From Clostridia bacterium (GTDB taxonomy: Bacteria > Bacillota > Clostridia > Acetivibrionales > JAFADI01), in NCBI GenBank assembly GCA_026418695.1, contig JAOAAU010000147.1, positions 20,484 through 84,483 on the forward strand: a stretch of 64,000 nucleotides of DNA, read 5' to 3'. Positions 1-64,000 of this stretch are shown here, piece after piece. The notes under the pieces are model-generated. The model was not told the origin of the DNA. It was given only the letters and a program-made list of their open reading frames with translations, and did no database searches. How positions within the stretch are numbered: the first letter of the stretch is position 1; every line of letters starts with the position of its first letter. Both the position numbers and the translations under genes were made by a program.

Positions 1-1767
1 TACCGAAGACAAAATTCCGCTTTTTGAATTTGTGCTTAAGTGATTCAGAATATGCTTTTCATGATTGAAAGGATATTGATATTTTCTTTCATCCTGGGGT
101 GCCTGGTTCAGGGTAATAATACTCCCATGCCCGGAGACCAGCCTGAGCTTCAATAAATCTAATGCTCCAGAATAGGAGTCTTTGATTCCCGATAAGTTCT
201 CCTGAATACTTCCGATGCTAATGGTCACTGTGTTATCTAGGACTTTGGCAATTTCCCTTTGTACAAGTACAAGATCTTTTTTCAAAATCCGCAGGTTGTT
301 CTCATAGCCCGGTATATCCGTGTTAATAATGAAACCCAGTTTGTCCTTTTCTATTTGCAGTCCTTCGCAGATAAACTTTGAACCCAAAACCTCTTTGAAA
401 ATTCCAATCATCAACGTTTTCAAATAGTATTGCTGCTCACCTGAGAAGTCAGCCGTAAAGTTCTTATACCTGTCAATCGCAGCAACGAAACAGCAGTAAT
501 AGGGGTGTTTAAAATCAAAAATACTCAGGTCCATATTCTGGTTCTGATTTTGATTACTGCTGAACATTATCATCAGATAACTATTGCGAATCTCTTTCTT
601 ATTCTCCTCCAGAAGGCTATACAGTTGGTTATCCTGCTTGATGATCGCATCTAGCGCCTTGGACAGAATGGTGACTTCATTCTTTTCTTCGTGGAAATCG
701 ATTCCCTTAAGGATTTGGATATCCTGAATGAGTTTTCTTACCGGTGAAAACAGTCTTCTAGACAGGAGATAAGCAGCAGCTCCTCCTACCACTAGAATCA
801 GGAGCAGCACCAGCAGAATATCCATCCTCAGATTCTCCACCTTGTACATCAGAGCATCGAGGGAGAAGGCACCGATATATATCCATCCGTTAAGATTCGA
901 CTTATAGTAGGTAATCAGCTGTCTTTTGTTCTCAGCATCGGTTACGATATAGCCATCTTCACTTTTGTCCTCTAGGATCCTCTGAATGTACATTTCCTCA
1001 GATAAGTTTTTACCTAGTATCTGTTTATCTGTATGCGATACAACTTCACCTTTGGAGTTGATGATGTAGATGAGACCTTCCTGGCTCAAATCCTTACTGT
1101 TAATCAGGTTGCACAACCGGTCTTCATACAGGTTGATGATTACAGCCCCCTGCAGCTGGGTCGTATAGCAGGTGAGAGAATAGATATATGTAATCACTGG
1201 GGAATAGTCGGGTGCAGTGACCGCAACCCCGTCATTGCTTTTCAGTTGATCAAAATTATACGGTATTCTGCTTGGCAGCCAGAAGGACCAAAGCCCTTTT
1301 GCATTATTCTCGCTGTATAGCTTCAGCCATTGGGTATCCTGAAAGCTCTCCATGGAATCAAGGCCTGTCTTTGAAGAAAAGACAAACCTTTGATCCTCCA
1401 GGTACAAATAAACAGAATGGATACCATTGTGGGTTCTTTCCACCTCAGACAAGGAATCGAGGACATCCTTTAGCATCTCCTGATCCTCTACGGTTCTTGC
1501 ATCCTTGTTTTTGCCCAGCACCTCCAGAAGTTCCGTATTCATATAAGGGCTGAGTGATACCTTTACTGCATCTTGAATCACAGAATTCGCCAGTAGTTCA
1601 TGATTGTTTTTTGCCACCTTGAGCTTCCCAATGCCTGATTTGCTGATTTCTCCTTCCAGATATCCAATGACGCTGTAATTAAAAATCAAGCCGATGATAA
1701 ACACCGTAAGAATCAGGAAAACAATAAATGAGATAAATGTTTTTGTAAAAAGAGGCAACTGTTTCAT
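1..1767 (-). CDS. Membrane-anchored sensor/transcriptional regulator, probably YtdP/YesS-like AraC hybrid (partial, runs off the left edge)
   Basis: Missing from the ORF track because it is open-ended. Read by eye from ATG at 1767 (RBS GAGGA): MKQLPLFTKTFISFIVFLILTVFIIGLIFNYSVIGYLEGEISKSG... This gives an N-terminal TM, an extracellular region, a second TM near 770-830 and a cytoplasmic region. The AraC HTH would lie outside the window. Confidence 0.7.
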   Translation of the reverse strand, partial: MKQLPLFTKTFISFIVFLILTVFIIGLIFNYSVIGYLEGEISKSGIGKLKVAKNNHELLANSVIQDAVKVSLSPYMNTELLEVLGKNKDARTVEDQEMLKDVLDSLSEVERTHNGIHSVYLYLEDQRFVFSSKTGLDSMESFQDTQWLKLYSENNAKGLWSFWLPSRIPYNFDQLKSNDGVAVTAPDYSPVITYIYSLTCYTTQLQGAVIINLYEDRLCNLINSKDLSQEGLIYIINSKGEVVSHTDKQILGKNLSEEMYIQRILEDKSEDGYIVTDAENKRQLITYYKSNLNGWIYIGAFSLDALMYKVENLRMDILLVLLLILVVGGAAAYLLSRRLFSPVRKLIQDIQILKGIDFHEEKNEVTILSKALDAIIKQDNQLYSLLEENKKEIRNSYLMIMFSSNQNQNQNMDLSIFDFKHPYYCCFVAAIDRYKNFTADFSGEQQYYLKTLMIGIFKEVLGSKFICEGLQIEKDKLGFIINTDIPGYENNLRILKKDLVLVQREIAKVLDNTVTISIGSIQENLSGIKDSYSGALDLLKLRLVSGHGSIITLNQAPQDERKYQYPFNHEKHILNHLSTNSKSGILSSV

Positions 1768-1924
1768 ACCATCCTCAATCCGTTCATACTTTATTTGAAT
1801 TAATATGCATTGGACTCAACTGTTTACTTAAGTATACCATAAGCCACACACTCGGCATGAATGAAAAAGAGTTTAACTCTTACTGTTTTCAAGCTTTATA
1901 GATTCAGTTTCAATTCCTGCATCA

Positions 1925-4021
1925 TTAATAAATCGATCTGCCCTTCTCATCAGCAATCCCGGTTTTCCTATAGAAATAGGTGTTGATGACATCCCGCCAT
2001 TCCTTCGCATGTTCAATCTGCCCTTCCAGCCGCTCCAAAACATGTTCAAATACTTCGCTTTGTAACTTATCTTTCAGCAGCAACCACTGTGTTTTGAGTT
2101 CTATTGCCTGCTCCACGCCTTCAAAATGAGTATTATAAATGTGTTGAATGAGCGTTTCCCCAGACTTGAGTTTATATTGATAAGGAATCCGATGAAAGAA
2201 CAGCAGCAGTTCTTCAGGACAAGTGTCCGGGTTTTCATACAACTCAGCCACTTCATTGTGATACTGCCCGGTATAGCCGGTTCCCGACTTTACAGTTCTA
2301 TCAACTCCAATGGCAGCAAAATCTGCCCTGTGATACGTTCCCCATTTCTGATACTCATATCCGTCCACACTCGGACCAAAGTGATGATTGGGATTCACCA
2401 TCCACCCAATACCTAAAGGAGAAGTATAATTCTCATAAATCCTCCATGAGTCAAGCAGCATCTTAGAGATGATATCTACAACCAGTCGGTCGTTGGAATA
2501 AGTCATCCTCACCCACTCTTCCGTGATTGCTTGTGAAGATAGATCGGGGTCCCATGCAAGCCGCCCAAATCCGTAAAGATTGGATTGTGCCAGCTGAAAT
2601 CCGGTCCAGTTCGCATCATCTCCGATGTTTGAAATCCCGGAAATACCACTATATTTATTTTTGAACAGGGAACCGCTTACGATCCTTTTGACCGTGGAAC
2701 CTTTGCCCCTTGCATAGGTGTCAAAGTCCAGGATTTCCTTCCACATCGGAATCAGATAGCACAAGTGTTTCTGTTGGCCTGTATATTCCTGTGTAATCTG
2801 GAGTTCAAGGGTGTGATTTGTTTTTTCAAGGCCCCCGAAGAGCGGTGAAACCGGTTCTCTCACTTGAAAATCCATGGGCCCGTTTTTGATCTGTAATACC
2901 ACATTTTCATGAAAGCTCCCGTCCAGGGGTTTGAAGTGATCATAGGCCGCCTTTGCTCTATCCGTGGAATAATCCCTCCAGTCTTGAAGGCAGTTATATA
3001 CAAAGCACCTCCAGATAACGATACCTCCAAAGGGCCTTAATGCTTCCGCCAGCATATTGGCTCCATCCGCATGCGTACGTCCATAGGTAAAAGGTCCGGG
3101 TCTGAATTCGGAATCCGCCTTCACCATATAACCTCCGAAGTCAGGAATATAACTGTAGATTTCTTCTGTTTTATTCTTCCACCATTCCAGAACAGAGGGC
3201 TCCAGAGGGTCTGCAGTTTCCATGTTTCCCAGTTCGATGGGGCTTGCAAAATTGATACTCAGGAACAGTCTGATTCCATATTTTCCAAATATATCTGCCA
3301 GTTTCGCAACCGAGGACAAATATTCTTTTGTCTTCAGTCTGGTTTCATACTGATGTACATTTACATTATTGATTACGACGCCATTGATTCCGACGGATGC
3401 AAGCAGTCTTGCATATTCTTTGATTCTTCCAAGGCTCCTGGTAACTTTATTGTTTTTGAAGAAAATTGATCGGCCGGCATATCCCCTCTCGACACTGCCA
3501 TCCAGATTATCCCAATGATTAATGATTCTCAGCGGATTTTTCGGATTCTCAAGTACATCCAGCTGACGGATATCCGCCTGCATTTGCATGAATCTCAATA
3601 AGGAGAAAACCCCATAAAGGACCCCTTTGCCATCCTTTCCTGCGATCACGATACAATTTTCCTTCCTTGCTTCTATGCTCTTAATCCGAAAGCCTTCCTT
3701 TTGAATCTGATCCCGGTCAGATTGTTTCAGCAGCGCATCAAATTTCTCGGATTTTCCAAGAATTCCGAGAATAACACACGGCAATTCTTCAATAGGTCCT
3801 AGTGTAAGATGGACAGCCGGATTGATTCCCAATAAACCTTTGATCCCCCGTGTCAACTCTGTACATGCAGTACTGACAACAGGAGCTGCTTCAACCATGG
3901 CGATATTGGTTCCCCATTTTATGTACTGCATTCTTCGTTCCAAGTCTTGTATCAGGCCATATTTAAGCCAGCATGCATCTATCTTTTTCTCCTTGAGTGT
4001 GGATTGCTTTTTTGCTTGCAT
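1925..4021 (-). CDS. aguA: Alpha-glucuronidase, GH67
   Basis: 698 aa with GH67 motifs [34 protein letters not shown] and [11 protein letters not shown]; no signal peptide. Confidence 0.95.
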
Positions 4022-4091
4022 CTTTTGAGTCCTCCATAGAAATGATCTTAGGTTTCGATGTTTTTGATTTGTAAAATATAAATAATACTTG

Positions 4092-4167
4092 AGATCATCT
4101 TATGCTTGAGATATGATATATTCAATAGAATTCGTAAAGCCGATTTGCAAAAATTAAAGATTAATTT
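4092..4167 (-). promoter_or_regulatory. Promoter of aguA, TTGAAT-17-TAAGAT, with a conserved upstream activator region
   Basis: Near-duplicate of 8184-8257; both share ATCTTATGCTTGA...TTCAATAGA...TAAAG...ATTTG.AAAAA.TAAA on the + strand. Confidence 0.65.
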
Positions 4168-4180
4168 TGTTGAGGATTCC

Positions 4181-4969
4181 ATGATGTCCATTGCAGAGCT
4201 GGAACAGCTTATTCCGACAGTGAATTATTTTGTCCACAGAATCGCCGCTCCCTCCTGGAGCATCGTCAGGGATATGATTAGTTTTCATGACTTAACCTAT
4301 ATTGACAAAGGAAAAGCAACTTACTTGATCAACGATGTTCCGTACCATGTCCGGGCCGGTGACGTCATTTACATTCCCAAGGGGAACATTCGTGAAGCCT
4401 ATACGTATGAAGATACGCTCATGCAAAGTTATGCCTTTAATTTTGACTTTTTCGTTCCGGGGAATGAAGAGGTTGTACTGCCTTTCCCGACAATCCTTCA
4501 AATCGGCAGATTTAACGAATTGACGGACCTCTGTCAGGACTTCAACCGCACCTGGGTGGAGAAGAACCCGGGATACCAGCTGAAAGCCCGGGCACTCTTC
4601 ATGCAGATACTTCACAAGCTTTTGACCTTTACGCTTTTCAGCAATTCCAACCGGAATCTGGATCCCCGGATCGGAACTATCAAGGAGTACATTATCAACC
4701 ATTACTTTGAACCGCTGGAAATTGAGCAGCTTGCTGAAATGTTCCATCTTCATCCGGTTTATCTCGGCGCACTGTTTAAAAAATGTACCGGGTCCTCCAT
4801 CAAGGAATTTATTACAAAGATCCGCATTAATTCTGCAGAAAGCCTGCTTTCCATGGGGGGCTATACGGTGGGAGAGGCAGCCGTACGCTGTGGTTTTGAA
4901 GATATTTATTATTTCAGCAAGGTGTATAAAAAGTATAAAGGGGTACCACCCTCCCATGCACTGCGATAG
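4181..4969 (+). CDS. AraC family transcriptional regulator (cupin + HTH)
   Basis: Cupin N-terminus (HDLTYIDKGKA...AGDVIYIPKG) and AraC C-terminus (CGFEDIYYFSKVYKKYKGVPP); RBS GAGGA before ATG 4181; divergent from aguA. Confidence 0.9.
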   Translation: MMSIAELEQLIPTVNYFVHRIAAPSWSIVRDMISFHDLTYIDKGKATYLINDVPYHVRAGDVIYIPKGNIREAYTYEDTLMQSYAFNFDFFVPGNEEVVLPFPTILQIGRFNELTDLCQDFNRTWVEKNPGYQLKARALFMQILHKLLTFTLFSNSNRNLDPRIGTIKEYIINHYFEPLEIEQLAEMFHLHPVYLGALFKKCTGSSIKEFITKIRINSAESLLSMGGYTVGEAAVRCGFEDIYYFSKVYKKYKGVPPSHALR

Positions 4970-4975
4970 AAAATG

Positions 4976-5033
4976 AAGGGGACAGTTCTGCACAAATTGC
5001 GGATATCCGCAATTTGTGCAGAACTGTCCCCTT
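4976..5033. repeat. Perfect 58-bp palindrome, GGGGACAG-tagged REP/MITE-like element, copy 1
   Basis: AAGGGGACAGTTCTGCACAAATTGCGGAT|ATCCGCAATTTGTGCAGAACTGTCCCCTT between convergent genes; arms shared with 40987-41051. Confidence 0.9.
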
Positions 5034-5052
5034 TCTTGATTGGTTCCATTTT

Positions 5053-6132
5053 TTATGGTGTCTGTTTCATTTTCCTGATCGCTTCCCACAAACCGTTTAA
5101 GTATGTGATTCCCAAGGCTCTGTCATAGAGACCGTATCCCGGTCTTGCCTTCTCTCCCCAGATCATCCTTCCGTGATCCGGCCGGATATAGCCGGCAAAG
5201 CCTATATCATGATACGCTTTCATGATCTCGAACATATCAAAGGACCCATCAGAGGAAAGATGAGACGACTCGTGGAAAGTCCTGTCGGATGTAAATTTGA
5301 TATTCCGCACGTGACCGAAATGGATCCTTCCCATGCTTCCAAATTGTCTTATGAGCGCAGGAATGTCATTTTCCCGGTTGGCGCCCAGGGATCCGCTGCA
5401 GAGGGTCAAGCCATTATAGGGACTGTCCACCAGCTTGACAAGTCTTTCAAGGTTTTTCCTGGATGTAACAATTCTCGGCAGTCCAAAAAGAGACCATGGC
5501 GGATCATCCGGGTGAATTGCCATTTTTACGTCCGTTTCTTCACAAACCGGGATGATCTGTTCAAGGAAATATTTCAAGTTGTCAAACAGCTTGTCTTCAT
5601 CCACACGCTTATATTTCTCCAGAGTATCCTTTAGTTCCTTAAGCCGGTAAGGTTCCCAACCGGGTAAAGAGAAACCGTTTGAATTGGTGGCCATATCCTC
5701 CACCAGTTTCACAGGATTCAAATCCTTGATGATCCCGTGATCATAGGCCATTGCTTCTGAGCCATCCGCTAGCTTCATTGCCAGATCCGACCTCATCCAG
5801 TCGAAGACAGGCATAAAATTGTAACAGATGACTTTGACCCCAGCTTTGCCCAGACGACGAATGGTCTCTTTGTAATTCTTAATGTAAACTTCCCTGGAGG
5901 ATAATCCAAGCTTGATATCCTCATGAATATTCACACTTTCTATAACTTCAAGCTCCAGGCCGGCCTTCTGCACCTTGCTCTTCAATTCGAGGATTTTCTC
6001 CATGGGCCAGACTTCACCCACAGGGACATCAAACAAAGCCCCGACCACGCCCGTAATACCGGGTATTTGTCGAATCTGCCAAAGCTCAACGCTGTCATCC
6101 TTTTCGCCAAACCAGCGGAATGTCATTTTCAT
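5053..6132 (-). CDS. uxuA: Mannonate dehydratase
   Basis: MKMTFRWFG start; motifs CYNFMP, AIHPDDPP, RPDHGR, GYGLYDRALG; RBS AAAGGAG. Confidence 0.95.
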   Translation of the reverse strand: MKMTFRWFGEKDDSVELWQIRQIPGITGVVGALFDVPVGEVWPMEKILELKSKVQKAGLELEVIESVNIHEDIKLGLSSREVYIKNYKETIRRLGKAGVKVICYNFMPVFDWMRSDLAMKLADGSEAMAYDHGIIKDLNPVKLVEDMATNSNGFSLPGWEPYRLKELKDTLEKYKRVDEDKLFDNLKYFLEQIIPVCEETDVKMAIHPDDPPWSLFGLPRIVTSRKNLERLVKLVDSPYNGLTLCSGSLGANRENDIPALIRQFGSMGRIHFGHVRNIKFTSDRTFHESSHLSSDGSFDMFEIMKAYHDIGFAGYIRPDHGRMIWGEKARPGYGLYDRALGITYLNGLWEAIRKMKQTP

Positions 6133-6276
6133 CAAAACCATCTCCTTTCAGATGTAGATCAAGCACCTTATCAGTAAAGCATATCGCTGGAAATTTCCCC
6201 AACGCATGATTGAAGTATTTTGAATCGAAAACTTATAGATCAACTCTTTTGCGTTGATAATTTTCGGCTACGTTAT

Positions 6277-7887
6277 CTATAAGTATTTTCTTAGCACATT
6301 TCTGACCGCATGCTTTCCCGCAAGCATTTCCTTGAAATAGCCTTCAACCTTTTCTCCCAGTCCAGCTTCATAAAGGTTCAGTCCAAACAGTTTTGGATTG
6401 GAAAGTATGGGATTCAAATCATTGCCCAGGGAATCAGGGTTCCCGAATTCGATCTTCTGAAGGTACCCCTGCAGTTCATCCAGCATGGGATCGGGACTCA
6501 ATTCCATTTTTTCTCCCAGGTCATTCAGGCCAAGCAAATATCTGCACCAACCGGCAATAACCAGCGGGATATATTGAAGGCTTTTAAGGTCAAAGCCTTT
6601 CTTTCTTTGATAAGCCTTGAGAGTCTCTCCGAATCTTACAGGCATTTTTTGAGAAGTATCGGTAGCAATTCTCTGAGGCATATCCGGGATATTCGGGTTA
6701 GGAAGTCTTACCTCCAGCACTTCTCTGATAAAATCCGCAGGGTCAAGGATTCCCGGATGAACCACTACAGGCATTCCTTCTTCATATCCTATTTTCTCAA
6801 CAAGCTTCTTCAGTTCCGGATCTTTCATCTCATCCGCAATCAGCTTGTAGCCAAACAGGCATCCATAGACAGCCAGGGCTGTATGTAAAGGGTTCAAGCA
6901 AGTACAGACCTTCATTTTTTCCACTCTGTCTACGGTTTGCCGGTCCGTAAAATAGACTCCCGCCAATTCTAGGGGTATGCGTCCGTTTGGGAAACTGTCC
7001 TCAACGACAAGGTACTGTGGACCTTCCGCATTCACAAATGGAGCAATATAGGTTTTCTTATCCGTACAGACAATCTCGGTACTATCAAAACCACTGGCGT
7101 TTAATGCATCCTTCACCGTATCGGATGGTCTTGGGGTGATTTTATCGATCATGGTCCATGGGAATGCTACCTTGGCCGGGTCATCGATGTATTCTAAAAA
7201 TCCTGCTTCCATAAAGCCTTGATCTACCCAGCTTTTTGCAATGGTCTGAACGGAATTTTGCAGTATCTCTCCGTTATGAGAGCAGTTATCCATACTCACA
7301 AAGGCTACAGGCAGTTCTCCGCACAAAAAACGCTCATACGCCAATGCAACAATTTTTGAAATCAGGTGTCTTGGTTGTTTCGGGCCGTCCTCCAGATCCT
7401 TCCGCACATCCGCCAGGAAAGCACCGCTTGCATTGTTCAAAGCATAGCCCTTTTCAGTAATTGTAAAGCTTACAATTTGAAGAGATTTCTGTTTAAAAAT
7501 GCTTTTCAGCCGATTCCAGTCATTTTCCCTTGTCACATCACCCGCAAGACTTTCGGCAATACTTGCAATCACTTTTTTATTCAAACTTCCATCCGGATTC
7601 ATGAGCACCAGCAGCGACAAATTATCATAGGGCTTATAAATCCTGTCGATGATCTCAAAATCAAAAGTTTCTACGGCAATGATTCCGGACTCAGTCTTGT
7701 TCAAATCCAGCAGTGCCTGCTGAACAGCAGCGATAAAGCCTCTAAAGATGTTTCCAGCCCCGAAATGCACCCAGGTCGGTTTTTCCCGGGTTTTGGAAAC
7801 CATTTGCTCAAAATTGAATTTGGGAAGCTCAATCCCTGCCTCTTCCCAAACTCCAAATTCTTTAATGGAATACTGATTTAACTTCAT
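6277..7887 (-). CDS. uxuB: Mannitol dehydrogenase family protein, probable fructuronate reductase (D-mannonate oxidoreductase)
   Basis: Motifs WVHFGAGNIFRG, SFTITEKGY, SMDNCSHNG, MIDKITP; directly upstream of uxuA. Confidence 0.85.
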   Translation of the reverse strand: MKLNQYSIKEFGVWEEAGIELPKFNFEQMVSKTREKPTWVHFGAGNIFRGFIAAVQQALLDLNKTESGIIAVETFDFEIIDRIYKPYDNLSLLVLMNPDGSLNKKVIASIAESLAGDVTRENDWNRLKSIFKQKSLQIVSFTITEKGYALNNASGAFLADVRKDLEDGPKQPRHLISKIVALAYERFLCGELPVAFVSMDNCSHNGEILQNSVQTIAKSWVDQGFMEAGFLEYIDDPAKVAFPWTMIDKITPRPSDTVKDALNASGFDSTEIVCTDKKTYIAPFVNAEGPQYLVVEDSFPNGRIPLELAGVYFTDRQTVDRVEKMKVCTCLNPLHTALAVYGCLFGYKLIADEMKDPELKKLVEKIGYEEGMPVVVHPGILDPADFIREVLEVRLPNPNIPDMPQRIATDTSQKMPVRFGETLKAYQRKKGFDLKSLQYIPLVIAGWCRYLLGLNDLGEKMELSPDPMLDELQGYLQKIEFGNPDSLGNDLNPILSNPKLFGLNLYEAGLGEKVEGYFKEMLAGKHAVRNVLRKYL

Positions 7888-8183
7888 GATGAAACCACCT
7901 TTCATTCAACAACGATGCACCTGCAGTCGGCATTTGGCTTTTGCACAGATGATCTTGAAAATTCAAAAAACCATTCGTGATTCAGGAGAAACGGATATAT
8001 CCTCCATCATAAACGATCACGGATAACCCTAAAAGGACGTAAAATTGATTAAATGGTATGTTTTTTTACATTGTAAGATTTTCAGGGTGTGGTGATGATT
8101 CAGGCTCCGATTTCCCCGTTTGTCTCAGCGACATTGGCCTTATCGTCTCCGCTTCATGATTTATAAAAAATAAACCATTCTGT

Positions 8184-8257
8184 AGATGATCTTATGCTTG
8201 AAACGTTCTATTTTCAATAGACTATATAAAGTTCATTTGTAAAAACTAAATATAATT
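8184..8257 (-). promoter_or_regulatory. Promoter of uxuBA, TTGAAA-17-TAAGAT, paralogous to the aguA promoter
   Basis: Aligns colinearly with 4092-4167. Confidence 0.65.
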
Positions 8258-8311
8258 CTTGAAACCTGCAAATAAATGAATCATGAAGCCAGGTTGATCA
8301 GTACTGTAATA

Positions 8312-8356
8312 AAAAGAGTATCCTGGGTTAAAGATTTCTAACCTGGATACTCTTTT
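8312..8356 (-). terminator. Rho-independent terminator of the exporter operon
   Basis: AAAAGAGTATCC...GGATACTCTTTT inverted repeat with flanking A/T tracts. Confidence 0.8.
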
Positions 8357-8412
8357 GCAATTAGATTTTATTATCAGTCAAGTCGTTATTCGCGGCATCG
8401 TCATGGATATCT

Positions 8413-9225
8413 CTAACTGCTGGCACTGGTATAATTTCTAACAGCAAAATTCCAAAACACTCGGACCAGCGTTAAGAAAACCACAGGTGCGATCACCATC
8501 CACACAGCATAAACATGATTGAGCTTATCCACTAAAAACATCGATGGCAGATTCGTTATAAAGAATACCGGAATAATAAACACCCCTATTCTCTGCATCC
8601 ATTTGTTGTAGATGGTCATAGGCATATTGTTGAAATCCCAGCACCTGTCGGCAATTTCCGTAATGGCACCGGATTTGACAGTCCAGAAGGATAAAATCTG
8701 CGGAATAAGAAAAACTGCATATACAATGCAGGTTGAACTGAGCAAGGTAAGCAAATATCCAGCAGCATTCATAAAGCAGATTGAAATTTGAAGCCTTTGA
8801 CAGGCCAACACCACCATCGTAATGCCCGCAATCAGGTTTGGAACCGGGAGAATGAAATTGACATGGCGCATGGTTGCGATAAATTGAAGTGAAAGAGGTT
8901 TTGTAATGTAGATATCCAAAGTTCCATTCCGGATATGTTCCGGCAGTTGATAGAAATTGTCCATAAACAACCCGGTATATATTGCAGTCATGATAATATA
9001 TGTACCGATAAAGAGCATGATCTCATCCGGAGAAACCCCATTGATGTCAATTCCCGTCTGATAAATGGCAATAACATAAAGGATTTTTGAAAACAGGTAA
9101 ACCAGTTCCATGGTAAGAGCAGCAAAAAGGTTGGCCCTATATTCCATATAGCCGATTAAGCTGTTCTTCATAAACAATACGTAAATCTTCATATGCTTGT
9201 TCACTGCCTGATAAAGCCTAAACAT
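8413..9225 (-). CDS. ABC-2 family exporter permease (DUF990-type)
   Basis: Multi-TM protein with MEYRAN and IRNGTLDIYITKP motifs; RBS GGAGG before ATG 9225. Confidence 0.85.
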   Translation of the reverse strand: MFRLYQAVNKHMKIYVLFMKNSLIGYMEYRANLFAALTMELVYLFSKILYVIAIYQTGIDINGVSPDEIMLFIGTYIIMTAIYTGLFMDNFYQLPEHIRNGTLDIYITKPLSLQFIATMRHVNFILPVPNLIAGITMVVLACQRLQISICFMNAAGYLLTLLSSTCIVYAVFLIPQILSFWTVKSGAITEIADRCWDFNNMPMTIYNKWMQRIGVFIIPVFFITNLPSMFLVDKLNHVYAVWMVIAPVVFLTLVRVFWNFAVRNYTSASS

Positions 9226-9229
9226 CCTG

Positions 9230-10039
9230 CTAACCTCCAACAGCCACATATTTCTTCATCCCTGACCTCCAGCAAGCGTTAGAAACAAAGAGCATGATCA
9301 CAATCCATAGGATTTGGTTGATCGCCCCATATAAGATCTCATCAGGATAAAACCGGCCATTGATGATATTTGCCGGGAAGAACACCAAATATTTGAACGG
9401 TAGCAGACTCAATACTTTCAATATACCTTCACCAAAGATATCCAAAGGAAATATTCCGCCGCTCAGCATTAGAACCCCCTGCCCAGCTGCAATAAACACT
9501 CCCCATACTTCCGTCATCACAAATGCAAGTGAACTGATACAGTAATAAATGAGGAAATTAAGAACCATCGCCAGAACAACAAAAGGAAGGAAGATCAGCA
9601 CTCTTTTGAGTTGCAAATCAAATCCAAGATAGATCTTGCAAAGGACTAATGCGAACAGTGAAATGATCATCAGAATCCCCAGCTGCAATACCTTTCTTCC
9701 CAAAAAACAGCATATTCGGTAGTAAAAGTAGCCGATGGGCTGAACGATAAATTTATTGAGGCCTCCGTTCTTGATATCCTCGGCAATCTCCCATTCAAAC
9801 CCTGTGGATGTCATCTTTGCAACAAGGCCAGCCATAATGGAATATGAAATCATCTGCGGCAGTGTATATCCATAAACCACAGGGTTTTGTGTGCTTGCAA
9901 AAACCGCGGTCCACAGGAAGCACTGAATAAGAATGATAAAGCCGCCGCTAAGAATGCTCAGGAAAAAGTCCGCCCGATATTCCATTGCACTCTGCAGTCC
10001 CATTTGAAAAGCTCTGAAATACTTTTTGGGGATGCTCAT
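9230..10039 (-). CDS. ABC-2 family exporter permease (DUF990-type)
   Basis: Multi-TM protein with MEYRADF and IKNGGLNKFIVQP motifs; overlaps the ATPase stop. Confidence 0.85.
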   Translation of the reverse strand: MSIPKKYFRAFQMGLQSAMEYRADFFLSILSGGFIILIQCFLWTAVFASTQNPVVYGYTLPQMISYSIMAGLVAKMTSTGFEWEIAEDIKNGGLNKFIVQPIGYFYYRICCFLGRKVLQLGILMIISLFALVLCKIYLGFDLQLKRVLIFLPFVVLAMVLNFLIYYCISSLAFVMTEVWGVFIAAGQGVLMLSGGIFPLDIFGEGILKVLSLLPFKYLVFFPANIINGRFYPDEILYGAINQILWIVIMLFVSNACWRSGMKKYVAVGG

Positions 10040-11022
10040 CCTTCTGACCCCCTTTTTTGATACAGCAATGAAATGCCTTCTTCAATGGGGATGTCTTCAA
10101 TATTAAAATCCTGCACCGGAATCCTTTCGAGAATAATTCTGGAATGCTCCTTAAGCTTCGTTTTATCAACTTCCAATGTAGCACTTAAACCGGTGTACTC
10201 TTTTATCTCACCGAATTCCTTGAGGAGTTTCTCCTCAACCCACTCCGTCAACTGCAGACGGATGATTTTCTTTTTGGTGAAGACCTCGTTTACTTTTGAC
10301 AACTCTCCGTCATAAACCACCTGGCCTTGATTTATAATCACCGTTCTCCTGCACATGTCTTCAATATCGTTCATATAATGGCTGGTTAACAGAATGGTGG
10401 TCTTCGTTTTTTGGTTATAGTACTTTAGAAACTCTCTGATCTTTTTCTGTGAAATGATATCTAGACCTATGGTTGGCTCGTCCAGGAACATTACTTTCGG
10501 TTTGTGAATCAAAGCCGCAATAAGTTCCATCTTCATTCTTTCCCCGAGAGACAGTCTCCTGACCTGAACCTTTAATAAATCCTTAACATCCAGCAATTCA
10601 GATAGCTCACCCAGGGTATGGTTAAACTCATAATCGTTGATTTCATAGATATATTTATTCAAATGTAAAGATTCATTGGCGGGCAAGTCCCACCACAACT
10701 GACTTTTTTGGCCCATTACAATGGAAAAGTTCATTTTGAAGTCCTTCTTCCTCTCCCATGGAACATACCCTAATACCGTAGCAATGCCGCTTGTGGGAAA
10801 AAGGATTCCGGACAGCATTTTCAGCGTAGTGGTTTTCCCTGCCCCATTCGGTCCCAAAAATCCCACAATCTCTCCCTCGTCAATATCAAAAGAGACACCG
10901 CTTACTGCCTCCTTAACCAGCTTTTCTCTGTGAAACAGGTTTTTTAGTGAGCTTTTGAACCCTACATCTTTTTTATAATACGAAAAACTTTTGGATAGCT
11001 GATCCACTTTTATGACTTTCAT
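10036..11022 (-). CDS. ABC exporter ATP-binding protein
   Basis: Walker A GPNGAGKTT, signature LSLGERM, Walker B FLDEPT. Confidence 0.95.
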   Translation of the reverse strand: MKVIKVDQLSKSFSYYKKDVGFKSSLKNLFHREKLVKEAVSGVSFDIDEGEIVGFLGPNGAGKTTTLKMLSGILFPTSGIATVLGYVPWERKKDFKMNFSIVMGQKSQLWWDLPANESLHLNKYIYEINDYEFNHTLGELSELLDVKDLLKVQVRRLSLGERMKMELIAALIHKPKVMFLDEPTIGLDIISQKKIREFLKYYNQKTKTTILLTSHYMNDIEDMCRRTVIINQGQVVYDGELSKVNEVFTKKKIIRLQLTEWVEEKLLKEFGEIKEYTGLSATLEVDKTKLKEHSRIILERIPVQDFNIEDIPIEEGISLLYQKRGSEG

Positions 11023-11067
11023 AGGTTGATCCTCACAACAATGTTATCCTGATTGTATATATTTTTA

Positions 11068-11865
11068 TTACAGGGCTATTCTTTGTCCGGACTCTATTTT
11101 TACCGGCTGTCCGTCTACAGCAATCCATACGGGAATGGAGGACGGGTTGAAGATCATCTTTCGATCCACACTGAACCTCAGATTTTTCATTGCCTTGATA
11201 TAATCCATAATTTCTATATTGGTGGCGTACCAAACGTTTTCATCCAATGAAACCATTTTGCAGAATTCTTCAATTAACTCCCAATTGTTATTCCTCTCAA
11301 ATTCAAAGCTGTGTCCCCAAACATAGAATAGCGGCATTTGATCCCACTCAGATGTATTCTTAAATTTCTTACACTGGTCCAGCAGGTTCTGATCATGGTG
11401 GCAGGTAGGATGCCAGGTCAGGAAATTGTCCGGCAGTCTAAATCCCCCGTGGGACTGGACTGTCCTGGAATACTCAACTCCAAGGAAAGGCAGCGCTTTT
11501 ACCAAATCTTCATTGTAATTCCCAAAAGGGTAAGACATGCCGCGTACAGGATAACCCGCCAGGTCCTCCAGCCTTCTCCTGTCTTCCAGGATCTCCTCGA
11601 TCATTACATCACTCGGTACCATCGTGAGAAACGGATGATTTAATGAATGGGCAGAAATTTCATGTCCTTTAAATAAATCGCCGATTTCAGAGGAATTCAA
11701 AAAGGGTTCCGTATCAAATTTCCCGGAATTCAGATGAAAGGTTCCCTTGATTCCATACTTGTTAAAAACATCTACCAGCCTTCGATCATGAATCTGTCCA
11801 TCATCGTAACTCATGGTCAACGCTTTTCTTTTCCCTTCAGGATAGTAATTGAAAGTGATGTACAT
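11068..11865 (-). CDS. Polysaccharide deacetylase family protein (CE4-like), cytoplasmic
   Basis: Motifs TMSYDDG, HEISAHSLNHP, MSYPFG, FYVWGHSFEF; RBS AGGAG. Confidence 0.88.
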   Translation of the reverse strand: MYITFNYYPEGKRKALTMSYDDGQIHDRRLVDVFNKYGIKGTFHLNSGKFDTEPFLNSSEIGDLFKGHEISAHSLNHPFLTMVPSDVMIEEILEDRRRLEDLAGYPVRGMSYPFGNYNEDLVKALPFLGVEYSRTVQSHGGFRLPDNFLTWHPTCHHDQNLLDQCKKFKNTSEWDQMPLFYVWGHSFEFERNNNWELIEEFCKMVSLDENVWYATNIEIMDYIKAMKNLRFSVDRKMIFNPSSIPVWIAVDGQPVKIESGQRIAL

Positions 11866-11901
11866 CTGCCTCAATCTCCTTTGCATATTTAATACAATAT
11901 T

Positions 11902-13278
11902 TTAGCTGCTTGCTGAACTTTCCTCCAAATTGCGCACGATCAGGGACTTATTCTCCCATACACGAGAGCGCCATCGTACTGAAAAGATAATGGCTCTCAG
12001 CCATTCATCGGATGTGAAGGCAATCCAAACTCCGATCAGGCCCATTCCATAATGAATTCCCAGCACATAGGCAATAGGCACGGCGATCCCCCAGGGAGAC
12101 AGCATCCCCATGAGTACTGGAAACTTCACATCTCCGGATGCTTTCAGGGAACTGATGATTACCAGATTTAGTACCCGACCGGGTTCCAGCAGAATGGCAA
12201 TGGCCAGTAATATACTCCCTGTCCTGATAATATTTGGATTTTGAGTAAATATTCCGAGGAGTGGTTTGGCAAATGCAAAAAGAACAACCGCAATCGCCAC
12301 TGCAATGACTACCCCGATTTTCGAACTTCGCAAACAGGTTTTGTAAGCCTGTTTCGAATCCCCCGCACCAATCAAATGCCCCACCAATATCTGCGTACCC
12401 TGGCCCAAAGACAAACCTGAGATCATAATGAACCACATGATGTTAAAGGTCATCACTCTGGTGGTCAATGCTTCCGTCCCCATTAAAGTGATAATATAGG
12501 TAATGGTCAGCGATGATATCTGGTATGCAAACACTTCTCCTGCCGATGGTGCGCCGATCTTGAGAATGGACCCGATCGTTTCCTTATCAAATGCCAAGAG
12601 TGTTTTCCGGGATATTTTGATTCCCATTTTCTTTATGAGAAGAACAAGCATTGCAATTACGGCAACTGCCTGGCTGATGGAGGTAGAAATCGCAACGCCG
12701 GCTACGCCCATCACAGGAACTCCAAAAAGTCCATAAAGAAAAATACAGTTTCCCAAGGCATTGAGGATGTTCATTCCCAGCACAACAAACATTGCAGCCC
12801 TGGTGCTTCCATGACTTCTCAATATGGCTGAATTCGTTGCAATCAGGGCCTGCAGGAATGAAAATCCTCCGGCGATTCTTAAAAACTGCATTCCATATTC
12901 CATCAATTCTTCAGGGAGGTTGATCATTGTCAGGATTGGTCTGGCAAAAATGATTAATACCAAGCTAAGGAACAGACCAAAAAAGAAATTCAAAATCATA
13001 GCAGATACTGCGGTTGCATTTGCTTTATCCTTCTGTCCTGCGCCCAGATACTGCGAAATGACGATGGTTGTCCCTGTAGACACTACAGAATAAATCACCA
13101 ATACCATGGCAATGATCTGGTTGGTTGCTCCGACAGCAGCTACGGCCTTTTCGGAATAATGGCTCAGCATGAACGTGTCAACGTTCCCCAGGAGCATTCT
13201 CAGCAGCGTCTCAATAAAAATAGGCCATGTCAGCATGAATAAATTGAGTTTTCTTTCTTTTGTGTGTTGAATTTCCAT
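11902..13278 (-). CDS. MATE family efflux transporter
   Basis: About 12 TM; LTWPIFIE...VDTFMLS, SQYLGA, GVAGVAIST motifs. Confidence 0.9.
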   Translation of the reverse strand: MEIQHTKERKLNLFMLTWPIFIETLLRMLLGNVDTFMLSHYSEKAVAAVGATNQIIAMVLVIYSVVSTGTTIVISQYLGAGQKDKANATAVSAMILNFFFGLFLSLVLIIFARPILTMINLPEELMEYGMQFLRIAGGFSFLQALIATNSAILRSHGSTRAAMFVVLGMNILNALGNCIFLYGLFGVPVMGVAGVAISTSISQAVAVIAMLVLLIKKMGIKISRKTLLAFDKETIGSILKIGAPSAGEVFAYQISSLTITYIITLMGTEALTTRVMTFNIMWFIMISGLSLGQGTQILVGHLIGAGDSKQAYKTCLRSSKIGVVIAVAIAVVLFAFAKPLLGIFTQNPNIIRTGSILLAIAILLEPGRVLNLVIISSLKASGDVKFPVLMGMLSPWGIAVPIAYVLGIHYGMGLIGVWIAFTSDEWLRAIIFSVRWRSRVWENKSLIVRNLEESSASS

Positions 13279-13305
13279 TACATTTCCTTTCATAGATATA
13301 ACTGT

Positions 13306-14622
13306 TTATTTGGGTTCGTTTCGAAGCAACCACCAACGCAGTGTCCATAACCCTGTAGACACAATTCTGAATGCAAAGATAATTAAAAAAGTGGTCTGTA
13401 ATGCCGACTTTGTTGAGCCTAAAGCGGAGTAGACCTGAACTCCTATCATGGGCATGACTGCGTTGGAAAATGTCACAAGTACCGTATAAATCGCTATGCT
13501 CAGAGTTTTATTTTTCTCAGGAATGACCTGAAGAAGACACTGCAGGATGTTCAACATGACCGCGGCAAAAGCAAAGTTTGAAAGTGTATTCAGTAAAAGA
13601 AACACCACCGGCCCGGTTTCAGCAGAACAGCTGGTGGCTATAATCATGCTGGCAGGGCAGAAAGCCAATCCCAGATTTCCAAGGATTATTGGGAATCTTA
13701 CACCATACTTTTCATTCATTTGACTCCAAAAGCCAATGGTTAAAAATTGTACTACAGCTCCCCCTATACTGACATAGCTGAGCCAAACCTCATTCAGTTT
13801 GAGATAGGTAACCTGTCCGATATAATACAAGGTCCAGTCTACCTGCCATGTCAGGTAAAAGAACAACGCCACGCCTACAAAACCAAGAAATCTTTTATTA
13901 TGTGCCAAGTCTGTTACAGCTGTTTTCAAATCATGTAAGCGGGTCTTCACCGGGGAATGAACATTTCCTCCGGATATCCTCTTCAATACAAGCGCTTGCA
14001 GGATCAACAGCAAGGAGGCTGCCCAGAAAAAGGTCTGGTGGAACATGATTTTCGTATCGTTTGAATCCGTTGATGAGAGCAGAACCCCCGTCACGATGGG
14101 AGCCAGGATGCTGATCAGAAAGGTTCCCTGAGTACGAAGTGAGAAAGTTCTATTCATGGATTCCTCAGGCACAACATCAGAAAAATAAGCCTGCCAGGAA
14201 GCATTATACATTGTCATCGGAGCAACGGACAAGGCAAGAAGACACAGGAAAGCTATCAAACTGTATTCCTTCATGAACGGTACAAAGCCCAATACAGCAT
14301 AAAAAGCCGCCAGCATAAAAAGGGACAGGGTCACCATGCGCCTTTTATTACTCATGGAATCGGTCAGGATCCCTCCGGGAATCAGCACCAGCATTCCGAC
14401 AAACTGAGGTAGTGCAATGACAAGGCTCAACTGAAAGTCACTGGCATTCATCCTGGATGCAAACAGATTGTTGTTGTTGTTCACCAGGTTGTTTACAAGG
14501 GTAATGAGGATTCCTTCGATGGCAAACAGCAGCATGTTCCGCTCAGTTGTCCCAGTCTCTGTGAGTTTTTCTGTCAATTTGGCAGGTATATTTGATAAAA
14601 TTCCGTTTTTATTCAGTATCAT
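13306..14622 (-). CDS. MFS transporter
   Basis: 438 aa, about 12 hydrophobic segments in two halves. Confidence 0.8.
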   Translation of the reverse strand: MILNKNGILSNIPAKLTEKLTETGTTERNMLLFAIEGILITLVNNLVNNNNNLFASRMNASDFQLSLVIALPQFVGMLVLIPGGILTDSMSNKRRMVTLSLFMLAAFYAVLGFVPFMKEYSLIAFLCLLALSVAPMTMYNASWQAYFSDVVPEESMNRTFSLRTQGTFLISILAPIVTGVLLSSTDSNDTKIMFHQTFFWAASLLLILQALVLKRISGGNVHSPVKTRLHDLKTAVTDLAHNKRFLGFVGVALFFYLTWQVDWTLYYIGQVTYLKLNEVWLSYVSIGGAVVQFLTIGFWSQMNEKYGVRFPIILGNLGLAFCPASMIIATSCSAETGPVVFLLLNTLSNFAFAAVMLNILQCLLQVIPEKNKTLSIAIYTVLVTFSNAVMPMIGVQVYSALGSTKSALQTTFLIIFAFRIVSTGLWTLRWWLLRNEPK

Positions 14623-14835
14623 TTGCCCCGAATCTCCTTTGTCTCCATCCTGTAAAAGTAACGAACATTTCTGAATCCATCATACCATTTGACAGCAAGT
14701 CTGTTCATTGTTGGAATTTTAGAAAAACACCCCGGAAATTTGTATTTTTATACAAAAATAAACCTTTCAAGCCAAACAAACATGAATACTAACCCATAGA
14801 GATACAAATCTGAACCCCCTGGGAGGATAAACAAA

Positions 14836-14860
14836 CATCCATCCGGAGCTCGGATGGATG
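14836..14860. terminator. Hairpin, possibly the terminator of the former MCP gene
   Basis: CATCCATCCG-GAGCT-CGGATGGATG; followed by TTTGTTT on the minus strand. Confidence 0.55.
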
Positions 14861-14969
14861 CAATAAAAGCAGTTCCAAATACTATTTTAAGTTAATTTCA
14901 TTGTTCTTTCATTTCAGTTTTTGCTGTATGTATTACACATTTTGCTATCCGTTTCAAAAACAATACTTT

Positions 14970-15125
14970 TTAATCCACTATAAAGGCATCAATAGACTCA
15001 TTGAGTTCCTTTGCCGTTTCTTCCAACCTGGCTGCAAGATTGGATAGGATTTCCGCTTCTATGATCTGTTCCTCCGTATTGGCGGACACCTCCTGTGTCA
15101 TCGCAGCAGTCTCCTGGGATATAGA
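14970..15125 (-). pseudogene. C-terminal remnant of a methyl-accepting chemotaxis protein
   Basis: The minus frame reads SISQETAAMTQEVSANTEEQIIEAEILSNLAARLEETAKELNESIDAFIVD*, a typical MCP methylation-helix tail. The rest of the gene is absent and the frame runs into the neighbouring terminator. Confidence 0.8.
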
Positions 15126-15127
15126 TA

Positions 15128-15161
15128 GAGGGTGCAATAAGGAATTCCTTATTGCACCCTC
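15128..15161. terminator. Perfect 34-bp palindrome downstream of the solute-binding protein gene
   Basis: GAGGGTGCAATAAGGAA|TTCCTTATTGCACCCTC, 14 bp after the SBP stop. Confidence 0.8.
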
Positions 15162-15175
15162 CGTTGATGATATTT

Positions 15176-16738
15176 TTACTTATTTTTTGCTATGAAGTCA
15201 TTTGCTTGCTTCTGTGCTTCATCAATAACCTTTTTAATACCTGCTTTTTCAAGCGCTGCCTTCACCTTGGGATAATGAGTATCATAGTCAACAACGCCTC
15301 TTGCCAAAGGTTCGCCAAGGTTTTTACCTACCGTATTCAATGCTGCTACCTCTGTCTTAACCGGATCCTGGTTGAAGATCCAACCTACAGTTTTGGAGAT
15401 GACGGCAGAATCATTGAATTCTTTCATCTTCTTCCATTTATCAGGACTTTCATTTGCCCAGAGATAATCAAGGAACTGGTTACCACCCATGGACCACTGA
15501 GCCATTCCTGTATAACCGGAATTCTGAGCGTTTACGCCATCTGCAAAGTCAATCTGATTTTCACCGATCTTCTTATAGTGCTTACCTTCAATACCCCATG
15601 ACATGAGGTTCTTCAGCTTCTTGTTTACGAAAAGCTCATTGATAAACGCCATTGCCTTGTCAGGATTCTTTGCTGTTCTTGGAATTGCCAGCATTGAGTT
15701 TGTGAGGTCGTTGGTGTTTGCAAAAGGTTTAACATCTGCATAGGCATTAAACTGAAGTACTTTGTATCCCAACTGAGCTTCCATTTCTTCCGCTTTACCA
15801 GGCTTCAACTGTTCAGCCCACATAAATGCCTTCTGAGCTTTCTTGATTGGCATACCGTCCTGGATCGTAGCTGAATCCTTATTAATATAACCCTTATTGT
15901 ACCATTCCCTGGACATTTTTACCGCTTCTATGAATTCAGGTTGTTCATATACGTTTACAACTTCCACTTTATCAGCAGATTTCCTCATAGAAACAGGAAC
16001 CTCAACGGAGCAGAGGATTTCATAGAAATTCTGCATGAAATAAACCATCTGGTCGCCTTTTGTGGATAAGAAAGGTACCACGCCTGGTTCCTTCTCTTTG
16101 ATCACCTTGAACATCGGTTCAAAATCTTTAGGTGTTTTTACTGTAGAAAAATCAAAGTTATACTTTTCTGCCAAAGCCTTGTTCACCAGAACGCCGCCTA
16201 CACCGGTCATGTCTTTTGCGGTTGGAATTCCGTAAAGAACGCCGTCAAACTTCGGCGCTTTCAAATATGCGGGATGGATATTGGCAACGATGTCCTTACC
16301 GTGTTTAGCCAAAAGGTCATCCAATGGCTGGAATGCTTTTTGCGCTACATAGTTGGAAAATCCCCACCAGCTTGGTGCAAACATAACATCAATCGGTTCT
16401 CCGGAAGCGATAACAAGTCTTTGTTTGTCTTGGTAGCTGTCCCAGAAGAAATAGTTCAATTTTACAGTTGCGTTGATTTTTGCCTTCAACTCTTTGTTGA
16501 TTTCCTCCTGTACCAAAGGTAAATCTTTTACCTGAGGTGCAAGGAAATAAGCGTTCAACTCTACAGCCTTACCTGCATCTGCAGTATCGGCTTTCTTTTC
16601 AGCTGCAGGTGCTGCAGTTTCTGCTTTCTTTTCTTCAGAAGCAGCTTGTTGTTTTGATCCTCCGCAACCTGCCAGCACAAGTGTGAATACCAGCATCACT
16701 GCCAGAACCAGACTTCCAGTTCTTTTCATTTTGGACAT
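15176..16738 (-). CDS. Sugar ABC transporter solute-binding lipoprotein (LplA-like, DUF3502 tail)
   Basis: Lipobox LAGC, IASGEPID, C-terminal LEKAGIKKVIDEAQKQ. Confidence 0.9.
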   Translation of the reverse strand: MSKMKRTGSLVLAVMLVFTLVLAGCGGSKQQAASEEKKAETAAPAAEKKADTADAGKAVELNAYFLAPQVKDLPLVQEEINKELKAKINATVKLNYFFWDSYQDKQRLVIASGEPIDVMFAPSWWGFSNYVAQKAFQPLDDLLAKHGKDIVANIHPAYLKAPKFDGVLYGIPTAKDMTGVGGVLVNKALAEKYNFDFSTVKTPKDFEPMFKVIKEKEPGVVPFLSTKGDQMVYFMQNFYEILCSVEVPVSMRKSADKVEVVNVYEQPEFIEAVKMSREWYNKGYINKDSATIQDGMPIKKAQKAFMWAEQLKPGKAEEMEAQLGYKVLQFNAYADVKPFANTNDLTNSMLAIPRTAKNPDKAMAFINELFVNKKLKNLMSWGIEGKHYKKIGENQIDFADGVNAQNSGYTGMAQWSMGGNQFLDYLWANESPDKWKKMKEFNDSAVISKTVGWIFNQDPVKTEVAALNTVGKNLGEPLARGVVDYDTHYPKVKAALEKAGIKKVIDEAQKQANDFIAKNK

Positions 16739-16886
16739 AGTAGATCCTCCTTTTAATATTTGTTGTTTTATATTGACCGGTAAAATGGGTGACTTTAACT
16801 AAACCTGCAGTTCTTCTTTCAAAATGCAGGCCATTTTCACTTTTTAGACTTCAGTCCTTGGGTGAGTCACCGCATCGATACCGATA

Positions 16887-17810
16887 TCAACCTTTAACAG
16901 CCCCGATGGTAAGACCTTTGATAAAATATTTCTGGAAGAAGGGGTAGGCAAACACGATCGGCCCAACCCCAAGAATAGCCATGGCCATTCGGAGTGTTTC
17001 TCCAGGGATCTTCATCAGCTCAGCCGACGCATTTCCCATGGAAGCAGCCTGCGAAGATGTCAGGTATTCAATAGATCGCAGCGCCTGGTACATTGAAAAC
17101 TGAATGTTGTAATATTTTGTACTGTTGATGAACAAAAGGCAAAGATACCAATCATTCCAATATGCCAGGACAGAGAACAAGCCAATGGTGGCAATAACCG
17201 GTTTGGACAGAGGGATTACGATCTTGATAAATGTGGCAAATTCGCTTGCGCCGTCTATCTTTGCGGATTCCAGAATGGAATCGGGTAAATTTAAACTGAA
17301 GAAAGTCCTCACGATCAGTACGTTAAATGCGGTTATCAATGCAGGAATAACCAGCATGGCCGGATTGTCCTTCATTTGAAGATATTTGGTATATAAGATA
17401 TACCAAGGCACAAGGCCTCCCTGAAACAGCATGGTAAAGAACATGAAAAAGGCGAAGAAGTTACGGTACTTAAAGCTTTTTCTGGAAATAGGGTACGCAT
17501 ACATCATCGTCAGCAATACACTGAGGATAGTACCAATTACGCATACCGCAATCGTAACACCGTAGGCCGTCAGAATTTTTTCAGGATCATAGAACAGATA
17601 TTTATAAGTGCTAAAATTAATTTCACTTGGAAAGAAGGAATACCCATTTTCAATCAATGAAATCTCGCTTGTAATGGAGACCATAAATATCAAAACCAGC
17701 GGTGCGATACATGCAATACAATAAATAGAAAACAGTATATTGAATATTAAATTGGATGTCTTGGATATTGAATTTGATTCAAAAGTTGATTCTAATGCTT
17801 TGGTGGTCAT
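16887..17810 (-). CDS. Carbohydrate ABC permease (LplC-like)
   Basis: EAA motif ESAKIDGASE; C-terminal FQKYFIKGLTIGAVKG. Confidence 0.92.
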   Translation of the reverse strand: MTTKALESTFESNSISKTSNLIFNILFSIYCIACIAPLVLIFMVSITSEISLIENGYSFFPSEINFSTYKYLFYDPEKILTAYGVTIAVCVIGTILSVLLTMMYAYPISRKSFKYRNFFAFFMFFTMLFQGGLVPWYILYTKYLQMKDNPAMLVIPALITAFNVLIVRTFFSLNLPDSILESAKIDGASEFATFIKIVIPLSKPVIATIGLFSVLAYWNDWYLCLLFINSTKYYNIQFSMYQALRSIEYLTSSQAASMGNASAELMKIPGETLRMAMAILGVGPIVFAYPFFQKYFIKGLTIGAVKG

Positions 17811-17839
17811 AAAATCCTCCCATCTTCGAACGATGCTTT

Positions 17840-18799
17840 TTAAAATATTTTATGCTCTTCACTAATTTTCCCAACGCCCCAGTTTGCCAGCAATACAAGT
17901 ATGAAACCGACAACAGACTGATAAAAACCGGCTGCTGAGGACATTCCAAGGTCTCCGCTGGAAATCAGTGCGTTATAGATGTAGGTGTCAAGAACCCCAG
18001 TAGTCGGCTGTAAAAGTCCCTGCTGCATCGGTACCTGGTAGAACAGGCCGAAATCAGACCTGAAAATATTACCTAATGCCATGAGGGTCGTTACAATCAT
18101 TAGTGGAACTAAAAACGGAATGGTAATCGCTTTTATTTGTTGAATTTTATTTGCACCATCCAGTACCGCCGCTTCATAATATTCCGGATCGATTCCTGTG
18201 ATTCCGGCAAGGTAAAGTACAATTCCATATCCGATATTCTTCCATATATTTACGACAGGGAGAATGAAAGGCCAGTATTCCGGTGCTGTATACCAGTCAA
18301 TCGGCATTAGGTTTAACATTGGCGCAATGGACATATTGTACAATCCATTAGGACTGAGGACGGAATATACCAGGTAGGCTACGACAACCCACGAAAGAAA
18401 ATATGGAAGGAAGATGACGGATTGAAAGAACTTGGCCAGGAATTTGCTTCTTAATTCATTTAGGATCAAAGCTACAGTTACAGCGATTACAAGGTTAAGC
18501 ACAATAAAAGCCAGATTGTATCCAATCGTGTTTCGGGTGATCTCCCATGCATCTTTCGTTTTAAAGAGAAATTCAAAGTTCTGAAGACCGGACCATGGGC
18601 TCTTTAAAAAACCATCCTCATAATTGAAGTTTTTAAATGCGATGATCGCACCAAACATTGGCAGATAATAATTGATAAACACCAGGATAAAAGGCGGCAA
18701 AATCATTAAAAATAATGCCTTGTTGGTAGATAGTTCTTTTAGAAATCCTGACTTGAATTTTATTGGTTTCTTTTCCAATACGGTGTTCATGTTTGACAT
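17840..18799 (-). CDS. Carbohydrate ABC permease (LplB-like)
   Basis: SPWSGLQNF, LPYFLSWVVV, EAA motif YEAAVLDGA. Confidence 0.92.
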   Translation of the reverse strand: MSNMNTVLEKKPIKFKSGFLKELSTNKALFLMILPPFILVFINYYLPMFGAIIAFKNFNYEDGFLKSPWSGLQNFEFLFKTKDAWEITRNTIGYNLAFIVLNLVIAVTVALILNELRSKFLAKFFQSVIFLPYFLSWVVVAYLVYSVLSPNGLYNMSIAPMLNLMPIDWYTAPEYWPFILPVVNIWKNIGYGIVLYLAGITGIDPEYYEAAVLDGANKIQQIKAITIPFLVPLMIVTTLMALGNIFRSDFGLFYQVPMQQGLLQPTTGVLDTYIYNALISSGDLGMSSAAGFYQSVVGFILVLLANWGVGKISEEHKIF

Positions 18800-19049
18800 C
18801 CTTATTCCTTCCCTTTCAATATAAAATCAAATCAATAGACATAAATCTATTGTTAGATGAAGAGATTTCATCATTTTAGTCCTTGATGCTTGTATACACC
18901 ATAAGATTTTTATACGGTTTATTTCATTTTTTCTTGAAAGCAATAAAGAATATACGCATGTTATAGCCCCACTATATGCACGGGTGAAGCTATAACCCTC
19001 CCCCACTGCAATACATTCTTTATTGCTTCCAATTGGTTTCAATTTTAAT

Positions 19050-20354
19050 CTAGTTGGAAGTACCCTTCAGTTTTGCCATATCCTTTACAAATTCATCCGG
19101 GGTCTTTTTTCCGGCAAACAGTTCAGCTACAAGGCTTTTATGTGTTTCAGCCTCGGCAGCCGGTAAAATGGTATCCCACCACCCTACAAAGGAAGTACCT
19201 GTATTCATCAGTTTTCCAGCTTCTTTTGTCAGCGGAGTTATTTTTATGCTGTCTGCTCCATCCGTTTTCCAACAGGGAAGCCCGGCTCCTCGTAAATACC
19301 CTTCCTTCCCGGCTTTTTCACAAATGAATTTTAATGCTGCTACCGCTTCTTCCACATGTTGTGTATTTACATTCACACAGAACCCGTCCACATTCCCCCC
19401 GTAAAATTCTGTTGCAATCCCTTTGCCTCCTTCTATGACCGGAAATGGAACCACAACAATCTGATCCTTTGTTGTGGTTTTTGATTTATCGATGGTAATC
19501 CCTACCCAATTTCCTTGATAAATCATTGCTGCTTTTCCTTCGGTAAACTCGTTGACCATCTCATTGAACCCCAAGCCAAAAGCGTTATCATTGAATGCCT
19601 TTTCCTTGACAAGTTCGGTAAGCTTTTCTGCAGCCTCCCTGAACTGCGGCTGGTCAAATTGGCTTGGCTTCTTCATAGCGTCCATGCAAGCCTGGTTACC
19701 TGCTTGTCTCATCGCCAGAATGTCATACCAATACATCCCCGGCCATCGATCCTTTTCGCCAACGGAAATTGGCGTAATTCCCTTAGCTCTAAGTTTTTTT
19801 ACTGCGTCCAAAAGTTCGTCATAGGTCTCGGGGATCTTTGCTCCAGCCTTTTCAAACAATTCTTTATTACAGTATAAATTCGCTATGAATGTAAGCATCG
19901 GAAGACTGTAAACCCGGCCGTCAAAAGTACACGCCTCGAGGATACCTGGAATCAGTCTGTCTCTTGTACCATCATTCAAATAGGAATCCAGCGGGAGAAT
20001 GTTCCCCTCACTGATATACGGACTTACAAAACTGCCGCCCCACATGTAGAATAAATCCGGAGCTTCCCCTGCGGCTAAAGCCGTCTTGATCTTGGTTTTA
20101 TACGGTTCACCGCTGACACCATCTGCCAAGACCTTAACTTTCGGATTTCTGTCGTTCCAATCCTTGATTGCATTTTTCACTGAATTTGTTGTGGAATCCG
20201 CCTCATTCACCCAATGATGCCACATGGTCAACGTAATTGATTGGGTATCCGTTTTTGTCTTTGAAGGCTTTGTGGTGCTGCCGCAGGCAGCAAGGCTGAA
20301 TACCAAAGCCACAACAATTCCCATTCTCAGGACATTGAAAATGGACTTCTTCAT
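19050..20354 (-). CDS. Sugar-binding lipoprotein (SBP family 1), possible sensing partner of the adjacent two-component system
   Basis: Lipobox LAAC, AAGEAPDLF; located between YesM/N-like genes and the ABC permeases. Confidence 0.85.
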   Translation of the reverse strand: MKKSIFNVLRMGIVVALVFSLAACGSTTKPSKTKTDTQSITLTMWHHWVNEADSTTNSVKNAIKDWNDRNPKVKVLADGVSGEPYKTKIKTALAAGEAPDLFYMWGGSFVSPYISEGNILPLDSYLNDGTRDRLIPGILEACTFDGRVYSLPMLTFIANLYCNKELFEKAGAKIPETYDELLDAVKKLRAKGITPISVGEKDRWPGMYWYDILAMRQAGNQACMDAMKKPSQFDQPQFREAAEKLTELVKEKAFNDNAFGLGFNEMVNEFTEGKAAMIYQGNWVGITIDKSKTTTKDQIVVVPFPVIEGGKGIATEFYGGNVDGFCVNVNTQHVEEAVAALKFICEKAGKEGYLRGAGLPCWKTDGADSIKITPLTKEAGKLMNTGTSFVGWWDTILPAAEAETHKSLVAELFAGKKTPDEFVKDMAKLKGTSN

Positions 20355-20556
20355 TGTTCTGACCTCCTCCGTTTTTTCAGCTTATTCTAATTTTATCAAC
20401 AGTCTGGTTTTTTCTCGATTCATTTTTATTGCATCATCATTCAAAAATTTATCATGAATTATATTGATCTGATTACTTGAAGAAAAAAGAAAAGCGCTTC
20501 CCTAAAATACGGATGTTTGATTTATGTGTCGCTTAAACTGTATTTATGTACTGAAT

Positions 20557-20581
20557 CGCCCTATGTACCACACATAGGGCG
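20557..20581. terminator. Hairpin downstream of the response regulator
   Basis: CGCCCTATGT-ACCAC-ACATAGGGCG. Confidence 0.5.
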
Positions 20582-20625
20582 TCTATTCTGACAGGATACC
20601 ATGAAAAGCATCTGGCTTCAAAGTT

Positions 20626-22230
20626 TTATATCTTCCTAAAATCATTCACACTGACTCCGGTAAACTTTTTAAAAAGAATGCTGAAGTAGTGAGGGTCAGC
20701 AATTCCAACCATTTCTCCCACCTGGTACACCTTCATATCCGTTTCCTTCAGCAGTCTTACAGCCTTTTCCATTCTCATCTTGGTGATATACTCCACAAAG
20801 GTTTGCTGGGTTTCCTGCTTAAAGAGCCGGCTCAGGTGACTCGGGCTGATGAAGAACTCCTTGGCCACACCGGATAATGACAGTTCGGATTCATGGATAT
20901 TCTTTTGAATATGTTCAAGGATTTGATTGATCAACTTGTTCGCCTTTTTTTCGTTGGAACTGTGAATTTTATCTATGATATTGGAAACCAGGCTTCTCAA
21001 GTAATCTTTTAATTCAGGCAGATTATCTATTTTGGAGATTTCACTATACGGCTGTGTGTTATCGCCCCATAGTTCCGCGGTACTGATATTCAATTCTAAA
21101 ACTGCGTGCTGGCAGGCCAGCAGGATATCAAAAGCTTCAAGCCGAATCTTATCGACGGCATTATTCCGGCAGTAAAAGAATTCCGGAAGCGTTTCGTCGA
21201 TAAATTCGGAAGCCTTGTCCTTGATTCCTGTCTTGATATAAAAGTTCAGCTTTTCAATTTTATTGGGATTCACCCGCCATTGACTGTCCGTGTTGAAATT
21301 AATGTCGTTATAGTTTACCACCTGGTTTTTCCCGACGACAACTTTATAGTTTAAAGCATCGCAGGCCTCACTGTAAGAAAGTTTGATATTGCTGAGGCCA
21401 TTGACCTTATTTCCGATCCCTATGGATATAAAGCACTTGCATTTATTGATGATGCATATTTTCACCATTTCACAGCAATCCGTAAGATCAAGTTCCTCAT
21501 TGTTACTCAGTATTACGATCTTTCCGGCGTAATCGTAAAACACGGTAACATACTCATCTTCCCGGAAGGTTTGCCGGATAATATCCGCACATTGGATGTC
21601 CAGCAGAATCTTTTGCTCTTCTCCTTCAACAACGTCTTTAAAGGAACTGCTTACTTCAACAACAGCGATTTGAAAAACATCAGTTCCAGGATTCAAACCG
21701 ATCTTAAAATAATTCAGCCTTTTTGATATCTCATCTTGATTCAGTTCACTTTGCAGTAATTCATTCAGAACCTTCTCCCTGATATAAGGCAGACTTTCCT
21801 CCAACTGAAGCTTCAGCTTATCATACTCATGTTTATGAGTTCTTTGGGATTCAATTTTCTCTTTCAGGTCCAGAGCTACCTTTTTAATTTCCACCTTGTT
21901 GATTGGCTTCAACAGGAAATCAGAAATCCCCAGCTTTATGCTCCTTTTGGCATATTCAAATTCGTCATGGCCGGTAACAATGACAATTTTTATGTGAGGA
22001 TATTTCTCTATCACGATTTTGCTGAATTCGATTCCATCCATGAAAGGCATGCAGATATCCGTAAATATAATATCCGGGATGATGCTATCTACCAGTTCCA
22101 GGGCTTCCTTGGCACTGGCAGCCTCTCCGGCGATCTCCATTCCGATCTCTTCCCAGTCGATCCGCATTTTCAACAGATTTCTGATAAGGTGTTCGTCATC
22201 TACAATGAGTACTTTGAGTTGATCAGTCAT
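20626..22230 (-). CDS. YesN-type response regulator (REC + AraC HTH)
   Basis: VDDE...FTDICMP...LLKP receiver; C-terminal AraC (DPHYFSILFKK). Confidence 0.92.
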   Translation of the reverse strand: MTDQLKVLIVDDEHLIRNLLKMRIDWEEIGMEIAGEAASAKEALELVDSIIPDIIFTDICMPFMDGIEFSKIVIEKYPHIKIVIVTGHDEFEYAKRSIKLGISDFLLKPINKVEIKKVALDLKEKIESQRTHKHEYDKLKLQLEESLPYIREKVLNELLQSELNQDEISKRLNYFKIGLNPGTDVFQIAVVEVSSSFKDVVEGEEQKILLDIQCADIIRQTFREDEYVTVFYDYAGKIVILSNNEELDLTDCCEMVKICIINKCKCFISIGIGNKVNGLSNIKLSYSEACDALNYKVVVGKNQVVNYNDINFNTDSQWRVNPNKIEKLNFYIKTGIKDKASEFIDETLPEFFYCRNNAVDKIRLEAFDILLACQHAVLELNISTAELWGDNTQPYSEISKIDNLPELKDYLRSLVSNIIDKIHSSNEKKANKLINQILEHIQKNIHESELSLSGVAKEFFISPSHLSRLFKQETQQTFVEYITKMRMEKAVRLLKETDMKVYQVGEMVGIADPHYFSILFKKFTGVSVNDFRKI

Positions 22231-24046
22231 GATTTGCCTCCTTTATCACCTTTACCGGAATCGAAATGATAATTTTTGTTCCTTCTCCCGGCTTGCTATT
22301 CATCTGGAAACAATCTTCCACCCCGTAGAATATTCTTAATCGTTCGATCGTACCCCTCAATCCGAAGCTAGCTGCATCGACACCGAGATCGCTCTCCATG
22401 ATTTTTCGGATATCTTCTTCACTCATTCCTGCACCATCATCCTCAACCGAGATGTAAATGTGATCCTCAGAATACTTTGTTGATATTCGGATAATTCCAT
22501 TTCCGCCTTTGGCTCTAATTCCATGGTACAGTGCGTTTTCTACAAGAGGCTGCAAAACAAGCTTGAGAATTTTAAATTGGTTGCATCTTTCATCTGTATC
22601 AAATTCAACAGTGAACATATTTTCATAACGTACCTGCTGTATTTTCAAGTAGCTTTTCACCATTTCAATCTCCTCGGCGATGGTGATTACTTCTTTCCCC
22701 TTGCTTAAACTGAGCCGGTAATAACTTCCCAGTGCATCTACAACGTCGCAAACTTCCTCTGTCTTTCCCGATAACGCCAGAGAGTTGATGGAATCCAAGG
22801 TGTTGTAAAGAAAATGAGGCTTTATTTGCGCCTGAAGCACATTCAGCTCCGCTTTTCGCTTTACGCGCTGTTCTTCAATAACACGCCTGATCAGTTCCCG
22901 GATCTGTCCAATCATAATATTGTATCCGTCTCTCAGCTTCCCGATTTCATCATCCCCCGCCTGGATATCCACCGTATTAAACTCACCCTTTTCCACGCCT
23001 TTCATGGACTTGAGCAGCTTCTTAATGGGAATGGTGATCATTCTGGAGATAAATATGGAGCCTAAAAACAGGATAAAGCTGTTAATTACGATAATTGCAA
23101 AACCCACCAGGCTGGATGCGGTTGTCTCATTGGACAACTCCTTGATCGGTATGATGCTGATAATTTTCCAGTTGTATTTTTTCTCTACAAGATAGGAAAC
23201 CAGTACCTCCCTGCCGTTTAGCTTCTCCTTCCGGAAGCCGTGCTCGTTATTTCCGAAGCCCTTGACCAGGCTGCTGATCTCTTCCTTGCTGAAATCACTT
23301 AACTTAATGATGCTGTCATTGTTTTCATCCAGAATGGTAATACTTGTGGCATAGTTGTTGACGATATTGGCATAGGATTCTTTAAACGCCGCTTCCGGAA
23401 TATTAATGACCAGGATCCCGATAGGTGCTGTGGTATTGATGTCCCTGATCATTCTGATCATAGAAATGAAATTGTCATCCAGCGTCCTTTCAAAGGCTCC
23501 TCCTCCATTCAAGCGAAGGATATAAGCGCCCCTTCCGCTGGCAACCGGACCATACCATCCTGTTTCCATGACTTTGATGGGAACAAATCTATAATCATTT
23601 TGATTGCTGACGGAATACTCCTTTCCGTTCATATCAAATACATAAATTGAAGAGATTGCGGGAGTTTCCTGGATCAGCTTGTTCAAATAAGCGCTGACCC
23701 TTTCCTGGGCATTCAAGTCATAATAGATATCCCCGTTCCTCAGCAGGTATTGGATATCATTATCGGATAAAATCATCTTGGAATAGCTGTTGATATTATT
23801 GATCATCAAATTGAGATTGGCCTTGATGGAATACAGCGTCTGAACGGAAACATCACTGACCTTATTCAGCGCAATATTGGAGTATATTTTCTGATAAAGA
23901 AAGTTACTTAACGTAATAGAAGCAATCAGCAGCAAAAAATAGAAGAGTGTAAATTTAATACTGATTTTAAGATCCGCAAACCTCTTCTCAACGCTTTTAT
24001 AGCAAGCACTTAGTTTTTGCTCCAGCACCTCATACATAATATTCAT
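22223..24046 (-). CDS. YesM/LytS-type sensor histidine kinase (Cache-HAMP-His_kinase)
   Basis: Two TM; LQAQIKPHFLYNTL, QPLVENA, EDDGAG. Confidence 0.92.
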   Translation of the reverse strand: MNIMYEVLEQKLSACYKSVEKRFADLKISIKFTLFYFLLLIASITLSNFLYQKIYSNIALNKVSDVSVQTLYSIKANLNLMINNINSYSKMILSDNDIQYLLRNGDIYYDLNAQERVSAYLNKLIQETPAISSIYVFDMNGKEYSVSNQNDYRFVPIKVMETGWYGPVASGRGAYILRLNGGGAFERTLDDNFISMIRMIRDINTTAPIGILVINIPEAAFKESYANIVNNYATSITILDENNDSIIKLSDFSKEEISSLVKGFGNNEHGFRKEKLNGREVLVSYLVEKKYNWKIISIIPIKELSNETTASSLVGFAIIVINSFILFLGSIFISRMITIPIKKLLKSMKGVEKGEFNTVDIQAGDDEIGKLRDGYNIMIGQIRELIRRVIEEQRVKRKAELNVLQAQIKPHFLYNTLDSINSLALSGKTEEVCDVVDALGSYYRLSLSKGKEVITIAEEIEMVKSYLKIQQVRYENMFTVEFDTDERCNQFKILKLVLQPLVENALYHGIRAKGGNGIIRISTKYSEDHIYISVEDDGAGMSEEDIRKIMESDLGVDAASFGLRGTIERLRIFYGVEDCFQMNSKPGEGTKIIISIPVKVIKEANHD

Positions 24047-24100
24047 TTCCTATTCATTAAGTAAACTTATTTCCATTATAATGTAAATACTACTGGTAGT

Positions 24101-24145
24101 AAAGAAAACAAACGACTCCTTCGATTCGCTTTCGAAGAAGCCGTT
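24101..24145 (-). terminator. Rho-independent terminator
   Basis: Minus strand AACGGCTTCTTCGA...TCGAAGGAGTCGTT (with G-U pairs) followed by TGTTTTCTTT. Confidence 0.7.
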
Positions 24146-24180
24146 CTCTTTTTGAGATGCTTGTTAATGCTTCTCTCCGG

Positions 24181-25095
24181 CTATTCTTTCACACTTCCCA
24201 CACTCAACCCAACGACAAAATGCTTCTGTAGGAACGGGTATACCAACAGGATGGGTGTGGAAGCAACAATGGTGATTGCTGCGCGAATAGAGATCGGGGT
24301 CACCAGGTTCCTTGCAGTTTGCGCATCAACCCCCACAGCATTGGCCATTGCAGGATTATTGTTTGTCTGCGTTGCCGAAGCCAGGAGCTTCATCAGCTCA
24401 TACTGAAGCGTGCTTAATTCTTGCCGTCCTGAGCAGTATAAAAATGTATCAAACCAGGAATTCCAGGAACCGACAGCGACAAACAGAGCAACAGTGGCCA
24501 AGACCGGCATGCAAAGCGGAAATATGATCTGCATGAAAATTCTGAAATCACCGGCACCATCAATCTTTGCCGACTCAGCCAGGCTGTCGGGAAGAGTTCG
24601 GATATAGGTCCTGATTACAATAAGATTGAACGCAGCTACCAGTGAAGGGACAACATAGACAAGGAAGTTGTTCATAAGGTGTAAATCCCTGATCAGCAGG
24701 TAGTTGGGGATGATCCCGGCGTTGAAGTACATGGTCATCACAAATACGACTGTAATAAACTTCCGGAAAACATATTCCCTCCTGCTTAAAGTGTATGCCA
24801 ACATGGTAGTAAAGAAAATGTTCAATACCGTTGCAAGCACAGTTCTTGCTACGGATATGAAAAACGCGTTGAAGACAGTCCCTGTGATAAATACCGCTTT
24901 ATAGTTCTGAAGTGAAAAGACTCTCGGCCAAAGGTATATCCCTCCGCGTATGGTGTCCATCCCGTCATTGAAGGATACTGCAATGGTGTTTATGAAAGGG
25001 TAAAGCGTTACAACCGCAAGCAGCAGCATAAAAACAGTATTGAATAGATTAAAAGCCATGTCCCCAATATTGATCCTTTTTATACTCTTTATCAT
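24181..25095 (-). CDS. Carbohydrate ABC permease
   Basis: ESAKIDGAGD; YPFLQKHFVVGLSVGSVKE. Confidence 0.92.
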   Translation of the reverse strand: MIKSIKRINIGDMAFNLFNTVFMLLLAVVTLYPFINTIAVSFNDGMDTIRGGIYLWPRVFSLQNYKAVFITGTVFNAFFISVARTVLATVLNIFFTTMLAYTLSRREYVFRKFITVVFVMTMYFNAGIIPNYLLIRDLHLMNNFLVYVVPSLVAAFNLIVIRTYIRTLPDSLAESAKIDGAGDFRIFMQIIFPLCMPVLATVALFVAVGSWNSWFDTFLYCSGRQELSTLQYELMKLLASATQTNNNPAMANAVGVDAQTARNLVTPISIRAAITIVASTPILLVYPFLQKHFVVGLSVGSVKE

Positions 25096-25106
25096 GCTTC
25101 CGCCCC

Positions 25107-26072
25107 CTATATCAATCTTTCTTCCCCGATTTTTTTTGCCGTATAGTTCGCCATTAGCAACAGGATAATGTTTGCGATACTTTTAAAGATGCCGGCTGCC
25201 GTACCCAGCGAATAATTTCCGTTTCCAATTCCATATCGTAGAACGAATATATCGATCGTATCCGACCAATCCAAAACCATGCCGTTTCTCAGCAGGTACT
25301 GTGCTTCAAAGCCGGAATTCAGGATATTTCCGATGCTCATGATCAAAAGGACCATAATGGTAGGCCTGATTCCCTGAAGTGTGATATACCTCATTTTATG
25401 AAACCGATTGGCACCGTCTATTTCGGCAGCTTCGTACAAGGCAGGATCAATTGCGGCAATTGCTGCTAAATAGATGATCGTATTCCAGCCTACTTCCTTC
25501 CAAACATTGGCTGCTCCAATGACACCCCAGAAATACTCCCCTTTGCTCAGCCACAGAATGGGTGCATCAATGATATGCAGCTTCATCAGGACCTCATTTA
25601 CAATTCCTCCTTCTGTTGAAAGGCAGGTCTGAACAATACTCGCTACGATAACCCAGGAGAGGAAGTGGGGCAGGTAGGATATGGTCTGTATGGTTCTTTT
25701 AAACAACATGTTTTTTAATTCATTCAGCAGCAAGGCCAGGATGATGGCTGTTACAAAGCTTAGCACAAGATTGATTACGCTCATTGCGATGGTATTCCTG
25801 AGCATTCTGATAAACCGCTCATCTGTAAATAAAAATTCAAACTGCTTGAATCCAACCCACTGCTGCTCAAAAATCCCTTTGGCAGGCGTATAGCTCTGAA
25901 AAGCGGTAAGCCAGCCCCAAAGCGGAGCGTATGAAAACAAAAGGATATATAATAAAAACGGAAACGACATGAATATCAGCTGCTTCTGATGCACGATCGT
26001 CTTCCAGCTTATTCTCATTTTTGGATTGGATACTTCAAGGATATTTTCAGTTCTTAACTTGATGTTTGGCAT
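25107..26072 (-). CDS. Carbohydrate ABC permease
   Basis: SYLPHFLSWVIV; LYEAAEIDGA. Confidence 0.92.
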   Translation of the reverse strand: MPNIKLRTENILEVSNPKMRISWKTIVHQKQLIFMSFPFLLYILLFSYAPLWGWLTAFQSYTPAKGIFEQQWVGFKQFEFLFTDERFIRMLRNTIAMSVINLVLSFVTAIILALLLNELKNMLFKRTIQTISYLPHFLSWVIVASIVQTCLSTEGGIVNEVLMKLHIIDAPILWLSKGEYFWGVIGAANVWKEVGWNTIIYLAAIAAIDPALYEAAEIDGANRFHKMRYITLQGIRPTIMVLLIMSIGNILNSGFEAQYLLRNGMVLDWSDTIDIFVLRYGIGNGNYSLGTAAGIFKSIANIILLLMANYTAKKIGEERLI

Positions 26073-26108
26073 AGGATCTCCCCCATTAAGCTACAAATCT
26101 TTGTATAA

Positions 26109-26142
26109 ACGGAAGGTACGCTCTCTTGAGCATACCTTCCGT
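26109..26142 (-). other. Intra-operonic stem-loop between SBP and permease genes
   Basis: 15-bp stem ACGGAAGGTA(T)GCTC / GAGC(G)TACCTTCCGT with one G-U pair on the minus-strand transcript. Confidence 0.65.
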
Positions 26143-26404
26143 AAAATCCCTTACAAATTATGTATGATAAATATCTTATCTGAGAAGAGTTATTGGTGAG
26201 GGAAATCTTCACTTGACCCAAAAGGAATACCTCTGAAAAAAGTGCAACCAAGGTCAGGGGACACTCCTCTCTGAATATTTTGTATTCCTTTTGCGTTGAG
26301 GAATGTCCCCAATAGAATTCTATGGAGACGTTTCCCCCGTACAGCAGCTTTTCGATGCAATTGAAGATTTCATGAGGCAATAGCTCTTCTCAAACCTTTA
26401 GATG

Positions 26405-28114
26405 TTATTTGACCGACCAGTTCTTAATCCTCCACTGGATTTGCTCATTGATCCTGTCTTCATAGGATTTGACATCTGATTTCCTGATCTCTCCGACATA
26501 TTCGTTCCAAGCCTTTTCAAAGTCTGCAGGCTTTGCCAGGATTACCTTCGGCAGATACTTCAAAGCCAAGTCATCCAGTTTTTTGTCCTGAACCTTCGCT
26601 GGTGAACCGTCCGGGAGAAGGATTTGCCATGCCGGATAGAATACCGGATTTTCCGGTGCCGGTGCGAAGAAATCCGCCCAAGTCTTATATCCGTATGCTC
26701 CCAAAAACTCTTTGTCGTACGGTTCCAAATTGTTGTAGAAATCCTCCGGCTGGTTTCCTGGATTTGCTGCATTTCCGTCACTTAGAACGTCGGTAACTTC
26801 GATCTTGGGAGAGATATCCCACAAGTCGAAGGCCATGTTTGCCAATCTCCAGGCATTATCTAGATACTGAGCCTTTTGTTCTTTTGATTTGTGGAATCGG
26901 CCTTTATCATCCACGGTATAATCGATATCCTTTTCTCCCCACTGTAAAAGGATCTGCCACTCTTCAGTCACCAATGCATCCAGAACCTTAAGTACTCTGA
27001 CAGGATCTTTACATTTGGTGCTGATTCCCCAACCGTTCATCAGGTTCGGAAGCGGCCGGTCCATATACCATTCCTGGATGCTTGAATCAAATACAACCGG
27101 GCATGCTACATACATTCTTTCAAACTTTTTCTGAGTATGTAAGGACTCCTGTGCAAGACCGAAATTCCATCTCTGGTCAAACATCCCCAATACCCTTCCG
27201 GTCGAAAGCTTCTGAATGTATTGGTCATACGTTAATACAAAGGTTTCTCTGTCGATCAGCCCCTGTGCATTCATTTCATTGAGTTTTTGATAATATCTTT
27301 TAGCATAGTCCTTGTCGGCAAAAATCTCAGCTTTGCCTGTCTTTGGATCTACGACGACATTACCGTCGTTCGGGTGTCCGATCAAATGCTGCGGAGCATT
27401 CTTCAGGCAGAAATCTCTCCACTCATGGCTGAGAATTTCAAACCCGATGGTTGGCTGTCCGTCAATGGTTGGGTATTTCTCCTTGTACTTCTTGATCAAA
27501 TCAAAATATTCATCCAGGGTTTTTACTTTTGGATATCCAAATTCCTTGAGGACAGCTTTCTGGATATAGAATGCAGGTCCCATGAATTCAGTAAGCTGCT
27601 GTTTGGTTTTAACAATTCCGTAATTGGGCAGTAAGTAAATGTGACCATCATCCGGATCCTTTATCTTGTTCCAATCTTTTTCATAATGCTTCTTGAGGTT
27701 GGGAGCATGTTTCTCAATAAGGTCTTCCAAAGGTATGTAGGTTTTTGCCGAAACAAACTTCTGATGTCCGGAAACCAAATCCGGATAATCTCCTCCGGCA
27801 ACCATTACACCAATCTTTTGTTCCAGATCTCCAACAAGAAAATCGAATTTAAAGGTAGCACCCAGTTTGTCCTTAATCTTTTTATAGATTCGGTTGTCCG
27901 CTGTCGGTGCCTGGCCGGGCCTTCCTATAAATGCAGCAATCTCAATGGGTTTCGAGCTGTTATCCGTTGAGGTATCCGTGGTTTTGGTTTCAGTGCTTGC
28001 TGTCTCCTTTTTCTCCTGGGTGTTGTTGCTTCCGCCACATCCCGTTAAGACCATGCAAACTGCCAGCATAAGTGCCATGCCTGTTAAGAACAGCCTTCTT
28101 ACTCTCTTTGTCAT
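26405..28114 (-). CDS. Oligosaccharide ABC transporter solute-binding lipoprotein
   Basis: Lipobox LTGC, MVAGGDYPDL; first gene of the ABC operon. Confidence 0.9.
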   Translation of the reverse strand: MTKRVRRLFLTGMALMLAVCMVLTGCGGSNNTQEKKETASTETKTTDTSTDNSSKPIEIAAFIGRPGQAPTADNRIYKKIKDKLGATFKFDFLVGDLEQKIGVMVAGGDYPDLVSGHQKFVSAKTYIPLEDLIEKHAPNLKKHYEKDWNKIKDPDDGHIYLLPNYGIVKTKQQLTEFMGPAFYIQKAVLKEFGYPKVKTLDEYFDLIKKYKEKYPTIDGQPTIGFEILSHEWRDFCLKNAPQHLIGHPNDGNVVVDPKTGKAEIFADKDYAKRYYQKLNEMNAQGLIDRETFVLTYDQYIQKLSTGRVLGMFDQRWNFGLAQESLHTQKKFERMYVACPVVFDSSIQEWYMDRPLPNLMNGWGISTKCKDPVRVLKVLDALVTEEWQILLQWGEKDIDYTVDDKGRFHKSKEQKAQYLDNAWRLANMAFDLWDISPKIEVTDVLSDGNAANPGNQPEDFYNNLEPYDKEFLGAYGYKTWADFFAPAPENPVFYPAWQILLPDGSPAKVQDKKLDDLALKYLPKVILAKPADFEKAWNEYVGEIRKSDVKSYEDRINEQIQWRIKNWSVK

Positions 28115-28250
28115 TCTGTAATCCCCCCATTATTATTTGGAACTATCCAAGTGGAACTATCTATATTGTAAATTCCATACAGGGTTTTTCAATTTCTCAA
28201 ACTAAAGGTATACCCCCCAAAAATTTAAGTTGTTGTTAAAAACCCAAGTC

Positions 28251-29849
28251 TTAGGATTTAAGTCTTTGCTTATAATCCACCGGCTTCATCCCAGTGTATT
28301 TCTCAAAATGCTGGAGAAAACCCAGATATGTGTTATAGCCCAATGCTGCAGCGACCTCATGAGATTTCAGCGTGGTGGTGGCTAAAAGCTTTTTAGCCTC
28401 TTCTATCCGCAATTGATGAATATACTCATTCAGCCGGACTCCAAATTTCCGGCTGAACAGCTGTCCGAGATATACAGGGTGCATATAGAGTTTTTTGGAT
28501 ATTTCCACAATGGTGAGGTTTCTTTTAAAGTTTTCCTTTACATATTCCTGAATTTTATAGACAGTATCGTTCAGGTTTCTTTGGTTCAAGCGCTGTATAT
28601 ATTCGCAGCAGTCCATGCAATAATCCGTAAGTAAGTCCTTGAATTCTTCAATCGTTATTTTTCTCTCCCACTGAGAAACCGGGTGCTTTTTGAGCACTTC
28701 CAAAGGACTGCCATTTGTTTTTCTGATGATGGCAAAGCTATGGTAAACAATCTGCACAACAAGCATTCGGACAACCTCCGGAGCAAGCCATACGGATTTA
28801 AAATATGAAAACATGGAGTTCAGAGAATCGATTAACCTTGAAACATTCATCTCCTCCAGCGCCTCTATTACATGGTTGACTTCATCGAGTTTTTCAAGCA
28901 TTCTGCTAAGAGACTTTTCCTTGATATAATCGTAAAAAATCACACTATTGCGTTGATTAAAGAATTTATAATACAAAGCTTGCTGTGCGGTCCGGTAAGA
29001 ATGCCGAATTGAGGCAATATTTCCAACTGCCTCACCGACTCCTATATAAAATTCAATCCCCATCGCTTTTGCAATTTCGGTCCTTAGCTTCAAGAGCAAG
29101 CACTCAATTTCCTTACAGTCCTGGGAAGACTCTCGGATATCCATCACGATTCCACAGGAGTAAAAGCTGCATTCAATCATATAAGCCCGGAAGTAGTCTC
29201 GCAGCACCTGATCCATGATATTTTTTAAGCTTTCATCCTCACCCTGCTGCTCCTGAATATGGATTGCTTCATGTTTTAGGTGGTGGCTGATGAAAGAGCA
29301 ACAGTTTTCAAGGCGGACATATCGCCATACCGATACCGTTCTGAGGTCATCCGCAAATGCTTCCATCTGATCTGACTCATCCGGACTATATGTTCCCAGT
29401 AACAGTTCATGTATTATAGCGCAACAATCTTCCTTTGCTTTCCCATATCTTGACCTTTGCAGTTTCTCTTCCTCCTCAAATTTCCGGGATATTTTGTGTA
29501 GGATTTCTGACAGTTCATCCCCAAAAACAGGCTTTAGAAGATAGTAATTGACGCCATACTGCAAAGCCCTTTTCGCATATTCAAATTCACTGTAGCCGCT
29601 CATAATCACAAATTCGACTTTGTGCTCTGTATGCTTCCACACATGTTCTATCAGGTCCAAACCGTTGATAACAGGCATCATGATATCCGTGATCACCAGA
29701 TGGGGCTGAAGCTTTTCGATTTGCCGGATCGCTTCTTCTCCATCCTGACAAATACCACAGATTTCATAACCAAGCTTTTCCCATTCTACCGCAAGCTTTA
29801 ACCCCTCAATGGAAAGCACCTCATCATCTACCAGCAATACCTTATACAT
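28251..29849 (-). CDS. YesN-type response regulator (REC + AraC HTH)
   Basis: VDDE...ITDIMMP...SGY...LLKP; C-terminal MHPVYLGQLF. Confidence 0.92.
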   Translation of the reverse strand: MYKVLLVDDEVLSIEGLKLAVEWEKLGYEICGICQDGEEAIRQIEKLQPHLVITDIMMPVINGLDLIEHVWKHTEHKVEFVIMSGYSEFEYAKRALQYGVNYYLLKPVFGDELSEILHKISRKFEEEEKLQRSRYGKAKEDCCAIIHELLLGTYSPDESDQMEAFADDLRTVSVWRYVRLENCCSFISHHLKHEAIHIQEQQGEDESLKNIMDQVLRDYFRAYMIECSFYSCGIVMDIRESSQDCKEIECLLLKLRTEIAKAMGIEFYIGVGEAVGNIASIRHSYRTAQQALYYKFFNQRNSVIFYDYIKEKSLSRMLEKLDEVNHVIEALEEMNVSRLIDSLNSMFSYFKSVWLAPEVVRMLVVQIVYHSFAIIRKTNGSPLEVLKKHPVSQWERKITIEEFKDLLTDYCMDCCEYIQRLNQRNLNDTVYKIQEYVKENFKRNLTIVEISKKLYMHPVYLGQLFSRKFGVRLNEYIHQLRIEEAKKLLATTTLKSHEVAAALGYNTYLGFLQHFEKYTGMKPVDYKQRLKS

Positions 29850-31661
29850 CTAAACCAGCAGCTCCTCATTTTCAGATTGATCACTTGCTAACGGTATGCG
29901 AATCCAAATGCTAGTCCCTTGGTTTTCTGCACTTTTTATATCAAAAGATATCTTATCTCCGTAATACAACTTAAGTCGCCTGTAAATATTCCTTAAACCA
30001 ATGCTTTCAGCGGTTTTTTCGGGTTTCGAAATATCAGCTAGAATCCCATTGACCCTTTCCTCAGTAATTCCGATTCCATTATCTTCGACCCTTACAACAA
30101 CGTGCTTAGCTTCAAGGCAGACTTGAACCTGAATCCGCCCAATCCCTTTGATGGTTTGAATTCCGTGTTTACAGGCATTTTCCACCAAAGGCTGGATGGT
30201 CATTTTGGGGATGATCTGCTGTGAAACCTCTCTGTCCATGTTGATCACATAGTCAAATTTCTCACCAAACCGGAACTTCTCAATCTTCAGATACATTTCT
30301 GTAAAGGTCAATTCCTCCTCTACGGTTACCAGATCATCCTTCCAGCTTAGAAGCCTTCTGAGCGTTTTGGACAGGTATTTGATCACTTCGGTAATTTCCG
30401 TATAACCATTCTTCACCGAAGTCACAAGTAGAGCATTCAGAGTATTAAACAAGAAATGCGGGTTCATCTGGCTTTGCAGGAAATTCAGTTCCGCGCGGAC
30501 TCTTTCAAGCTCAAGATCTTTTTTCTGAATTTCCAACTTGTACACATTATTGATTAAGGTATTGATTTTCGAGGCCATCCGGTTGAAACTGCGGATCAAT
30601 CCCCCGATTTCGTCCTTTCCTTCCGTCATGCTGATGAGATCAAACTGCTGGTTCTTCGCCTTTTCCATATGCTTCAACAGCTTTTTAATCCTGTAATTAT
30701 AGGACCTCAGCATGATAATCACCAGAAACGATGAAATCACGGTACTGATGATGGCTAGAAATACTACGTAGCTTCTTGCCCTGTTCATTGCCCTGACAAT
30801 GGATGTTTTATCAGCGATCCCCACCAATCTCCATCCTTTGATATATTCCGCATTTCCGAGGGCACGATCAAATAACATCTCTTTTTCCTGCTTATCACTT
30901 CGCCGTTTTAGCTCAATGTCTTTAAAAAGACCGTTTTCCAAACTTCGATTTGTAGCACAGGCAATCCGGCCTTCCGAATCCAGAAGAAACAGCTCCAGGT
31001 AAGAAGATTCCCTGTTGAATATCCAATACAGCGGTGTCAGGTTAATATCAATTTTTACAATCATATCCGTTGAATTTTCCGTTGGATAGTCATTCAGTTT
31101 CTTCAGAACGCTGATATGCTGAACATATGTGTTGACAGAATTCTCCCATGCTTCCTGGTAAGTATTCAGTATAATCTTGTTTTGATTCATCATAGCGTCT
31201 TTATACCATTGACTGCTCCGAACAGAATCATCAATATTGAAGTAACACCCTCCATTCAGTATGGTTGGGTTATTGGCGTATATTCGGAGATTTCCGATCT
31301 GACTGTATATAGGGATAAATTTTGCAAACTTTTCCCGGAGTATCCGGTCGTAGACTTCATAAAACTCACTTTCGTCCGCATATCTTCTGTCCAGCGCTTC
31401 ATACACTATCCGATCAGTAGAGATGGAATAGCTCGCGTATACGCATCCGTCGATCAATGCAATGATGTCCGATCTAGCCCGGTCCATGGAGATCCTGAGG
31501 TTTTCTTCCTCCCTTTCCCTGGCCGTATTGGACAGATTATCAAGGAATATCAGATTGATTGTAATAATCGGGACCAAAACACATAAAAGGTAAATCAAAA
31601 GAAATTTGTAATTCAATGCGATATCATTAATTCTATTTATAAATGCTCCTCGTACTTTCAT
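29850..31661 (-). CDS. YesM-type sensor histidine kinase
   Basis: LQSQMNPHFLFNTLN, QPLVENACKHG, EDNGIG. Confidence 0.92.
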   Translation of the reverse strand: MKVRGAFINRINDIALNYKFLLIYLLCVLVPIITINLIFLDNLSNTAREREEENLRISMDRARSDIIALIDGCVYASYSISTDRIVYEALDRRYADESEFYEVYDRILREKFAKFIPIYSQIGNLRIYANNPTILNGGCYFNIDDSVRSSQWYKDAMMNQNKIILNTYQEAWENSVNTYVQHISVLKKLNDYPTENSTDMIVKIDINLTPLYWIFNRESSYLELFLLDSEGRIACATNRSLENGLFKDIELKRRSDKQEKEMLFDRALGNAEYIKGWRLVGIADKTSIVRAMNRARSYVVFLAIISTVISSFLVIIMLRSYNYRIKKLLKHMEKAKNQQFDLISMTEGKDEIGGLIRSFNRMASKINTLINNVYKLEIQKKDLELERVRAELNFLQSQMNPHFLFNTLNALLVTSVKNGYTEITEVIKYLSKTLRRLLSWKDDLVTVEEELTFTEMYLKIEKFRFGEKFDYVINMDREVSQQIIPKMTIQPLVENACKHGIQTIKGIGRIQVQVCLEAKHVVVRVEDNGIGITEERVNGILADISKPEKTAESIGLRNIYRRLKLYYGDKISFDIKSAENQGTSIWIRIPLASDQSENEELLV

Positions 31662-31679
31662 TCCTTTTTCCCCCAAGCT

Positions 31680-33293
31680 TTATATAGATTTATCCTTTAT
31701 CACCGGGGTTGCCTTTTGGCCAGCCCAATTCCTTTTATAGTCTGAAGGCAGGCATTTGGTGATGGCTTTAAACTTGGCTGTGAAGTACTCGGCATCATGA
31801 TAACCGACCGTCTGTGCTATTTCATTCATTTTCATAGGGGTTCTTTGAAGCAGCTTCTTTGCTTCACCGATTCGGACAAAATGCAGATACTCATTGAACG
31901 ACATCCCTGTATTTTTCTTAAACAGCTGTCCAAGATAGACCGGGTTCAAATAAAACTGTTTTGCCAGTTCTTGAAGCTTCAAATCCTCTGAGTAATGAAG
32001 GAGAATATACTGTTTTATCTCTGAAATAACATCTTTCGTTGTTTCTTGAGGAGATTGTTCAAATTTTTCTATGAGTCGCTTGCAAAATTGCAAACATCCT
32101 TTTTTTAATTTTGCCAGGGTTGTACTTTCCATGTCCTGATTGAATTCCAGAAGTTCCTCAGATAGGCCCTCCATACTTCCATTTCTGCTTCGTACAAGCT
32201 GAATCCCTTCAAACTGCAGGTTGTTTACAAACATTTTTACTGTTTCCGGAGCAGTGAAACTCTTTGAAAAGCTGCTGAATACCTGATCAATTTTTCTGTG
32301 GAGTCCTTCCATATTTCCATTTCTGATATCTTCCCGCATTCCACTGGCATCTATGTCACAAAGGTCATAACATAGAGGTGTACCCCGAACTTCTTTATAG
32401 TTGATAGTACTGTCTTCTCCTTTAAAAAATTTGTACTTTAGTGCCAAGGAAGCTTGTTCATATACTTTTTGTAAAGATTCTATTCCCTTCACCTCATCAC
32501 TGATGGCTACAGATATGCTGCTTCGAAATTCATTCATGATCTTTTCTCGAATTTGCTGAATGCAGGTTTCCAGTGAAAAAGCTCCTTTCATTCCTTTATT
32601 CGCAAGGATGAAAAACCTTCCTTCATTGTCTTCAAACAAATGCAAGACATTCCTTAGCCCCAAAACATCTTTAATTGCAGATGAAATCCTCTTTTTCCGC
32701 TCCAAGACCTCGACTCTCTCTGCATCTCTGGAGTCTCGAGCCGGATGATCCAATTCTATAAGCACACATTGAATTGCTTCTTCATCTCCGATATCCAGTA
32801 TGAATTTGATTCTCTTATACAGGGATTGTTTTTTTTCTCCATGAATTATTCGATATACATCATTGTTGATAATAAAAGCCAGCTGCTGATTGGTTGCTTC
32901 TTCTGACAAATATGCCTCACGAAGTTGTTTTGCAACTCTGTTGATAACAGTATTCAGTTCTTCATCATCCAGGGGCTTAAGAATATAATCGCTTACACTA
33001 TACCGCATGGCGGCTTGTATATAGGAAAACTCATCATATCCGCTCAGGATGATGAACTTTGAACAGATCATGGCGGACTGGGAAACAGTTTTTATCAACT
33101 GCAGGCCATCCATGGCCGGCATTCTGATGTCTGTGATGACTAAATGGGGATTGCATGCTTTTATAATCTCTAACGCATCTTCTCCATTGGTTGCCTCACC
33201 ACAAATGGAGAAGCCATAACGTCCCCAATCCACCATGATTTTCAATCCTTCAAGGACAGAGGGTTCATCATCTATCAGAAGCACCTTAAACAA
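31680..33293 (-). CDS. YesN-type response regulator (REC + AraC HTH)
   Basis: TTG start; IDDE...ITDIRMP...ILKP; LNPVYLGQLFKK. Confidence 0.92.
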   Translation of the reverse strand: MFKVLLIDDEPSVLEGLKIMVDWGRYGFSICGEATNGEDALEIIKACNPHLVITDIRMPAMDGLQLIKTVSQSAMICSKFIILSGYDEFSYIQAAMRYSVSDYILKPLDDEELNTVINRVAKQLREAYLSEEATNQQLAFIINNDVYRIIHGEKKQSLYKRIKFILDIGDEEAIQCVLIELDHPARDSRDAERVEVLERKKRISSAIKDVLGLRNVLHLFEDNEGRFFILANKGMKGAFSLETCIQQIREKIMNEFRSSISVAISDEVKGIESLQKVYEQASLALKYKFFKGEDSTINYKEVRGTPLCYDLCDIDASGMREDIRNGNMEGLHRKIDQVFSSFSKSFTAPETVKMFVNNLQFEGIQLVRSRNGSMEGLSEELLEFNQDMESTTLAKLKKGCLQFCKRLIEKFEQSPQETTKDVISEIKQYILLHYSEDLKLQELAKQFYLNPVYLGQLFKKNTGMSFNEYLHFVRIGEAKKLLQRTPMKMNEIAQTVGYHDAEYFTAKFKAITKCLPSDYKRNWAGQKATPVIKDKSI

Positions 33294-33502
33294 TACCGTT
33301 CACCTTCCTAAACCGTCCAACGCAATCCAATGTAAAAAAGTTCTGTACGTAAGGCATAACGAAGATTGCATTAAATTCTGCTTTGTAATCTATCTTCAAA
33401 GGCTATATTGTAAATAATTTACATTTATTATACAGGATGTCTACAGAAAGTTTGTGTATTTTTTTGACGTCTTGAGAGTATTTTTTTGCAGCAATAATAA
33501 AG

Positions 33503-33535
33503 AAAAGCCCGTAGGTTTAAAAACCTTACGGGCTT
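33503..33535 (-). terminator. Rho-independent terminator
   Basis: AAGCCCGTAGG...CCTTACGGGCTT, T-rich tail on the minus strand. Confidence 0.75.
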
Positions 33536-33601
33536 CATTCAACAACACTTATTTAAGTGTTATCCTTTCAGATGCTGGGTATAATACACCTGCAATTAAT
33601 G

Positions 33602-34447
33602 CTATTTGCTGGATTCTATCATTGATTTAGCAGCCACCTCAAGTGTATCTAGATTTAGGTCTCCCAAATCGGATAGAATGTAATACAATCCACCCTGTTC
33701 CCATACAATGGCGTGCATGGTTTTAATCTCTTTGGGCGGCCTGGTCACGTCATTTTCAAAAGCGCCTTCCCCTTTGGCGATATTCTCGTAGATGGGCATC
33801 GGCTGTTCACAATAAACCAATGTTTTGTTTCCTAGCTTTATTTCCTGTCTGTTATCCCCTTTATCCTTCAGGTTCATATACTCAGGGCTTGGGTAATCTA
33901 TTTCCTGAAGGAATATCAAGGATTTATCCTTCTTAAAAATAGCATTGATCCCCTTTTTACTGGAATCATCCCAGGTGATAACCCCTTTTCCATCCAGGAC
34001 AAACCCACCTTTCAGACTGGATGGTATTTTATCCGCAAAACCCACTTCCTTGGTCATATCCTTGTTTTCAGGATTTTTTGACATTAACGTAGTCGTAGTA
34101 TGCATCTCCGCCCTGTCATCCGGAATTTGAACCGCTTTATACTTCCCGTCCTCCCCTTTTACTACGGTATAAATCATGGAAACGGCCTGCTGAGCCATGG
34201 CTCTTACCGGCTGAACAAATGCCACAACGAGCGCGAGAGCAATAATTGCACAGGATGCTGTTGCAATTGTTCTCCCAACAACTGAATGCTTGAATAATTT
34301 ATAATTTGAATTCATCCTATACCCCTCACTTTTTGCTTTTAATCTGGATTTTGCTCCGACCAGCGGCCCATTGCCAAGTTCAAAACCGCTTTCCCCTTCT
34401 GTCAGGGCATTCTTGATCAACTTCTCAAACTGCATCTCATTATTCAT
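33602..34447 (-). CDS. Putative anti-sigma factor, single TM
   Basis: ATG 34447 overlaps the sigma-factor end; short cytoplasmic N-terminus, TM (ASCAIIALALVVAFV), extracellular domain ending in WEQGGLYYIL. Confidence 0.75.
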   Translation of the reverse strand: MNNEMQFEKLIKNALTEGESGFELGNGPLVGAKSRLKAKSEGYRMNSNYKLFKHSVVGRTIATASCAIIALALVVAFVQPVRAMAQQAVSMIYTVVKGEDGKYKAVQIPDDRAEMHTTTTLMSKNPENKDMTKEVGFADKIPSSLKGGFVLDGKGVITWDDSSKKGINAIFKKDKSLIFLQEIDYPSPEYMNLKDKGDNRQEIKLGNKTLVYCEQPMPIYENIAKGEGAFENDVTRPPKEIKTMHAIVWEQGGLYYILSDLGDLNLDTLEVAAKSMIESSK

Positions 34448-35036
34448 GGATTGCACACTCCTTTCCAAGGTATCGTACTCTCTCAAACGAACCACTTCCA
34501 AAGCTTCCTTTGAGTTCCTTCTCCAATTCTTTTTTTGCATAATGCAACCGGGATTTTACCGTCCCTTGGAAACATTTCATTACCTCTGCAATTTCTTTAA
34601 TCGACAGCCCATTATAGTAATAAAGAATGATGACTGTACGCATCTCCGGCTTCAACCTGCCGATGGCATTTCTTACGAATCGGCTTGCTTCATTGGCTTC
34701 TACGACTTCGGTGATATCGATCCCGGAATCAACTTGTTCCTTCATACTATCAGACAGGCTGTCTGCTGCTGTTTTCTTTTCTTTTCCTACCATATGCCAG
34801 CATTTTCTGATGAGGATGCGGTTGAACCAAACCGGAAACACTTCTGGCCTCCGAAGCTTTTTAATATCCCTAAAGCATTCAAAAAAAGCTTCCTGTAGGA
34901 TATCCTCGGCAACATCCCTGCGTCCTGAAATAAGATATGCCGTCCAAAGCGCCTTTTTCCCCAGCACTTTGTAGAGCTCGTCAAAAGCATCCTCCTCTTC
35001 TTTCTGGCAACGCTGTATTAAATCTGCATCAATCAT
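34440..35036 (-). CDS. ECF RNA polymerase sigma factor
   Basis: Region 2 AEDILQEAF...FPVWFNRI; region 4 GLSIKEIAEVMKCFQGTVKSRL; RBS AAAGGAG. Confidence 0.93.
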   Translation of the reverse strand: MIDADLIQRCQKEEEDAFDELYKVLGKKALWTAYLISGRRDVAEDILQEAFFECFRDIKKLRRPEVFPVWFNRILIRKCWHMVGKEKKTAADSLSDSMKEQVDSGIDITEVVEANEASRFVRNAIGRLKPEMRTVIILYYYNGLSIKEIAEVMKCFQGTVKSRLHYAKKELEKELKGSFGSGSFERVRYLGKECAIHE

Positions 35037-35069
35037 CCTCTGACTCCTTTCAAAAGGTGCACCTTTCAT

Positions 35070-35105
35070 AGATATAAGTGGCAGGAGTACTCCAAAAGGT
35101 TCAAA
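35070..35105 (-). promoter_or_regulatory. Candidate autoregulated ECF promoter
   Basis: Minus strand TTTTGAACC-ttttggagtactcctgc-CACTT; a GAAC-type -35 element upstream of the sigma gene. Confidence 0.45.
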
Positions 35106-35196
35106 AAAAGAGAAAACGCAGGATTTCTCTTTCCTGCGTACTCATCGCATGCTATTCTTCAACTTTTACTAAGCCCTCGGTTTTGCACACTTCTTG

Positions 35197-37419
35197 TTAT
35201 TTTATCGTAAAATCACAATCTTTGATCGTGCTGTAAAAACTCTTTACCGGGCTGTAATCGCTGATATTGTTGCCGCCCAAATAAAGTGTTTCCAGTCCCT
35301 TCATATCCCGAAGACTTGAAATATCCTTGATTTTATTATCCGTCATATAAAGTTTTTTCATCTTGGTAAGCTTGCTTAATGCTTTGATATCCTCTATCTG
35401 ATTCCCGTTCAAAGAAAGTTCCTTCAATTCTTTGAATCCTTCTATCGTACTGATCTCTCTGATAGAATTTCTCTGCAAATATAAAGTCTCCAGCTTGTTT
35501 AAAGCTTTTAAAGAATTAACCTCTGTGACTTTATTATTGGCCAGACTCAGATACTTCAAGTTGTTCAGCTGACTCAGCGGCTTGATGTCCCCGATCTTGT
35601 TTCCTTCCAGACACAGCTCCTGTAAACTGTTCAAATTGCTTAGGCTCGAGATATCCTGGATTCTATTCAGGCTCAGGTATAACTTGCTCAGTTTTGTCAG
35701 GCTGTTCAGCGTACTGATACCGGTGATCTGATTCTCCCTCAGATACAGTTCTCTTAGGTCTTTAAGTCCGGATAAAGCGTCTACCTTGGAAACTGCATTC
35801 CCGTTTAATGAAAGAACCTGCAGCTTTGTTAACCCCTTCAATGGAGCAATGTCGGAAATCTGATTCCTCTGCAGATATAAAGCTTTCAGATTCACCAGGG
35901 AGCTTAGCGGACTGATATTTGTGATGCCGCTGCTTTGGGCATCCAGGTATTCCAAATTCACAAGATACTTTAAATCGCTAATGTCTGAAACTCCTGCTGG
36001 TAGCTTGAACCGGTAGATACTTTCCAGTTCGCTCCTATTAATGCTTCCAGAATCCTTGGAAAGCTTGCTTCTTATTGCTTCCTCCAGCTTTTTATCTTTA
36101 AACTGCACCATATCACCCTGTTTTATTCCTGAAGCGCCTTTACTCTTAACTTCCTTCAGAATGTTTTCCCACACATCCAGGTGATAGCTCTTCCCGTTTG
36201 TATCATTATAGTCAGGAATATTTCCTATACCCCACAAGGAGATTCCACCCAGTTGATAGGTTTTGGCAAGATTGATTTTTGAAGCGATGCTGATGCTGTC
36301 TTCATAAACGAGAATATTGTATGTCTTATCCTGTTTGTTAAAATACTCAATAAACGGGCTTTGAAGTTCGTTATTGAACCCGCGTCCGATACCAATTCCA
36401 TTTCCATCCGCATTATCTATTCTTTTTTTAATCATCGCATAGGTTGGCGTCAGCTTGATATCCTTGCTGACATTTGTATCTTCCAGTTGGTTCCATGCAC
36501 TCCCATCCGGCAGGTCAAATCTCCACTGGGCACTGTCAAAGGCAATCTGCAGCCAGACCTTATTCATTTCTGTACTGGAAATACTGTTTTTAACATCTTC
36601 CAAAGCCATCCGGACTTTTCCCGCAGGGGCCGGACTGTCAATTGGCTCCAATGTATTAAAGCCGGTATACATAGCTACTTCACTCTTTTTTAATGCAGTA
36701 GAAGGTTCATAATCATGGGCCATAACGATCATACGGTCAGCTATCTTAACGATTTCCTTATAATCAAAGCCATCGTAATAGATGCGGGGATTGACTGCAA
36801 CATACAGCATCTTATTGATTTTATCCAGTTCTCCGTTCAATTCCTTTAAGAATAGATTAAAGTAGCTGCTGATCGGCTGATTGTTATATAGGATCTTATT
36901 TCCCTGATCATCCGTATTTCTTAATCCTTCAAAGTCAACCACCACGCCGTCATAATACAGGGATTGATCTTTTCCGATATCCTGTTTCAGAAGATTGATA
37001 ACCGCCTGTACAGCCTTCCCTCTGCTGCTTGCATCCGGAAGAATACGCTCTGCGTTATATCCATCTGTAAAAATGTTGATTTGAATGGATTTGCCTTTAC
37101 TCTTTGCGAACTTGACCGGTTTTAGATAATCCTCCGGATAGTAAAACATCGTATTGTCATTTCGACCTTTGGTGGTTGTTACCGATTCAAGGTCATTGTA
37201 GAAAAGCCTGCCCCATGCAAAAGTAACGGAATCGAGACGCTCCATATACTTTTCGAGTTCAGGCGAATAGCTTAAGCCTGTAGGATAAAACGCATGCAGT
37301 TCCGAGCCGTTTGGTGTACCGCCTTGATCTGCACCTTGTGCAAATATGGATCCAATAGATGTGCTGCAAACAAAAATACTGATGAATATGTAAAGTAACA
37401 CCCTCAATTTCTTATTCAT
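35197..37419 (-). CDS. Secreted GH18-like glycoside hydrolase fused to internalin-type leucine-rich repeats
   Basis: Signal peptide; GH18 motifs YDGVVVDFEG, IVMAHDY, LGGISLWGIG; FKDKKLEEAIR cap followed by LRRs. Confidence 0.85.
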   Translation of the reverse strand: MNKKLRVLLYIFISIFVCSTSIGSIFAQGADQGGTPNGSELHAFYPTGLSYSPELEKYMERLDSVTFAWGRLFYNDLESVTTTKGRNDNTMFYYPEDYLKPVKFAKSKGKSIQINIFTDGYNAERILPDASSRGKAVQAVINLLKQDIGKDQSLYYDGVVVDFEGLRNTDDQGNKILYNNQPISSYFNLFLKELNGELDKINKMLYVAVNPRIYYDGFDYKEIVKIADRMIVMAHDYEPSTALKKSEVAMYTGFNTLEPIDSPAPAGKVRMALEDVKNSISSTEMNKVWLQIAFDSAQWRFDLPDGSAWNQLEDTNVSKDIKLTPTYAMIKKRIDNADGNGIGIGRGFNNELQSPFIEYFNKQDKTYNILVYEDSISIASKINLAKTYQLGGISLWGIGNIPDYNDTNGKSYHLDVWENILKEVKSKGASGIKQGDMVQFKDKKLEEAIRSKLSKDSGSINRSELESIYRFKLPAGVSDISDLKYLVNLEYLDAQSSGITNISPLSSLVNLKALYLQRNQISDIAPLKGLTKLQVLSLNGNAVSKVDALSGLKDLRELYLRENQITGISTLNSLTKLSKLYLSLNRIQDISSLSNLNSLQELCLEGNKIGDIKPLSQLNNLKYLSLANNKVTEVNSLKALNKLETLYLQRNSIREISTIEGFKELKELSLNGNQIEDIKALSKLTKMKKLYMTDNKIKDISSLRDMKGLETLYLGGNNISDYSPVKSFYSTIKDCDFTIK
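35248..35973 (-). repeat. Eleven 22-aa leucine-rich repeats
   Basis: L..L..L..L.L..N.I.DI..; repeats 2-3 and 8-9 share the LYLQRN/LSLNGN pair. Confidence 0.85.
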
Positions 37420-37420
37420 T

Positions 37421-37807
37421 TCAATCCCCCTCTTCCTCACTCTTACTGTCTAAAATCTGTTTAAGCTCTTCGATTTCGGCTTTGGATAATTTCCGGTCTT
37501 CAATGAATTTGGCAACCATCACATTCAAAGCGCCATCATAAATCCGATCCAGGAACGATTGACTTTCCGCTTTCACACACTCGTCTTCGGAAACAATAGG
37601 ATAATATAGATAGCTGCGGCCATCCTTTTCAAAGTCCACTGCTTTTTTATTGACCAGCCTGTTAATTAAAGTCTTTACGGTTTTTGGCTTCCAGTTGGCG
37701 ACACCTTCAAGTCTATCGATGACCACACTGGCTGAAATAGGAGATTGGGTCCAGAGAATTTTCATGACCTGCCACTCCGTATCTGAGATTCTTGGTACTT
37801 TCGACAT
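37421..37807 (-). CDS. BlaI/MecI/CopY family transcriptional repressor
   Basis: ISDTEWQVMKILW, WKPKTVKTLINRLVNK, YLYYPIVS, LSKAEIEELKQIL. Confidence 0.92.
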   Translation of the reverse strand: MSKVPRISDTEWQVMKILWTQSPISASVVIDRLEGVANWKPKTVKTLINRLVNKKAVDFEKDGRSYLYYPIVSEDECVKAESQSFLDRIYDGALNVMVAKFIEDRKLSKAEIEELKQILDSKSEEEGD

Positions 37808-37820
37808 CACGACCCCCATC

Positions 37821-37879
37821 GATTTCACTTGTAATCTTTAGCCTATTCATAGTATAAATACCAAAAATAGGTTTGTCAA
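37821..37879 (-). promoter_or_regulatory. Sigma-A promoter TTGACA-17-TATACT plus a BlaI/CopY-type operator
   Basis: -35 at 37874-37879, -10 at 37851-37856; imperfect palindrome GATTTCACTTGTAATC (37821-37836) is one mismatch from TACAnnTGTA. Confidence 0.75.
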
Positions 37880-37890
37880 GCTCATCAATT

Positions 37891-37910
37891 TAAGAATTTT
37901 GTAAGAATTT
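37891..37910 (+). promoter_or_regulatory. OmpR-type direct-repeat binding site
   Basis: TAAGAATTT-tg-TAAGAATTT, 11-bp period, upstream of an OmpR-family regulator. Confidence 0.6.
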
Positions 37911-38005
37911 CATCCACAAATTTGTAAAAAAGCTTATATACAATAAACCTGTGTTTAGAAAGGAGGACACAAAATGATATAATGTTTCCAGAAAGGATGA
38001 GGTTA

Positions 38006-38698
38006 ATGTCAAAATACAATGTACTGGTAGTCGATGATGAGGACGAAATCCGCGAGGCCATTGAAGTTTATCTTCGAAATGAAGACATCAAAGTAATAAA
38101 GGCTAAGGATGGCATCGATGCTCTGAATGTTCTGGAGGAAGAGGACATCCACCTTATACTCATGGATATTATGATGCCTAGAATGGATGGAATCAAAGCT
38201 ACCTTCAAAATCAGGGAAACACGGAATATCCCCATCATCATCCTTTCCGCAAAATCAGAAGATACCGACAAGATTCTAGGGCTGAATATCGGGGCCGATG
38301 ACTATATTACCAAACCCTTCAACCCATTGGAACTTGCAGCCAGGGTCAAATCTCAGCTTAGGAGATATATCAGCCTCGGGAATTATAAAGCAACGGAAGA
38401 TGAAATCAGCGTCAGGGGCCTGATTCTGAACAAAAGTGCGAAAACTGTTTCTGTGGATGGTGAAGAACTTAAACTAACCGCACTGGAATATAAGATTCTT
38501 GAGCTTCTCATGGAGAACTGCGGCCGGATATTTTCTATGGAAGAGATCTATGAAAGAGTGTGGAAGGAACCCAGCTATAATGTGGAGAACACGGTAGCCG
38601 TTCATATCCGGAGGATCCGGGAAAAAATCGAGATCAACCCAAAGGAACCAAAATATCTAAAGGTGGTGTGGGGCATTGGATATAAAATTGAAAAATAA
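38006..38698 (+). CDS. OmpR family response regulator
   Basis: VDDE, LMDIMMP, GADDYITKPF, VWGIGYK; alternative start at 37982. Confidence 0.93.
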   Translation: MSKYNVLVVDDEDEIREAIEVYLRNEDIKVIKAKDGIDALNVLEEEDIHLILMDIMMPRMDGIKATFKIRETRNIPIIILSAKSEDTDKILGLNIGADDYITKPFNPLELAARVKSQLRRYISLGNYKATEDEISVRGLILNKSAKTVSVDGEELKLTALEYKILELLMENCGRIFSMEEIYERVWKEPSYNVENTVAVHIRRIREKIEINPKEPKYLKVVWGIGYKIEK

Positions 38699-40865
38699 AA
38701 CAATACATAATATGGCCTTCGTATTGGCAATGTACTTGTTCAGCTTCTCCGTAATCAGTATCGGGAACATCGTTAGAAACAGCGATTATTTTACCAGCAG
38801 CTATTACTTCATAAGCGAAGGCTTTGAAGCTGAACTAAATAATTATTTTAACGATATAAGAGTCCTTTATACCGATTACCTGGACTATAATACAGCATCA
38901 GATGATGATAAAGCAACAGAATCTGCCATTGCCGAACTAAAAAGCAAGAATGATTCTGAAGTTCAGCGTTTGGAAGATATCATCCGGGAAAATTCCGAGT
39001 ACAGCATTCATCAGGCAAACGCTGCCGGCAATAAGGATCTGGCTGAGAAGCTGACTAAAGAAAGGGATCAGAAGATTGAAAAGATCAGAAAAGAATATTC
39101 CAAAACCATCGATGAAATCAAAGCGGAGATTATTTCAATCAAAGACAACACTTATAATATGCTGAAGGATCGTATCGCTTCCCGGGAGGATATTAAGTAC
39201 TATATTAAAAATAAAAACGGAGAAGTTTTTTCAAACTTATTCGATCCTAAGAGCATTAACGAATATATAAAGAATCAAACATTATTCAGCATTGAGTTTC
39301 CGCAGCGGTACGACGACAAAGTAAAGTATGAAACCGTCAACGAGTTTTTCTGGCAAACCATGACTATCGGTTATGTCGCCATCCCCAAAGACCTTAATAA
39401 GGCCAGCAACATCTATGTAAACTATCATCGCTTTGAGGAAATCCGATCACAATTGATCATTGAACTCATTCTGGCAATCCTTTTTTCCCTGGCTGCAGTC
39501 TTGCTATTGCTTTATTTAAGAAAAGAAAGAAATGCTGACCCAAACAACTTGCAGTATACACTTATTGAGTTCTATGGAAAGATTCCTCTGGATATTCGGG
39601 CCTTAATTCTGATCACTGCTTTACCATTTGCGTACCTGATATTTGGAGTTGAATTTTTCTTATCCCGTTCATTCGGTATCGGTCACCTTGTTATTCTAAC
39701 TTTGGTTGCCCTATATATCAGCTATCTATATCTCAGTCTTCAATGGACTTTGACTTTTATCAAGGGAAAAGGCAGTCTTCAGGATCAATGGCATGGATGT
39801 TCCTTATATTACTTGCTTAAGCTTCTCCGGGATAGCCTAGCCTTTAAGGGACTTGTTTTTAAAATGGTATTGGTACTTTTGCCCACTGTTGCTTACGGGG
39901 GATTTTTAGGACTGGCAATGTCCGCTCACGCCAACAATGCTCAAAACGTAATCCCTCTTGTTGTCTTGGCAACAGTTATATACTTTTTTATTGCCCCTGT
40001 ATATCTGCTGACCAAGCTTCGTCAATACAATCAGATCGTTATAGGAACTGCCGAAATCGTTTCAGGCAATTTCAACATGCCCATCGAAAGCAAGGGAAAA
40101 GGAAGCCTTGCACAGCTGGGAAACAACATCAACAATATGAAGGCTGGCGTAAAGAAAGCTTTAGAGGACCATATCAAAAGTGAACGGTTGAAAACTGAGC
40201 TCATCACCAATGTGTCCCATGATTTAAAAACACCTTTGACTTCCATCATCAACTATGTAGATTTTCTCAAAAGAGAAAACCTGACCAAGGAAGAATATGA
40301 GAATTATGTCTCCATTCTTGAGAAAAAGGCTCAGAGAATGAAGCTCCTCATTGAAGATCTCTTTGAGGCATCCAAGCTTTCCAGCGGCACAGTAGAGCTT
40401 AGTTTGGAGAGAATCGATGTGGCAGCGCTCTTGTATCAGGCCTTGGGGGAGTTTGACGAGAGAATCAAAAGCTCCTCCCTGACGTTTAAGGTAAATGCCG
40501 TGAAGCAAAAGATTTATGCTGATCTGGACGGCAGAAAGACATGGCGGGTGTTTGAGAATCTCATCGGCAATATCCTCAAATACTCCCTACCTAACACGAG
40601 AGTCTACATTGACCTTGAAGAGGTTCAGAACAAAGCCGTCCTTACCATGAAAAACATATCGGCTTATGAACTGGCCTTTGATCCGAATGAGTTATTCGAA
40701 CGTTTCAAGCGGGGGGATGAATCCAGAAACACTGAAGGTTCCGGTTTGGGGCTTACCATTGCTAAAAGTATCGTTGAACTCCAGGGTGGTAATCTCTCCA
40801 TCGATATCGATGGGGATCTTTTCAAAGTCACTGTTGAATTCACAATGGCAGACGTCAACACTTAG
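38676..40865 (+). CDS. Multi-TM sensor histidine kinase (HisKA)
   Basis: TNVSHDLKTPLTS, ENLIGNILKY, EGSGLGL; TTG start overlapping the regulator. Confidence 0.92.
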   Translation: MDIKLKNKTIHNMAFVLAMYLFSFSVISIGNIVRNSDYFTSSYYFISEGFEAELNNYFNDIRVLYTDYLDYNTASDDDKATESAIAELKSKNDSEVQRLEDIIRENSEYSIHQANAAGNKDLAEKLTKERDQKIEKIRKEYSKTIDEIKAEIISIKDNTYNMLKDRIASREDIKYYIKNKNGEVFSNLFDPKSINEYIKNQTLFSIEFPQRYDDKVKYETVNEFFWQTMTIGYVAIPKDLNKASNIYVNYHRFEEIRSQLIIELILAILFSLAAVLLLLYLRKERNADPNNLQYTLIEFYGKIPLDIRALILITALPFAYLIFGVEFFLSRSFGIGHLVILTLVALYISYLYLSLQWTLTFIKGKGSLQDQWHGCSLYYLLKLLRDSLAFKGLVFKMVLVLLPTVAYGGFLGLAMSAHANNAQNVIPLVVLATVIYFFIAPVYLLTKLRQYNQIVIGTAEIVSGNFNMPIESKGKGSLAQLGNNINNMKAGVKKALEDHIKSERLKTELITNVSHDLKTPLTSIINYVDFLKRENLTKEEYENYVSILEKKAQRMKLLIEDLFEASKLSSGTVELSLERIDVAALLYQALGEFDERIKSSSLTFKVNAVKQKIYADLDGRKTWRVFENLIGNILKYSLPNTRVYIDLEEVQNKAVLTMKNISAYELAFDPNELFERFKRGDESRNTEGSGLGLTIAKSIVELQGGNLSIDIDGDLFKVTVEFTMADVNT

Positions 40866-40891
40866 TCATATTAGCGCTCTTCCTCATTTAA

Positions 40892-40951
40892 ATAAAAACG
40901 GTTCTTTCAGCAGCATATAAATATCGAAGCCGCCGAAAGAACCGTTTTTAT
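40892..40951. terminator. Bidirectional terminator-like hairpin
   Basis: 17-bp inverted repeat ATAAAAACGGTTCTTTC...GAAAGAACCGTTTTTAT between convergent kinase genes. Confidence 0.75.
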
Positions 40952-40986
40952 GGAGCAACAAAAATTCTCTGAATATGACTTAATCT

Positions 40987-41051
40987 TAGGGGACAGTTCT
41001 GCACAAATGTACTTTTATCCGAAAGTAGCATTTGTGCAGAACTGTCCCCTA
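40987..41051. repeat. GGGGACAG-tagged REP/MITE-like element, copy 2
   Basis: 23-bp arms TAGGGGACAGTTCTGCACAAATG...CATTTGTGCAGAACTGTCCCCTA with a 19-bp partly paired spacer; 21 bp per arm identical to copy 1. Confidence 0.9.
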
Positions 41052-42404
41052 TAACGCAACTTTAAAACAGATGCCTTCCGGATCGCATTCAACCCATATC
41101 TCGCCCCCATGGAGTTCAACAATACTCTTTGCGATTGAAAGTCCAATTCCGGTCCCTCCTGTTTCTGAATTTCTTGCTTCATCCGTCCTGTAAAACCTTT
41201 CAAACACCATATCCTGCTCTTCCTGACTCAGAGTTCTTCCCTTGTTATAAATGCTCACGATTGTACGATCTCTATCACAGAAGATGCTTACATCTACATT
41301 TCCAGGCTTTTCACTGTACTTAATCGCATTGTTTAGAATATTTTCAAACACTCTTACCAGTTTTTCCGCGTCCACTTGAACTAAAATCTCCTGATCAGGA
41401 GCGCCATAAGCTATGGAAGTATCATTCAAAGATGCGACCGGCATCAACCCTTCCACGACCTGGCGCACAAGCTCATTCATCGACACCTGTGCTTTTTGAA
41501 GGCTCACATCACAGTTAGTCAGGGCAGTATATTCAAACAGATCCTGGATCATCAGCCCCAGTCTTTGCGCTTTTTCATCAATAATACGAATATAATCCTT
41601 AATTTCATCTTCTCCTGTATATTTTTCTTTTAACAATTGAGTATATCCCATAATGGAAGTCAGCGGTGTTCTGAGATCATGCGACATATTCACGATCAAC
41701 TCGGTTTTCATTTTTTCTGCCTGAGCCTCTTTTTGTTTTCTGGTATTCAATTCTCCTGTCATCAGGTTGATATTCTCTGCAAGCAGTGTCAGCTCATCTT
41801 TCCCTTTGATTTTAACCTTGTAGCTTAAATTCCCTTTGGAGATCTCTACAAGAGAGTTTGCCAAAACCTTAATATAATTCACCCTACTGTAAGTCAGTAA
41901 AAAGAAAGTAATGATAAATACAATAATTCCTATGAACCCTAGTCGGTTTACATCTTCCTTAATGATTGTTCCCGAAAATACAACCTGGTTGCCGTCCGGA
42001 AGCGATTCGACCTTACTGTATCGGATTCTATTCCCTTGATATTCGTAATTATCCTGACCCCTTTTAATCAAATCAAGATCGAGTTTGGTTAAGGGGTTTT
42101 GATAAGGCTTTAGAAATACTATCCCGTTTTTGTCTGCTATAAATGTTTCAATCTGGGCATTGTTCCTTGTAAAATTATCATTGATGATTTTTTGAAGCTT
42201 TTCCTGATTGGGATAATTCGCCGTGATTTCTTCCACAATCGGCCGGCACGCTCTTTTAAAGCCTTCAATTTCAGGGGAATAATCCGTTCTGTTGTTCCGG
42301 ATAATTCCGTTGATTGTCATGAAGGCGATGAGTCCAGCCAATAGGGAGATTAAAAATGCAGCAATAAATTTCGCCCTGATCCCAAAAACAAATTTACTTT
42401 TCAA
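41049..42404 (-). CDS. Sensor histidine kinase (HAMP-HisKA-HATPase)
   Basis: NMSHDLRTPLTS, ENILNNAIKY, GGTGIGL. Confidence 0.92.
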   Translation of the reverse strand: MKSKFVFGIRAKFIAAFLISLLAGLIAFMTINGIIRNNRTDYSPEIEGFKRACRPIVEEITANYPNQEKLQKIINDNFTRNNAQIETFIADKNGIVFLKPYQNPLTKLDLDLIKRGQDNYEYQGNRIRYSKVESLPDGNQVVFSGTIIKEDVNRLGFIGIIVFIITFFLLTYSRVNYIKVLANSLVEISKGNLSYKVKIKGKDELTLLAENINLMTGELNTRKQKEAQAEKMKTELIVNMSHDLRTPLTSIMGYTQLLKEKYTGEDEIKDYIRIIDEKAQRLGLMIQDLFEYTALTNCDVSLQKAQVSMNELVRQVVEGLMPVASLNDTSIAYGAPDQEILVQVDAEKLVRVFENILNNAIKYSEKPGNVDVSIFCDRDRTIVSIYNKGRTLSQEEQDMVFERFYRTDEARNSETGGTGIGLSIAKSIVELHGGEIWVECDPEGICFKVAL

Positions 42405-43083
42405 TTTTATACCCCACTCCCCATATGGTTTTGATATATCTGGGGTTCTTCAAGGTATCTCCAAGTTTTTCTCTAAGGTTCTTAATGTGTGTCATGATGG
42501 TAGAATCCGATTCGAAAAACTCTTCGTTCCAAACGCTTTCATAAATCTTTCTGCTGCTGAAAACAATTCCTCTATTCTTTGCCAAAAGCCCTAATATTTC
42601 AAACTCTTTATGGGTTAACGGGATTTCATTTCCATCCAAGGTTACCTGATGGGTCTGGGTATTGATAGTCAAACCGTTAATGACAATCTCCGAGTTTACG
42701 GAAACCACATTATTTTTAAGATACCTCTTCAGTAATGCTTTTACCCTTACAATCACTTCCAAGGGATTAAAAGGCTTGGCTACATAATCATCGGCTCCAG
42801 TCATAATGCCCTGAATTCGATCTGTAGACTCTCCTTTTGCTGAAAGCATCAGAATAGGGACATCCCAAGTCTCTCGTATTTTTGCACACACCTTAATCCC
42901 ATCCATTCCCGGAAGCATGATATCCAGGATCACCAACTGAATCGGGTGCTGCTTCAATATATCCAAAGCTTCCATTCCATCTTTGGCCTTAAGTACCTCA
43001 TAGCCCTCATTTTTAAGATAAATCTCAATCAGGTCCCGGATGTCCTTCTCATCATCTACGACCAATACGCTAATTTTCTCCAT
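42394..43083 (-). CDS. OmpR family response regulator
   Basis: VDDE, ILDIMLP, GADDYVAKPF, IWGVGYK. Confidence 0.93.
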   Translation of the reverse strand: MEKISVLVVDDEKDIRDLIEIYLKNEGYEVLKAKDGMEALDILKQHPIQLVILDIMLPGMDGIKVCAKIRETWDVPILMLSAKGESTDRIQGIMTGADDYVAKPFNPLEVIVRVKALLKRYLKNNVVSVNSEIVINGLTINTQTHQVTLDGNEIPLTHKEFEILGLLAKNRGIVFSSRKIYESVWNEEFFESDSTIMTHIKNLREKLGDTLKNPRYIKTIWGVGYKIEK

Positions 43084-43091
43084 GGTTCCCC

Positions 43092-44915
43092 CTAAATCAG
43101 TGAGTAAATAACCATTCCACCCATCATCAAAGTTGAAATCCAGCTGTCTCTCAACTTCTGCCTGTTCCTTATCAAGAAAGGTAGTTTTACCAGTTCAATT
43201 ATACCTATCATTATAGCAAATATTGTCACAGGATGTACTCCTGCATTTCCTTTAATCACAGCCATGGATAGTACTGTTGATATCAGGCCAGCCAAAACAT
43301 ACAGTATGAATTTTAGATACTGGAGGATCCCCTTTTTCACATAGGAACCCTTGCCTCTCAAAACCAGGAAGTAATAGCCTGTCATGAATAATATAAAAAG
43401 TATCATCGTCTTAAAAAACAAGTGAGTTAGACTTTTGAGTAAGATTGCCGAAAAACTTAATCGCAGCTGTCCATTTCCGTCATTGAGAAGATTCTCGACT
43501 TCCTCCTGAGTCCAACCGATTCCGTAACTATTTTGGAGTAATATCGCCCTTGTTTTCTCTTGTATGCCCTCGATGGAATTGAAATCATCTGCTTTATTAA
43601 AAAATCTTATTCTATCTCTATACCGAATGATCTTTTCAGCCTCACTGCGCTTCATACCATCCAGTTTTAATAAATCTTCAACCTCGCAGGTATTGATATT
43701 GAAGATATATAAAGGCAGCTTCACGGCTCCAAACTGGTCCATCGCCATCCGAATATGATTGCCTTTGCTGATCATCCATAATTCAGGGATCATTTCATCA
43801 AAAAAGTCGTATCCCACGGCCTCACGATAAATCTTAAGGATTTTCTCCTTCTCTTCCGGGTGTTCCAAAGCATATCCCCTTACGAACTGAATCAACGGGG
43901 GCTTCTCATCCTTGCCGACATGTTTACTGAATACCTCCAGCACTTTCGAATAGTGCTCCAGCATCGGAAGTGAGTTTTCCTTATATAGACGAAGAAAAAA
44001 ACTTGATATCACTGATTCTGTAGATAAACACTGTTGAAGGGACCTTTTTTGGCTCAAGTCCTGTTTGAAGCCCATTTTTCTATATAGTATGGTTTTCTCA
44101 GTATCATTGAATTGTCTGGAGGAATTCTTGTAAATGGCTTCTCCGTTAACTGGAAGCTGTTCTCTTCTAAGTCCTTCTGCTTTGTTTACCCAAAAGAATG
44201 CGGTACTCCTGAAATAACCCAGTCTTAACGGCAAATCAAAGTCTCTTTCAGCTTTGGACAATATCGGTCCTATGGTCTTGCGGACCTGCTCCATATCCTG
44301 ATATATCCCGTCCTTTAGTTCCTTGTTTTCTTCGAACTGTCTGGAGATAATCTCAAAATGTTCTGCAAAGCCTTCATGAAAAGCAGTTGAGTATTGAGTG
44401 ATTACATTGGAATTATGCATTTCAAGGCTTCCCATTTTCTCTTCCTTCATTGAAGGAACTGTCATTCCAACCAGAACATGCCCCATCTCATGAGGGAAAA
44501 TCTGTGTCAGAGATTGCAGTCTTGCCGGGCTGGAAGTTAACTCTTCGGTATTCAGTTCGATATAAGGAGAGGATGTTTTATCAATCAATGTTCCGCCTTT
44601 TTTCAAATAAAATCCTATCCTGCCATACTCTCCTGAGTTAGGCTTAAAAGTTAAATAAAAAGGCTCTCCTTTTGTGTTGCTATACTTCTGTGCGATAGAA
44701 TAAATTTGAAGGGACTTTTTCATAAATGAATTATTGATAAGCGCTTGAACGCTTTGGTTTTGCCAGCCTTCTTCGAGAACGGCAAATCCGTCTTTCTGCT
44801 CATTCGTGGTTGAAAGGATGACAACTTCCGGAACTTCCTTCTCTAAGGCTCTTATCGGCATTGCAGATAAAAGAATAGCTATAAGCATAATTAAAATGAA
44901 CACTAACTTCTTCAT
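43092..44915 (-). CDS. Exported zinc-peptidase-like domain + ComEA-type helix-hairpin-helix + C-terminal TM bundle
   Basis: Signal peptide MKKLVFILIML; HEMGH...FHEGFAE; NINTCEVEDLLKLDGMKRSEAEKIIRYR...IEGI; about 4 C-terminal TM helices. Confidence 0.7.
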   Translation of the reverse strand: MKKLVFILIMLIAILLSAMPIRALEKEVPEVVILSTTNEQKDGFAVLEEGWQNQSVQALINNSFMKKSLQIYSIAQKYSNTKGEPFYLTFKPNSGEYGRIGFYLKKGGTLIDKTSSPYIELNTEELTSSPARLQSLTQIFPHEMGHVLVGMTVPSMKEEKMGSLEMHNSNVITQYSTAFHEGFAEHFEIISRQFEENKELKDGIYQDMEQVRKTIGPILSKAERDFDLPLRLGYFRSTAFFWVNKAEGLRREQLPVNGEAIYKNSSRQFNDTEKTILYRKMGFKQDLSQKRSLQQCLSTESVISSFFLRLYKENSLPMLEHYSKVLEVFSKHVGKDEKPPLIQFVRGYALEHPEEKEKILKIYREAVGYDFFDEMIPELWMISKGNHIRMAMDQFGAVKLPLYIFNINTCEVEDLLKLDGMKRSEAEKIIRYRDRIRFFNKADDFNSIEGIQEKTRAILLQNSYGIGWTQEEVENLLNDGNGQLRLSFSAILLKSLTHLFFKTMILFILFMTGYYFLVLRGKGSYVKKGILQYLKFILYVLAGLISTVLSMAVIKGNAGVHPVTIFAIMIGIIELVKLPFLIRNRQKLRDSWISTLMMGGMVIYSLI

Positions 44916-45006
44916 AAATCTCACCTTTCCGATTAAACTGATTTCATTATAATTGGAAAGCATAAATTTCTTTTGGAGAAAATCTAAAGATTTTCTGAAG
45001 AATTAT

Positions 45007-45048
45007 AAAAAGGCTATCTCAATTCAATCTAAAAATGAGATAGCCCTT
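45007..45048 (-). terminator. Rho-independent terminator
   Basis: GGCTATCTCA...TGAGATAGCC with a T tract on the minus strand. Confidence 0.75.
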
Positions 45049-45074
45049 AATTACCAGCAGCTGATCAATATTAT

Positions 45075-46553
45075 TTACTGTTCTTTAAGCATCCGTTTCA
45101 GGATCTTTCCCGTACTGTTCTTGGGAAGGTTCGGAACAAAATCAATTTCACGAGGCAGCTTGTAAGCAGCAAGCCGTTCTTTCATGTAACCAAGCAGTTC
45201 CTTGGAAGTACACTCTTCACCTTCTTTGATTACGACGTATGCTTTCACATACTCACCGCGAAGCTTGTCCTCCAAACCAATTACTGCAGCCTCTTTCACC
45301 TTGGAATACTGATAGATCACTTCTTCTACTTCTCTTGGATAAACGTTTAAACCACCCACAATGACCATGTCTTTCTTTCGGTCAACGATGTATATGTAGC
45401 CGTCTTCATCCTTCTTTGCGAGGTCTCCGGTATGGAGCCACCCATTCAGCAGCGCCTTTTTCGATTCTTCCTCCTGTTTATAATAACCCAGCATGACGTT
45501 TTCGCCCTTGACAGCAAGTTCTCCAACCTCTCCGACAGGCAGTTCCCTATCATTTTCATCGACGATTTTACATTCTACATAAGGTAAAGGCAAGCCAATG
45601 GAGCCTTCCTTTTGTACTCCATCCAATGGATTGAAGCATACCGCCGGTGAGGCTTCCGTCAATCCATAGCCTTCTACGATCGGGAGCTTCAGGATTTCTT
45701 TTGCCTGTCTGAATATTTCGACCGGAAGCGCAGCTCCTCCGGAAACAGCAAGGCGAAGGTTGGGGAAGGTAATATTGTTCTTTCCTGCTTCCAGCAGGAC
45801 AACATACATTGTCGGAACTCCCATAAATACAGTGATATTATCCTTGAGTAAAGATTCAACCACCTCTTTAGGTTGAAAGCTTTCAATAATTGTTATCGCG
45901 GCACCGGACCACAGCGGCATCAAAACACAGGCTGTAAATGCAAACACATGGAACATCGGAAGCACACACATATAGTTGTCCTCAGGTTTGCCATGAAGTC
46001 CTAGCCTGCACTGTTCCGAATTAAATACAAGATTCTTGTGGGTCAGCATGGCAGCCTTTTGCTTTCCTGTAGTGCCCGATGTATAAAGAAATGTGGAAAT
46101 TGCATTCTCATCGGTAAAGTCTTCAAAGCCTTCGTTATTTATCTCTGAAACACTCTTTTGAAACTCCTCATCCAAGACGATGACTTGAATTCCCAGCGCA
46201 TTTTGAATCGACTCCCTGGTTAGTTTTGCTTTTTGCAGAATCATAGGATGGATGATCATGAATCTGGCTTCAGAATCCTTGATCAGATACGCAATCTCTT
46301 CCATCGTAAGCAGAAGGTTAATGGGAACAATGATTGCTCCGTTTCTTACTACACCAAAATACGAATAAATAAATTCCGGTGAATTGGGGCAGCTGAGTAT
46401 GATACTCTCTCCTTTTTTCACACCAAGTTTTTTCAAGAATGCAGCATAACCTGTCACTGTTCTATCGAGCTGTTCGTACGTTACAGTGTTTCCTTTAAAC
46501 CTTAAAGCAATTGAATCGGCCTTAAAAGTGTTCTTGTAAATGGTACCTACCAT
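45075..46553 (-). CDS. Long-chain-fatty-acid--CoA ligase (FadD/LcfB-like)
   Basis: YTSGTTG, EGYGLTEASP, WLHTGD, LPKNSTGKILKR. Confidence 0.9.
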   Translation of the reverse strand: MVGTIYKNTFKADSIALRFKGNTVTYEQLDRTVTGYAAFLKKLGVKKGESIILSCPNSPEFIYSYFGVVRNGAIIVPINLLLTMEEIAYLIKDSEARFMIIHPMILQKAKLTRESIQNALGIQVIVLDEEFQKSVSEINNEGFEDFTDENAISTFLYTSGTTGKQKAAMLTHKNLVFNSEQCRLGLHGKPEDNYMCVLPMFHVFAFTACVLMPLWSGAAITIIESFQPKEVVESLLKDNITVFMGVPTMYVVLLEAGKNNITFPNLRLAVSGGAALPVEIFRQAKEILKLPIVEGYGLTEASPAVCFNPLDGVQKEGSIGLPLPYVECKIVDENDRELPVGEVGELAVKGENVMLGYYKQEEESKKALLNGWLHTGDLAKKDEDGYIYIVDRKKDMVIVGGLNVYPREVEEVIYQYSKVKEAAVIGLEDKLRGEYVKAYVVIKEGEECTSKELLGYMKERLAAYKLPREIDFVPNLPKNSTGKILKRMLKEQ

Positions 46554-46767
46554 CCTAGCCCTCCTAATTCATATTTGTTCAAACGTCAACAAAATGGGAC
46601 AGTCTTTTTATATAGAAAAATTATACTATATCTGGTTGCTTATGAATATATCCAAAATTACATATTGAAAAATACTTATCTGCCATGCTTTTAACGAATT
46701 CCTTTCTTTTTAAAGTTAAAATATTATGGTAATATTATTCATAACATACATTAAATGAGGATTCCCT

Positions 46768-48579
46768 ATGCCGCTGGAATATTTTTCATGGGTCATCTTT
46801 TATATGGTTGTCTTTTTTCTATCTTTTTCCTTGCTGGTCTATTTAGCTGTAAAGGCAAAAAAAAGCCCCCTGCTCTATAGCTTTTTATTCATGCACTTCA
46901 TTACTCTCCTTTGGATACTGCGTGCAACAATCCTCTTTGTGATCATCAGTTATATTAAGGATGAAAATCAATTGACATCCGCATTTGAGTTGCTGAACTG
47001 GAAATTTGGAACGGCAATTGGCGGCTTAGCAGGTCTATCCTGGCTTATATTCAGCTTGAATTATGCTGATTGGAAGCATGCCGGGAATAAACTCGCCATC
47101 GTGCTGTTATCGGCTCCCACTGTTTTTTTTATTCTAACAGCGCTTACCAACGACGTTCACCGCCTGTTCATGTATAAGTTTGTACCTGGAATCTTCTTTT
47201 GGTTTCATGCATTTATCGGTTATTTGTACAGCATTACGGGATTTATTATATTGATACGGTATTCCATCAGAAAGATGGGCTATGAAAGGACTCGCACCAT
47301 TTTGTTGATGGCAGCATATTTTCTGGCGTTTACCTCCAGCCTTATCAATGAACTCCTGGTAGAAGTACTTCATTCCAAACCGATTTTAGGATACGCCGAC
47401 TCCTCTCCCATTGCCTTTACAGTCGCGAACGCATTGATTGCGCTCCTTATATACAAATATAGATTCCTAAATATCAAGACCATTGCGTTAAACAAAATTG
47501 TGAATAATCTTAAACAATCTGTCGTTATTGTAGACAGCTTCAACAAAATCATTAGTCTCAATCGATCTTTTTCTGAAGCGTTTCCGGATGGAATACAGTC
47601 AAAAGAAGATCAAAGGGTTCTTCATCTCAATGAACATTTAAAAGAACGTATTGACCCCAATGAAGAAGGTCAAAAAATACTTGAGGCAATCAATTCAAAC
47701 CAGTGTATAAACTTTCAAGGTGTATTAAAATTAGCGAAGCCTCATAGAAAATACTATGATGTCGTCATCTATCCAATTCTGGATAATGAGAGAGCCCTGG
47801 GAAGAATAATCTCCTTTGATGATATCACCAGAGTAACAGAATTTATGGAAGAATTAGAAGAAAAGAATGATGCCTTATCTTTGCTGAATGATGAGCTAAT
47901 CGATAAGAACAGACAGCTTCGTGATTATGCAGCTGCTGCGGAGGAACTGGCTGTGATGAGGGAAAGAAGCCGATTTTCCAGAGATGTGCATGATACCTTG
48001 GGGCATACAATGACTGTATTAATCACTCAGCTTCAAGTTGTGGATATACTAAGCGACACAGAGCCTGACAAAGCTAAGTTGAAAATTAAGGAAATCATGG
48101 AGATCGCTAAGAATGGGTTAAACGAGTTACGTAAGTCTATTTCCGGACTAATGCCCGGCAAATCGCAGAATATCAATCTCGAGGATGCTCTGATAAAGCT
48201 TGTTGCTGATTTTGAAGCATCCGGGATGAAAATTGATTTATCCTTGAATGGAGACAGCAACTGCTTAACCTCTGAGTATTTCGAGGTATTATTCCGTCTT
48301 TGCCAGGAAGCATTAACCAATGCTCTTCGGCATGGAAAAGCAAAACATGTGGACATTGTGTTTAATTTTTTGGATGAAAAATGCAGGGTCTTTATTAAAG
48401 ACGATGGTCGCGGCTGCAAGGAGGTCCATAAAGGGTTTGGGATAAAAGGTATGGAAGAAAGGGTTTCCAGCTTGGGCGGAAACATTCAATACGGATCGGA
48501 TGGAGAAAACGGGTTCAATATCTTTGTCGAGTTACCTACAACAGGAAGCAAGGAATTACTGTCCAGGACGGGAGGATAA
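46768..48579 (+). CDS. 7TM sensor histidine kinase (HisKA_7TM-like, PAS-like, HisKA_3)
   Basis: About 7 N-terminal TM; ERSRFSRDVHDTLGH, QEALTNALRHG, DDGRG. Confidence 0.9.
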   Translation: MPLEYFSWVIFYMVVFFLSFSLLVYLAVKAKKSPLLYSFLFMHFITLLWILRATILFVIISYIKDENQLTSAFELLNWKFGTAIGGLAGLSWLIFSLNYADWKHAGNKLAIVLLSAPTVFFILTALTNDVHRLFMYKFVPGIFFWFHAFIGYLYSITGFIILIRYSIRKMGYERTRTILLMAAYFLAFTSSLINELLVEVLHSKPILGYADSSPIAFTVANALIALLIYKYRFLNIKTIALNKIVNNLKQSVVIVDSFNKIISLNRSFSEAFPDGIQSKEDQRVLHLNEHLKERIDPNEEGQKILEAINSNQCINFQGVLKLAKPHRKYYDVVIYPILDNERALGRIISFDDITRVTEFMEELEEKNDALSLLNDELIDKNRQLRDYAAAAEELAVMRERSRFSRDVHDTLGHTMTVLITQLQVVDILSDTEPDKAKLKIKEIMEIAKNGLNELRKSISGLMPGKSQNINLEDALIKLVADFEASGMKIDLSLNGDSNCLTSEYFEVLFRLCQEALTNALRHGKAKHVDIVFNFLDEKCRVFIKDDGRGCKEVHKGFGIKGMEERVSSLGGNIQYGSDGENGFNIFVELPTTGSKELLSRTGG

Positions 48580-48580
48580 G

Positions 48581-49213
48581 ATGTCTATGATAAAAGTCAT
48601 AATTGCAGATGACCAACCTGTGATCAGGGATGGTCTGAAATTCATTATCGAACAGAGTAAGGAAATCGAAGTTCTAGGGTGTGCCGGACATGGACTGGAA
48701 GCTCTGGAGCTTTGTGAAAAAGCACACCCCGATATTGTCTTGATGGATATTGTCATGCCTATTTGTGATGGGGTTGAAGGAACAAGGCTCATCAAAGAAA
48801 AGTTTGAAAATATAAAAGTCATGATCCTGACCACCTTCAATGATGAGGACAAGGTTGAGCAAGCCCTGAAAAATGGTGCGGATGGCTATATATTGAAAGC
48901 TATCGAATCTGAGGAACTCATTCTCACTATTAAGACCATTGCAAAAGGACTCCAGGTAATCCATAAAAACTCCTACAACCTGGTTTTGAAAAAACTGCAT
49001 TCCGAGCCTGAGCCTATGGATTTCGGCTTGACTGATAGAGAGTCCGAAGTTGTCAAACTCATTGTATTCGGAAAGAGCAATAAAGAAATTGCTTCTCAAT
49101 TGTACTTAACAGAAGGCAGTGTTAGAAATCTTATTTCATCCATACTTTTCAAAACAAGTCTTAAGGATCGCACACAGTTGGCGGTTTTCGCCGTTAAAAA
49201 CAATATCATATAA
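48581..49213 (+). CDS. NarL/LuxR family response regulator
   Basis: IADDQ, LMDIVMP, LTTF, LTDRESEV...GKSNKEIA; RBS GGAGG before ATG 48581. Confidence 0.93.
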   Translation: MSMIKVIIADDQPVIRDGLKFIIEQSKEIEVLGCAGHGLEALELCEKAHPDIVLMDIVMPICDGVEGTRLIKEKFENIKVMILTTFNDEDKVEQALKNGADGYILKAIESEELILTIKTIAKGLQVIHKNSYNLVLKKLHSEPEPMDFGLTDRESEVVKLIVFGKSNKEIASQLYLTEGSVRNLISSILFKTSLKDRTQLAVFAVKNNII

Positions 49214-49225
49214 ATTGTACTCATG

Positions 49226-49317
49226 ATGACACTTGTCATACTTTGTGAATGATAAGTGTCATCTTCTATTTTAAACAAACTCATGACGTCATCTTTTAAA
49301 TAGGTGACCTTTGTTAT
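49226..49317 (+). promoter_or_regulatory. Array of ATGAC-N4-GTCAT boxes (probable NarL-type regulator sites)
   Basis: ATGACacttGTCAT (49226), ATGATaagtGTCAT (49249), ATGACGTCAT (49283), GTGACctttGTTAT (49304). Confidence 0.7.
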
Positions 49318-49381
49318 CTATGTAACACCCCTTTTTCCATATATGATTGAGTATATATTTGTTTATTTCAGGAGGAACACC

Positions 49382-50950
49382 ATGAATAAGCGGTTAAAAA
49401 AACTATACAAACCATTGATTGGCTTAACTGTGTGCTTTTGTATCTGCACACTAAGCGCCTTCCAGGTTACTGGGTATGCTGAGCCACAAAAGAACTCAGA
49501 CAAGTCCGTTGTACCCCAACAAGCTGCTCCCGTTCGTTATATCAGTACACTTTTTTACAAGGCCGATGTAGAAAAAGATCTTGTTTACAAGGAAGTGAAG
49601 AACTTCAAAGGCGAGCAGCAAGAGTTAAAGCTGGACGTGTATCAGCCATCCGGTGATACTGCATCTGCAAGGCCGGCGATTGTTTTTGTACATGGCGGCG
49701 GTTTGGTTGGTGGCAGCAAGGATGAAGCTTACTTTAAGAACTTTTGTACTGACTTTGTCAAAAAAGGCTATGTAGTTTTCAGTATTGACTACAGGTTGAG
49801 GGAAAACCAGGACCAGTACATGGATGCTTTAAAGGATGCAGCCGCTGATACGGCTTCAGCAGTAGAATGGGTCATAAGCAACAGCAGCAAATACAAGGTG
49901 GATAAAAACCATATTGCTTTTCTGGGTCATTCCGTTGGAAGCGATATCATCAACAACCTGTGCTATAACGATAAAGCTTCCAGCAAACTGCCAAAAGACA
50001 GCATCTATGCCGTAGTAGAAATCGCTGGAGCCGGCTTGTCATTATTCACAGATAAAGGCGTCGTAAAGAAAAATGCTCCCCCTTGCCTCATCGTACACGG
50101 TACTTTGGACGAATATATTCCTTATGATCTGAGCAAGGAATTTTCAGAAGCTTTAAAAAAGAATGAAATTCCCTACAGTTTTCTTACCCTAAAGGATGGG
50201 ACACATCTTTTTAGAGACGATTACTATGAAGTTGTGGACACTTCTGTACAGTTTCTGTACAATCAGCTGATAGGTTTTACTGTGAGAGCAAACAAACAGC
50301 TGTCCATGGAAAAAATCCTGCAAAGGCGGACATCCGGTAAAACCTACAAAGCAAAACAGGTTGATTTTAAAGCAGACGGAAAACTGGATGAATGGGGAAA
50401 ATCCGACGTTTTGAATTTCGATCAAGGGGATGAGTTTACCCTTGAACTCCCTACAAAAGCTGAATTTTCAGGAACTGCCATGATCGGTTGGAACGAAAAT
50501 GACCCTACCCGTATTTATATTGCTGCTACCATCACCGATGATGTTATCCAGAATAATATTCCTGCGGATGGCTGGTGGAGGGCAGATGATACCCTGGAAA
50601 TCAGAACCGACTTATCGGATGACGCTGTGCTTCCCTCCTTGCTTTGGGCTATTGGCGCAACAGGTGATTTATCAGAAATAGCTGCCAAAGACTCTACTGA
50701 ATGTAAAGTCGTGAGAAATGGAACTACCTCTGTTTATGAAATTGCACTCAATCTGGCAAAAGCAAACCCAAAATCTTCTGATATGAAAGCAGTTGTTGAA
50801 AAATTCAAATGTGAAAAAGGCAAAACTATTGGAATTGGCTCGTACTATGATGATACTGAAACCTGGAAGACCGTTGGTTGGGTTGCTGGTCCTGTCGAGG
50901 ATCGTCTGAGCTATGTCAATGTTGTCTTCGATGCGGCCAAAGCTAAGTAA
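49382..50950 (+). CDS. Secreted alpha/beta-hydrolase (HSL-type esterase) with a C-terminal CBM9-like domain
   Basis: Signal peptide; HGGG, GHSVG, VHGTLD, GTH; C-terminal ADGKLDEWG...IYIAATITDD...DDTLEI...YEIAL; RBS AGGAGG. Confidence 0.82.
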   Translation: MNKRLKKLYKPLIGLTVCFCICTLSAFQVTGYAEPQKNSDKSVVPQQAAPVRYISTLFYKADVEKDLVYKEVKNFKGEQQELKLDVYQPSGDTASARPAIVFVHGGGLVGGSKDEAYFKNFCTDFVKKGYVVFSIDYRLRENQDQYMDALKDAAADTASAVEWVISNSSKYKVDKNHIAFLGHSVGSDIINNLCYNDKASSKLPKDSIYAVVEIAGAGLSLFTDKGVVKKNAPPCLIVHGTLDEYIPYDLSKEFSEALKKNEIPYSFLTLKDGTHLFRDDYYEVVDTSVQFLYNQLIGFTVRANKQLSMEKILQRRTSGKTYKAKQVDFKADGKLDEWGKSDVLNFDQGDEFTLELPTKAEFSGTAMIGWNENDPTRIYIAATITDDVIQNNIPADGWWRADDTLEIRTDLSDDAVLPSLLWAIGATGDLSEIAAKDSTECKVVRNGTTSVYEIALNLAKANPKSSDMKAVVEKFKCEKGKTIGIGSYYDDTETWKTVGWVAGPVEDRLSYVNVVFDAAKAK

Positions 50951-51040
50951 TGAGAAATTTTGAAAGCAAAAGAGCCTCAAATTTCTGAAATCACTGCAAC
51001 AAACCTCGCGTAATAGGATCATGGTGCTCACAAAAACAAT

Positions 51041-51095
51041 AAAAATAAGGCTGAGATATGAAATTCATTCGAACTCGTTTCTCAGCTTTATTTTT
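51041..51095. terminator. Bidirectional terminator
   Basis: AAAAATAAGGCTGAGA...TCTCAGCTTTATTTTT between convergent genes. Confidence 0.75.
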
Positions 51096-51137
51096 ACTTA
51101 ACCTTTTATTTTTAGGGTTGCTTCTCCAGAATTACTT

Positions 51138-52649
51138 TTACACGATCTTATCATACGTCTGTTTGAATATCTCACCATCACAAATATAATAATCTTCCAG
51201 GCTGTTGATCAAAAGGTAATCCCCTCTCTTTCCAAGAAAATCACCCCATACCGTTCTTACCTTCACCTTTTCATAGAGCTTTACAGCATCCACCATGGAT
51301 TCTTCGACTGTCATGCAAATTTTAAATTCATGAATGTTATCCTTTGTGATTCTAAGCAGCATTGAATCCGATTGGATACTGACCCCGTACTCGTCCAAAT
51401 ATCCGTCTGAGAGGCATTTGGTATTTTTGTGATCTACAACTTGATACTTTTTCTCGAAGGTTTCAGAAGATATCGGCCAAATATCATTTTTCACCCCGAT
51501 GATCACTTTATCTTTTACCGATGCTGTTGCGGTTCCTTCCAGAGTCTTAACTGCAACATCCTCCTTAAAGTAATCCCTGATATCCAAGAAGCGGAGACAA
51601 ATCTTCTTTTTCTTTGCCCTAAATAATTTGTCCCTGCTAAAAATATCATAAGGATTGTCCTTCCCCGTTTGAAGCAGCCGAACCTCCCGGCAGTAATCGA
51701 TGATTTTCGTCCGGATCAGGATTCCAAGGGATACTCGCGGATGAACCTGCTCCAAGCGGTTTTTGACAATATATCCTCCGGCTTTGTTTTCATGTCCCCC
51801 TCCTGACCCAATTCCATCCGTCAGCTCCCTGACCAATTCCTCTGCAGTGAAATAATCATGATAGCTTCGGATAGACAGCTTACACCCATTGCTTCGTTGG
51901 GAGTAAGCAATCACTATATTGATCCCTTCGATCTCCATCAATAGATCGGAGATATGGCCCAGAAGGTTGTCATCACATTCTTCAATCCCTGAAAAAATAA
52001 TATTTTGATACCGTTCTGTTTTTAAAATACCTGAAGCATAAATCTTCAGATCTTCAAAGGACAAAGAGGAGAGTCGCAAATGATCAATGATATTTTTGTC
52101 ATACAGCGCTGTCAGTTCCTTTTTTGCATCCTCATCAAGGGTCGTCATCCTCCCGTTGAACATATCCGTATCCATAAATATCCCATAATACATCACGGTG
52201 GCCAAAGGCTGATCCAACCTGACTCCGAACTGCTTCAGGTAATTCAGCACCAGCGTGGTACAAGCCCCGATCCTTGGCTGGATATCCTCATAAATGTAAT
52301 CCTGCATGGCCTCTTTGATATGATGGTCAACCACAGCGATATTTTTTGCTACAACTTTATGTACATTTGCAGCTCCATACTGGCAATCCACATTGATTAA
52401 AAGTTCTTCTTCTCCAATCTCGTAGCCTTCGTTGATCAAAGTCATACGAATCCGGTAATCACTGAGGATTTTGCTGATATTGGGTTTAAAGGTATTGCTG
52501 CCATAATAGATAATTTCTGCTTCAGCGCCGAAGCTTTCCACCAGCTTCTTCATTCCCCAGGCGGATGCAATGGCATCCGCATCAGGATAGTTGTGAGGCT
52601 GTATATATACCTTTCGGAATCTTTCACATAAGTTTCTTATTTCGCCCAT
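51138..52649 (-). CDS. DHH/DHHA1 phosphoesterase with two C-terminal PGDYG-like modules
   Basis: HNYPDADA, NVD, VVDHH, GIFMDT and SGGGHENKAGG all intact. C-terminal repeats VKTLEG...DKVIIGV...WP...FEKKY and VRTVWG...GDYLL...YYI...FKQTY. RBS AAGGAG before ATG 52649 (503 aa). Confidence 0.85.
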   Translation of the reverse strand: MGEIRNLCERFRKVYIQPHNYPDADAIASAWGMKKLVESFGAEAEIIYYGSNTFKPNISKILSDYRIRMTLINEGYEIGEEELLINVDCQYGAANVHKVVAKNIAVVDHHIKEAMQDYIYEDIQPRIGACTTLVLNYLKQFGVRLDQPLATVMYYGIFMDTDMFNGRMTTLDEDAKKELTALYDKNIIDHLRLSSLSFEDLKIYASGILKTERYQNIIFSGIEECDDNLLGHISDLLMEIEGINIVIAYSQRSNGCKLSIRSYHDYFTAEELVRELTDGIGSGGGHENKAGGYIVKNRLEQVHPRVSLGILIRTKIIDYCREVRLLQTGKDNPYDIFSRDKLFRAKKKKICLRFLDIRDYFKEDVAVKTLEGTATASVKDKVIIGVKNDIWPISSETFEKKYQVVDHKNTKCLSDGYLDEYGVSIQSDSMLLRITKDNIHEFKICMTVEESMVDAVKLYEKVKVRTVWGDFLGKRGDYLLINSLEDYYICDGEIFKQTYDKIV

Positions 52650-52689
52650 GGTTGGTCTCCTTTGAGTATTGCTCCGGTAAATATTTTTC

Positions 52690-54417
52690 TTACTTAATAA
52701 TATAGGGATCCGATTCGCTTCCTTCACCAGATAACGATAATCCCGCAGGGTTCAGGTATAAGGCCGGCCGGACACCACCTCCCGCCATGGTTGCATAGTC
52801 AGTATATATCTCATCCCCGGCAGGAGCTACTATACACACGTCACTGGGACTGTCCCCCCGGGGTGTGCACAGCCACCACATGTGGTAACCTCCGTATTGG
52901 CCTTTAAGCTCCTTGTACCAATTTGATTTATCACGGTCAATGGCTTCCTTGGTGGGAGATGTTTTCAAATCCCATCCGCGGTCATAAAGATATTCCTCAG
53001 CTTCCTTTACCGACAGCAGGAACACTTTGTCCTGAATATTTTTGTAGAATGCCTGGTCATAATTGACTATGGCTTCTCCAACCGGCTCCTTAATCAATGA
53101 ATAGGAGGCAGAGCCTCCGTCCTTGCTCCCTTTTTCCGGTGAGGGCAAGAGTACCTTATGGCTGACTGGCTTGATCAGGCCTCTTTCCTTTTCAGAGAAG
53201 TTGTGCAGAAAGCCCGGCTCGTTCTCATATCCGTTCATGCCTCTGGCAACAGCAGCAGGTACCGGCGGCTGTGAATGGAAAGATACCCTCCGCTCTGTAC
53301 TGTTCAACCATTCTCTCAGATTGGAGTTTGCCCAGTAATTGCTCCCCTTCATTTTCCGAAGGTCTGTCTCTGAATAGTCGGTATAGACCTTGGACCGCTG
53401 CCGGTGGACATCAAACTCGATTCCTGTACCGGTTTTATTATAAGTTCCGCTCTCCGCAGCATCAAACGACTTCATCGTCAGGATCTTTGCAGCCAACAGC
53501 AAAGGGCTTCCTTTAGAATCTATATGGATGACTCTCCAATCAATCATTGCTCCGTTAAAAGTACCAAAGCGGATATATTCTCCGATTTTCAAGCTAGGTT
53601 TCTCATCCTGTAGGCTGGTTGTGCTTCCCTGCTTTACTTCTTCCCTGGATACCGCTTCCGTGCCCAACTCACTGGATTTGGAGTTATTCATTGGGCTGTT
53701 GTCTCCTGTATCCTGGTCCGAAGTTTCTTTGTCCAGTAATTTTTCTTCTGTCTTTCCATCAGTCCTCTTATTAGAAACGTCCTCCCCTGCAGGTTTCACC
53801 TGATCGTTGGGAGTCAGGCTTTTTTTCCCGCTGGATTCTATACTTCCAGTCGAAACCAGGTTGGCTTTTGCTGACTCCGTGCTCCGGTCATACCACTGGA
53901 AAACCCCGAAAGCGGTCATGGAAAGGGCAATTCCAGCCGCAAGGAACATGATATTCTTTATAATTGGGGATTTGGCCTTGGAAGCCGGAACTTTCCTATT
54001 ATTCTCCGTCTGATGTTGGGGAATCAGCTTACCCAGGGTATCCACCAGACATTCGATATGAGCCTCCATATCCGGAGTCAGTGCATCCAGCCAATGGGTG
54101 GAATACAAAAAATACTCCATGGACTTTGTAGGTACGACATCCTCAATTCGAAAGGGAACAATGATTACATTTTTATTGACCGCCCTTTCGACTTCACGGA
54201 GAACCTGCTGGGAACTGTTGGCTGCCGATGAAAAAATCAGAACCATAATCCGGCTTTGCCCGATCGCTTCGACAATGGCTTCTCCCCATTCTCTTCCCGG
54301 GATCACATCCCTTGGAGCAATCCAGCACCTGATTTTATTATTTTCCAGCGCTGAGCAAACAGCATCGGCAATATGCTTGTCTTTTGACGAATATGAAATA
54401 AATATGTCGTGTGCCAC
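52690..54417 (-). CDS. TIR domain - TM - low-complexity linker - DUF6273-like ectodomain protein
   Basis: HDIFISYSSKD...CWIAPRDV..G...VLREVERA (catalytic Glu); TM IMFLAAGIALSMTAFGVF; FGTFNG...WRVI...SNLREWLN...DKVFLLS...WWLCTP...GVRPAL. GTG start at 54417 with RBS GGGGGT. Confidence 0.85.
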   Translation of the reverse strand: MAHDIFISYSSKDKHIADAVCSALENNKIRCWIAPRDVIPGREWGEAIVEAIGQSRIMVLIFSSAANSSQQVLREVERAVNKNVIIVPFRIEDVVPTKSMEYFLYSTHWLDALTPDMEAHIECLVDTLGKLIPQHQTENNRKVPASKAKSPIIKNIMFLAAGIALSMTAFGVFQWYDRSTESAKANLVSTGSIESSGKKSLTPNDQVKPAGEDVSNKRTDGKTEEKLLDKETSDQDTGDNSPMNNSKSSELGTEAVSREEVKQGSTTSLQDEKPSLKIGEYIRFGTFNGAMIDWRVIHIDSKGSPLLLAAKILTMKSFDAAESGTYNKTGTGIEFDVHRQRSKVYTDYSETDLRKMKGSNYWANSNLREWLNSTERRVSFHSQPPVPAAVARGMNGYENEPGFLHNFSEKERGLIKPVSHKVLLPSPEKGSKDGGSASYSLIKEPVGEAIVNYDQAFYKNIQDKVFLLSVKEAEEYLYDRGWDLKTSPTKEAIDRDKSNWYKELKGQYGGYHMWWLCTPRGDSPSDVCIVAPAGDEIYTDYATMAGGGVRPALYLNPAGLSLSGEGSESDPYIIK

Positions 54418-54627
54418 TTTCAATACCCCCAAATGATGTAACAGACAGGCTTTATCCGTTTGTCATTTATTGCTTATCTTTGATAAATATGATAATTCTT
54501 TTTCTATCAAAAAATGTTTCTCATAGATACTAATTATACCAAAATATAACGAAAATGGTATTGATTAATTGAAAAATTTGTAATTACTTGTTGATTGTAG
54601 GTCTATAATTTCGCCAATCTGCACAAT

Positions 54628-54655
54628 AAAAAGCACAACAAACCAGTTGTGCTTT
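54628..54655 (-). terminator. Rho-independent terminator
   Basis: AAAGCACAAC...GTTGTGCTTT; separates the acyltransferase from the TIR operon. Confidence 0.7.
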
Positions 54656-54720
54656 CGAGGGTCTTTATTTATATTGGAAGATTGCCATCCTTTAAACATG
54701 TTCTATAAGCTTTGTAAGTA

Positions 54721-55842
54721 TTATAAAACTTTTTTCAGTGCAGGCATTTGTTTCAACATATATCCAACACTCCAAGACAGAATCATTCCAGTTAATATCT
54801 GCACAAGAAATTTTAAAACTACCGGCAAATGAACGTTTCTCGTTGCGTACAGCACTGCAAACGCAATATTCAAATGAACAATATAAGTACCGTAACTAAC
54901 ACTGGATATCTTCCTGACTATCGGATGATCCCCATGAAACACTCTTTGGAATACGCCCAACAATAAAAGAGTCCAAGAGAGAATAGAAATATTAAGCATT
55001 AATGCAACTGCCAGCTTTTCTACCGGTGTACCCGGACTGGTATGGAAAACAATCGCATATAGAACCGTATAGACCAAGATTGAAAATGTATAAAAAACGG
55101 CCCAGGGCGTAATTCCTGGCTTATATCCATCCGCTCTGAACCAGTTTCGTTGATGTGCATACATCCCAAATAAGAAATAGCATATGTATAAAGGCATTCC
55201 GACATTTTGGAAAGCAATGAAATAGGTTGAAGTCCAAGCAAAAGTACTGTAACGCAGATATACTATAAAATGCATACCTGTAGTGACCGCAATAAATAGA
55301 ACAAATAACCGCCATGAAGGCTTTTTATTCCTCTCTCTAAATGCTTTTCCTCTCACTTTGAGTATAGAAAAAATGAAAGCTGTTATGAAAGAAAAGTATA
55401 ATAATATTCCAAGAAACCACAAATGGGCATGGTTAAAAAACTCAGGCTTAAAGCCCTTGGAAACCCAAAAATCAAAATAGTTCATCCGTTGTCCAGAAGA
55501 GAGGTAGGCAGTATAACTTAAGCCTGGCACCAGAAAAACCAAGCCTAAAACCTGTGGTATTCCTAATCTGATGCATCGATCCGTTAAAAACTGCTTTACA
55601 CCCTTTTGTCGAATGGACGGTAACGTAAAATATCCTGCAATAAAGAACATTACCGCCATGAGAATAGGGCTGTCTAAAACGGTACAAATTATTCCAAACA
55701 GAGCGTTGTTTTCTTCCGGATTGTGTACCCAACCATAGATTTGGGGTTTAATATAGGATATTGCAGTATGTAGAACGATTACAAGAAAAATAATAAATGC
55801 ACGTAGCATGTCCAAAAACTGAATTCTATTGGATCCTTTCAT
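54721..55842 (-). CDS. Acyltransferase family 3 (OpgC/MdoC-like)
   Basis: RIQFLDMLRA...VIVLH, MFFIAGYF, HLWFL, SYGTYIVH; about 10 TM. Confidence 0.88.
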   Translation of the reverse strand: MKGSNRIQFLDMLRAFIIFLVIVLHTAISYIKPQIYGWVHNPEENNALFGIICTVLDSPILMAVMFFIAGYFTLPSIRQKGVKQFLTDRCIRLGIPQVLGLVFLVPGLSYTAYLSSGQRMNYFDFWVSKGFKPEFFNHAHLWFLGILLYFSFITAFIFSILKVRGKAFRERNKKPSWRLFVLFIAVTTGMHFIVYLRYSTFAWTSTYFIAFQNVGMPLYICYFLFGMYAHQRNWFRADGYKPGITPWAVFYTFSILVYTVLYAIVFHTSPGTPVEKLAVALMLNISILSWTLLLLGVFQRVFHGDHPIVRKISSVSYGTYIVHLNIAFAVLYATRNVHLPVVLKFLVQILTGMILSWSVGYMLKQMPALKKVL

Positions 55843-55959
55843 AGAGATTCTCCTATCGATATATGAATTTTTCAAGCTGTTACACTTTTAGGGAGAAAAC
55901 TATTTGAATTTTGTATTCCATTGAGTTACCTGATTGAAGCATGTTGATATCAATCCGGT

Positions 55960-56817
55960 TCAAATCGAAAAAGGAAATGTGGGATTATTTTCATTCAGGA
56001 TATCTTCCATCCGCTGTTTTATAGTCCCTTTAGCTTCTTTATGGGTGAAAATATAAAACTGTTTTCCTTGTATTCCTTGAAAGACCTGTTCAGCAACCTG
56101 TTCAGGAGGCATTCCCTTTGATACTCCTTCTCGAAGCATATGATCCATCATCTGCTTATGTGGAGTGATATTCATCGATGCATTAGGATTTCTCAGTTCC
56201 ATAGGACGGTTACGTTCAGAATCCATTAATCTGGTGCGGACAAAGCCAGGACAAAGAACGGAAACCCCAATGAGTGAATGAGCCAGCATAAGTTCATAGT
56301 AGAGCGTTTCAGAAAAACTCACAATCGCATGTTTTGTCATACTGTATATCCCATTCGCCGGACCGGATGTCAGACCGGCAATGGAAGAAGTATTCACTAT
56401 ATGGCATTCCTTGTTTTGCAGTAACATCTTAGGTACAAAGGTTTTTGTCGTATTGATCAAGCCCCAGAGATTTACCCCCATCACCCATTGCCAATCTTCC
56501 GTTGTACTTTCCCACAATAAAGAACCGCCAGCCACACCGGCATTGTTAAATAATAAGTGAACTTCTCCGAAAATCTCAAATGCTTTTTCAGTTAGGAACT
56601 CAACATCTTTTTCCTTGGAAACGTCACATTTAACAGAAAGTACATCTGCCCCCAAAGATCGAATTATCTTTTCTGCCCTATTTAAGGCCTCCTCCTCGAT
56701 ATCTGTAAGGACAACCTTCATACCTTCGTATGCACATCGTTCTGCGAAAGCCAAACCAATACCGCTGCCAGCCCCAGTAATTACTGCTACTTTGTTTTTA
56801 AATTCCCTCATTTTCAT
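55960..56817 (-). CDS. SDR family oxidoreductase
   Basis: TGAGSGIG, NNAG, YSMTK. Confidence 0.92.
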   Translation of the reverse strand: MKMREFKNKVAVITGAGSGIGLAFAERCAYEGMKVVLTDIEEEALNRAEKIIRSLGADVLSVKCDVSKEKDVEFLTEKAFEIFGEVHLLFNNAGVAGGSLLWESTTEDWQWVMGVNLWGLINTTKTFVPKMLLQNKECHIVNTSSIAGLTSGPANGIYSMTKHAIVSFSETLYYELMLAHSLIGVSVLCPGFVRTRLMDSERNRPMELRNPNASMNITPHKQMMDHMLREGVSKGMPPEQVAEQVFQGIQGKQFYIFTHKEAKGTIKQRMEDILNENNPTFPFSI

Positions 56818-56958
56818 ACCTCCTTTTTATTAAACAAGAATTAAGCAATGCAACCTTTTGCGAAGGATAGGAATTATCACAGGATGAGACTTGTAAAATC
56901 ACTTACCTCTTCACATGCTGCATCTAATCTAATTCTATATATCCCGGAGTTCTCTTTC

Positions 56959-57006
56959 ATCACCCGAAAGTATGAAAAAAAGGGTGATTCCCATCATCAC
57001 CCTTTT
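56959..57006. promoter_or_regulatory. ATCACCC/GGGTGAT repeats: terminator hairpin and possible LuxR-type operator
   Basis: ATCACCC at 56959 and 56996, GGGTGAT at 56982; AAAAGGGTGAT...ATCACCCTTTT forms a hairpin. Confidence 0.55.
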
Positions 57007-57018
57007 AGAAAAACAACC

Positions 57019-59697
57019 TTAAATCAGATTCAGTTCTCTTGCTTTTGCCAATGCCCCTGTTCTGCTGTGTACATCCAATTTTGTATAGATGTTCAACAGA
57101 TGCGTTTTAACCGTATTAATAGAAAGAAATAGCTTTTTAGAAATATCCGCATTCGTAGCTCCCTGTTCAATATACTGCAGAATTTCAATTTCCCTTGTAC
57201 TTAATAATTCCTCCGTCAAAGTCGTTTTATATTTCAAGTCTGCCTTAAAACCGTTGAGCAGGGTTTGAACATATTCAACTTGACCTACTTCCCATTCCAC
57301 ACCTTTATGTTTCTTAAGCTTTTTAATTTTTTCTTCCATCCAGATTCCTTCATCCAGGAAAACCCTCAACATCTTTGAGTGCCATGAAAGCTTAATTGCC
57401 TTATAGAGCTCATTCAACGTGATGTCCAAATCTCCAGTCAGATCATAGATCATTGAGCTCAAGATAAATATCTCCACTTCAAGGCCATAAAGCTTGTATT
57501 TTTTAGCTGTTTGATGAAGAATATCCAATGCTTCTCTGGCCTTTATAAAATCACGCTTGCAAATATATAGCCGGACCAGTATTAATCCAATATTGTGATA
57601 AATATTTAGGAATCCGTTCCCCATCAAGGGAACAATCTCCTCAAGCCATTTGGAAACCGGTTCTGTTACTCCTTTTCGGATGAATGTTTCCGCTCTGAGA
57701 ATCTCCATATTCATCCTTGTATCAAATAACCGGTTCTCTCTGACTCCTACTTCAAGCCTTTTAAGCGTGCTTGTATATTCCTTCTCCAATCCCATGGATA
57801 CATAAATTCTTGCCTGCATCAAATAATTTTCACAAACCGTCCAGCCATCCCCCACAGACTGCCCCAGTTCCAAACCCTTTCGAACCATCTCAAGTGCTTT
57901 TTCAAGCTCATTCCATTGGTGATAAACCTCTGCCAGGCCCGCATATATCAAGCCTGTTGCAGAAAATGAGCTTCCGTAATTCTTGGTAAGTCTCGAGATC
58001 AGCTGCAAGGCCTCTTGCTCTGCAAAAATATATTGTCCTCGCCACTTTCTTGATGTCATTAAAGCCTTTCCGGCTGTGACGGTGATATAATCATCACCAG
58101 TATCAGTACTGATGGAACAGCATTTTTCAAAACACCTTACTGCTTCATCCAGTTCCCCTTTTAAAAGGCAAGCACTTGCCAAATTAAAAGTAATCAGCTG
58201 CGCCAGAAAATCTTTAGGTTCCAAATACAGCAAAGCTAGTTTGCATTCATCAATGATCCGGTCAAGTTCATACGTTCCCATGAGATTTGTTGAGGTTATG
58301 GCTATAATCTCAGCCTCTATTCGATGTACTATCTGACTATGGCCGTTTCCCTTAGCAAGCTTCTTTCTAATCAAAGCGATATAAGAAGAAACTTCATCCA
58401 TTTTTCCCTCTGAACAATAAGCCCATGCACTATTCAAAATCAATCTTGAATTGTTTAAAACAACATTTTCGGGAAGCATTTGATTCCATCGGTGCAGCAG
58501 TTTGGCTTCTCCTTTGCAAAGGATCTCCCCGCTTACCTTGTCAATAAGTTGAACAGCTTTTTCAAACTTTTTCGCCTTGATATAGTTGACAACTGCCTTA
58601 CTCACTTGCTGCCTGCATTCATACCATTGGGCAGCCTTGTCATATAGCTGGTATTCCATCCCTTCATATTCTGTCTTCAACCTTGATACTAAAAAATTTC
58701 TGAATAAGTTATGTAAACGAAACCAGGTCTTCTCACTATCCAATCCCATTAGGAAAAGATTCATAGATTCTATCTTTTCAATCATTCCCCTGCTATTTTT
58801 AGTATTCATCAAATCATCACAAAGTTCGGCAGAAAACTGCTCAAGAACAGAAGAAAAAAGCAGAAAGCGCTTCACTTCCTCATCCAATCTGCAAAACACT
58901 TCGTCTGCCAGGTATTCAAACACAAAGCGGTGATTGCTGAACTGTTTCTCATCCAAAGCCGTCCCCTGTGAATTTTGAATGGACAATGCAGCTATTTGAA
59001 GCCCGGCAGCCCATCCTTCCGCTTCAGTCTTCAAATAGGATAGCTTTTCTTTAGGGAGATCAGTTCCCATTACTTTCGTTAAAAACTCTTGAGATTCTTC
59101 ACTCGTAAAGTTTAAATCAGTTTGATTAATTTCCAAAACACTATCGGATGCTCTCAACCGTGCGATACCCAAATCAGGAACGCTTCTGCTTGAAATCACC
59201 ATATGCATGTTTGGTGGCATATTTTTAAGTAAGAACCTCATTCCTTCCATAATTGCAGGATCATTCACCGCATGAAAGTCGTCAAGAATTATAATCAACT
59301 CAGTGTCCTGATTCGATACATCATTGATCAGATGTGAAATCCATCTTTTACATAAAGGATCTGACTTTGGGTAAAAGGAAGTCATCGTTTCAATAACTTT
59401 TTTTGCTTCATCGTTGATTTTATAAAACGACATCCCTACATAACTCCAAAAGAGTTCCGGGTTGTCATCATCTTCATCCAGGGATACCCAAGCCGTCATA
59501 AGGCCCTTTTTTTGTATCACATTCAGCCAGGATGCAAGCAAGGTCGTTTTGCCGAAACCCGCAGGAGCAGTGATCAGAACAAGACGGTAGTCAAGAACCC
59601 CATTTAGTTTTTCTTGCAAACGGGGACGCTTAACCAGCTTGGATCGTAAAGTAGGATAATTCATTTTTGTTTTAATCAATTGTGTTTCTTGAACCAT
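57019..59697 (-). CDS. MalT-like LuxR family regulator (STAND ATPase-TPR-HTH)
   Basis: APAGFGKTT, WVSLD, ILDDFH, EGWAAGL, LSTREIEIL...SINTVKTHL. Confidence 0.93.
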   Translation of the reverse strand: MVQETQLIKTKMNYPTLRSKLVKRPRLQEKLNGVLDYRLVLITAPAGFGKTTLLASWLNVIQKKGLMTAWVSLDEDDDNPELFWSYVGMSFYKINDEAKKVIETMTSFYPKSDPLCKRWISHLINDVSNQDTELIIILDDFHAVNDPAIMEGMRFLLKNMPPNMHMVISSRSVPDLGIARLRASDSVLEINQTDLNFTSEESQEFLTKVMGTDLPKEKLSYLKTEAEGWAAGLQIAALSIQNSQGTALDEKQFSNHRFVFEYLADEVFCRLDEEVKRFLLFSSVLEQFSAELCDDLMNTKNSRGMIEKIESMNLFLMGLDSEKTWFRLHNLFRNFLVSRLKTEYEGMEYQLYDKAAQWYECRQQVSKAVVNYIKAKKFEKAVQLIDKVSGEILCKGEAKLLHRWNQMLPENVVLNNSRLILNSAWAYCSEGKMDEVSSYIALIRKKLAKGNGHSQIVHRIEAEIIAITSTNLMGTYELDRIIDECKLALLYLEPKDFLAQLITFNLASACLLKGELDEAVRCFEKCCSISTDTGDDYITVTAGKALMTSRKWRGQYIFAEQEALQLISRLTKNYGSSFSATGLIYAGLAEVYHQWNELEKALEMVRKGLELGQSVGDGWTVCENYLMQARIYVSMGLEKEYTSTLKRLEVGVRENRLFDTRMNMEILRAETFIRKGVTEPVSKWLEEIVPLMGNGFLNIYHNIGLILVRLYICKRDFIKAREALDILHQTAKKYKLYGLEVEIFILSSMIYDLTGDLDITLNELYKAIKLSWHSKMLRVFLDEGIWMEEKIKKLKKHKGVEWEVGQVEYVQTLLNGFKADLKYKTTLTEELLSTREIEILQYIEQGATNADISKKLFLSINTVKTHLLNIYTKLDVHSRTGALAKARELNLI

Positions 59698-59875
59698 AAA
59701 AGCACATCCTGCTCACCGTTATATGTGTAATTATAGCATCTCTATCCAGACTTTTCTTCATAATACTTCAATTATGCCTATAATTCTACAAATCTTTGAC
59801 ACATTCCTTTTGTCATCGGCATAACTCCCGTTCATAATGAAAATACTAGAAAAAAAATGTTTAAGGAGTATTTCG

Positions 59876-60286
59876 ATGGATGATGACAATAAAAACTTCA
59901 GAGACAATGAAATTCCTTCAAACAGACCCTCCGCCGATGGAACGATAGGTTATGACAGTTTCAGAATCCCCTTGTGGTTTATCAAGACCCGGAATGCCAT
60001 CAACTATGTCCTCGGGCTGATTGAGGTACTGCTTGCATTCCGATTCCTGTTTATGCTCCTTGGTGCAAATCCGCGCAGTGGGTTTGTTTCATTTCTCTAT
60101 ACGGTTACAGGGATTTTTGTTTCTCCTTTTACCGGAATCTTTAATTCTTTCACCACCGGGGGTCTTGCTGCAAGGTCTGTTTTTGATCCGGCTACCCTCA
60201 TCGGAATGATTGTGTATGCGGTTATCGCGTGGGGATTGGTAAGCCTGATCCGTATCAAAGCATTGAGAGACGGAAAATATGACTAA
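59876..60286 (+). CDS. YggT-like membrane protein
   Basis: EVLLAFRFLFMLLGANP...VSPFTGIF...LIGMIVY; RBS AAGGAG. Confidence 0.75.
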   Translation: MDDDNKNFRDNEIPSNRPSADGTIGYDSFRIPLWFIKTRNAINYVLGLIEVLLAFRFLFMLLGANPRSGFVSFLYTVTGIFVSPFTGIFNSFTTGGLAARSVFDPATLIGMIVYAVIAWGLVSLIRIKALRDGKYD

Positions 60287-60342
60287 ATTTTAAAATCACG
60301 GTAATAATTTACCTATGGTGATATTAAAAGGAGGTTTATAAC

Positions 60343-60975
60343 ATGAACAGTTTAGATTTAAATCTGGAAGAAAGAAAGGCTATTGGGGGAGGCAAACCGA
60401 ACCGGCTGAGAAAAAGCGGATATATTCCTGCCGTTGTGTATGGACACGGATCCCCCACCATGGCTGTACAGATAAAAGAGTCGGAATTCAAGCAGTTCCT
60501 GTCCAGACATGGAAAAAACTCATTATTTACTACTGAGTTTGCAGAGGAACATGATCTCTCCATGTTGGTGAAGGATATTCAGTATGACCCTGTGCATAAA
60601 AGCGTTGCTCATGTGGATTTTCAGAGAGTCTCCATGGATGAGAAAGTCAAGATGGAAGTTCCGGTCCGGGTCATTGGGCGGGATTGGGTTGAAAAAGCAG
60701 GCAATGTTATTGTACATCAATTGAGTGAAGTTACCGTTGAATGTCTGCCGAACGAAGTTCCCCGGTATATTGAAATCGATGTGTCTGATCTGACTCCCGG
60801 ACATGGCTATACCGCAGGACAGTTAAAACTGCCCAAAGGAGTTACCTTGATCAGCGAACCCAATAGCGTTCTATTGTCCATTACCGGAGGCGGACTTGAA
60901 CTCAAGGTTTCCAAAGAGGACGAGCCTGTCACGCCCGTGGGTGAAGAAGGAAACGTACATGCAAAAAGAATTTAA
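60343..60975 (+). CDS. rplY: 50S ribosomal protein L25 / general stress protein Ctc
   Basis: LRKSGYIPAVVYG, KDIQYDPV...HVDF, VECLP..VP..IEIDVSDL. Confidence 0.92.
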   Translation: MNSLDLNLEERKAIGGGKPNRLRKSGYIPAVVYGHGSPTMAVQIKESEFKQFLSRHGKNSLFTTEFAEEHDLSMLVKDIQYDPVHKSVAHVDFQRVSMDEKVKMEVPVRVIGRDWVEKAGNVIVHQLSEVTVECLPNEVPRYIEIDVSDLTPGHGYTAGQLKLPKGVTLISEPNSVLLSITGGGLELKVSKEDEPVTPVGEEGNVHAKRI

Positions 60976-60998
60976 ATCAGCTGCTTCCATATAATGCT

Positions 60999-61028
60999 TT
61001 CAGGCTACCAAAATTTTGGTAGCCTGAA
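60999..61028. terminator. Bidirectional terminator, perfect 30-bp palindrome
   Basis: TTCAGGCTACCAAAA|TTTTGGTAGCCTGAA between convergent genes. Confidence 0.8.
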
Positions 61029-61067
61029 TTTTTCTTGCCGTTTTTCACTTTTCGCCTGTGCCGCGCT

Positions 61068-63038
61068 CTAGGATACCGCTTCATTTTCCAGGTTGGCACC
61101 GGTAAACTGGCTGTTGTAGAGGTCAGCATAGAATCCGCCCTTGGCCAGAAGTTCCTTGTGGCTGCCCTGTTCAATGATGCTGCCTTTATTCATCACCAGG
61201 ATGACGTCCGCATCCCGTATGGTAGACAATCTATGTGCAATAACAAAGCTTGTTCTTCCCTTCATGAGGTTGGACATTGCCTTTTGTATCAGTACTTCTG
61301 TTCTGGTGTCGACATTACTTGTCGCTTCGTCCAAAATCAGAATGGATGGATCCGCCAGGATCGCACGGGCTATCGTCAAAAGCTGTTTTTGTCCTTGAGA
61401 GATATTGGAGGCTTCTTCATTCAGCACAGTTTTGTATCCTTCCGGCAGTGTCCTGATAAAGTGATCCGCATGCGCCGCTTTTGCAGCACGTACGATTTCG
61501 TCCTCCGTCGCGCCTTCCCGGCCATAGGCGATATTATCCCGGATGGTTCCGTTAAACAGCCAGGTATCCTGCAGCACCATTCCGAACATTGCCCGCAAAT
61601 CTCCGCGCTTCAGGTTCCGGATATCAATCCCATCCACGGTAATGCTGCCCCCCTGGATCTCATAGAAGCGCATCAGTAGATTGATCAAGGTTGTTTTTCC
61701 TGCACCCGTCGGGCCTACAATTGCTATGGTCTGCCCCGGTTTCACGTTAAGGTTCATATTTTCAATCAGGGGAATGTCCTCTTTATATCCGAACTTCACA
61801 TTTCTAAACCGGACTTCACCCTTCGGGTGCTCAATTACTGAGGCATCCGCTTTATCCGCAATCTCTTCCGGTTCATCCAGGACTTCAAAAACCCGCTCCG
61901 CGGATGCAACCGTAGATTGAATCACGTTTGCAATGTTGGCTGTTTGAATAATCGGCATGGTAAAGTTTCTCATATACTGAATGAACGCTTGAATATCCCC
62001 GATTTCGATCTTCTTCTTTGCTAACAGCAATCCACCGACTACACAAACTAGTACATAGCCTATATTATTGATAAAGTTCAGTGCCGGCATGATGACCCCG
62101 GACATGAATTGGGCTTTCCAACCTACATGATACAGCTTTTCATTGATCTTCTTGAACTCTTTGATGGAATCATCCTCGTGTCCGAAGGCTTTCACAATTT
62201 TATGCCCCGTAAACATCTCCTCAACATGGCCATTCAGCTGTCCAATATGCTTCTGCTGGTCTGCAAAAAACTTCTGCGATTTTTTAGCGATCTGTGAAGT
62301 AAGCATGCCGCAAACAGGCAAGGTGACCAGCGCAATCAACGTCATCAAGGGACTAATGGACAGCATCATGCCCAGTATTCCAATGATCGTTACTACGGAT
62401 GTAATCAACTGGGTTAAGCTCTGCTGCAAGGTTTGAGCTATATTATCCATATCGTTGGTAACACGGCTTAAAACCTCGCCATGAGTTCTTGCATCAAAAT
62501 ACTTCAACGGCAAGCGGTCCAGTTTATCTTTCACATCATTCCTCATGTTGAAAACCGTCTTTTGTGAAACACCGGCCATAATATAAGTCATCATATAACT
62601 AAACAGCGCACTGATGATATATAGAGCAATCATCAGAACTGCAATTCGCCCGATGTAGTTGAAATCAATTGTTGGCATCGGTTGTTCCTTTAGTCTATTA
62701 ATCACCGCTGCAGGCATTTTCTGTTGAATCGCCGTTTCAATTTTATAAATATGGGCGGCTCTTGCAATTAATCCTTCTCCTAGCTTTGTCGTTGCTCTAC
62801 CCATGATCTCGGGGCCAACAATATTAAATGATGTACTTACCACCGCCAGCAAGAGTACTGCAAAAAATCGATACTTTTGTGGCATCAAGTATTGAATCAG
62901 TCTTTTAAGTGTTCCTTTAAAGTTCTTCGCTTTTTGCACCGGTATTCCCAATGCCCCCCCGGGGCCTCCGCGCATCATTCCCCCTCTGGGTCTGCCGACC
63001 GGTTTGTGTGCAGTCCGGGTTGTTTGCGCTTCATTCAT
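61068..63038 (-). CDS. ABC exporter, fused permease/ATPase (heterodimer subunit, TM288-like)
   Basis: GPTGAGKTT, ISQGQKQ, ILDEATS, IAHRLS. Confidence 0.93.
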   Translation of the reverse strand: MNEAQTTRTAHKPVGRPRGGMMRGGPGGALGIPVQKAKNFKGTLKRLIQYLMPQKYRFFAVLLLAVVSTSFNIVGPEIMGRATTKLGEGLIARAAHIYKIETAIQQKMPAAVINRLKEQPMPTIDFNYIGRIAVLMIALYIISALFSYMMTYIMAGVSQKTVFNMRNDVKDKLDRLPLKYFDARTHGEVLSRVTNDMDNIAQTLQQSLTQLITSVVTIIGILGMMLSISPLMTLIALVTLPVCGMLTSQIAKKSQKFFADQQKHIGQLNGHVEEMFTGHKIVKAFGHEDDSIKEFKKINEKLYHVGWKAQFMSGVIMPALNFINNIGYVLVCVVGGLLLAKKKIEIGDIQAFIQYMRNFTMPIIQTANIANVIQSTVASAERVFEVLDEPEEIADKADASVIEHPKGEVRFRNVKFGYKEDIPLIENMNLNVKPGQTIAIVGPTGAGKTTLINLLMRFYEIQGGSITVDGIDIRNLKRGDLRAMFGMVLQDTWLFNGTIRDNIAYGREGATEDEIVRAAKAAHADHFIRTLPEGYKTVLNEEASNISQGQKQLLTIARAILADPSILILDEATSNVDTRTEVLIQKAMSNLMKGRTSFVIAHRLSTIRDADVILVMNKGSIIEQGSHKELLAKGGFYADLYNSQFTGANLENEAVS

Positions 63039-64000
63039 GCGATCTCCTCCTCCGACAGCTGTGAAGATACGATCTCACGATATACTCCGCAGGTTTTCAA
63101 AAGCGCTCTATGGGCACCAATTCCCACGACTTCGCCTTCATCCAGTACAATAATCCGATCAGCATCCATGACCGTACTCACCCTTTGGGCAATGATAATC
63201 ACGGTAGCATCGTCTGTTTCTTTCTTAAGCGCAGCCCTCAAGCGGGCATCCGTTTTGAAGTCCAGTGCAGAAAAGCTGTCATCAAAAACATAGATTTCCG
63301 GTCTTCTCACCAGCGCCCGAGCAATGGAAAGCCGCTGCTTCTGCCCACCGGAGATATTGGTTCCTCCCTGGGCAATCACGGAGTTATAACCATCCTTCAT
63401 TCCTGAAATAAATTCACTGGCCTGAGCAACTTCAGCTGCGTGCCGGACCTCTTCATCTGTTGCATCCTCCTTACCATACCGGATGTTTTCGGCAATCGTT
63501 CCTGAAAACAGAACTGCTGTCTGCGGAACAAATCCGATTTTTGCTCTTAAATCCTTTTGAGTCAACTCCCTGACATCCTTACCGTCTACCAAAACACTTC
63601 CGCTGTCAACATCATAGAATCTCGCGATAAGGCTGATTAACGTTGACTTTCCAGAACCGGTACCTCCAATAATAGCGGTAGTCTCGCCAGGGCTTGCAGC
63701 AAAGGTAATGTTGCTGATTGCAGGCTGTTCTGCTCCCGGATAACTAAAGGTAACATTCTTGAACTCTACATAGCCCCTCTTTTTAACCGGCTTTTGTGCC
63801 TGCTCAGGGTCAATGATTTCCGGCTCCATATCCAGCACTTCATTGATCCTTACTGCAGAAGCTTGAGCTCGAGGTACCATGACATACATCATGGAAACCA
63901 TGATCAATGAAAACATGATCTGCATTGCATATTGGAGAAATGCCATCATATCTCCGATCTGCATTTGGTTTTCATTAATTCTCAAACCCCCAAACCAGAT
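63035..64000 (-). CDS. ABC exporter, fused permease/ATPase (heterodimer subunit, TM287-like; partial)
   Basis: GGTGSGKST, ISGGQKQ, degenerate VFDDSFS and IAQR; 5' end lies beyond the window. Confidence 0.92.
   Translation of the reverse strand: MWFGGLRINENQMQIGDMMAFLQYAMQIMFSLIMVSMMYVMVPRAQASAVRINEVLDMEPEIIDPEQAQKPVKKRGYVEFKNVTFSYPGAEQPAISNITFAASPGETTAIIGGTGSGKSTLISLIARFYDVDSGSVLVDGKDVRELTQKDLRAKIGFVPQTAVLFSGTIAENIRYGKEDATDEEVRHAAEVAQASEFISGMKDGYNSVIAQGGTNISGGQKQRLSIARALVRRPEIYVFDDSFSALDFKTDARLRAALKKETDDATVIIIAQRVSTVMDADRIIVLDEGEVVGIGAHRALLKTCGVYREIVSSQLSEEEIA

What the first reader, a model, noticed from the sequence alone, without database searches (positions are those of the whole stretch)
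51138..51626. Tandem PGDYG-like modules on a DHH enzyme resemble a small phage protein family
Seen: two roughly 60-aa repeats, FRAKKKK...VKTLEGTATASVKDKVIIGVKNDIWPISSETFEKKY and VDAVKL..KVKVRTVWGDFLGKRGDYLLINSLEDYYICDGEIFKQTY. They match the pattern K-K-x..TLEG..A..GD.II.G..(GE).YP....F...Y of small phage proteins (Pfam PGDYG-like). From memory, the anti-CBASS sponge Acb4 resembles this family; this needs verification. Inference: a single-chain pseudo-dimer of a nucleotide-binding fold used by the host as a sensor domain, possibly the cellular counterpart of viral sponges.
Basis: partly seen in the sequence, partly recalled or inferred. Interest (0 to 1): 0.75.

Follow-up and report, generated by a model that had tools for sequence, protein, structure and literature searches.

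The report
Phage-like sensor domain on TIR-linked phosphodiesterase
The tail of this bacterial phosphodiesterase is a duplicated small beta-module also found in many phage proteins, and the gene usually sits beside a membrane TIR receptor gene, which suggests an undescribed TIR signalling pair.

Summary
Window 51138..52649 (-) encodes a 503-aa DHH-DHHA1 phosphoesterase. Its last ~175 aa contain two homologous ~50-aa beta-modules (HHalign 95%, E 2.6e-8) separated by a 32-aa insert. Together the two modules make one divergent Pfam PGDYG unit, not two. The unit scores below Pfam's cut-off, but phmmer, PHROGs (E ~1e-12), Foldseek/BFVD and the ESM Atlas all link it to PGDYG proteins, many of them viral.

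The recalled kinship with Acb4 is wrong. Acb4 is PF13876, and no solved sponge matches by sequence or fold.

The new result is the genomic context. In 16 of 27 places (16 of 23 genomes) the DHH-PGDYG gene lies within two genes of a TIR gene. Most of these encode TIR-transmembrane-ectodomain proteins, as the window's upstream gene does. Elsewhere PGDYG is fused to SLATT, GGDEF, cyclase and kinase domains.

Best reading, at about 40%: PGDYG senses a TIR-made nucleotide and controls a GdpP/NrnA-like phosphodiesterase. No ligand binding has been shown, and the conserved residues are acidic and aromatic rather than basic.

I found no description of this pairing in print. The figure and table listing 29 putative Thoeris types could not be seen. 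Interest 0.7.

The parts
51138..52649 (-). Gene for the 503-aa DHH-DHHA1-PGDYG phosphoesterase (stop codon 51138-51140). The mechanical ORF reaches GTG 52727, but ATG 52649 is the likely start.
   Evidence: P0002 is 503 aa; ribosome-binding site and ATG.
52656..52661 (-). AGGAGA ribosome-binding site, 6 nt before ATG 52649.
   Evidence: Read directly from the sequence.
52179..52613 (-). DHH domain (residues 39-183 of the 529-aa frame), with the DxD and DHH motifs.
   Evidence: Pfam PF01368, 2.8e-13, 50.7 bits against a cut-off of 28.1. The motif residues are nearly invariant in A2.
51747..52004 (-). DHHA1 domain (residues 242-327), with the GGGH motif.
   Evidence: Pfam PF02272, 2.9e-8, 34.5 bits against a cut-off of 25.9. 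G283-G285 are conserved in A2.
51426..51629 (-). PGDYG module 1 (residues 367-434). It starts with a K-rich stretch and contains the T-L-E-G motif and F...Y.
   Evidence: AF2 predicts strands plus one short helix.
51330..51425 (-). 32-aa insert between the two modules (residues 435-466). It is typical of the DHH-linked subfamily and absent from small PGDYG proteins.
   Evidence: Alignments A1 and A4. In one search the small proteins match query positions ~31-80 and ~122-174 only.
51141..51329 (-). PGDYG module 2 (residues 467-529), with the G-D-Y motif (R-G-D-Y-L here) and F..TY.
   Evidence: (D149 is invariant in 30/30; G148 in 29/30).
52690..54432 (-). Upstream co-directional gene. It encodes an N-terminal TIR domain, one predicted transmembrane helix, a low-complexity linker and DUF6273.
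   Evidence: Pfam TIR_2 1.7e-21 and DUF6273 3.5e-18. Hydropathy scan. No terminator-like site was called between the two genes.
54079..54405 (-). TIR domain (residues 10-118 of the 580-aa frame). The invariant R-E-V-E-R stretch lies at about 54181-54207.
   Evidence: (R74, E75, V76, E77 and R78 are invariant in 24 sequences).
53899..53955 (-). Predicted transmembrane helix of the TIR protein (residues 160-178).
   Evidence: My own Kyte-Doolittle scan, 19-residue window, mean 1.81. It is a simple threshold, not a topology predictor.
52750..53358 (-). DUF6273 domain of the TIR protein, presumably extracytoplasmic.
   Evidence: Pfam PF19789, 3.5e-18. The location outside the cell is inferred from the helix position.

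Best explanation
The gene encodes a cytoplasmic DHH-DHHA1 phosphodiesterase of the GdpP / TmPDE / NrnA kind. Its C-terminal 175 aa form one divergent PGDYG unit: two homologous ~50-aa beta-modules from an old internal duplication, here split by a 32-aa insert.

The enzyme works as a two-gene module with the neighbouring TIR protein. That protein looks like a receptor: cytoplasmic TIR domain, one membrane helix, variable outer domain.

Proposed mechanism, which is inferred and not shown:
1. The receptor's TIR domain, once triggered, converts NAD+ into an ADP-ribose-derived signal.
2. The PGDYG unit binds that signal.
3. Binding switches the DHH-DHHA1 catalytic module on or off. Its likely substrates are (cyclic) dinucleotides or short RNAs such as c-di-AMP or pApA.

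Shown here: the domain make-up, the internal repeat, the membership of the wider PGDYG family including viral proteins, and the conserved TIR neighbourhood.

Inferred: that the link is a diffusible TIR product, that PGDYG is its receptor, and what the enzyme cleaves.
For: Anatomy:
- DHH and DHHA1 score over Pfam's cut-offs, and the catalytic motifs are conserved in 20 homologues.
- The closest solved relatives by sequence are GdpP c-di-AMP phosphodiesterase 9n0l at 3.1e-22 and 5xsi at 3.2e-21.
- By fold they are the GdpP catalytic domain 5xt3 at 1.7e-22, TmPDE, DhhP and NrnA.
- The genome has two DAC (c-di-AMP synthase) genes.

PGDYG kinship:
- 157 relatives at E<=1e-3 in an exhaustive phmmer search.
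- By my count of the table, 66 of the 150 listed pass Pfam's PGDYG cut-off and 17 more hit it at E<=0.001.
- The repeat is supported by HHalign at 95.2%, E 2.6e-8.
- The AF2 model of the tail has pLDDT 94 and pTM 0.86.

Architectures that suggest a sensor or regulatory domain: 19 of the 150 carry DHH, 5 carry SLATT_1+SLATT_3, 1 GGDEF, 1 adenylate/guanylate cyclase, and 2 a full or partial protein kinase domain. A phage nucleotide pyrophosphohydrolase family (phrog_4159) also matches a PGDYG module.

TIR link:
- Of 27 DHH-PGDYG places in 23 genomes of the class sample, 16 have a TIR gene within two genes.
- Four TIR forms occur: TIR-DUF6273, TIR-beta-propeller of ~1000 aa, TIR plus a separate WD40 gene, and TIR-NPCBM. 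Three orientations occur.
- 22 of the 23 genomes have a TIR_2 match, against 137 of 400 overall. In 8 of them it is the only one in the genome.
- 19 of the 31 genomes with the propeller-type TIR are DHH-PGDYG genomes.
- An all-against-all BLAST of neighbours finds no third recurrent gene.
- TIR-adjacent rows sit in at least 6 deep lineages of the enzyme tree.

Independent echo: the one SLATT-PGDYG gene found in a genome (Planktothrix, L051) lies next to a REC-TIR gene. TIR plus SLATT is a validated signalling pair using cADPR (type VII Thoeris; passages of bioRxiv 10.64898/2025.12.03.692087).

A glutamate in the TIR core is invariant in both TIR types.
Against: - No binding or enzyme assay exists.
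- The conserved PGDYG positions are acidic and aromatic (E43, D/E61, D149, D158, W/Y63, Y74, W140, Y150, Y160, Y171). Only two are conserved basic (K19, K135). The papers I read describe positively charged pockets for sponges and Thoeris effectors.
- 11 of 27 places have no TIR gene nearby. G131 has two copies and is not among the genomes with a TIR_2 match.
- 12 genomes have the propeller-type TIR but are not among those with DHH-PGDYG, and those TIR genes have mixed housekeeping neighbours.
- PADLOC has no model for the enzyme, and the window is not an obvious defence island.
- A 3743-aa protein with 14 PGDYG stretches suggests a general binding module.
- The genomes are related, so the counts overstate independence.
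- The window protein is the most divergent member (33% identity, long branch).
- The full-length model has pTM 0.69, so domain packing is uncertain.
Confidence: 0.4

Rival explanations
1. Signal-clearing enzyme. The TIR protein is itself sensor and effector, or signals to something encoded elsewhere. The DHH-PGDYG protein captures the TIR product through PGDYG and cleaves it, acting as an off-switch like a ring nuclease.
For: The DHH superfamily includes pyrophosphatases and enzymes acting on cyclic and linear dinucleotides (passage of PMC7824862). [quoted passage not shown] The TIR adjacency is the same as for the best explanation. 12 genomes with the propeller-type TIR are not among those with DHH-PGDYG, so this TIR can apparently work without it.
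Against: No other conserved gene that could be the effector recurs in the neighbourhoods. The fusions of PGDYG to SLATT, GGDEF, cyclase and kinase domains fit a sensor on output domains better than a substrate clamp.
Confidence: 0.2
2. Docking module. PGDYG is a small beta-barrel that binds a protein or a nucleic acid, as SH3 and Tudor domains do. It would hold a substrate RNA or DNA for the DHH exonuclease, or attach the enzyme to the TIR receptor. No diffusible signal is involved.
For: The only PDB resemblances are weak ones to SH3/Tudor-like barrels: best Z 4.3, rmsd 2.2, 50 residues aligned. The conserved residues are aromatic and acidic, like peptide- or cation-binding cages, not phosphate binders. 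Arrays of up to 14 stretches occur in one giant protein. The DHH family includes RecJ and NrnA exonucleases.
Against: Z of 3-4 is below what the tool calls meaningful. Fusion to membrane SLATT effectors and to cyclic-nucleotide enzymes is more typical of small-molecule sensors. The TIR partner changes type while PGDYG stays, which is harder to reconcile with a fixed protein-protein interface.
Confidence: 0.2
3. Ordinary accessory nanoRNase or dinucleotide phosphodiesterase with an uncharacterised C-terminal domain. The TIR neighbourhood reflects inherited synteny among related Clostridia-like genomes and carries no functional link.
For: 11 of 27 places lack a TIR neighbour. Many TIR-adjacent cases come from two families, f56 and f30. 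Most pairs are convergent, so they are not co-transcribed.
Against: Adjacency persists through changes of orientation and of TIR architecture, and across families f1, f2, f27, f30 and f56. In 8 genomes the neighbour is the only TIR_2 match in the whole genome. Genome-level co-occurrence is strong: 19 of the 31 propeller-TIR genomes are among the 23 DHH-PGDYG genomes.
Confidence: 0.12
4. One reading: the tail is a relative of the Acb4 sponge fold, re-used by the host.
For: Only the general idea survives. PGDYG occurs as small stand-alone viral proteins, as sponges do.
Against: Acb4 is PF13876, and a figure legend compares its structure with a ribosome hibernation factor and RNase III (passages). 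The tail has no PF13876 hit at E<=1 and no PDB sequence hit (best E 1.1, an axonemal dynein heavy chain). Foldseek finds no PDB hit at E<=0.001.
Confidence: 0.03

Closest known systems
Pfam PF14083 (PGDYG protein) and PHROGs 419, 4502, 36774, 1810 and 19511 (all 'unknown function')
   Same: The two-module beta architecture, the conserved T-x-E-G, G-E-x-[YW]-P, G-D-[YW] and F..TY motifs, and significant profile hits.
   Different: The window protein falls under Pfam's cut-off, carries a 32-aa insert between the modules, and is fused to an enzyme. No function or structure is on record for the family: literature searches, PDB search.
Stand-alone and GdpP-type DHH-DHHA1 phosphodiesterases (GdpP, TmPDE TM1595, DhhP, Pde2/NrnA, Rv2837c)
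   Same: The catalytic DHH and DHHA1 domains and their motifs. These are the best PDB matches by sequence and by fold.
   Different: The window protein has none of GdpP's membrane, PAS or GGDEF parts. It adds a C-terminal PGDYG unit that no solved member has: all matches stop near residue 320.
Thoeris-type TIR signalling systems, in particular type VII (TIR + SLATT, signal cADPR)
   Same: A TIR gene is paired with a second gene whose product could read a TIR-made signal. A SLATT-PGDYG fusion lies next to a TIR gene in one cyanobacterial genome.
   Different: Here the TIR protein is predicted to be a membrane protein with a large outer domain. The partner is a phosphodiesterase, and the locus is not in a defence island. 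The words DHH, phosphoesterase and phosphodiesterase do not occur in the main text of bioRxiv 10.64898/2025.12.03.692087. Its Figure 1 and Table S1, which list 29 putative types, could not be seen.
Viral nucleotide sponges (Tad1, Tad2, Acb2, Acb4, Sequestin, Lockin, TadIV-1)
   Same: Small viral proteins, often of unknown family. PGDYG also occurs as small viral proteins and as single modules that would need to pair up.
   Different: These are different families and folds as far as tested. No binding data exist for PGDYG, and its conserved residues are not basic.

Membership tests
Pfam PF14083 PGDYG | Score at or above Pfam's gathering cut-off (27 bits) | tested here: not met
   18.3 bits for the whole protein and 22.5 bits (E 1.5e-4) for the tail alone. 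Only profile positions 6-40 are matched.
Pfam PF14083 PGDYG | Significant sequence homology to proteins that do pass the cut-off | tested here: met
   phmmer against 1.84 billion representatives gives P0016 1.6e-10, P0017 1.7e-10, P0019 2.3e-10 and P0021 6.0e-10. All four pass PGDYG at 38-98 bits. The PHROG hits of ~1e-12 and ESM Atlas top clusters PGDYG at 0.92-0.94 agree.
Pfam PF14083 PGDYG | Both halves of the 102-position model present in order | tested here: met
   In close relatives the match spans both modules: P0005 379-499 to profile 8-101, and P0007 57-175 to profile 7-102. Small PGDYG proteins match query ~31-80 and ~122-174 in two stretches.
Pfam PF14083 PGDYG | The P-G-D-Y-G motif in the second module | tested here: inconclusive
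   The window has R-G-D-Y-L. G148 (29/30), D149 (30/30) and an aromatic at 150 (30/30) are kept; the P and the last G are not. That this motif gives the family its name is recalled, not taken from a call.
DHH/DHHA1 phosphoesterase superfamily | DHH and DHHA1 domains over Pfam cut-offs, with the DxD, DHH and GGGH motifs | tested here: met
   50.7 bits against 28.1 and 34.5 bits against 25.9. The motifs are visible in the translation and nearly invariant in A2.
GdpP (c-di-AMP phosphodiesterase) | N-terminal membrane helices, PAS and degenerate GGDEF domains before the DHH-DHHA1 module | tested here: not met
   No such Pfam hits. Only the catalytic module resembles GdpP. The GdpP architecture itself is recalled; one cited title mentions the GGDEF domain.
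Acb4 sponge family (PF13876) | Match to PF13876 | tested here: not met
   No PF13876 hit at E<=1 for the whole protein or the tail. That Acb4 is PF13876 comes from passages.
Acb4 sponge family (PF13876) | Fold like solved Acb4 | tested here: inconclusive
   No Foldseek PDB match at E<=0.001 and no VIA-align match above Z 4.3. I did not confirm that an Acb4 entry is in the library copy.
Viral nucleotide sponge (functional class) | Tight binding and sequestration of a nucleotide signal in oligomer-interface pockets | not testable with these tools
   It needs binding assays or ligand co-folding. The conserved residues are mostly acidic and aromatic.
Thoeris-like TIR signalling system | A TIR-domain gene next to the candidate effector | tested here: met
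   In the window the TIR gene lies 40 nt upstream on the same strand. 16 of 27 homologous places have a TIR gene within two genes.
Thoeris-like TIR signalling system | A catalytically competent TIR domain (conserved glutamate) | tested here: inconclusive
   E75 and E77 are invariant in 24 window-type TIRs, and E93 is invariant in 10 propeller-type TIRs. Which position is the catalytic one rests on recalled motifs, not on an alignment to a characterised TIR.
Thoeris-like TIR signalling system | Match to curated ThsB or Thoeris models | tested here: not met
   PADLOC ThsB models hit only weakly, best 2.4e-4. The NCBIfam Thoeris type III ThcB4 model scores 16 bits against a cut-off of 220. The enzyme has no PADLOC hit.
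Thoeris-like TIR signalling system | Protection against phage | not testable with these tools
   It needs plaque assays.

The most novel reading that the evidence does not exclude
Clostridia-like bacteria may have a Toll-like 'outside-in' pathway. Membrane receptors with variable outer domains (DUF6273, beta-propellers, NPCBM) would use a cytoplasmic TIR domain to make an NAD-derived messenger. The PGDYG double module would be a new receptor domain for that messenger, here switching a c-di-AMP/dinucleotide phosphodiesterase and elsewhere switching SLATT pores, cyclases and kinases. The many small PGDYG proteins of phages would then be sponges or decoys for the same messenger, that is, a further unrecognised anti-TIR family.
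Probability: 0.2. Interest if true: 0.9.

Novelty: new variant of a known kind. Interest (0 to 1): 0.7.

Why it matters
PGDYG is a widespread family in bacteria and viruses with no known function or structure. A conserved pairing with TIR genes gives it a testable role.

If PGDYG reads a TIR product, three things follow. A new sensor domain joins SLOG, Macro and the others. TIR signalling becomes linked to c-di-AMP or nanoRNA turnover. A pool of small phage proteins becomes candidate inhibitors of TIR immunity.

The TIR partners look like membrane receptors with outer domains. This raises the question of whether bacterial TIR signalling can report events outside the cell. The tests are simple: one enzyme, one 175-aa domain and one TIR domain.

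Tried and rejected
- BLASTP of the two halves against each other found no alignment. Profile methods were needed.
- Foldseek of the tail model against the PDB found nothing at E<=0.001. VIA-align against 48,161 chains gave only weak SH3/Tudor-like rows, best Z 4.3. A PDB sequence search with the tail profile found nothing; the best hit was E 1.1.
- I sought more SLATT-PGDYG loci. The genome-contig scan gave 1 locus, and the metagenome scan gave 1 fragment of 1181 bases.
- PF14083 matched in 2 of 401 genomes of that locus's phylum and in 2 of 401 of the window's phylum. The Pfam model misses the DHH-linked subfamily, including the window's own gene.
- tblastn of one small PGDYG protein against 50,697 phage records gave 1 record, annotated 'PGDYG protein'.
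- I scanned 76 neighbour proteins from 15 of the 37 viral loci. Most have no family and none is a TIR.
- Neighbours of 18 propeller-type TIR genes away from DHH-PGDYG showed no recurrent partner.
- Rfam over 50900-55000 gave only chance-level rows.
- A complex prediction of the full enzyme with the TIR domain (residues 1-150) returned 'no answer' with score 0.00. This counts neither for nor against binding.
- I considered and dropped the idea that the tail holds two full PGDYG domains.
Full report
**What is there.** The finding lies in the 3' part of an ORF on the minus strand, 51138..52727. The upstream gene ends with TAA at 52690-52692. An AGGAGA follows 29 nt later, and an ATG at 52649 lies 6 nt after that. 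The real product is therefore most likely 503 aa, the length of the matching database entry P0002. Pfam finds DHH (2.8e-13) and DHHA1 (2.9e-8) in the first 330 residues, and only a sub-threshold PGDYG match in the tail: 18.3 bits whole and 22.5 bits for the tail alone, against a cut-off of 27. The DxD, DHH and GGGH motifs are present and conserved in 20 full-length homologues.

**The repeats.** BLASTP does not align them. Profile-profile comparison of the two sub-alignments cut from a 30-sequence alignment gives 95.2% probability, E 2.6e-8 over 44 columns, and pairs exactly the quoted segments. Each half also hits both halves of small PGDYG proteins (E-values there refer to a pre-selected set). 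Small PGDYG proteins show the same duplication, in some cases almost perfectly. The correction is that each module equals half of Pfam's 102-position PGDYG model. The tail is one PGDYG unit interrupted by an insert, not two units. Proteins of 65-100 aa with a single module also exist.

**Kinship with PGDYG and with phage proteins.** An exhaustive phmmer search with the 175-aa tail found 157 proteins at E<=1e-3. By my count of the Pfam table, 66 of the 150 listed pass the PGDYG cut-off and 17 more match it at E<=0.001. The tail hits five phage protein families of unknown function, the best at 2.5e-12, 4.4e-12 and 5.3e-11. The ESM Atlas places it next to PGDYG clusters at 0.92-0.94. An AlphaFold2 model of the tail is confident: pLDDT 94 and pTM 0.86. 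It is almost all beta, with the same strand-helix-strand ending in both modules. Against predicted viral structures it has 5 matches at E<=0.001 (TMq 0.52-0.61). It also has local matches of about 50 residues, at probability 0.99-1.00, to proteins named 'PGDYG protein'. A limited pattern scan found 37 viral contigs that encode small PGDYG proteins.

**What it is not.** Acb4 belongs to PF13876, not PF14083 (passages). The tail has no PF13876 hit, and the tail profile has no PDB sequence match. The model has no Foldseek PDB match at E<=0.001. The full-library structural search gave only weak SH3/Tudor-like rows (best Z 4.3, rmsd 2.2, 50 residues aligned), a level the tool itself calls uninformative. 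The sponge families named in the passages I read are Tad1, Tad2 (PF11195), Acb2, Acb4, Sequestin (PF21825, helical), Lockin ('no known domain annotation') and TadIV-1 (helical). None is PGDYG. A full-text search for 'PGDYG' returned 9 papers, all on plant proteins by their titles. A search for 'PF14083' returned none.

**The catalytic part.** By sequence the nearest solved proteins are GdpP c-di-AMP phosphodiesterases (3.1e-22 and 3.2e-21), then nanoRNases and family II pyrophosphatases. By fold the full-length model (pLDDT 89.8, pTM 0.69) is nearest to the GdpP catalytic domain (1.7e-22), TmPDE, DhhP, a RecJ-like protein and NrnA. All matches cover the first ~320-350 residues only. The genome encodes two DAC-domain c-di-AMP synthases, so that substrate should be present. 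This does not show that it is the substrate.

**Context: the main new result.** The upstream gene (52690..54432) encodes a TIR domain (1.7e-21), one predicted membrane helix at residues 160-178, a low-complexity linker and DUF6273.

I searched 399 genomes of the same class with the tail profile. It found 27 places with full-length (~500 aa) DHH-PGDYG genes in 23 genomes, the window's included. I fetched all of them and annotated the neighbours with Pfam or with my own TIR profiles. Sixteen of the 27 places have a TIR gene within two genes:
- TIR-DUF6273: the window and 1 other place.
- TIR fused to a ~1000-aa beta-propeller protein: 12 places.
- TIR followed by a separate WD40 gene: 1 place.
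- TIR-NPCBM: 1 place.

Orientation varies: same strand upstream, same strand downstream, or convergent. Ten of the 12 single-chain TIR partners I scanned have a hydrophobic helix just after the TIR domain (a simple hydropathy threshold). Eleven places have no TIR gene nearby.

At genome level, 22 of the 23 genomes have a TIR_2 match, against 137 of 400 in the class sample. In 8 genomes the neighbour is the only match. The propeller-type TIR occurs in 31 of 390 genomes, and 19 of those are DHH-PGDYG genomes. The samples need not be identical. Twelve genomes have that TIR but are not in the DHH-PGDYG list, and there the TIR gene has mixed neighbours with no PGDYG. No third gene recurs. In a tree of 21 enzymes the TIR-adjacent rows fall in at least six deep lineages, and the window protein is the most divergent row. 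These genomes are related, so the counts are not independent events.

**Other architectures.** Among the 150 relatives, PGDYG is joined to DHH (19), SLATT_1+SLATT_3 (5), GGDEF (1), an adenylate/guanylate cyclase domain (1) and protein kinase domains (2). It also occurs with annexin in very large proteins, one of which has 14 matched stretches and a zeta-toxin-like kinase domain. The one SLATT-PGDYG gene I could place in a genome lies back-to-back with a receiver-TIR gene and near a patatin gene. Aravind's group predicted SLATT to be an effector regulated by an ADP-ribose derivative (passage of PMC9503650). TIR plus SLATT has since been validated as type VII Thoeris, using cADPR (passages of bioRxiv 10.64898/2025.12.03.692087).

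**How it most likely works.** Shown: a DHH-DHHA1 enzyme with a duplicated PGDYG tail, and a conserved two-gene association with TIR proteins predicted to be membrane-bound. Inferred: the TIR domain makes an NAD-derived messenger, PGDYG binds it, and the phosphodiesterase is switched. I put this at about 0.4.

The main rivals are three:
- The enzyme destroys the TIR product (0.2).
- PGDYG is a docking barrel for protein or nucleic acid (0.2).
- The adjacency has no functional meaning (0.12).

The strongest point against a nucleotide pocket is that the conserved positions are acidic and aromatic, with only two conserved lysines.

**Novelty.** TIR gene plus effector gene is a known kind of system. 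A phosphodiesterase effector with a PGDYG sensor, and TIR partners built like membrane receptors, are not described in the papers I could search. The words DHH, phosphoesterase and phosphodiesterase are absent from the main text of the systematic Thoeris survey. That survey lists 29 putative effector types in a figure and a supplementary table that I could not see, so prior cataloguing cannot be excluded.

Noticed in passing
window 52690-54432 (-): The TIR domain of this protein belongs to a very large, highly conserved family. 4725 proteins hit at E<=0.001 among 5173 candidates, and the 120 listed are 44-99% identical (best local alignment), with source names from several phyla and one archaeon. 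The N-terminal TIR is joined to many different C-terminal domains (DUF6273, BNR-like propellers, FGE-sulfatase, OmpA, FKBP, LRR, TPR, Sel1). Together they look like a family of TIR receptors with swappable outer domains.
   Followed up: partly
L033:8226-11407 (-) and L105:10214-10504 (+): In one genome the DHH-PGDYG gene is preceded in the same direction by a small RyR-domain gene and a 956-aa protein with a Card1-like endonuclease domain. A related RyR-domain gene sits next to a propeller-type TIR gene in another genome.
   Followed up: no
L051:2239-7380: A Planktothrix genome has a SLATT-PGDYG gene back-to-back with a receiver-TIR gene, followed by a patatin-like phospholipase gene. This may be a variant of the TIR+SLATT Thoeris type.
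   Followed up: partly
L084:1484-2965, L083:7187-8149, L090:2474-4008, L080:3506-3871: In 4 of 15 viral contigs examined, the small PGDYG gene lies within a few kb of NAD or PRPP-related genes. These are a nicotinamide/nicotinate phosphoribosyltransferase, ribose-phosphate pyrophosphokinase, a phosphoribosyltransferase with a calcineurin-like phosphoesterase, and a MazG-like pyrophosphohydrolase.
   Followed up: no
P0009 (3743 aa), P0040 (1452 aa): Very large proteins combine many PGDYG stretches (14 in P0009) with annexin repeats. P0009 also has a zeta-toxin / AAA_33-like kinase domain. Their origin is unknown.
   Followed up: no
P0135 residues 23-66: A PGDYG module matches part of phrog_4159, a phage family annotated as nucleotide pyrophosphohydrolase (1.8e-7). 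Some phage enzymes of that kind may therefore carry the module.
   Followed up: no
L041:8410-9156 (-): A 247-aa P-loop kinase-like gene lies directly upstream of one DHH-PGDYG gene. Its Pfam hits are weak (PRK, AAA_18, Zeta_toxin, AAA_33; best E 3.5e-4). This echoes the kinase domain fused to PGDYG in P0009.
   Followed up: no
window 50968-51110: The gap between the convergent esterase gene and the DHH-PGDYG gene gives only chance-level Rfam rows, best E 0.076. I did not look further at what ends the two genes.
   Followed up: no

Follow-up and report, generated by a model that had tools for sequence, protein, structure and literature searches.

A membrane TIR protein gene paired with a DHH/DHHA1 phosphodiesterase gene carrying a tandem PGDYG-like domain: a candidate two-part bacterial signalling module

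Two adjacent genes and their transcription signals

Two genes lie side by side on the minus strand of the window, the 64,000-nucleotide stretch of Clostridia bacterium DNA that was analysed. Gene 1 (52690..54417, including the stop codon) is an open reading frame for a receptor-like protein of 575 amino acids in which Pfam and hydropathy data identify a TIR domain, a membrane helix, a linker and a DUF6273 domain. Gene 2 (51138..52649, including the stop codon) encodes a protein of 503 amino acids that, by Pfam and homologue alignment, consists of a DHH/DHHA1 phosphoesterase followed by a tandem PGDYG-like C-terminal domain (CTD). Translation of gene 1 most likely begins at the GTG at 54417, which is preceded by GGGGG, and ends with the stop codon at 52690-52692. 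The ATG of gene 2 is located at 52649 and its stop codon at 51138-51140. The 40-nucleotide spacer between the genes (52650..52689, minus strand) carries the ribosome binding site of gene 2, AAAGGAG (52657-52663), and folding of this spacer revealed no hairpin or terminator (-2 kcal/mol, z -0.24).

The 5' boundary of the transcription unit is set by the intrinsic terminator of the acyltransferase gene upstream (54628..54655, minus strand), whose hairpin (-14.9 kcal/mol, z -3.3) is followed by a run of U nucleotides. Another terminator hairpin (51041..51095, no strand assigned; -22.5 kcal/mol, z -7.4) separates gene 2 from a convergent esterase gene. The initial annotation of this DNA had described two co-oriented genes 40 bp apart with a terminator on each side, and this layout is borne out by both reading frames being on the minus strand and by the folding of both hairpins. 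Genes 1 and 2 are predicted to form a two-gene operon. The same annotation had noted an extended -10 element upstream. The candidate sequence, TGGTATAAT, is indeed present (54533..54541, minus strand), but it has no accompanying -35 match and for that reason was absent from the output of our consensus promoter scan. We therefore treat it as a sequence match only, marking a putative promoter.

Other genes near the operon in the window encode two-component systems, an esterase, an acyltransferase and a dehydrogenase. A defence island was considered as a description of this context and rejected, since the surroundings consist of regulatory and metabolic genes of ordinary kinds. Comparison within the family covered two genomes besides the window's own, and neither has the gene sought.

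Domain architecture of the two proteins

The TIR domain of gene 1 occupies amino acids 5-113 (54079..54405, minus strand), is predicted to be cytoplasmic, and is recognized by the Pfam model TIR_2 well above its cut-off (77.4 bits versus 28; 1.7e-21). A Kyte-Doolittle scan predicts a single transmembrane helix at amino acids 152-170 (53908..53964, minus strand), and the DUF6273 domain at amino acids 354-556 (52750..53358, minus strand), predicted to reside outside the membrane, likewise exceeds its gathering score (66.5 bits versus 23.5; 3.5e-18). These matches support the order of TIR, transmembrane helix, linker and DUF6273 that had been read from the sequence at the outset. One article describes DUF6273 as C-type-lectin-like (PMC10743442). 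Our own comparisons show that this region matches a PHROG family of Hoc-like head-decoration proteins at 4.7e-16. A search of the window's own genome for the template of a diversity-generating retroelement (DGR) that would match the 3' end of gene 1 returned only gene 1 itself.

Residue Glu75 of the TIR domain (codon 54193-54195), located in the motif SSQQVLREVE, is invariant among 43 relatives. In alignments it falls on the S.WC..E Glu of every partner TIR domain shown, and on that of flax L6. We take this residue to be the catalytic Glu of NAD-cleaving TIR domains. The earlier statement that this Glu is intact is thus upheld, and the TIR domain is probably catalytically competent, as judged by its motif. 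The nearest solved TIR structures are weak matches (3e-4 or worse). Among 120 listed relatives, drawn from several phyla, most share 60-80% identity in the TIR domain, and the subfamily, which numbers 4807 members, includes proteins with LRR ectodomains.

The catalytic core of gene 2 (51747..52613, minus strand) comprises a DHH domain at amino acids 13-157 (50.7 bits, 2.8e-13) and a DHHA1 domain at amino acids 216-301 (34.5 bits, 2.9e-8), both of which exceed their Pfam cut-offs. Metal-binding Asp and His motifs and the GGGH motif are present, and residues H19, D23, D25, D88, D108-H109-H110, D160 and G283-G285 are invariant in 45 homologues, with H286 retained in at least 90%. The description of gene 2 as an intact DHH/DHHA1 enzyme therefore holds at the level of its motifs. 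The closest solved structures are those of GdpP, TM1595, DhhP, Rv2837c and NrnA, which align with the core by Foldseek over approximately 340 columns at 6e-23 to 1e-17 and approximately 20% identity; a profile search against TM1595 gives 1e-18. The core thus shares its fold and motifs with the GdpP catalytic domain, TM1595, DhhP, Rv2837c/CnpB and NrnA/Pde2. Unlike the stand-alone enzymes, gene 2 adds a conserved 170-amino-acid tandem PGDYG-like domain that is covered by none of their structures. Scores for the NCBIfam equivalogs of NrnA, GdpP and family II pyrophosphatase are far below the cut-offs (best 45.5 bits versus 283, and 36 versus 350), and gene 2 represents a separate subfamily. We assign it on sequence grounds as a DHH/DHHA1 phosphodiesterase of the clade that acts on pApA, c-di-AMP and nanoRNA, with a predicted cytoplasmic location.

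The CTD (amino acids 330-503; 51141..51662, minus strand) is modelled by AF2 with a pLDDT of 94.7 as two similar beta-barrel halves, and two PHROG families each match it in two stretches. The two extra C-terminal modules initially perceived in gene 2 are evident from these data. Their kinship with PGDYG (PF14083) is suggested by a sub-threshold Pfam match (18.3 bits versus a cut-off of 27; 0.003), by a further C-terminal PGDYG copy in five of seven long relatives tested (69.5-85.5 bits), and by the Atlas clusters nearest to the CTD, which are composed of PGDYG proteins. Phage PGDYG proteins give a local fold match to the CTD, a resemblance that extends only to uncharacterised phage proteins, and a tblastn search of 50,697 phage records with the CTD yielded three weak matches without useful annotation.

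Foldseek detected nothing in the PDB that matches the CTD at E <= 0.001. Among 48,161 chains compared by VIA-align, the top score was a Z of 4.4, to SH3- or Tudor-like barrels. No ligand-binding fold was recognised among these matches, all with Z of 4.4 or less. The label 'sponge-like' that had been given to the CTD consequently finds no backing in fold likeness by either method, with the proviso that a weak or missing match is no proof of unrelatedness. Barrels of the SH3 and Tudor types frequently bind proteins. A complex prediction for the DHH-CTD protein with amino acids 1-150 of the TIR protein scored 0.00 and gives no verdict either way.

Recurrence of the pairing and other settings of the CTD

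A survey of gene neighbourhoods for recurrent TIR partners had been set beforehand as a check on this locus, and it proved positive. The best 80 of 587 relatives provided 75 external loci whose DHH-CTD open reading frame is full length, and the 6-kb flanks of 37 of these contain a TIR gene. There is no intervening open reading frame in 34 of the 75, and in 32 the genes are both adjacent and co-oriented; the flanks of the remaining 38 contain no TIR gene. Likewise, among 400 genomes sampled from the class of the window, 23 carry a full-length CTD match (27 copies). TIR_2 is present in 22 of these 23, compared with 129 of the 400 overall, and coordinate comparison places a TIR frame within approximately 4 kb of the DHH-CTD gene in 16 of the 23. 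The number expected by chance is approximately 0.2 of the 27 copies, given 53 TIR matches in approximately 64 Mb. Twelve of the 16 adjacent pairs in this sample are convergent, and therefore those pairs are not co-transcribed.

The link between TIR and DHH-CTD genes is facultative in both directions. One genome of the class sample (G133, 98% complete) encodes DHH-CTD twice and gives no match to TIR_2, and two others (G312 and G098, both 99% complete) carry gene 1 orthologues at 40% identity and no CTD match. In a quick tree, TIR adjacency is spread over all major DHH-CTD clades, several phyla and differing TIR architectures, and it is seen with either gene first and in either orientation. In 40 of 44 TIR reading frames adjoining DHH-CTD genes, the TIR domain is followed by a membrane helix at a position equivalent to that in gene 1, and the C-terminal domains of these partners vary (WD40, DUF6273, Sel1, trypsin and TPR). 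Such wide recurrence makes the pairing look like an undescribed signalling module. In Lachnospiraceae, the DHH-CTD gene shares a conserved gene order with guaB, genes of purine synthesis and glnS. Gut members of this family commonly carry the module.

The two parts are also found joined in one polypeptide, in a fusion of the Rosetta-stone type with the order TIR_2, DHH, DHHA1 and CTD. Its 90% identity cluster has 14 members, eight of which are 674-699 amino acids long and each reside on their own contig. The CTD, which has 1005 matches at E <= 1e-3, also occurs in fusions with GGDEF, with a 7TM region and with REC-class III cyclases. The cyclase-CTD proteins have no DHH domain and retain only a remnant of DHHA1 in which the GGGH and SVRS motifs are no longer present, and therefore hydrolysis by this remnant would be impossible. 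Nevertheless, a gene for a TIR-zinc-ribbon protein is located directly upstream in all five full-length cyclase-CTD loci (four of them distinct). Because a TIR gene remains adjacent when the CTD is carried by cyclases that lack DHH, the CTD is the constant element beside TIR. These architectures point to the CTD being a TIR-linked module.

A proposed signalling module and its alternatives

As the initial annotation had stated, the pair does not match Thoeris, CBASS or Pycsar. PADLOC gave no matches for gene 2 and weak partial matches for gene 1, the best to a ThsB model at 2.4e-4, while the TIR model of CAP12/PCTIR scored below its cut-off (18.4 versus 24.7). No ThsA-type effector with SIR2-SLOG, Macro or membrane-spanning domains was found beside the TIR gene by PADLOC on gene 2 and Pfam on the neighbours, and according to Pfam the two-gene operon contains no CD-NTase or pyrimidine cyclase, neither gene being a cyclase. 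Thoeris (ThsB plus ThsA) resembles the present locus in placing a TIR gene with an intact Glu beside an enzyme that has an extra non-catalytic domain, and our working model shares its route from a TIR messenger through a sensor domain to an enzyme. However, the present locus lacks a ThsA-type effector, whether with SIR2, SLOG or Macro domains or membrane-spanning, the TIR protein is a predicted membrane receptor with an ectodomain, and the surroundings are not those of a defence island. Like animal Toll-like receptors, gene 1 is predicted to expose a binding domain beyond the membrane, to cross the membrane with one helix and to keep its TIR domain in the cytoplasm, but its order is reversed, with TIR at the N terminus, and the locus has no TIR adaptor partner. 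The gene 1 Glu also corresponds to that of NAD-cleaving TIR domains such as those of SARM1-type enzymes. Our search of openly available article texts produced no description of the TIR and DHH-CTD pairing and no paper on the PGDYG domain. One mention of DHH in the literature on TIR and conflict systems refers instead to a Walker B motif.

We propose as the best explanation that the two genes represent a widespread type of signalling module made of two parts. The first part would be a single-pass membrane protein whose sole cytoplasmic domain is TIR and whose extracytoplasmic binding domain is variable, here the lectin-like DUF6273. The second would be a cytoplasmic DHH/DHHA1 phosphodiesterase that carries the tandem PGDYG-like CTD. 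Binding of an extracellular ligand would gather the TIR domains, which would convert NAD+ into a nucleotide signal. This signal, or possibly TIR itself, would be received by the CTD, which would switch the phosphodiesterase and thereby alter a second nucleotide pool. That TIR makes an NAD-derived signal and that the CTD senses it to gate the phosphodiesterase is a tentative reading, to which we give slightly less than an even chance. The domain architectures, the intact catalytic motifs, the recurrence of the adjacency, the fusion protein and the association of the CTD with TIR genes are observations. We infer the TIR activity, the identity of the signal, its binding by the CTD, the substrate, and the role, whether in envelope or host sensing or in anti-phage defence. 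Weighing against this reading are the facultative nature of the link, the convergent pairs of the class sample, the structural matches of the CTD, among which no ligand-binding fold was recognised, and the ordinary gene surroundings, including the gene order with purine-synthesis genes in Lachnospiraceae. A more elaborate version seems quite unlikely to us. It envisions an outside-in, Toll-like pathway in which variable ectodomains (lectin-like, WD40, LRR, Sel1) would detect a phage, glycan or host cue, TIR would produce the messenger, tandem PGDYG domains would form a new receptor class steering c-di-AMP, cNMP or c-di-GMP enzymes, and stand-alone phage PGDYG proteins would act as sponges or decoys.

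The initial annotation had left a choice between an effector gated by its C-terminal modules and an off-switch. The latter is the main rival, although we consider it unlikely: TIR would be both sensor and output, through NAD+ depletion or a signal detected elsewhere, hydrolysis of the TIR product by the DHH/DHHA1 enzyme would reset the system, and the CTD would do no more than recruit substrate. Consistent with this possibility, the catalytic motifs are invariant in the 45 homologues, the core is closest to the signalling-nucleotide degraders GdpP, TM1595, DhhP and Rv2837c, and TIR receptors exist in genomes without DHH-CTD, as expected if the enzyme is an accessory. [quoted passage not shown] That nuclease is similar in tying a DHH/DHHA1 enzyme to a nucleotide-messenger system, but gene 2 has no CRISPR context, is predicted to be soluble and carries PGDYG modules. 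Substrate recruitment, however, leaves unexplained why the CTD resides on cyclases with a dead DHHA1 and no DHH that still adjoin TIR genes, and DHH-CTD proteins remain intact at the 38 of 75 loci without a TIR gene and likewise in G133, a genome lacking TIR_2 matches. Because of the phosphodiesterase-less cyclases in particular, the evidence leans towards a gated enzyme over a plain off-switch.

Coupling at the protein level is very unlikely in our judgement. TIR would then be a scaffold, and the CTD would dock on assembled TIR domains with no small messenger involved. The unusually high conservation of the TIR domain among most of the listed relatives would fit a conserved protein interface, and both the fusion protein and the frequent protein binding of SH3- and Tudor-like barrels are in keeping with docking. 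The invariant TIR Glu points instead to enzymatic use, and many pairs are convergent, or lie unlinked within a shared genome. The least credible of the alternatives, to which we give hardly any weight, is that there is no functional link and that DHH-CTD is a housekeeping nanoRNase or pAp phosphatase paralogue with TIR beside it by inherited synteny. The Lachnospiraceae gene order, the half of loci without a TIR gene, and the non-independence of related genomes as samples all agree with this view. It is opposed by adjacency in separate clades and phyla, with varied TIR architectures in both orders and orientations, by the fusion protein and the cyclase-CTD context, and by the two other DHH paralogues that the genome of the window already possesses.

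Cytoplasmic defence systems are the known setting of bacterial TIR signalling. In the present pair, the TIR domain belongs to a membrane protein that resembles a receptor and has an exchangeable outer domain, and the little-known CTD ties it to a phosphodiesterase or, at other loci, to cyclases. If the proposed link is real, PGDYG domains would gain a role, NAD-derived signals would be tied to classical nucleotide second messengers, and bacteria would offer a testable counterpart to the topology of Toll-like receptors. Given how common the module is in gut Lachnospiraceae, it may bear on phage or host sensing in these organisms.

The two-gene operon and its surroundings

The two-gene operon described in the initial annotation is borne out by its ORFs, domains, hairpins, spacer and upstream TGGTATAAT. 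Both genes lie on the minus strand in the same direction. Gene 1 most likely starts at the GTG at 54417, preceded by GGGGG, and ends at 52690; its 575-aa product comprises a TIR domain (Pfam TIR_2, E = 1.7e-21), a single hydrophobic helix at residues 152-170 in our hydropathy scan, a linker rich in Ser, Thr, Glu and Lys, and DUF6273 (Pfam, E = 3.5e-18). Gene 2 (51138-52649) begins with an ATG at 52649 after AAAGGAG, 40 bp past the gene 1 stop, and encodes 503 aa with Pfam matches to DHH (E = 2.8e-13), DHHA1 (E = 2.9e-8) and, below threshold, PGDYG, the last belonging to a tandem PGDYG-like C-terminal domain (CTD). Hairpins with U runs stand on both sides of the pair, the intergenic spacer is without structure, and TGGTATAAT is read at 54533-54541, which is not among the sites listed by the promoter scan. 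Only one run (X1, share 0.92), labelled hot springs metagenome, covers most of the stretch 51000-54700, and the window may have been assembled from that sample.

The assembly (4.2 Mb, 152 contigs, 83% complete) carries a single TIR_2 gene, directly next to its single CTD-bearing gene, and two further DHH paralogues elsewhere. Neighbours of the operon include two-component systems, an acyl-CoA-type ligase, an esterase, an acyltransferase, a short-chain dehydrogenase and a MalT-like regulator; from the neighbour genes as read, a defence island is not recognisable in the window. The regulator is large (AAA_16, TPR_MalT, LuxR-type HTH; 57019-59697, minus strand) and lies two genes upstream, and two two-component systems occupy the other side (41049-43083 and 46768-49213). 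PADLOC holds no model for gene 2 and returns only weak, partial TIR matches for gene 1.

The gene 2 profile is closest to TM1595, GdpP, Rv2837c, NrnA and family II pyrophosphatases, and its scores against the NCBIfam equivalogs NrnA, pyrophosphatase and RecJ are far under the cut-offs. All residues that bind metal or belong to the GGGH region show no or almost no variation across about 45 full-length homologues, each ~500 aa. A model of the whole protein (pLDDT 89.9) matches GdpP, TM1595, DhhP, Rv2837c and NrnA over ~340 columns, corresponding to the core only.

Recurrence of TIR genes beside DHH-CTD genes

For the contig scan, the best 80 loci out of 587 relatives were taken, ORFs were called by a simple script, and TIR domains were detected by an HMM that had been built up in rounds starting from the TIR of the window; Pfam confirmed more than 20 of these calls. 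Five loci were dropped: L019, L020 and L041, where the ORF caller gave no full-length DHH ORF, and the short forms L059 and L065, which lack the CTD. Leaving out L020 and L041 is conservative because both hold TIR ORFs. The initial annotation had proposed a neighbourhood survey for TIR partners, and these proved recurrent: among the 75 loci retained from the best 80, a TIR gene lies inside the 6-kb flanks at 37, is separated from the DHH-CTD gene by zero ORFs at 34, and is adjacent and co-oriented at 32, and the flanks of 38 are without one. TIR-adjacent loci spread through every major DHH-CTD clade of a quick tree, whose well-supported branches require the ‘none’ state to change 12 times or more.

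At L004, from a Halanaerobiales MAG, a 38-aa stretch just upstream of the DHH-CTD gene (5757-5870) shares 79% identity with the N-terminus of the window's TIR; as only this remnant is left, it suggests a decayed TIR partner gene. In Lachnospiraceae (L006, L012, L016, L068, L071 and similar loci), the conserved order is IMP dehydrogenase, GGDEF-EAL protein, IMP cyclohydrolase, AICARFT, DHH-CTD, a TIR protein present at some loci and absent from others, a glutaminyl-tRNA synthetase-type gene, DUF2225 and GntR-aminotransferase. Masked or ambiguous bases occur at L076:8557-10055, and several ORFs downstream of its DHH-CTD gene translate with X.

A full-length CTD match occurs in 23 of 400 sampled genomes of the class (27 copies). 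TIR_2 is found in 22 of these 23, compared with 129 of the 400 overall, and by coordinate comparison a TIR frame and the DHH-CTD gene are no more than ~4 kb apart in 16 of the 23; chance would give ~0.2 of 27 copies (53 TIR matches, ~64 Mb), with related genomes being non-independent samples. Twelve of the 16 near pairs are convergent, three are adjacent and co-oriented, and one is co-oriented with a ~1.8 kb gap. The association is facultative. Genome G133 (98% complete) has two DHH-CTD copies (C39:10199-10699 and C30:22397-22900) and no TIR_2 match at all; full-length gene 1 orthologues (47-50% identity) lie distant from DHH-CTD in G063, G096, G153 and G311, and G312 and G098, neither of which has a CTD match, encode orthologues of 40% identity. 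Some genomes have 3-5 TIR genes and one DHH-CTD gene.

One kind of partner, at 33 loci, is a cluster of proteins of 800-1100 aa with TIR, helix, and WD40 or an unannotated region. Others are TIR-helix-DUF6273 proteins like gene 1 (L024, L055, L076, L078), short proteins of TIR and helix alone (L056, L070), and forms with zinc ribbon, helix and Sel1 (L005), helix and trypsin (L032) or TPR (L014). Of the 44 TIR ORFs of DHH-CTD loci, 40 have a helix after the TIR, and the catalytic Glu is present in every partner TIR sequence aligned. The gene 1 TIR has 4807 relatives at E <= 1e-10 (5024 candidates scored); among the 120 listed, identity over the TIR domain is mostly 60-80%, and sources are Clostridia, Dehalococcoidia, Phycisphaerae and one Methanobrevibacter record. 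Four contig sizes (16084, 8559, 32009, 129291) are common to the DHH and TIR lists, which fits co-location in the closest relatives, as a proxy only. The nearest solved TIRs match weakly, at 3e-4 or worse. C-terminal domains in the subfamily are of many kinds (DUF6273, Sel1, FGE-sulfatase, LRR, WD40, OmpA, DUF4190, Kelch, others). Two members, L084:4268-6202 and L085:4547-6223 (both minus strand), from genomes G136 and G190, end in leucine-rich repeats; as predicted domains, this is the Toll-like receptor set in reversed order. The class sample search gave no CTD match in either genome.

The CTD and the enzymes joined to it

The CTD (the last 174 aa of gene 2) is modelled at pLDDT 94.7 as two similar beta-barrel halves. 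Foldseek against the PDB gave nothing at E <= 0.001, and VIA-align only SH3- or Tudor-like barrels (Z <= 4.4). A viral library yielded five uncharacterised proteins at E <= 0.001, with phage ‘PGDYG proteins’ matching locally; PGDYG proteins (140-172 aa), many of them from phages, make up the closest Atlas clusters, and both halves are matched by PHROG families of unknown function. Longer relatives (Synergistaceae, Desulfovibrionaceae, one record labelled Betaproteobacteria) extend C-terminally past the CTD, with an additional PGDYG copy in five of seven tested (E 3e-19 to 4e-24).

Searched with a CTD profile, a set of 1.84 billion representatives yielded 1005 proteins at E <= 1e-3, and Pfam was run on 30 of the 150 listed, chosen for unusual length. 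All nine picked at 750-850 aa are REC-class III cyclases ending in the CTD. Further architectures are DHH-DHHA1-CTD-GGDEF (P0262; one member, of 701 aa, comes from a Ruminococcus MAG), 7TM-CTD (a single-member cluster), DHHA1-CTD (~320-345 aa), and a TIR_2-DHH-DHHA1-CTD fusion with 14 members in its 90% cluster, eight of them 674-699 aa and each on a separate contig; the 699-aa forms hold a complete TIR_2.

Scanning metagenomes with an alignment of the cyclase-CTD proteins gave five full-length loci (L092-L096), four of them distinct, L093 and L095 sharing 99% DNA identity. In all five, a TIR-zinc-ribbon gene (325-343 aa), which in L092 was detected by tblastn alone, lies directly upstream and is preceded by a GAF-GGDEF gene; these TIR proteins are without a membrane helix and have the catalytic Glu. 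The loci (~3200-8600 each, gut metagenomes) read (TIM-barrel)-GAF-GGDEF, TIR-zinc ribbon, REC-class III cyclase, then degenerate DHHA1 plus tandem PGDYG domain; a PIN7-domain gene follows the operon in L092. Cyclase and CTD part are called here as two ORFs and are fused in 807-aa database proteins.

A candidate signalling chain

Judged from predicted domains, the tandem PGDYG-like CTD is the part that remains the same beside TIR genes, and the enzyme joined to it varies (phosphodiesterase, cyclase or GGDEF domain). One would expect this of a receiver or regulatory domain and not of an appendage that binds substrate. In the cyclase-linked proteins, the GGGH and SVRS motifs are gone from the DHHA1-like piece, so those loci have no phosphodiesterase and the TIR link nonetheless persists, which a substrate-recruiting CTD would not explain. 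The receiver-type pattern leads us to favour, tentatively, a chain in which the TIR would make a signal, and the CTD would sense it and gate the DHH enzyme. That the DHH enzyme instead serves as an off-switch seems rather unlikely, protein-level coupling of the TIR and the CTD protein is less probable again, and it is very improbable that the two have no functional link; the remaining probability falls to explanations outside these.

The logic of the pair is similar to that of Thoeris, but receptor topology, effector and candidate sensor domain all differ. A literature search, with subscription journals and supplementary files outside its scope, found no published description of a TIR and DHH-PGDYG pair. 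The role of the gene 1 ectodomain is putative. DUF6273 is described elsewhere as resembling C-type lectins and as being targeted by hypermutation in the receptor-binding proteins of phages (PMC10743442), and TIRs joined to lectin-fold sensors as putative antigen sensors (PMC10907252). Given the facultative distribution of the partners, the DHH enzyme may have a basal role, and several TIR receptors may feed one CTD protein.
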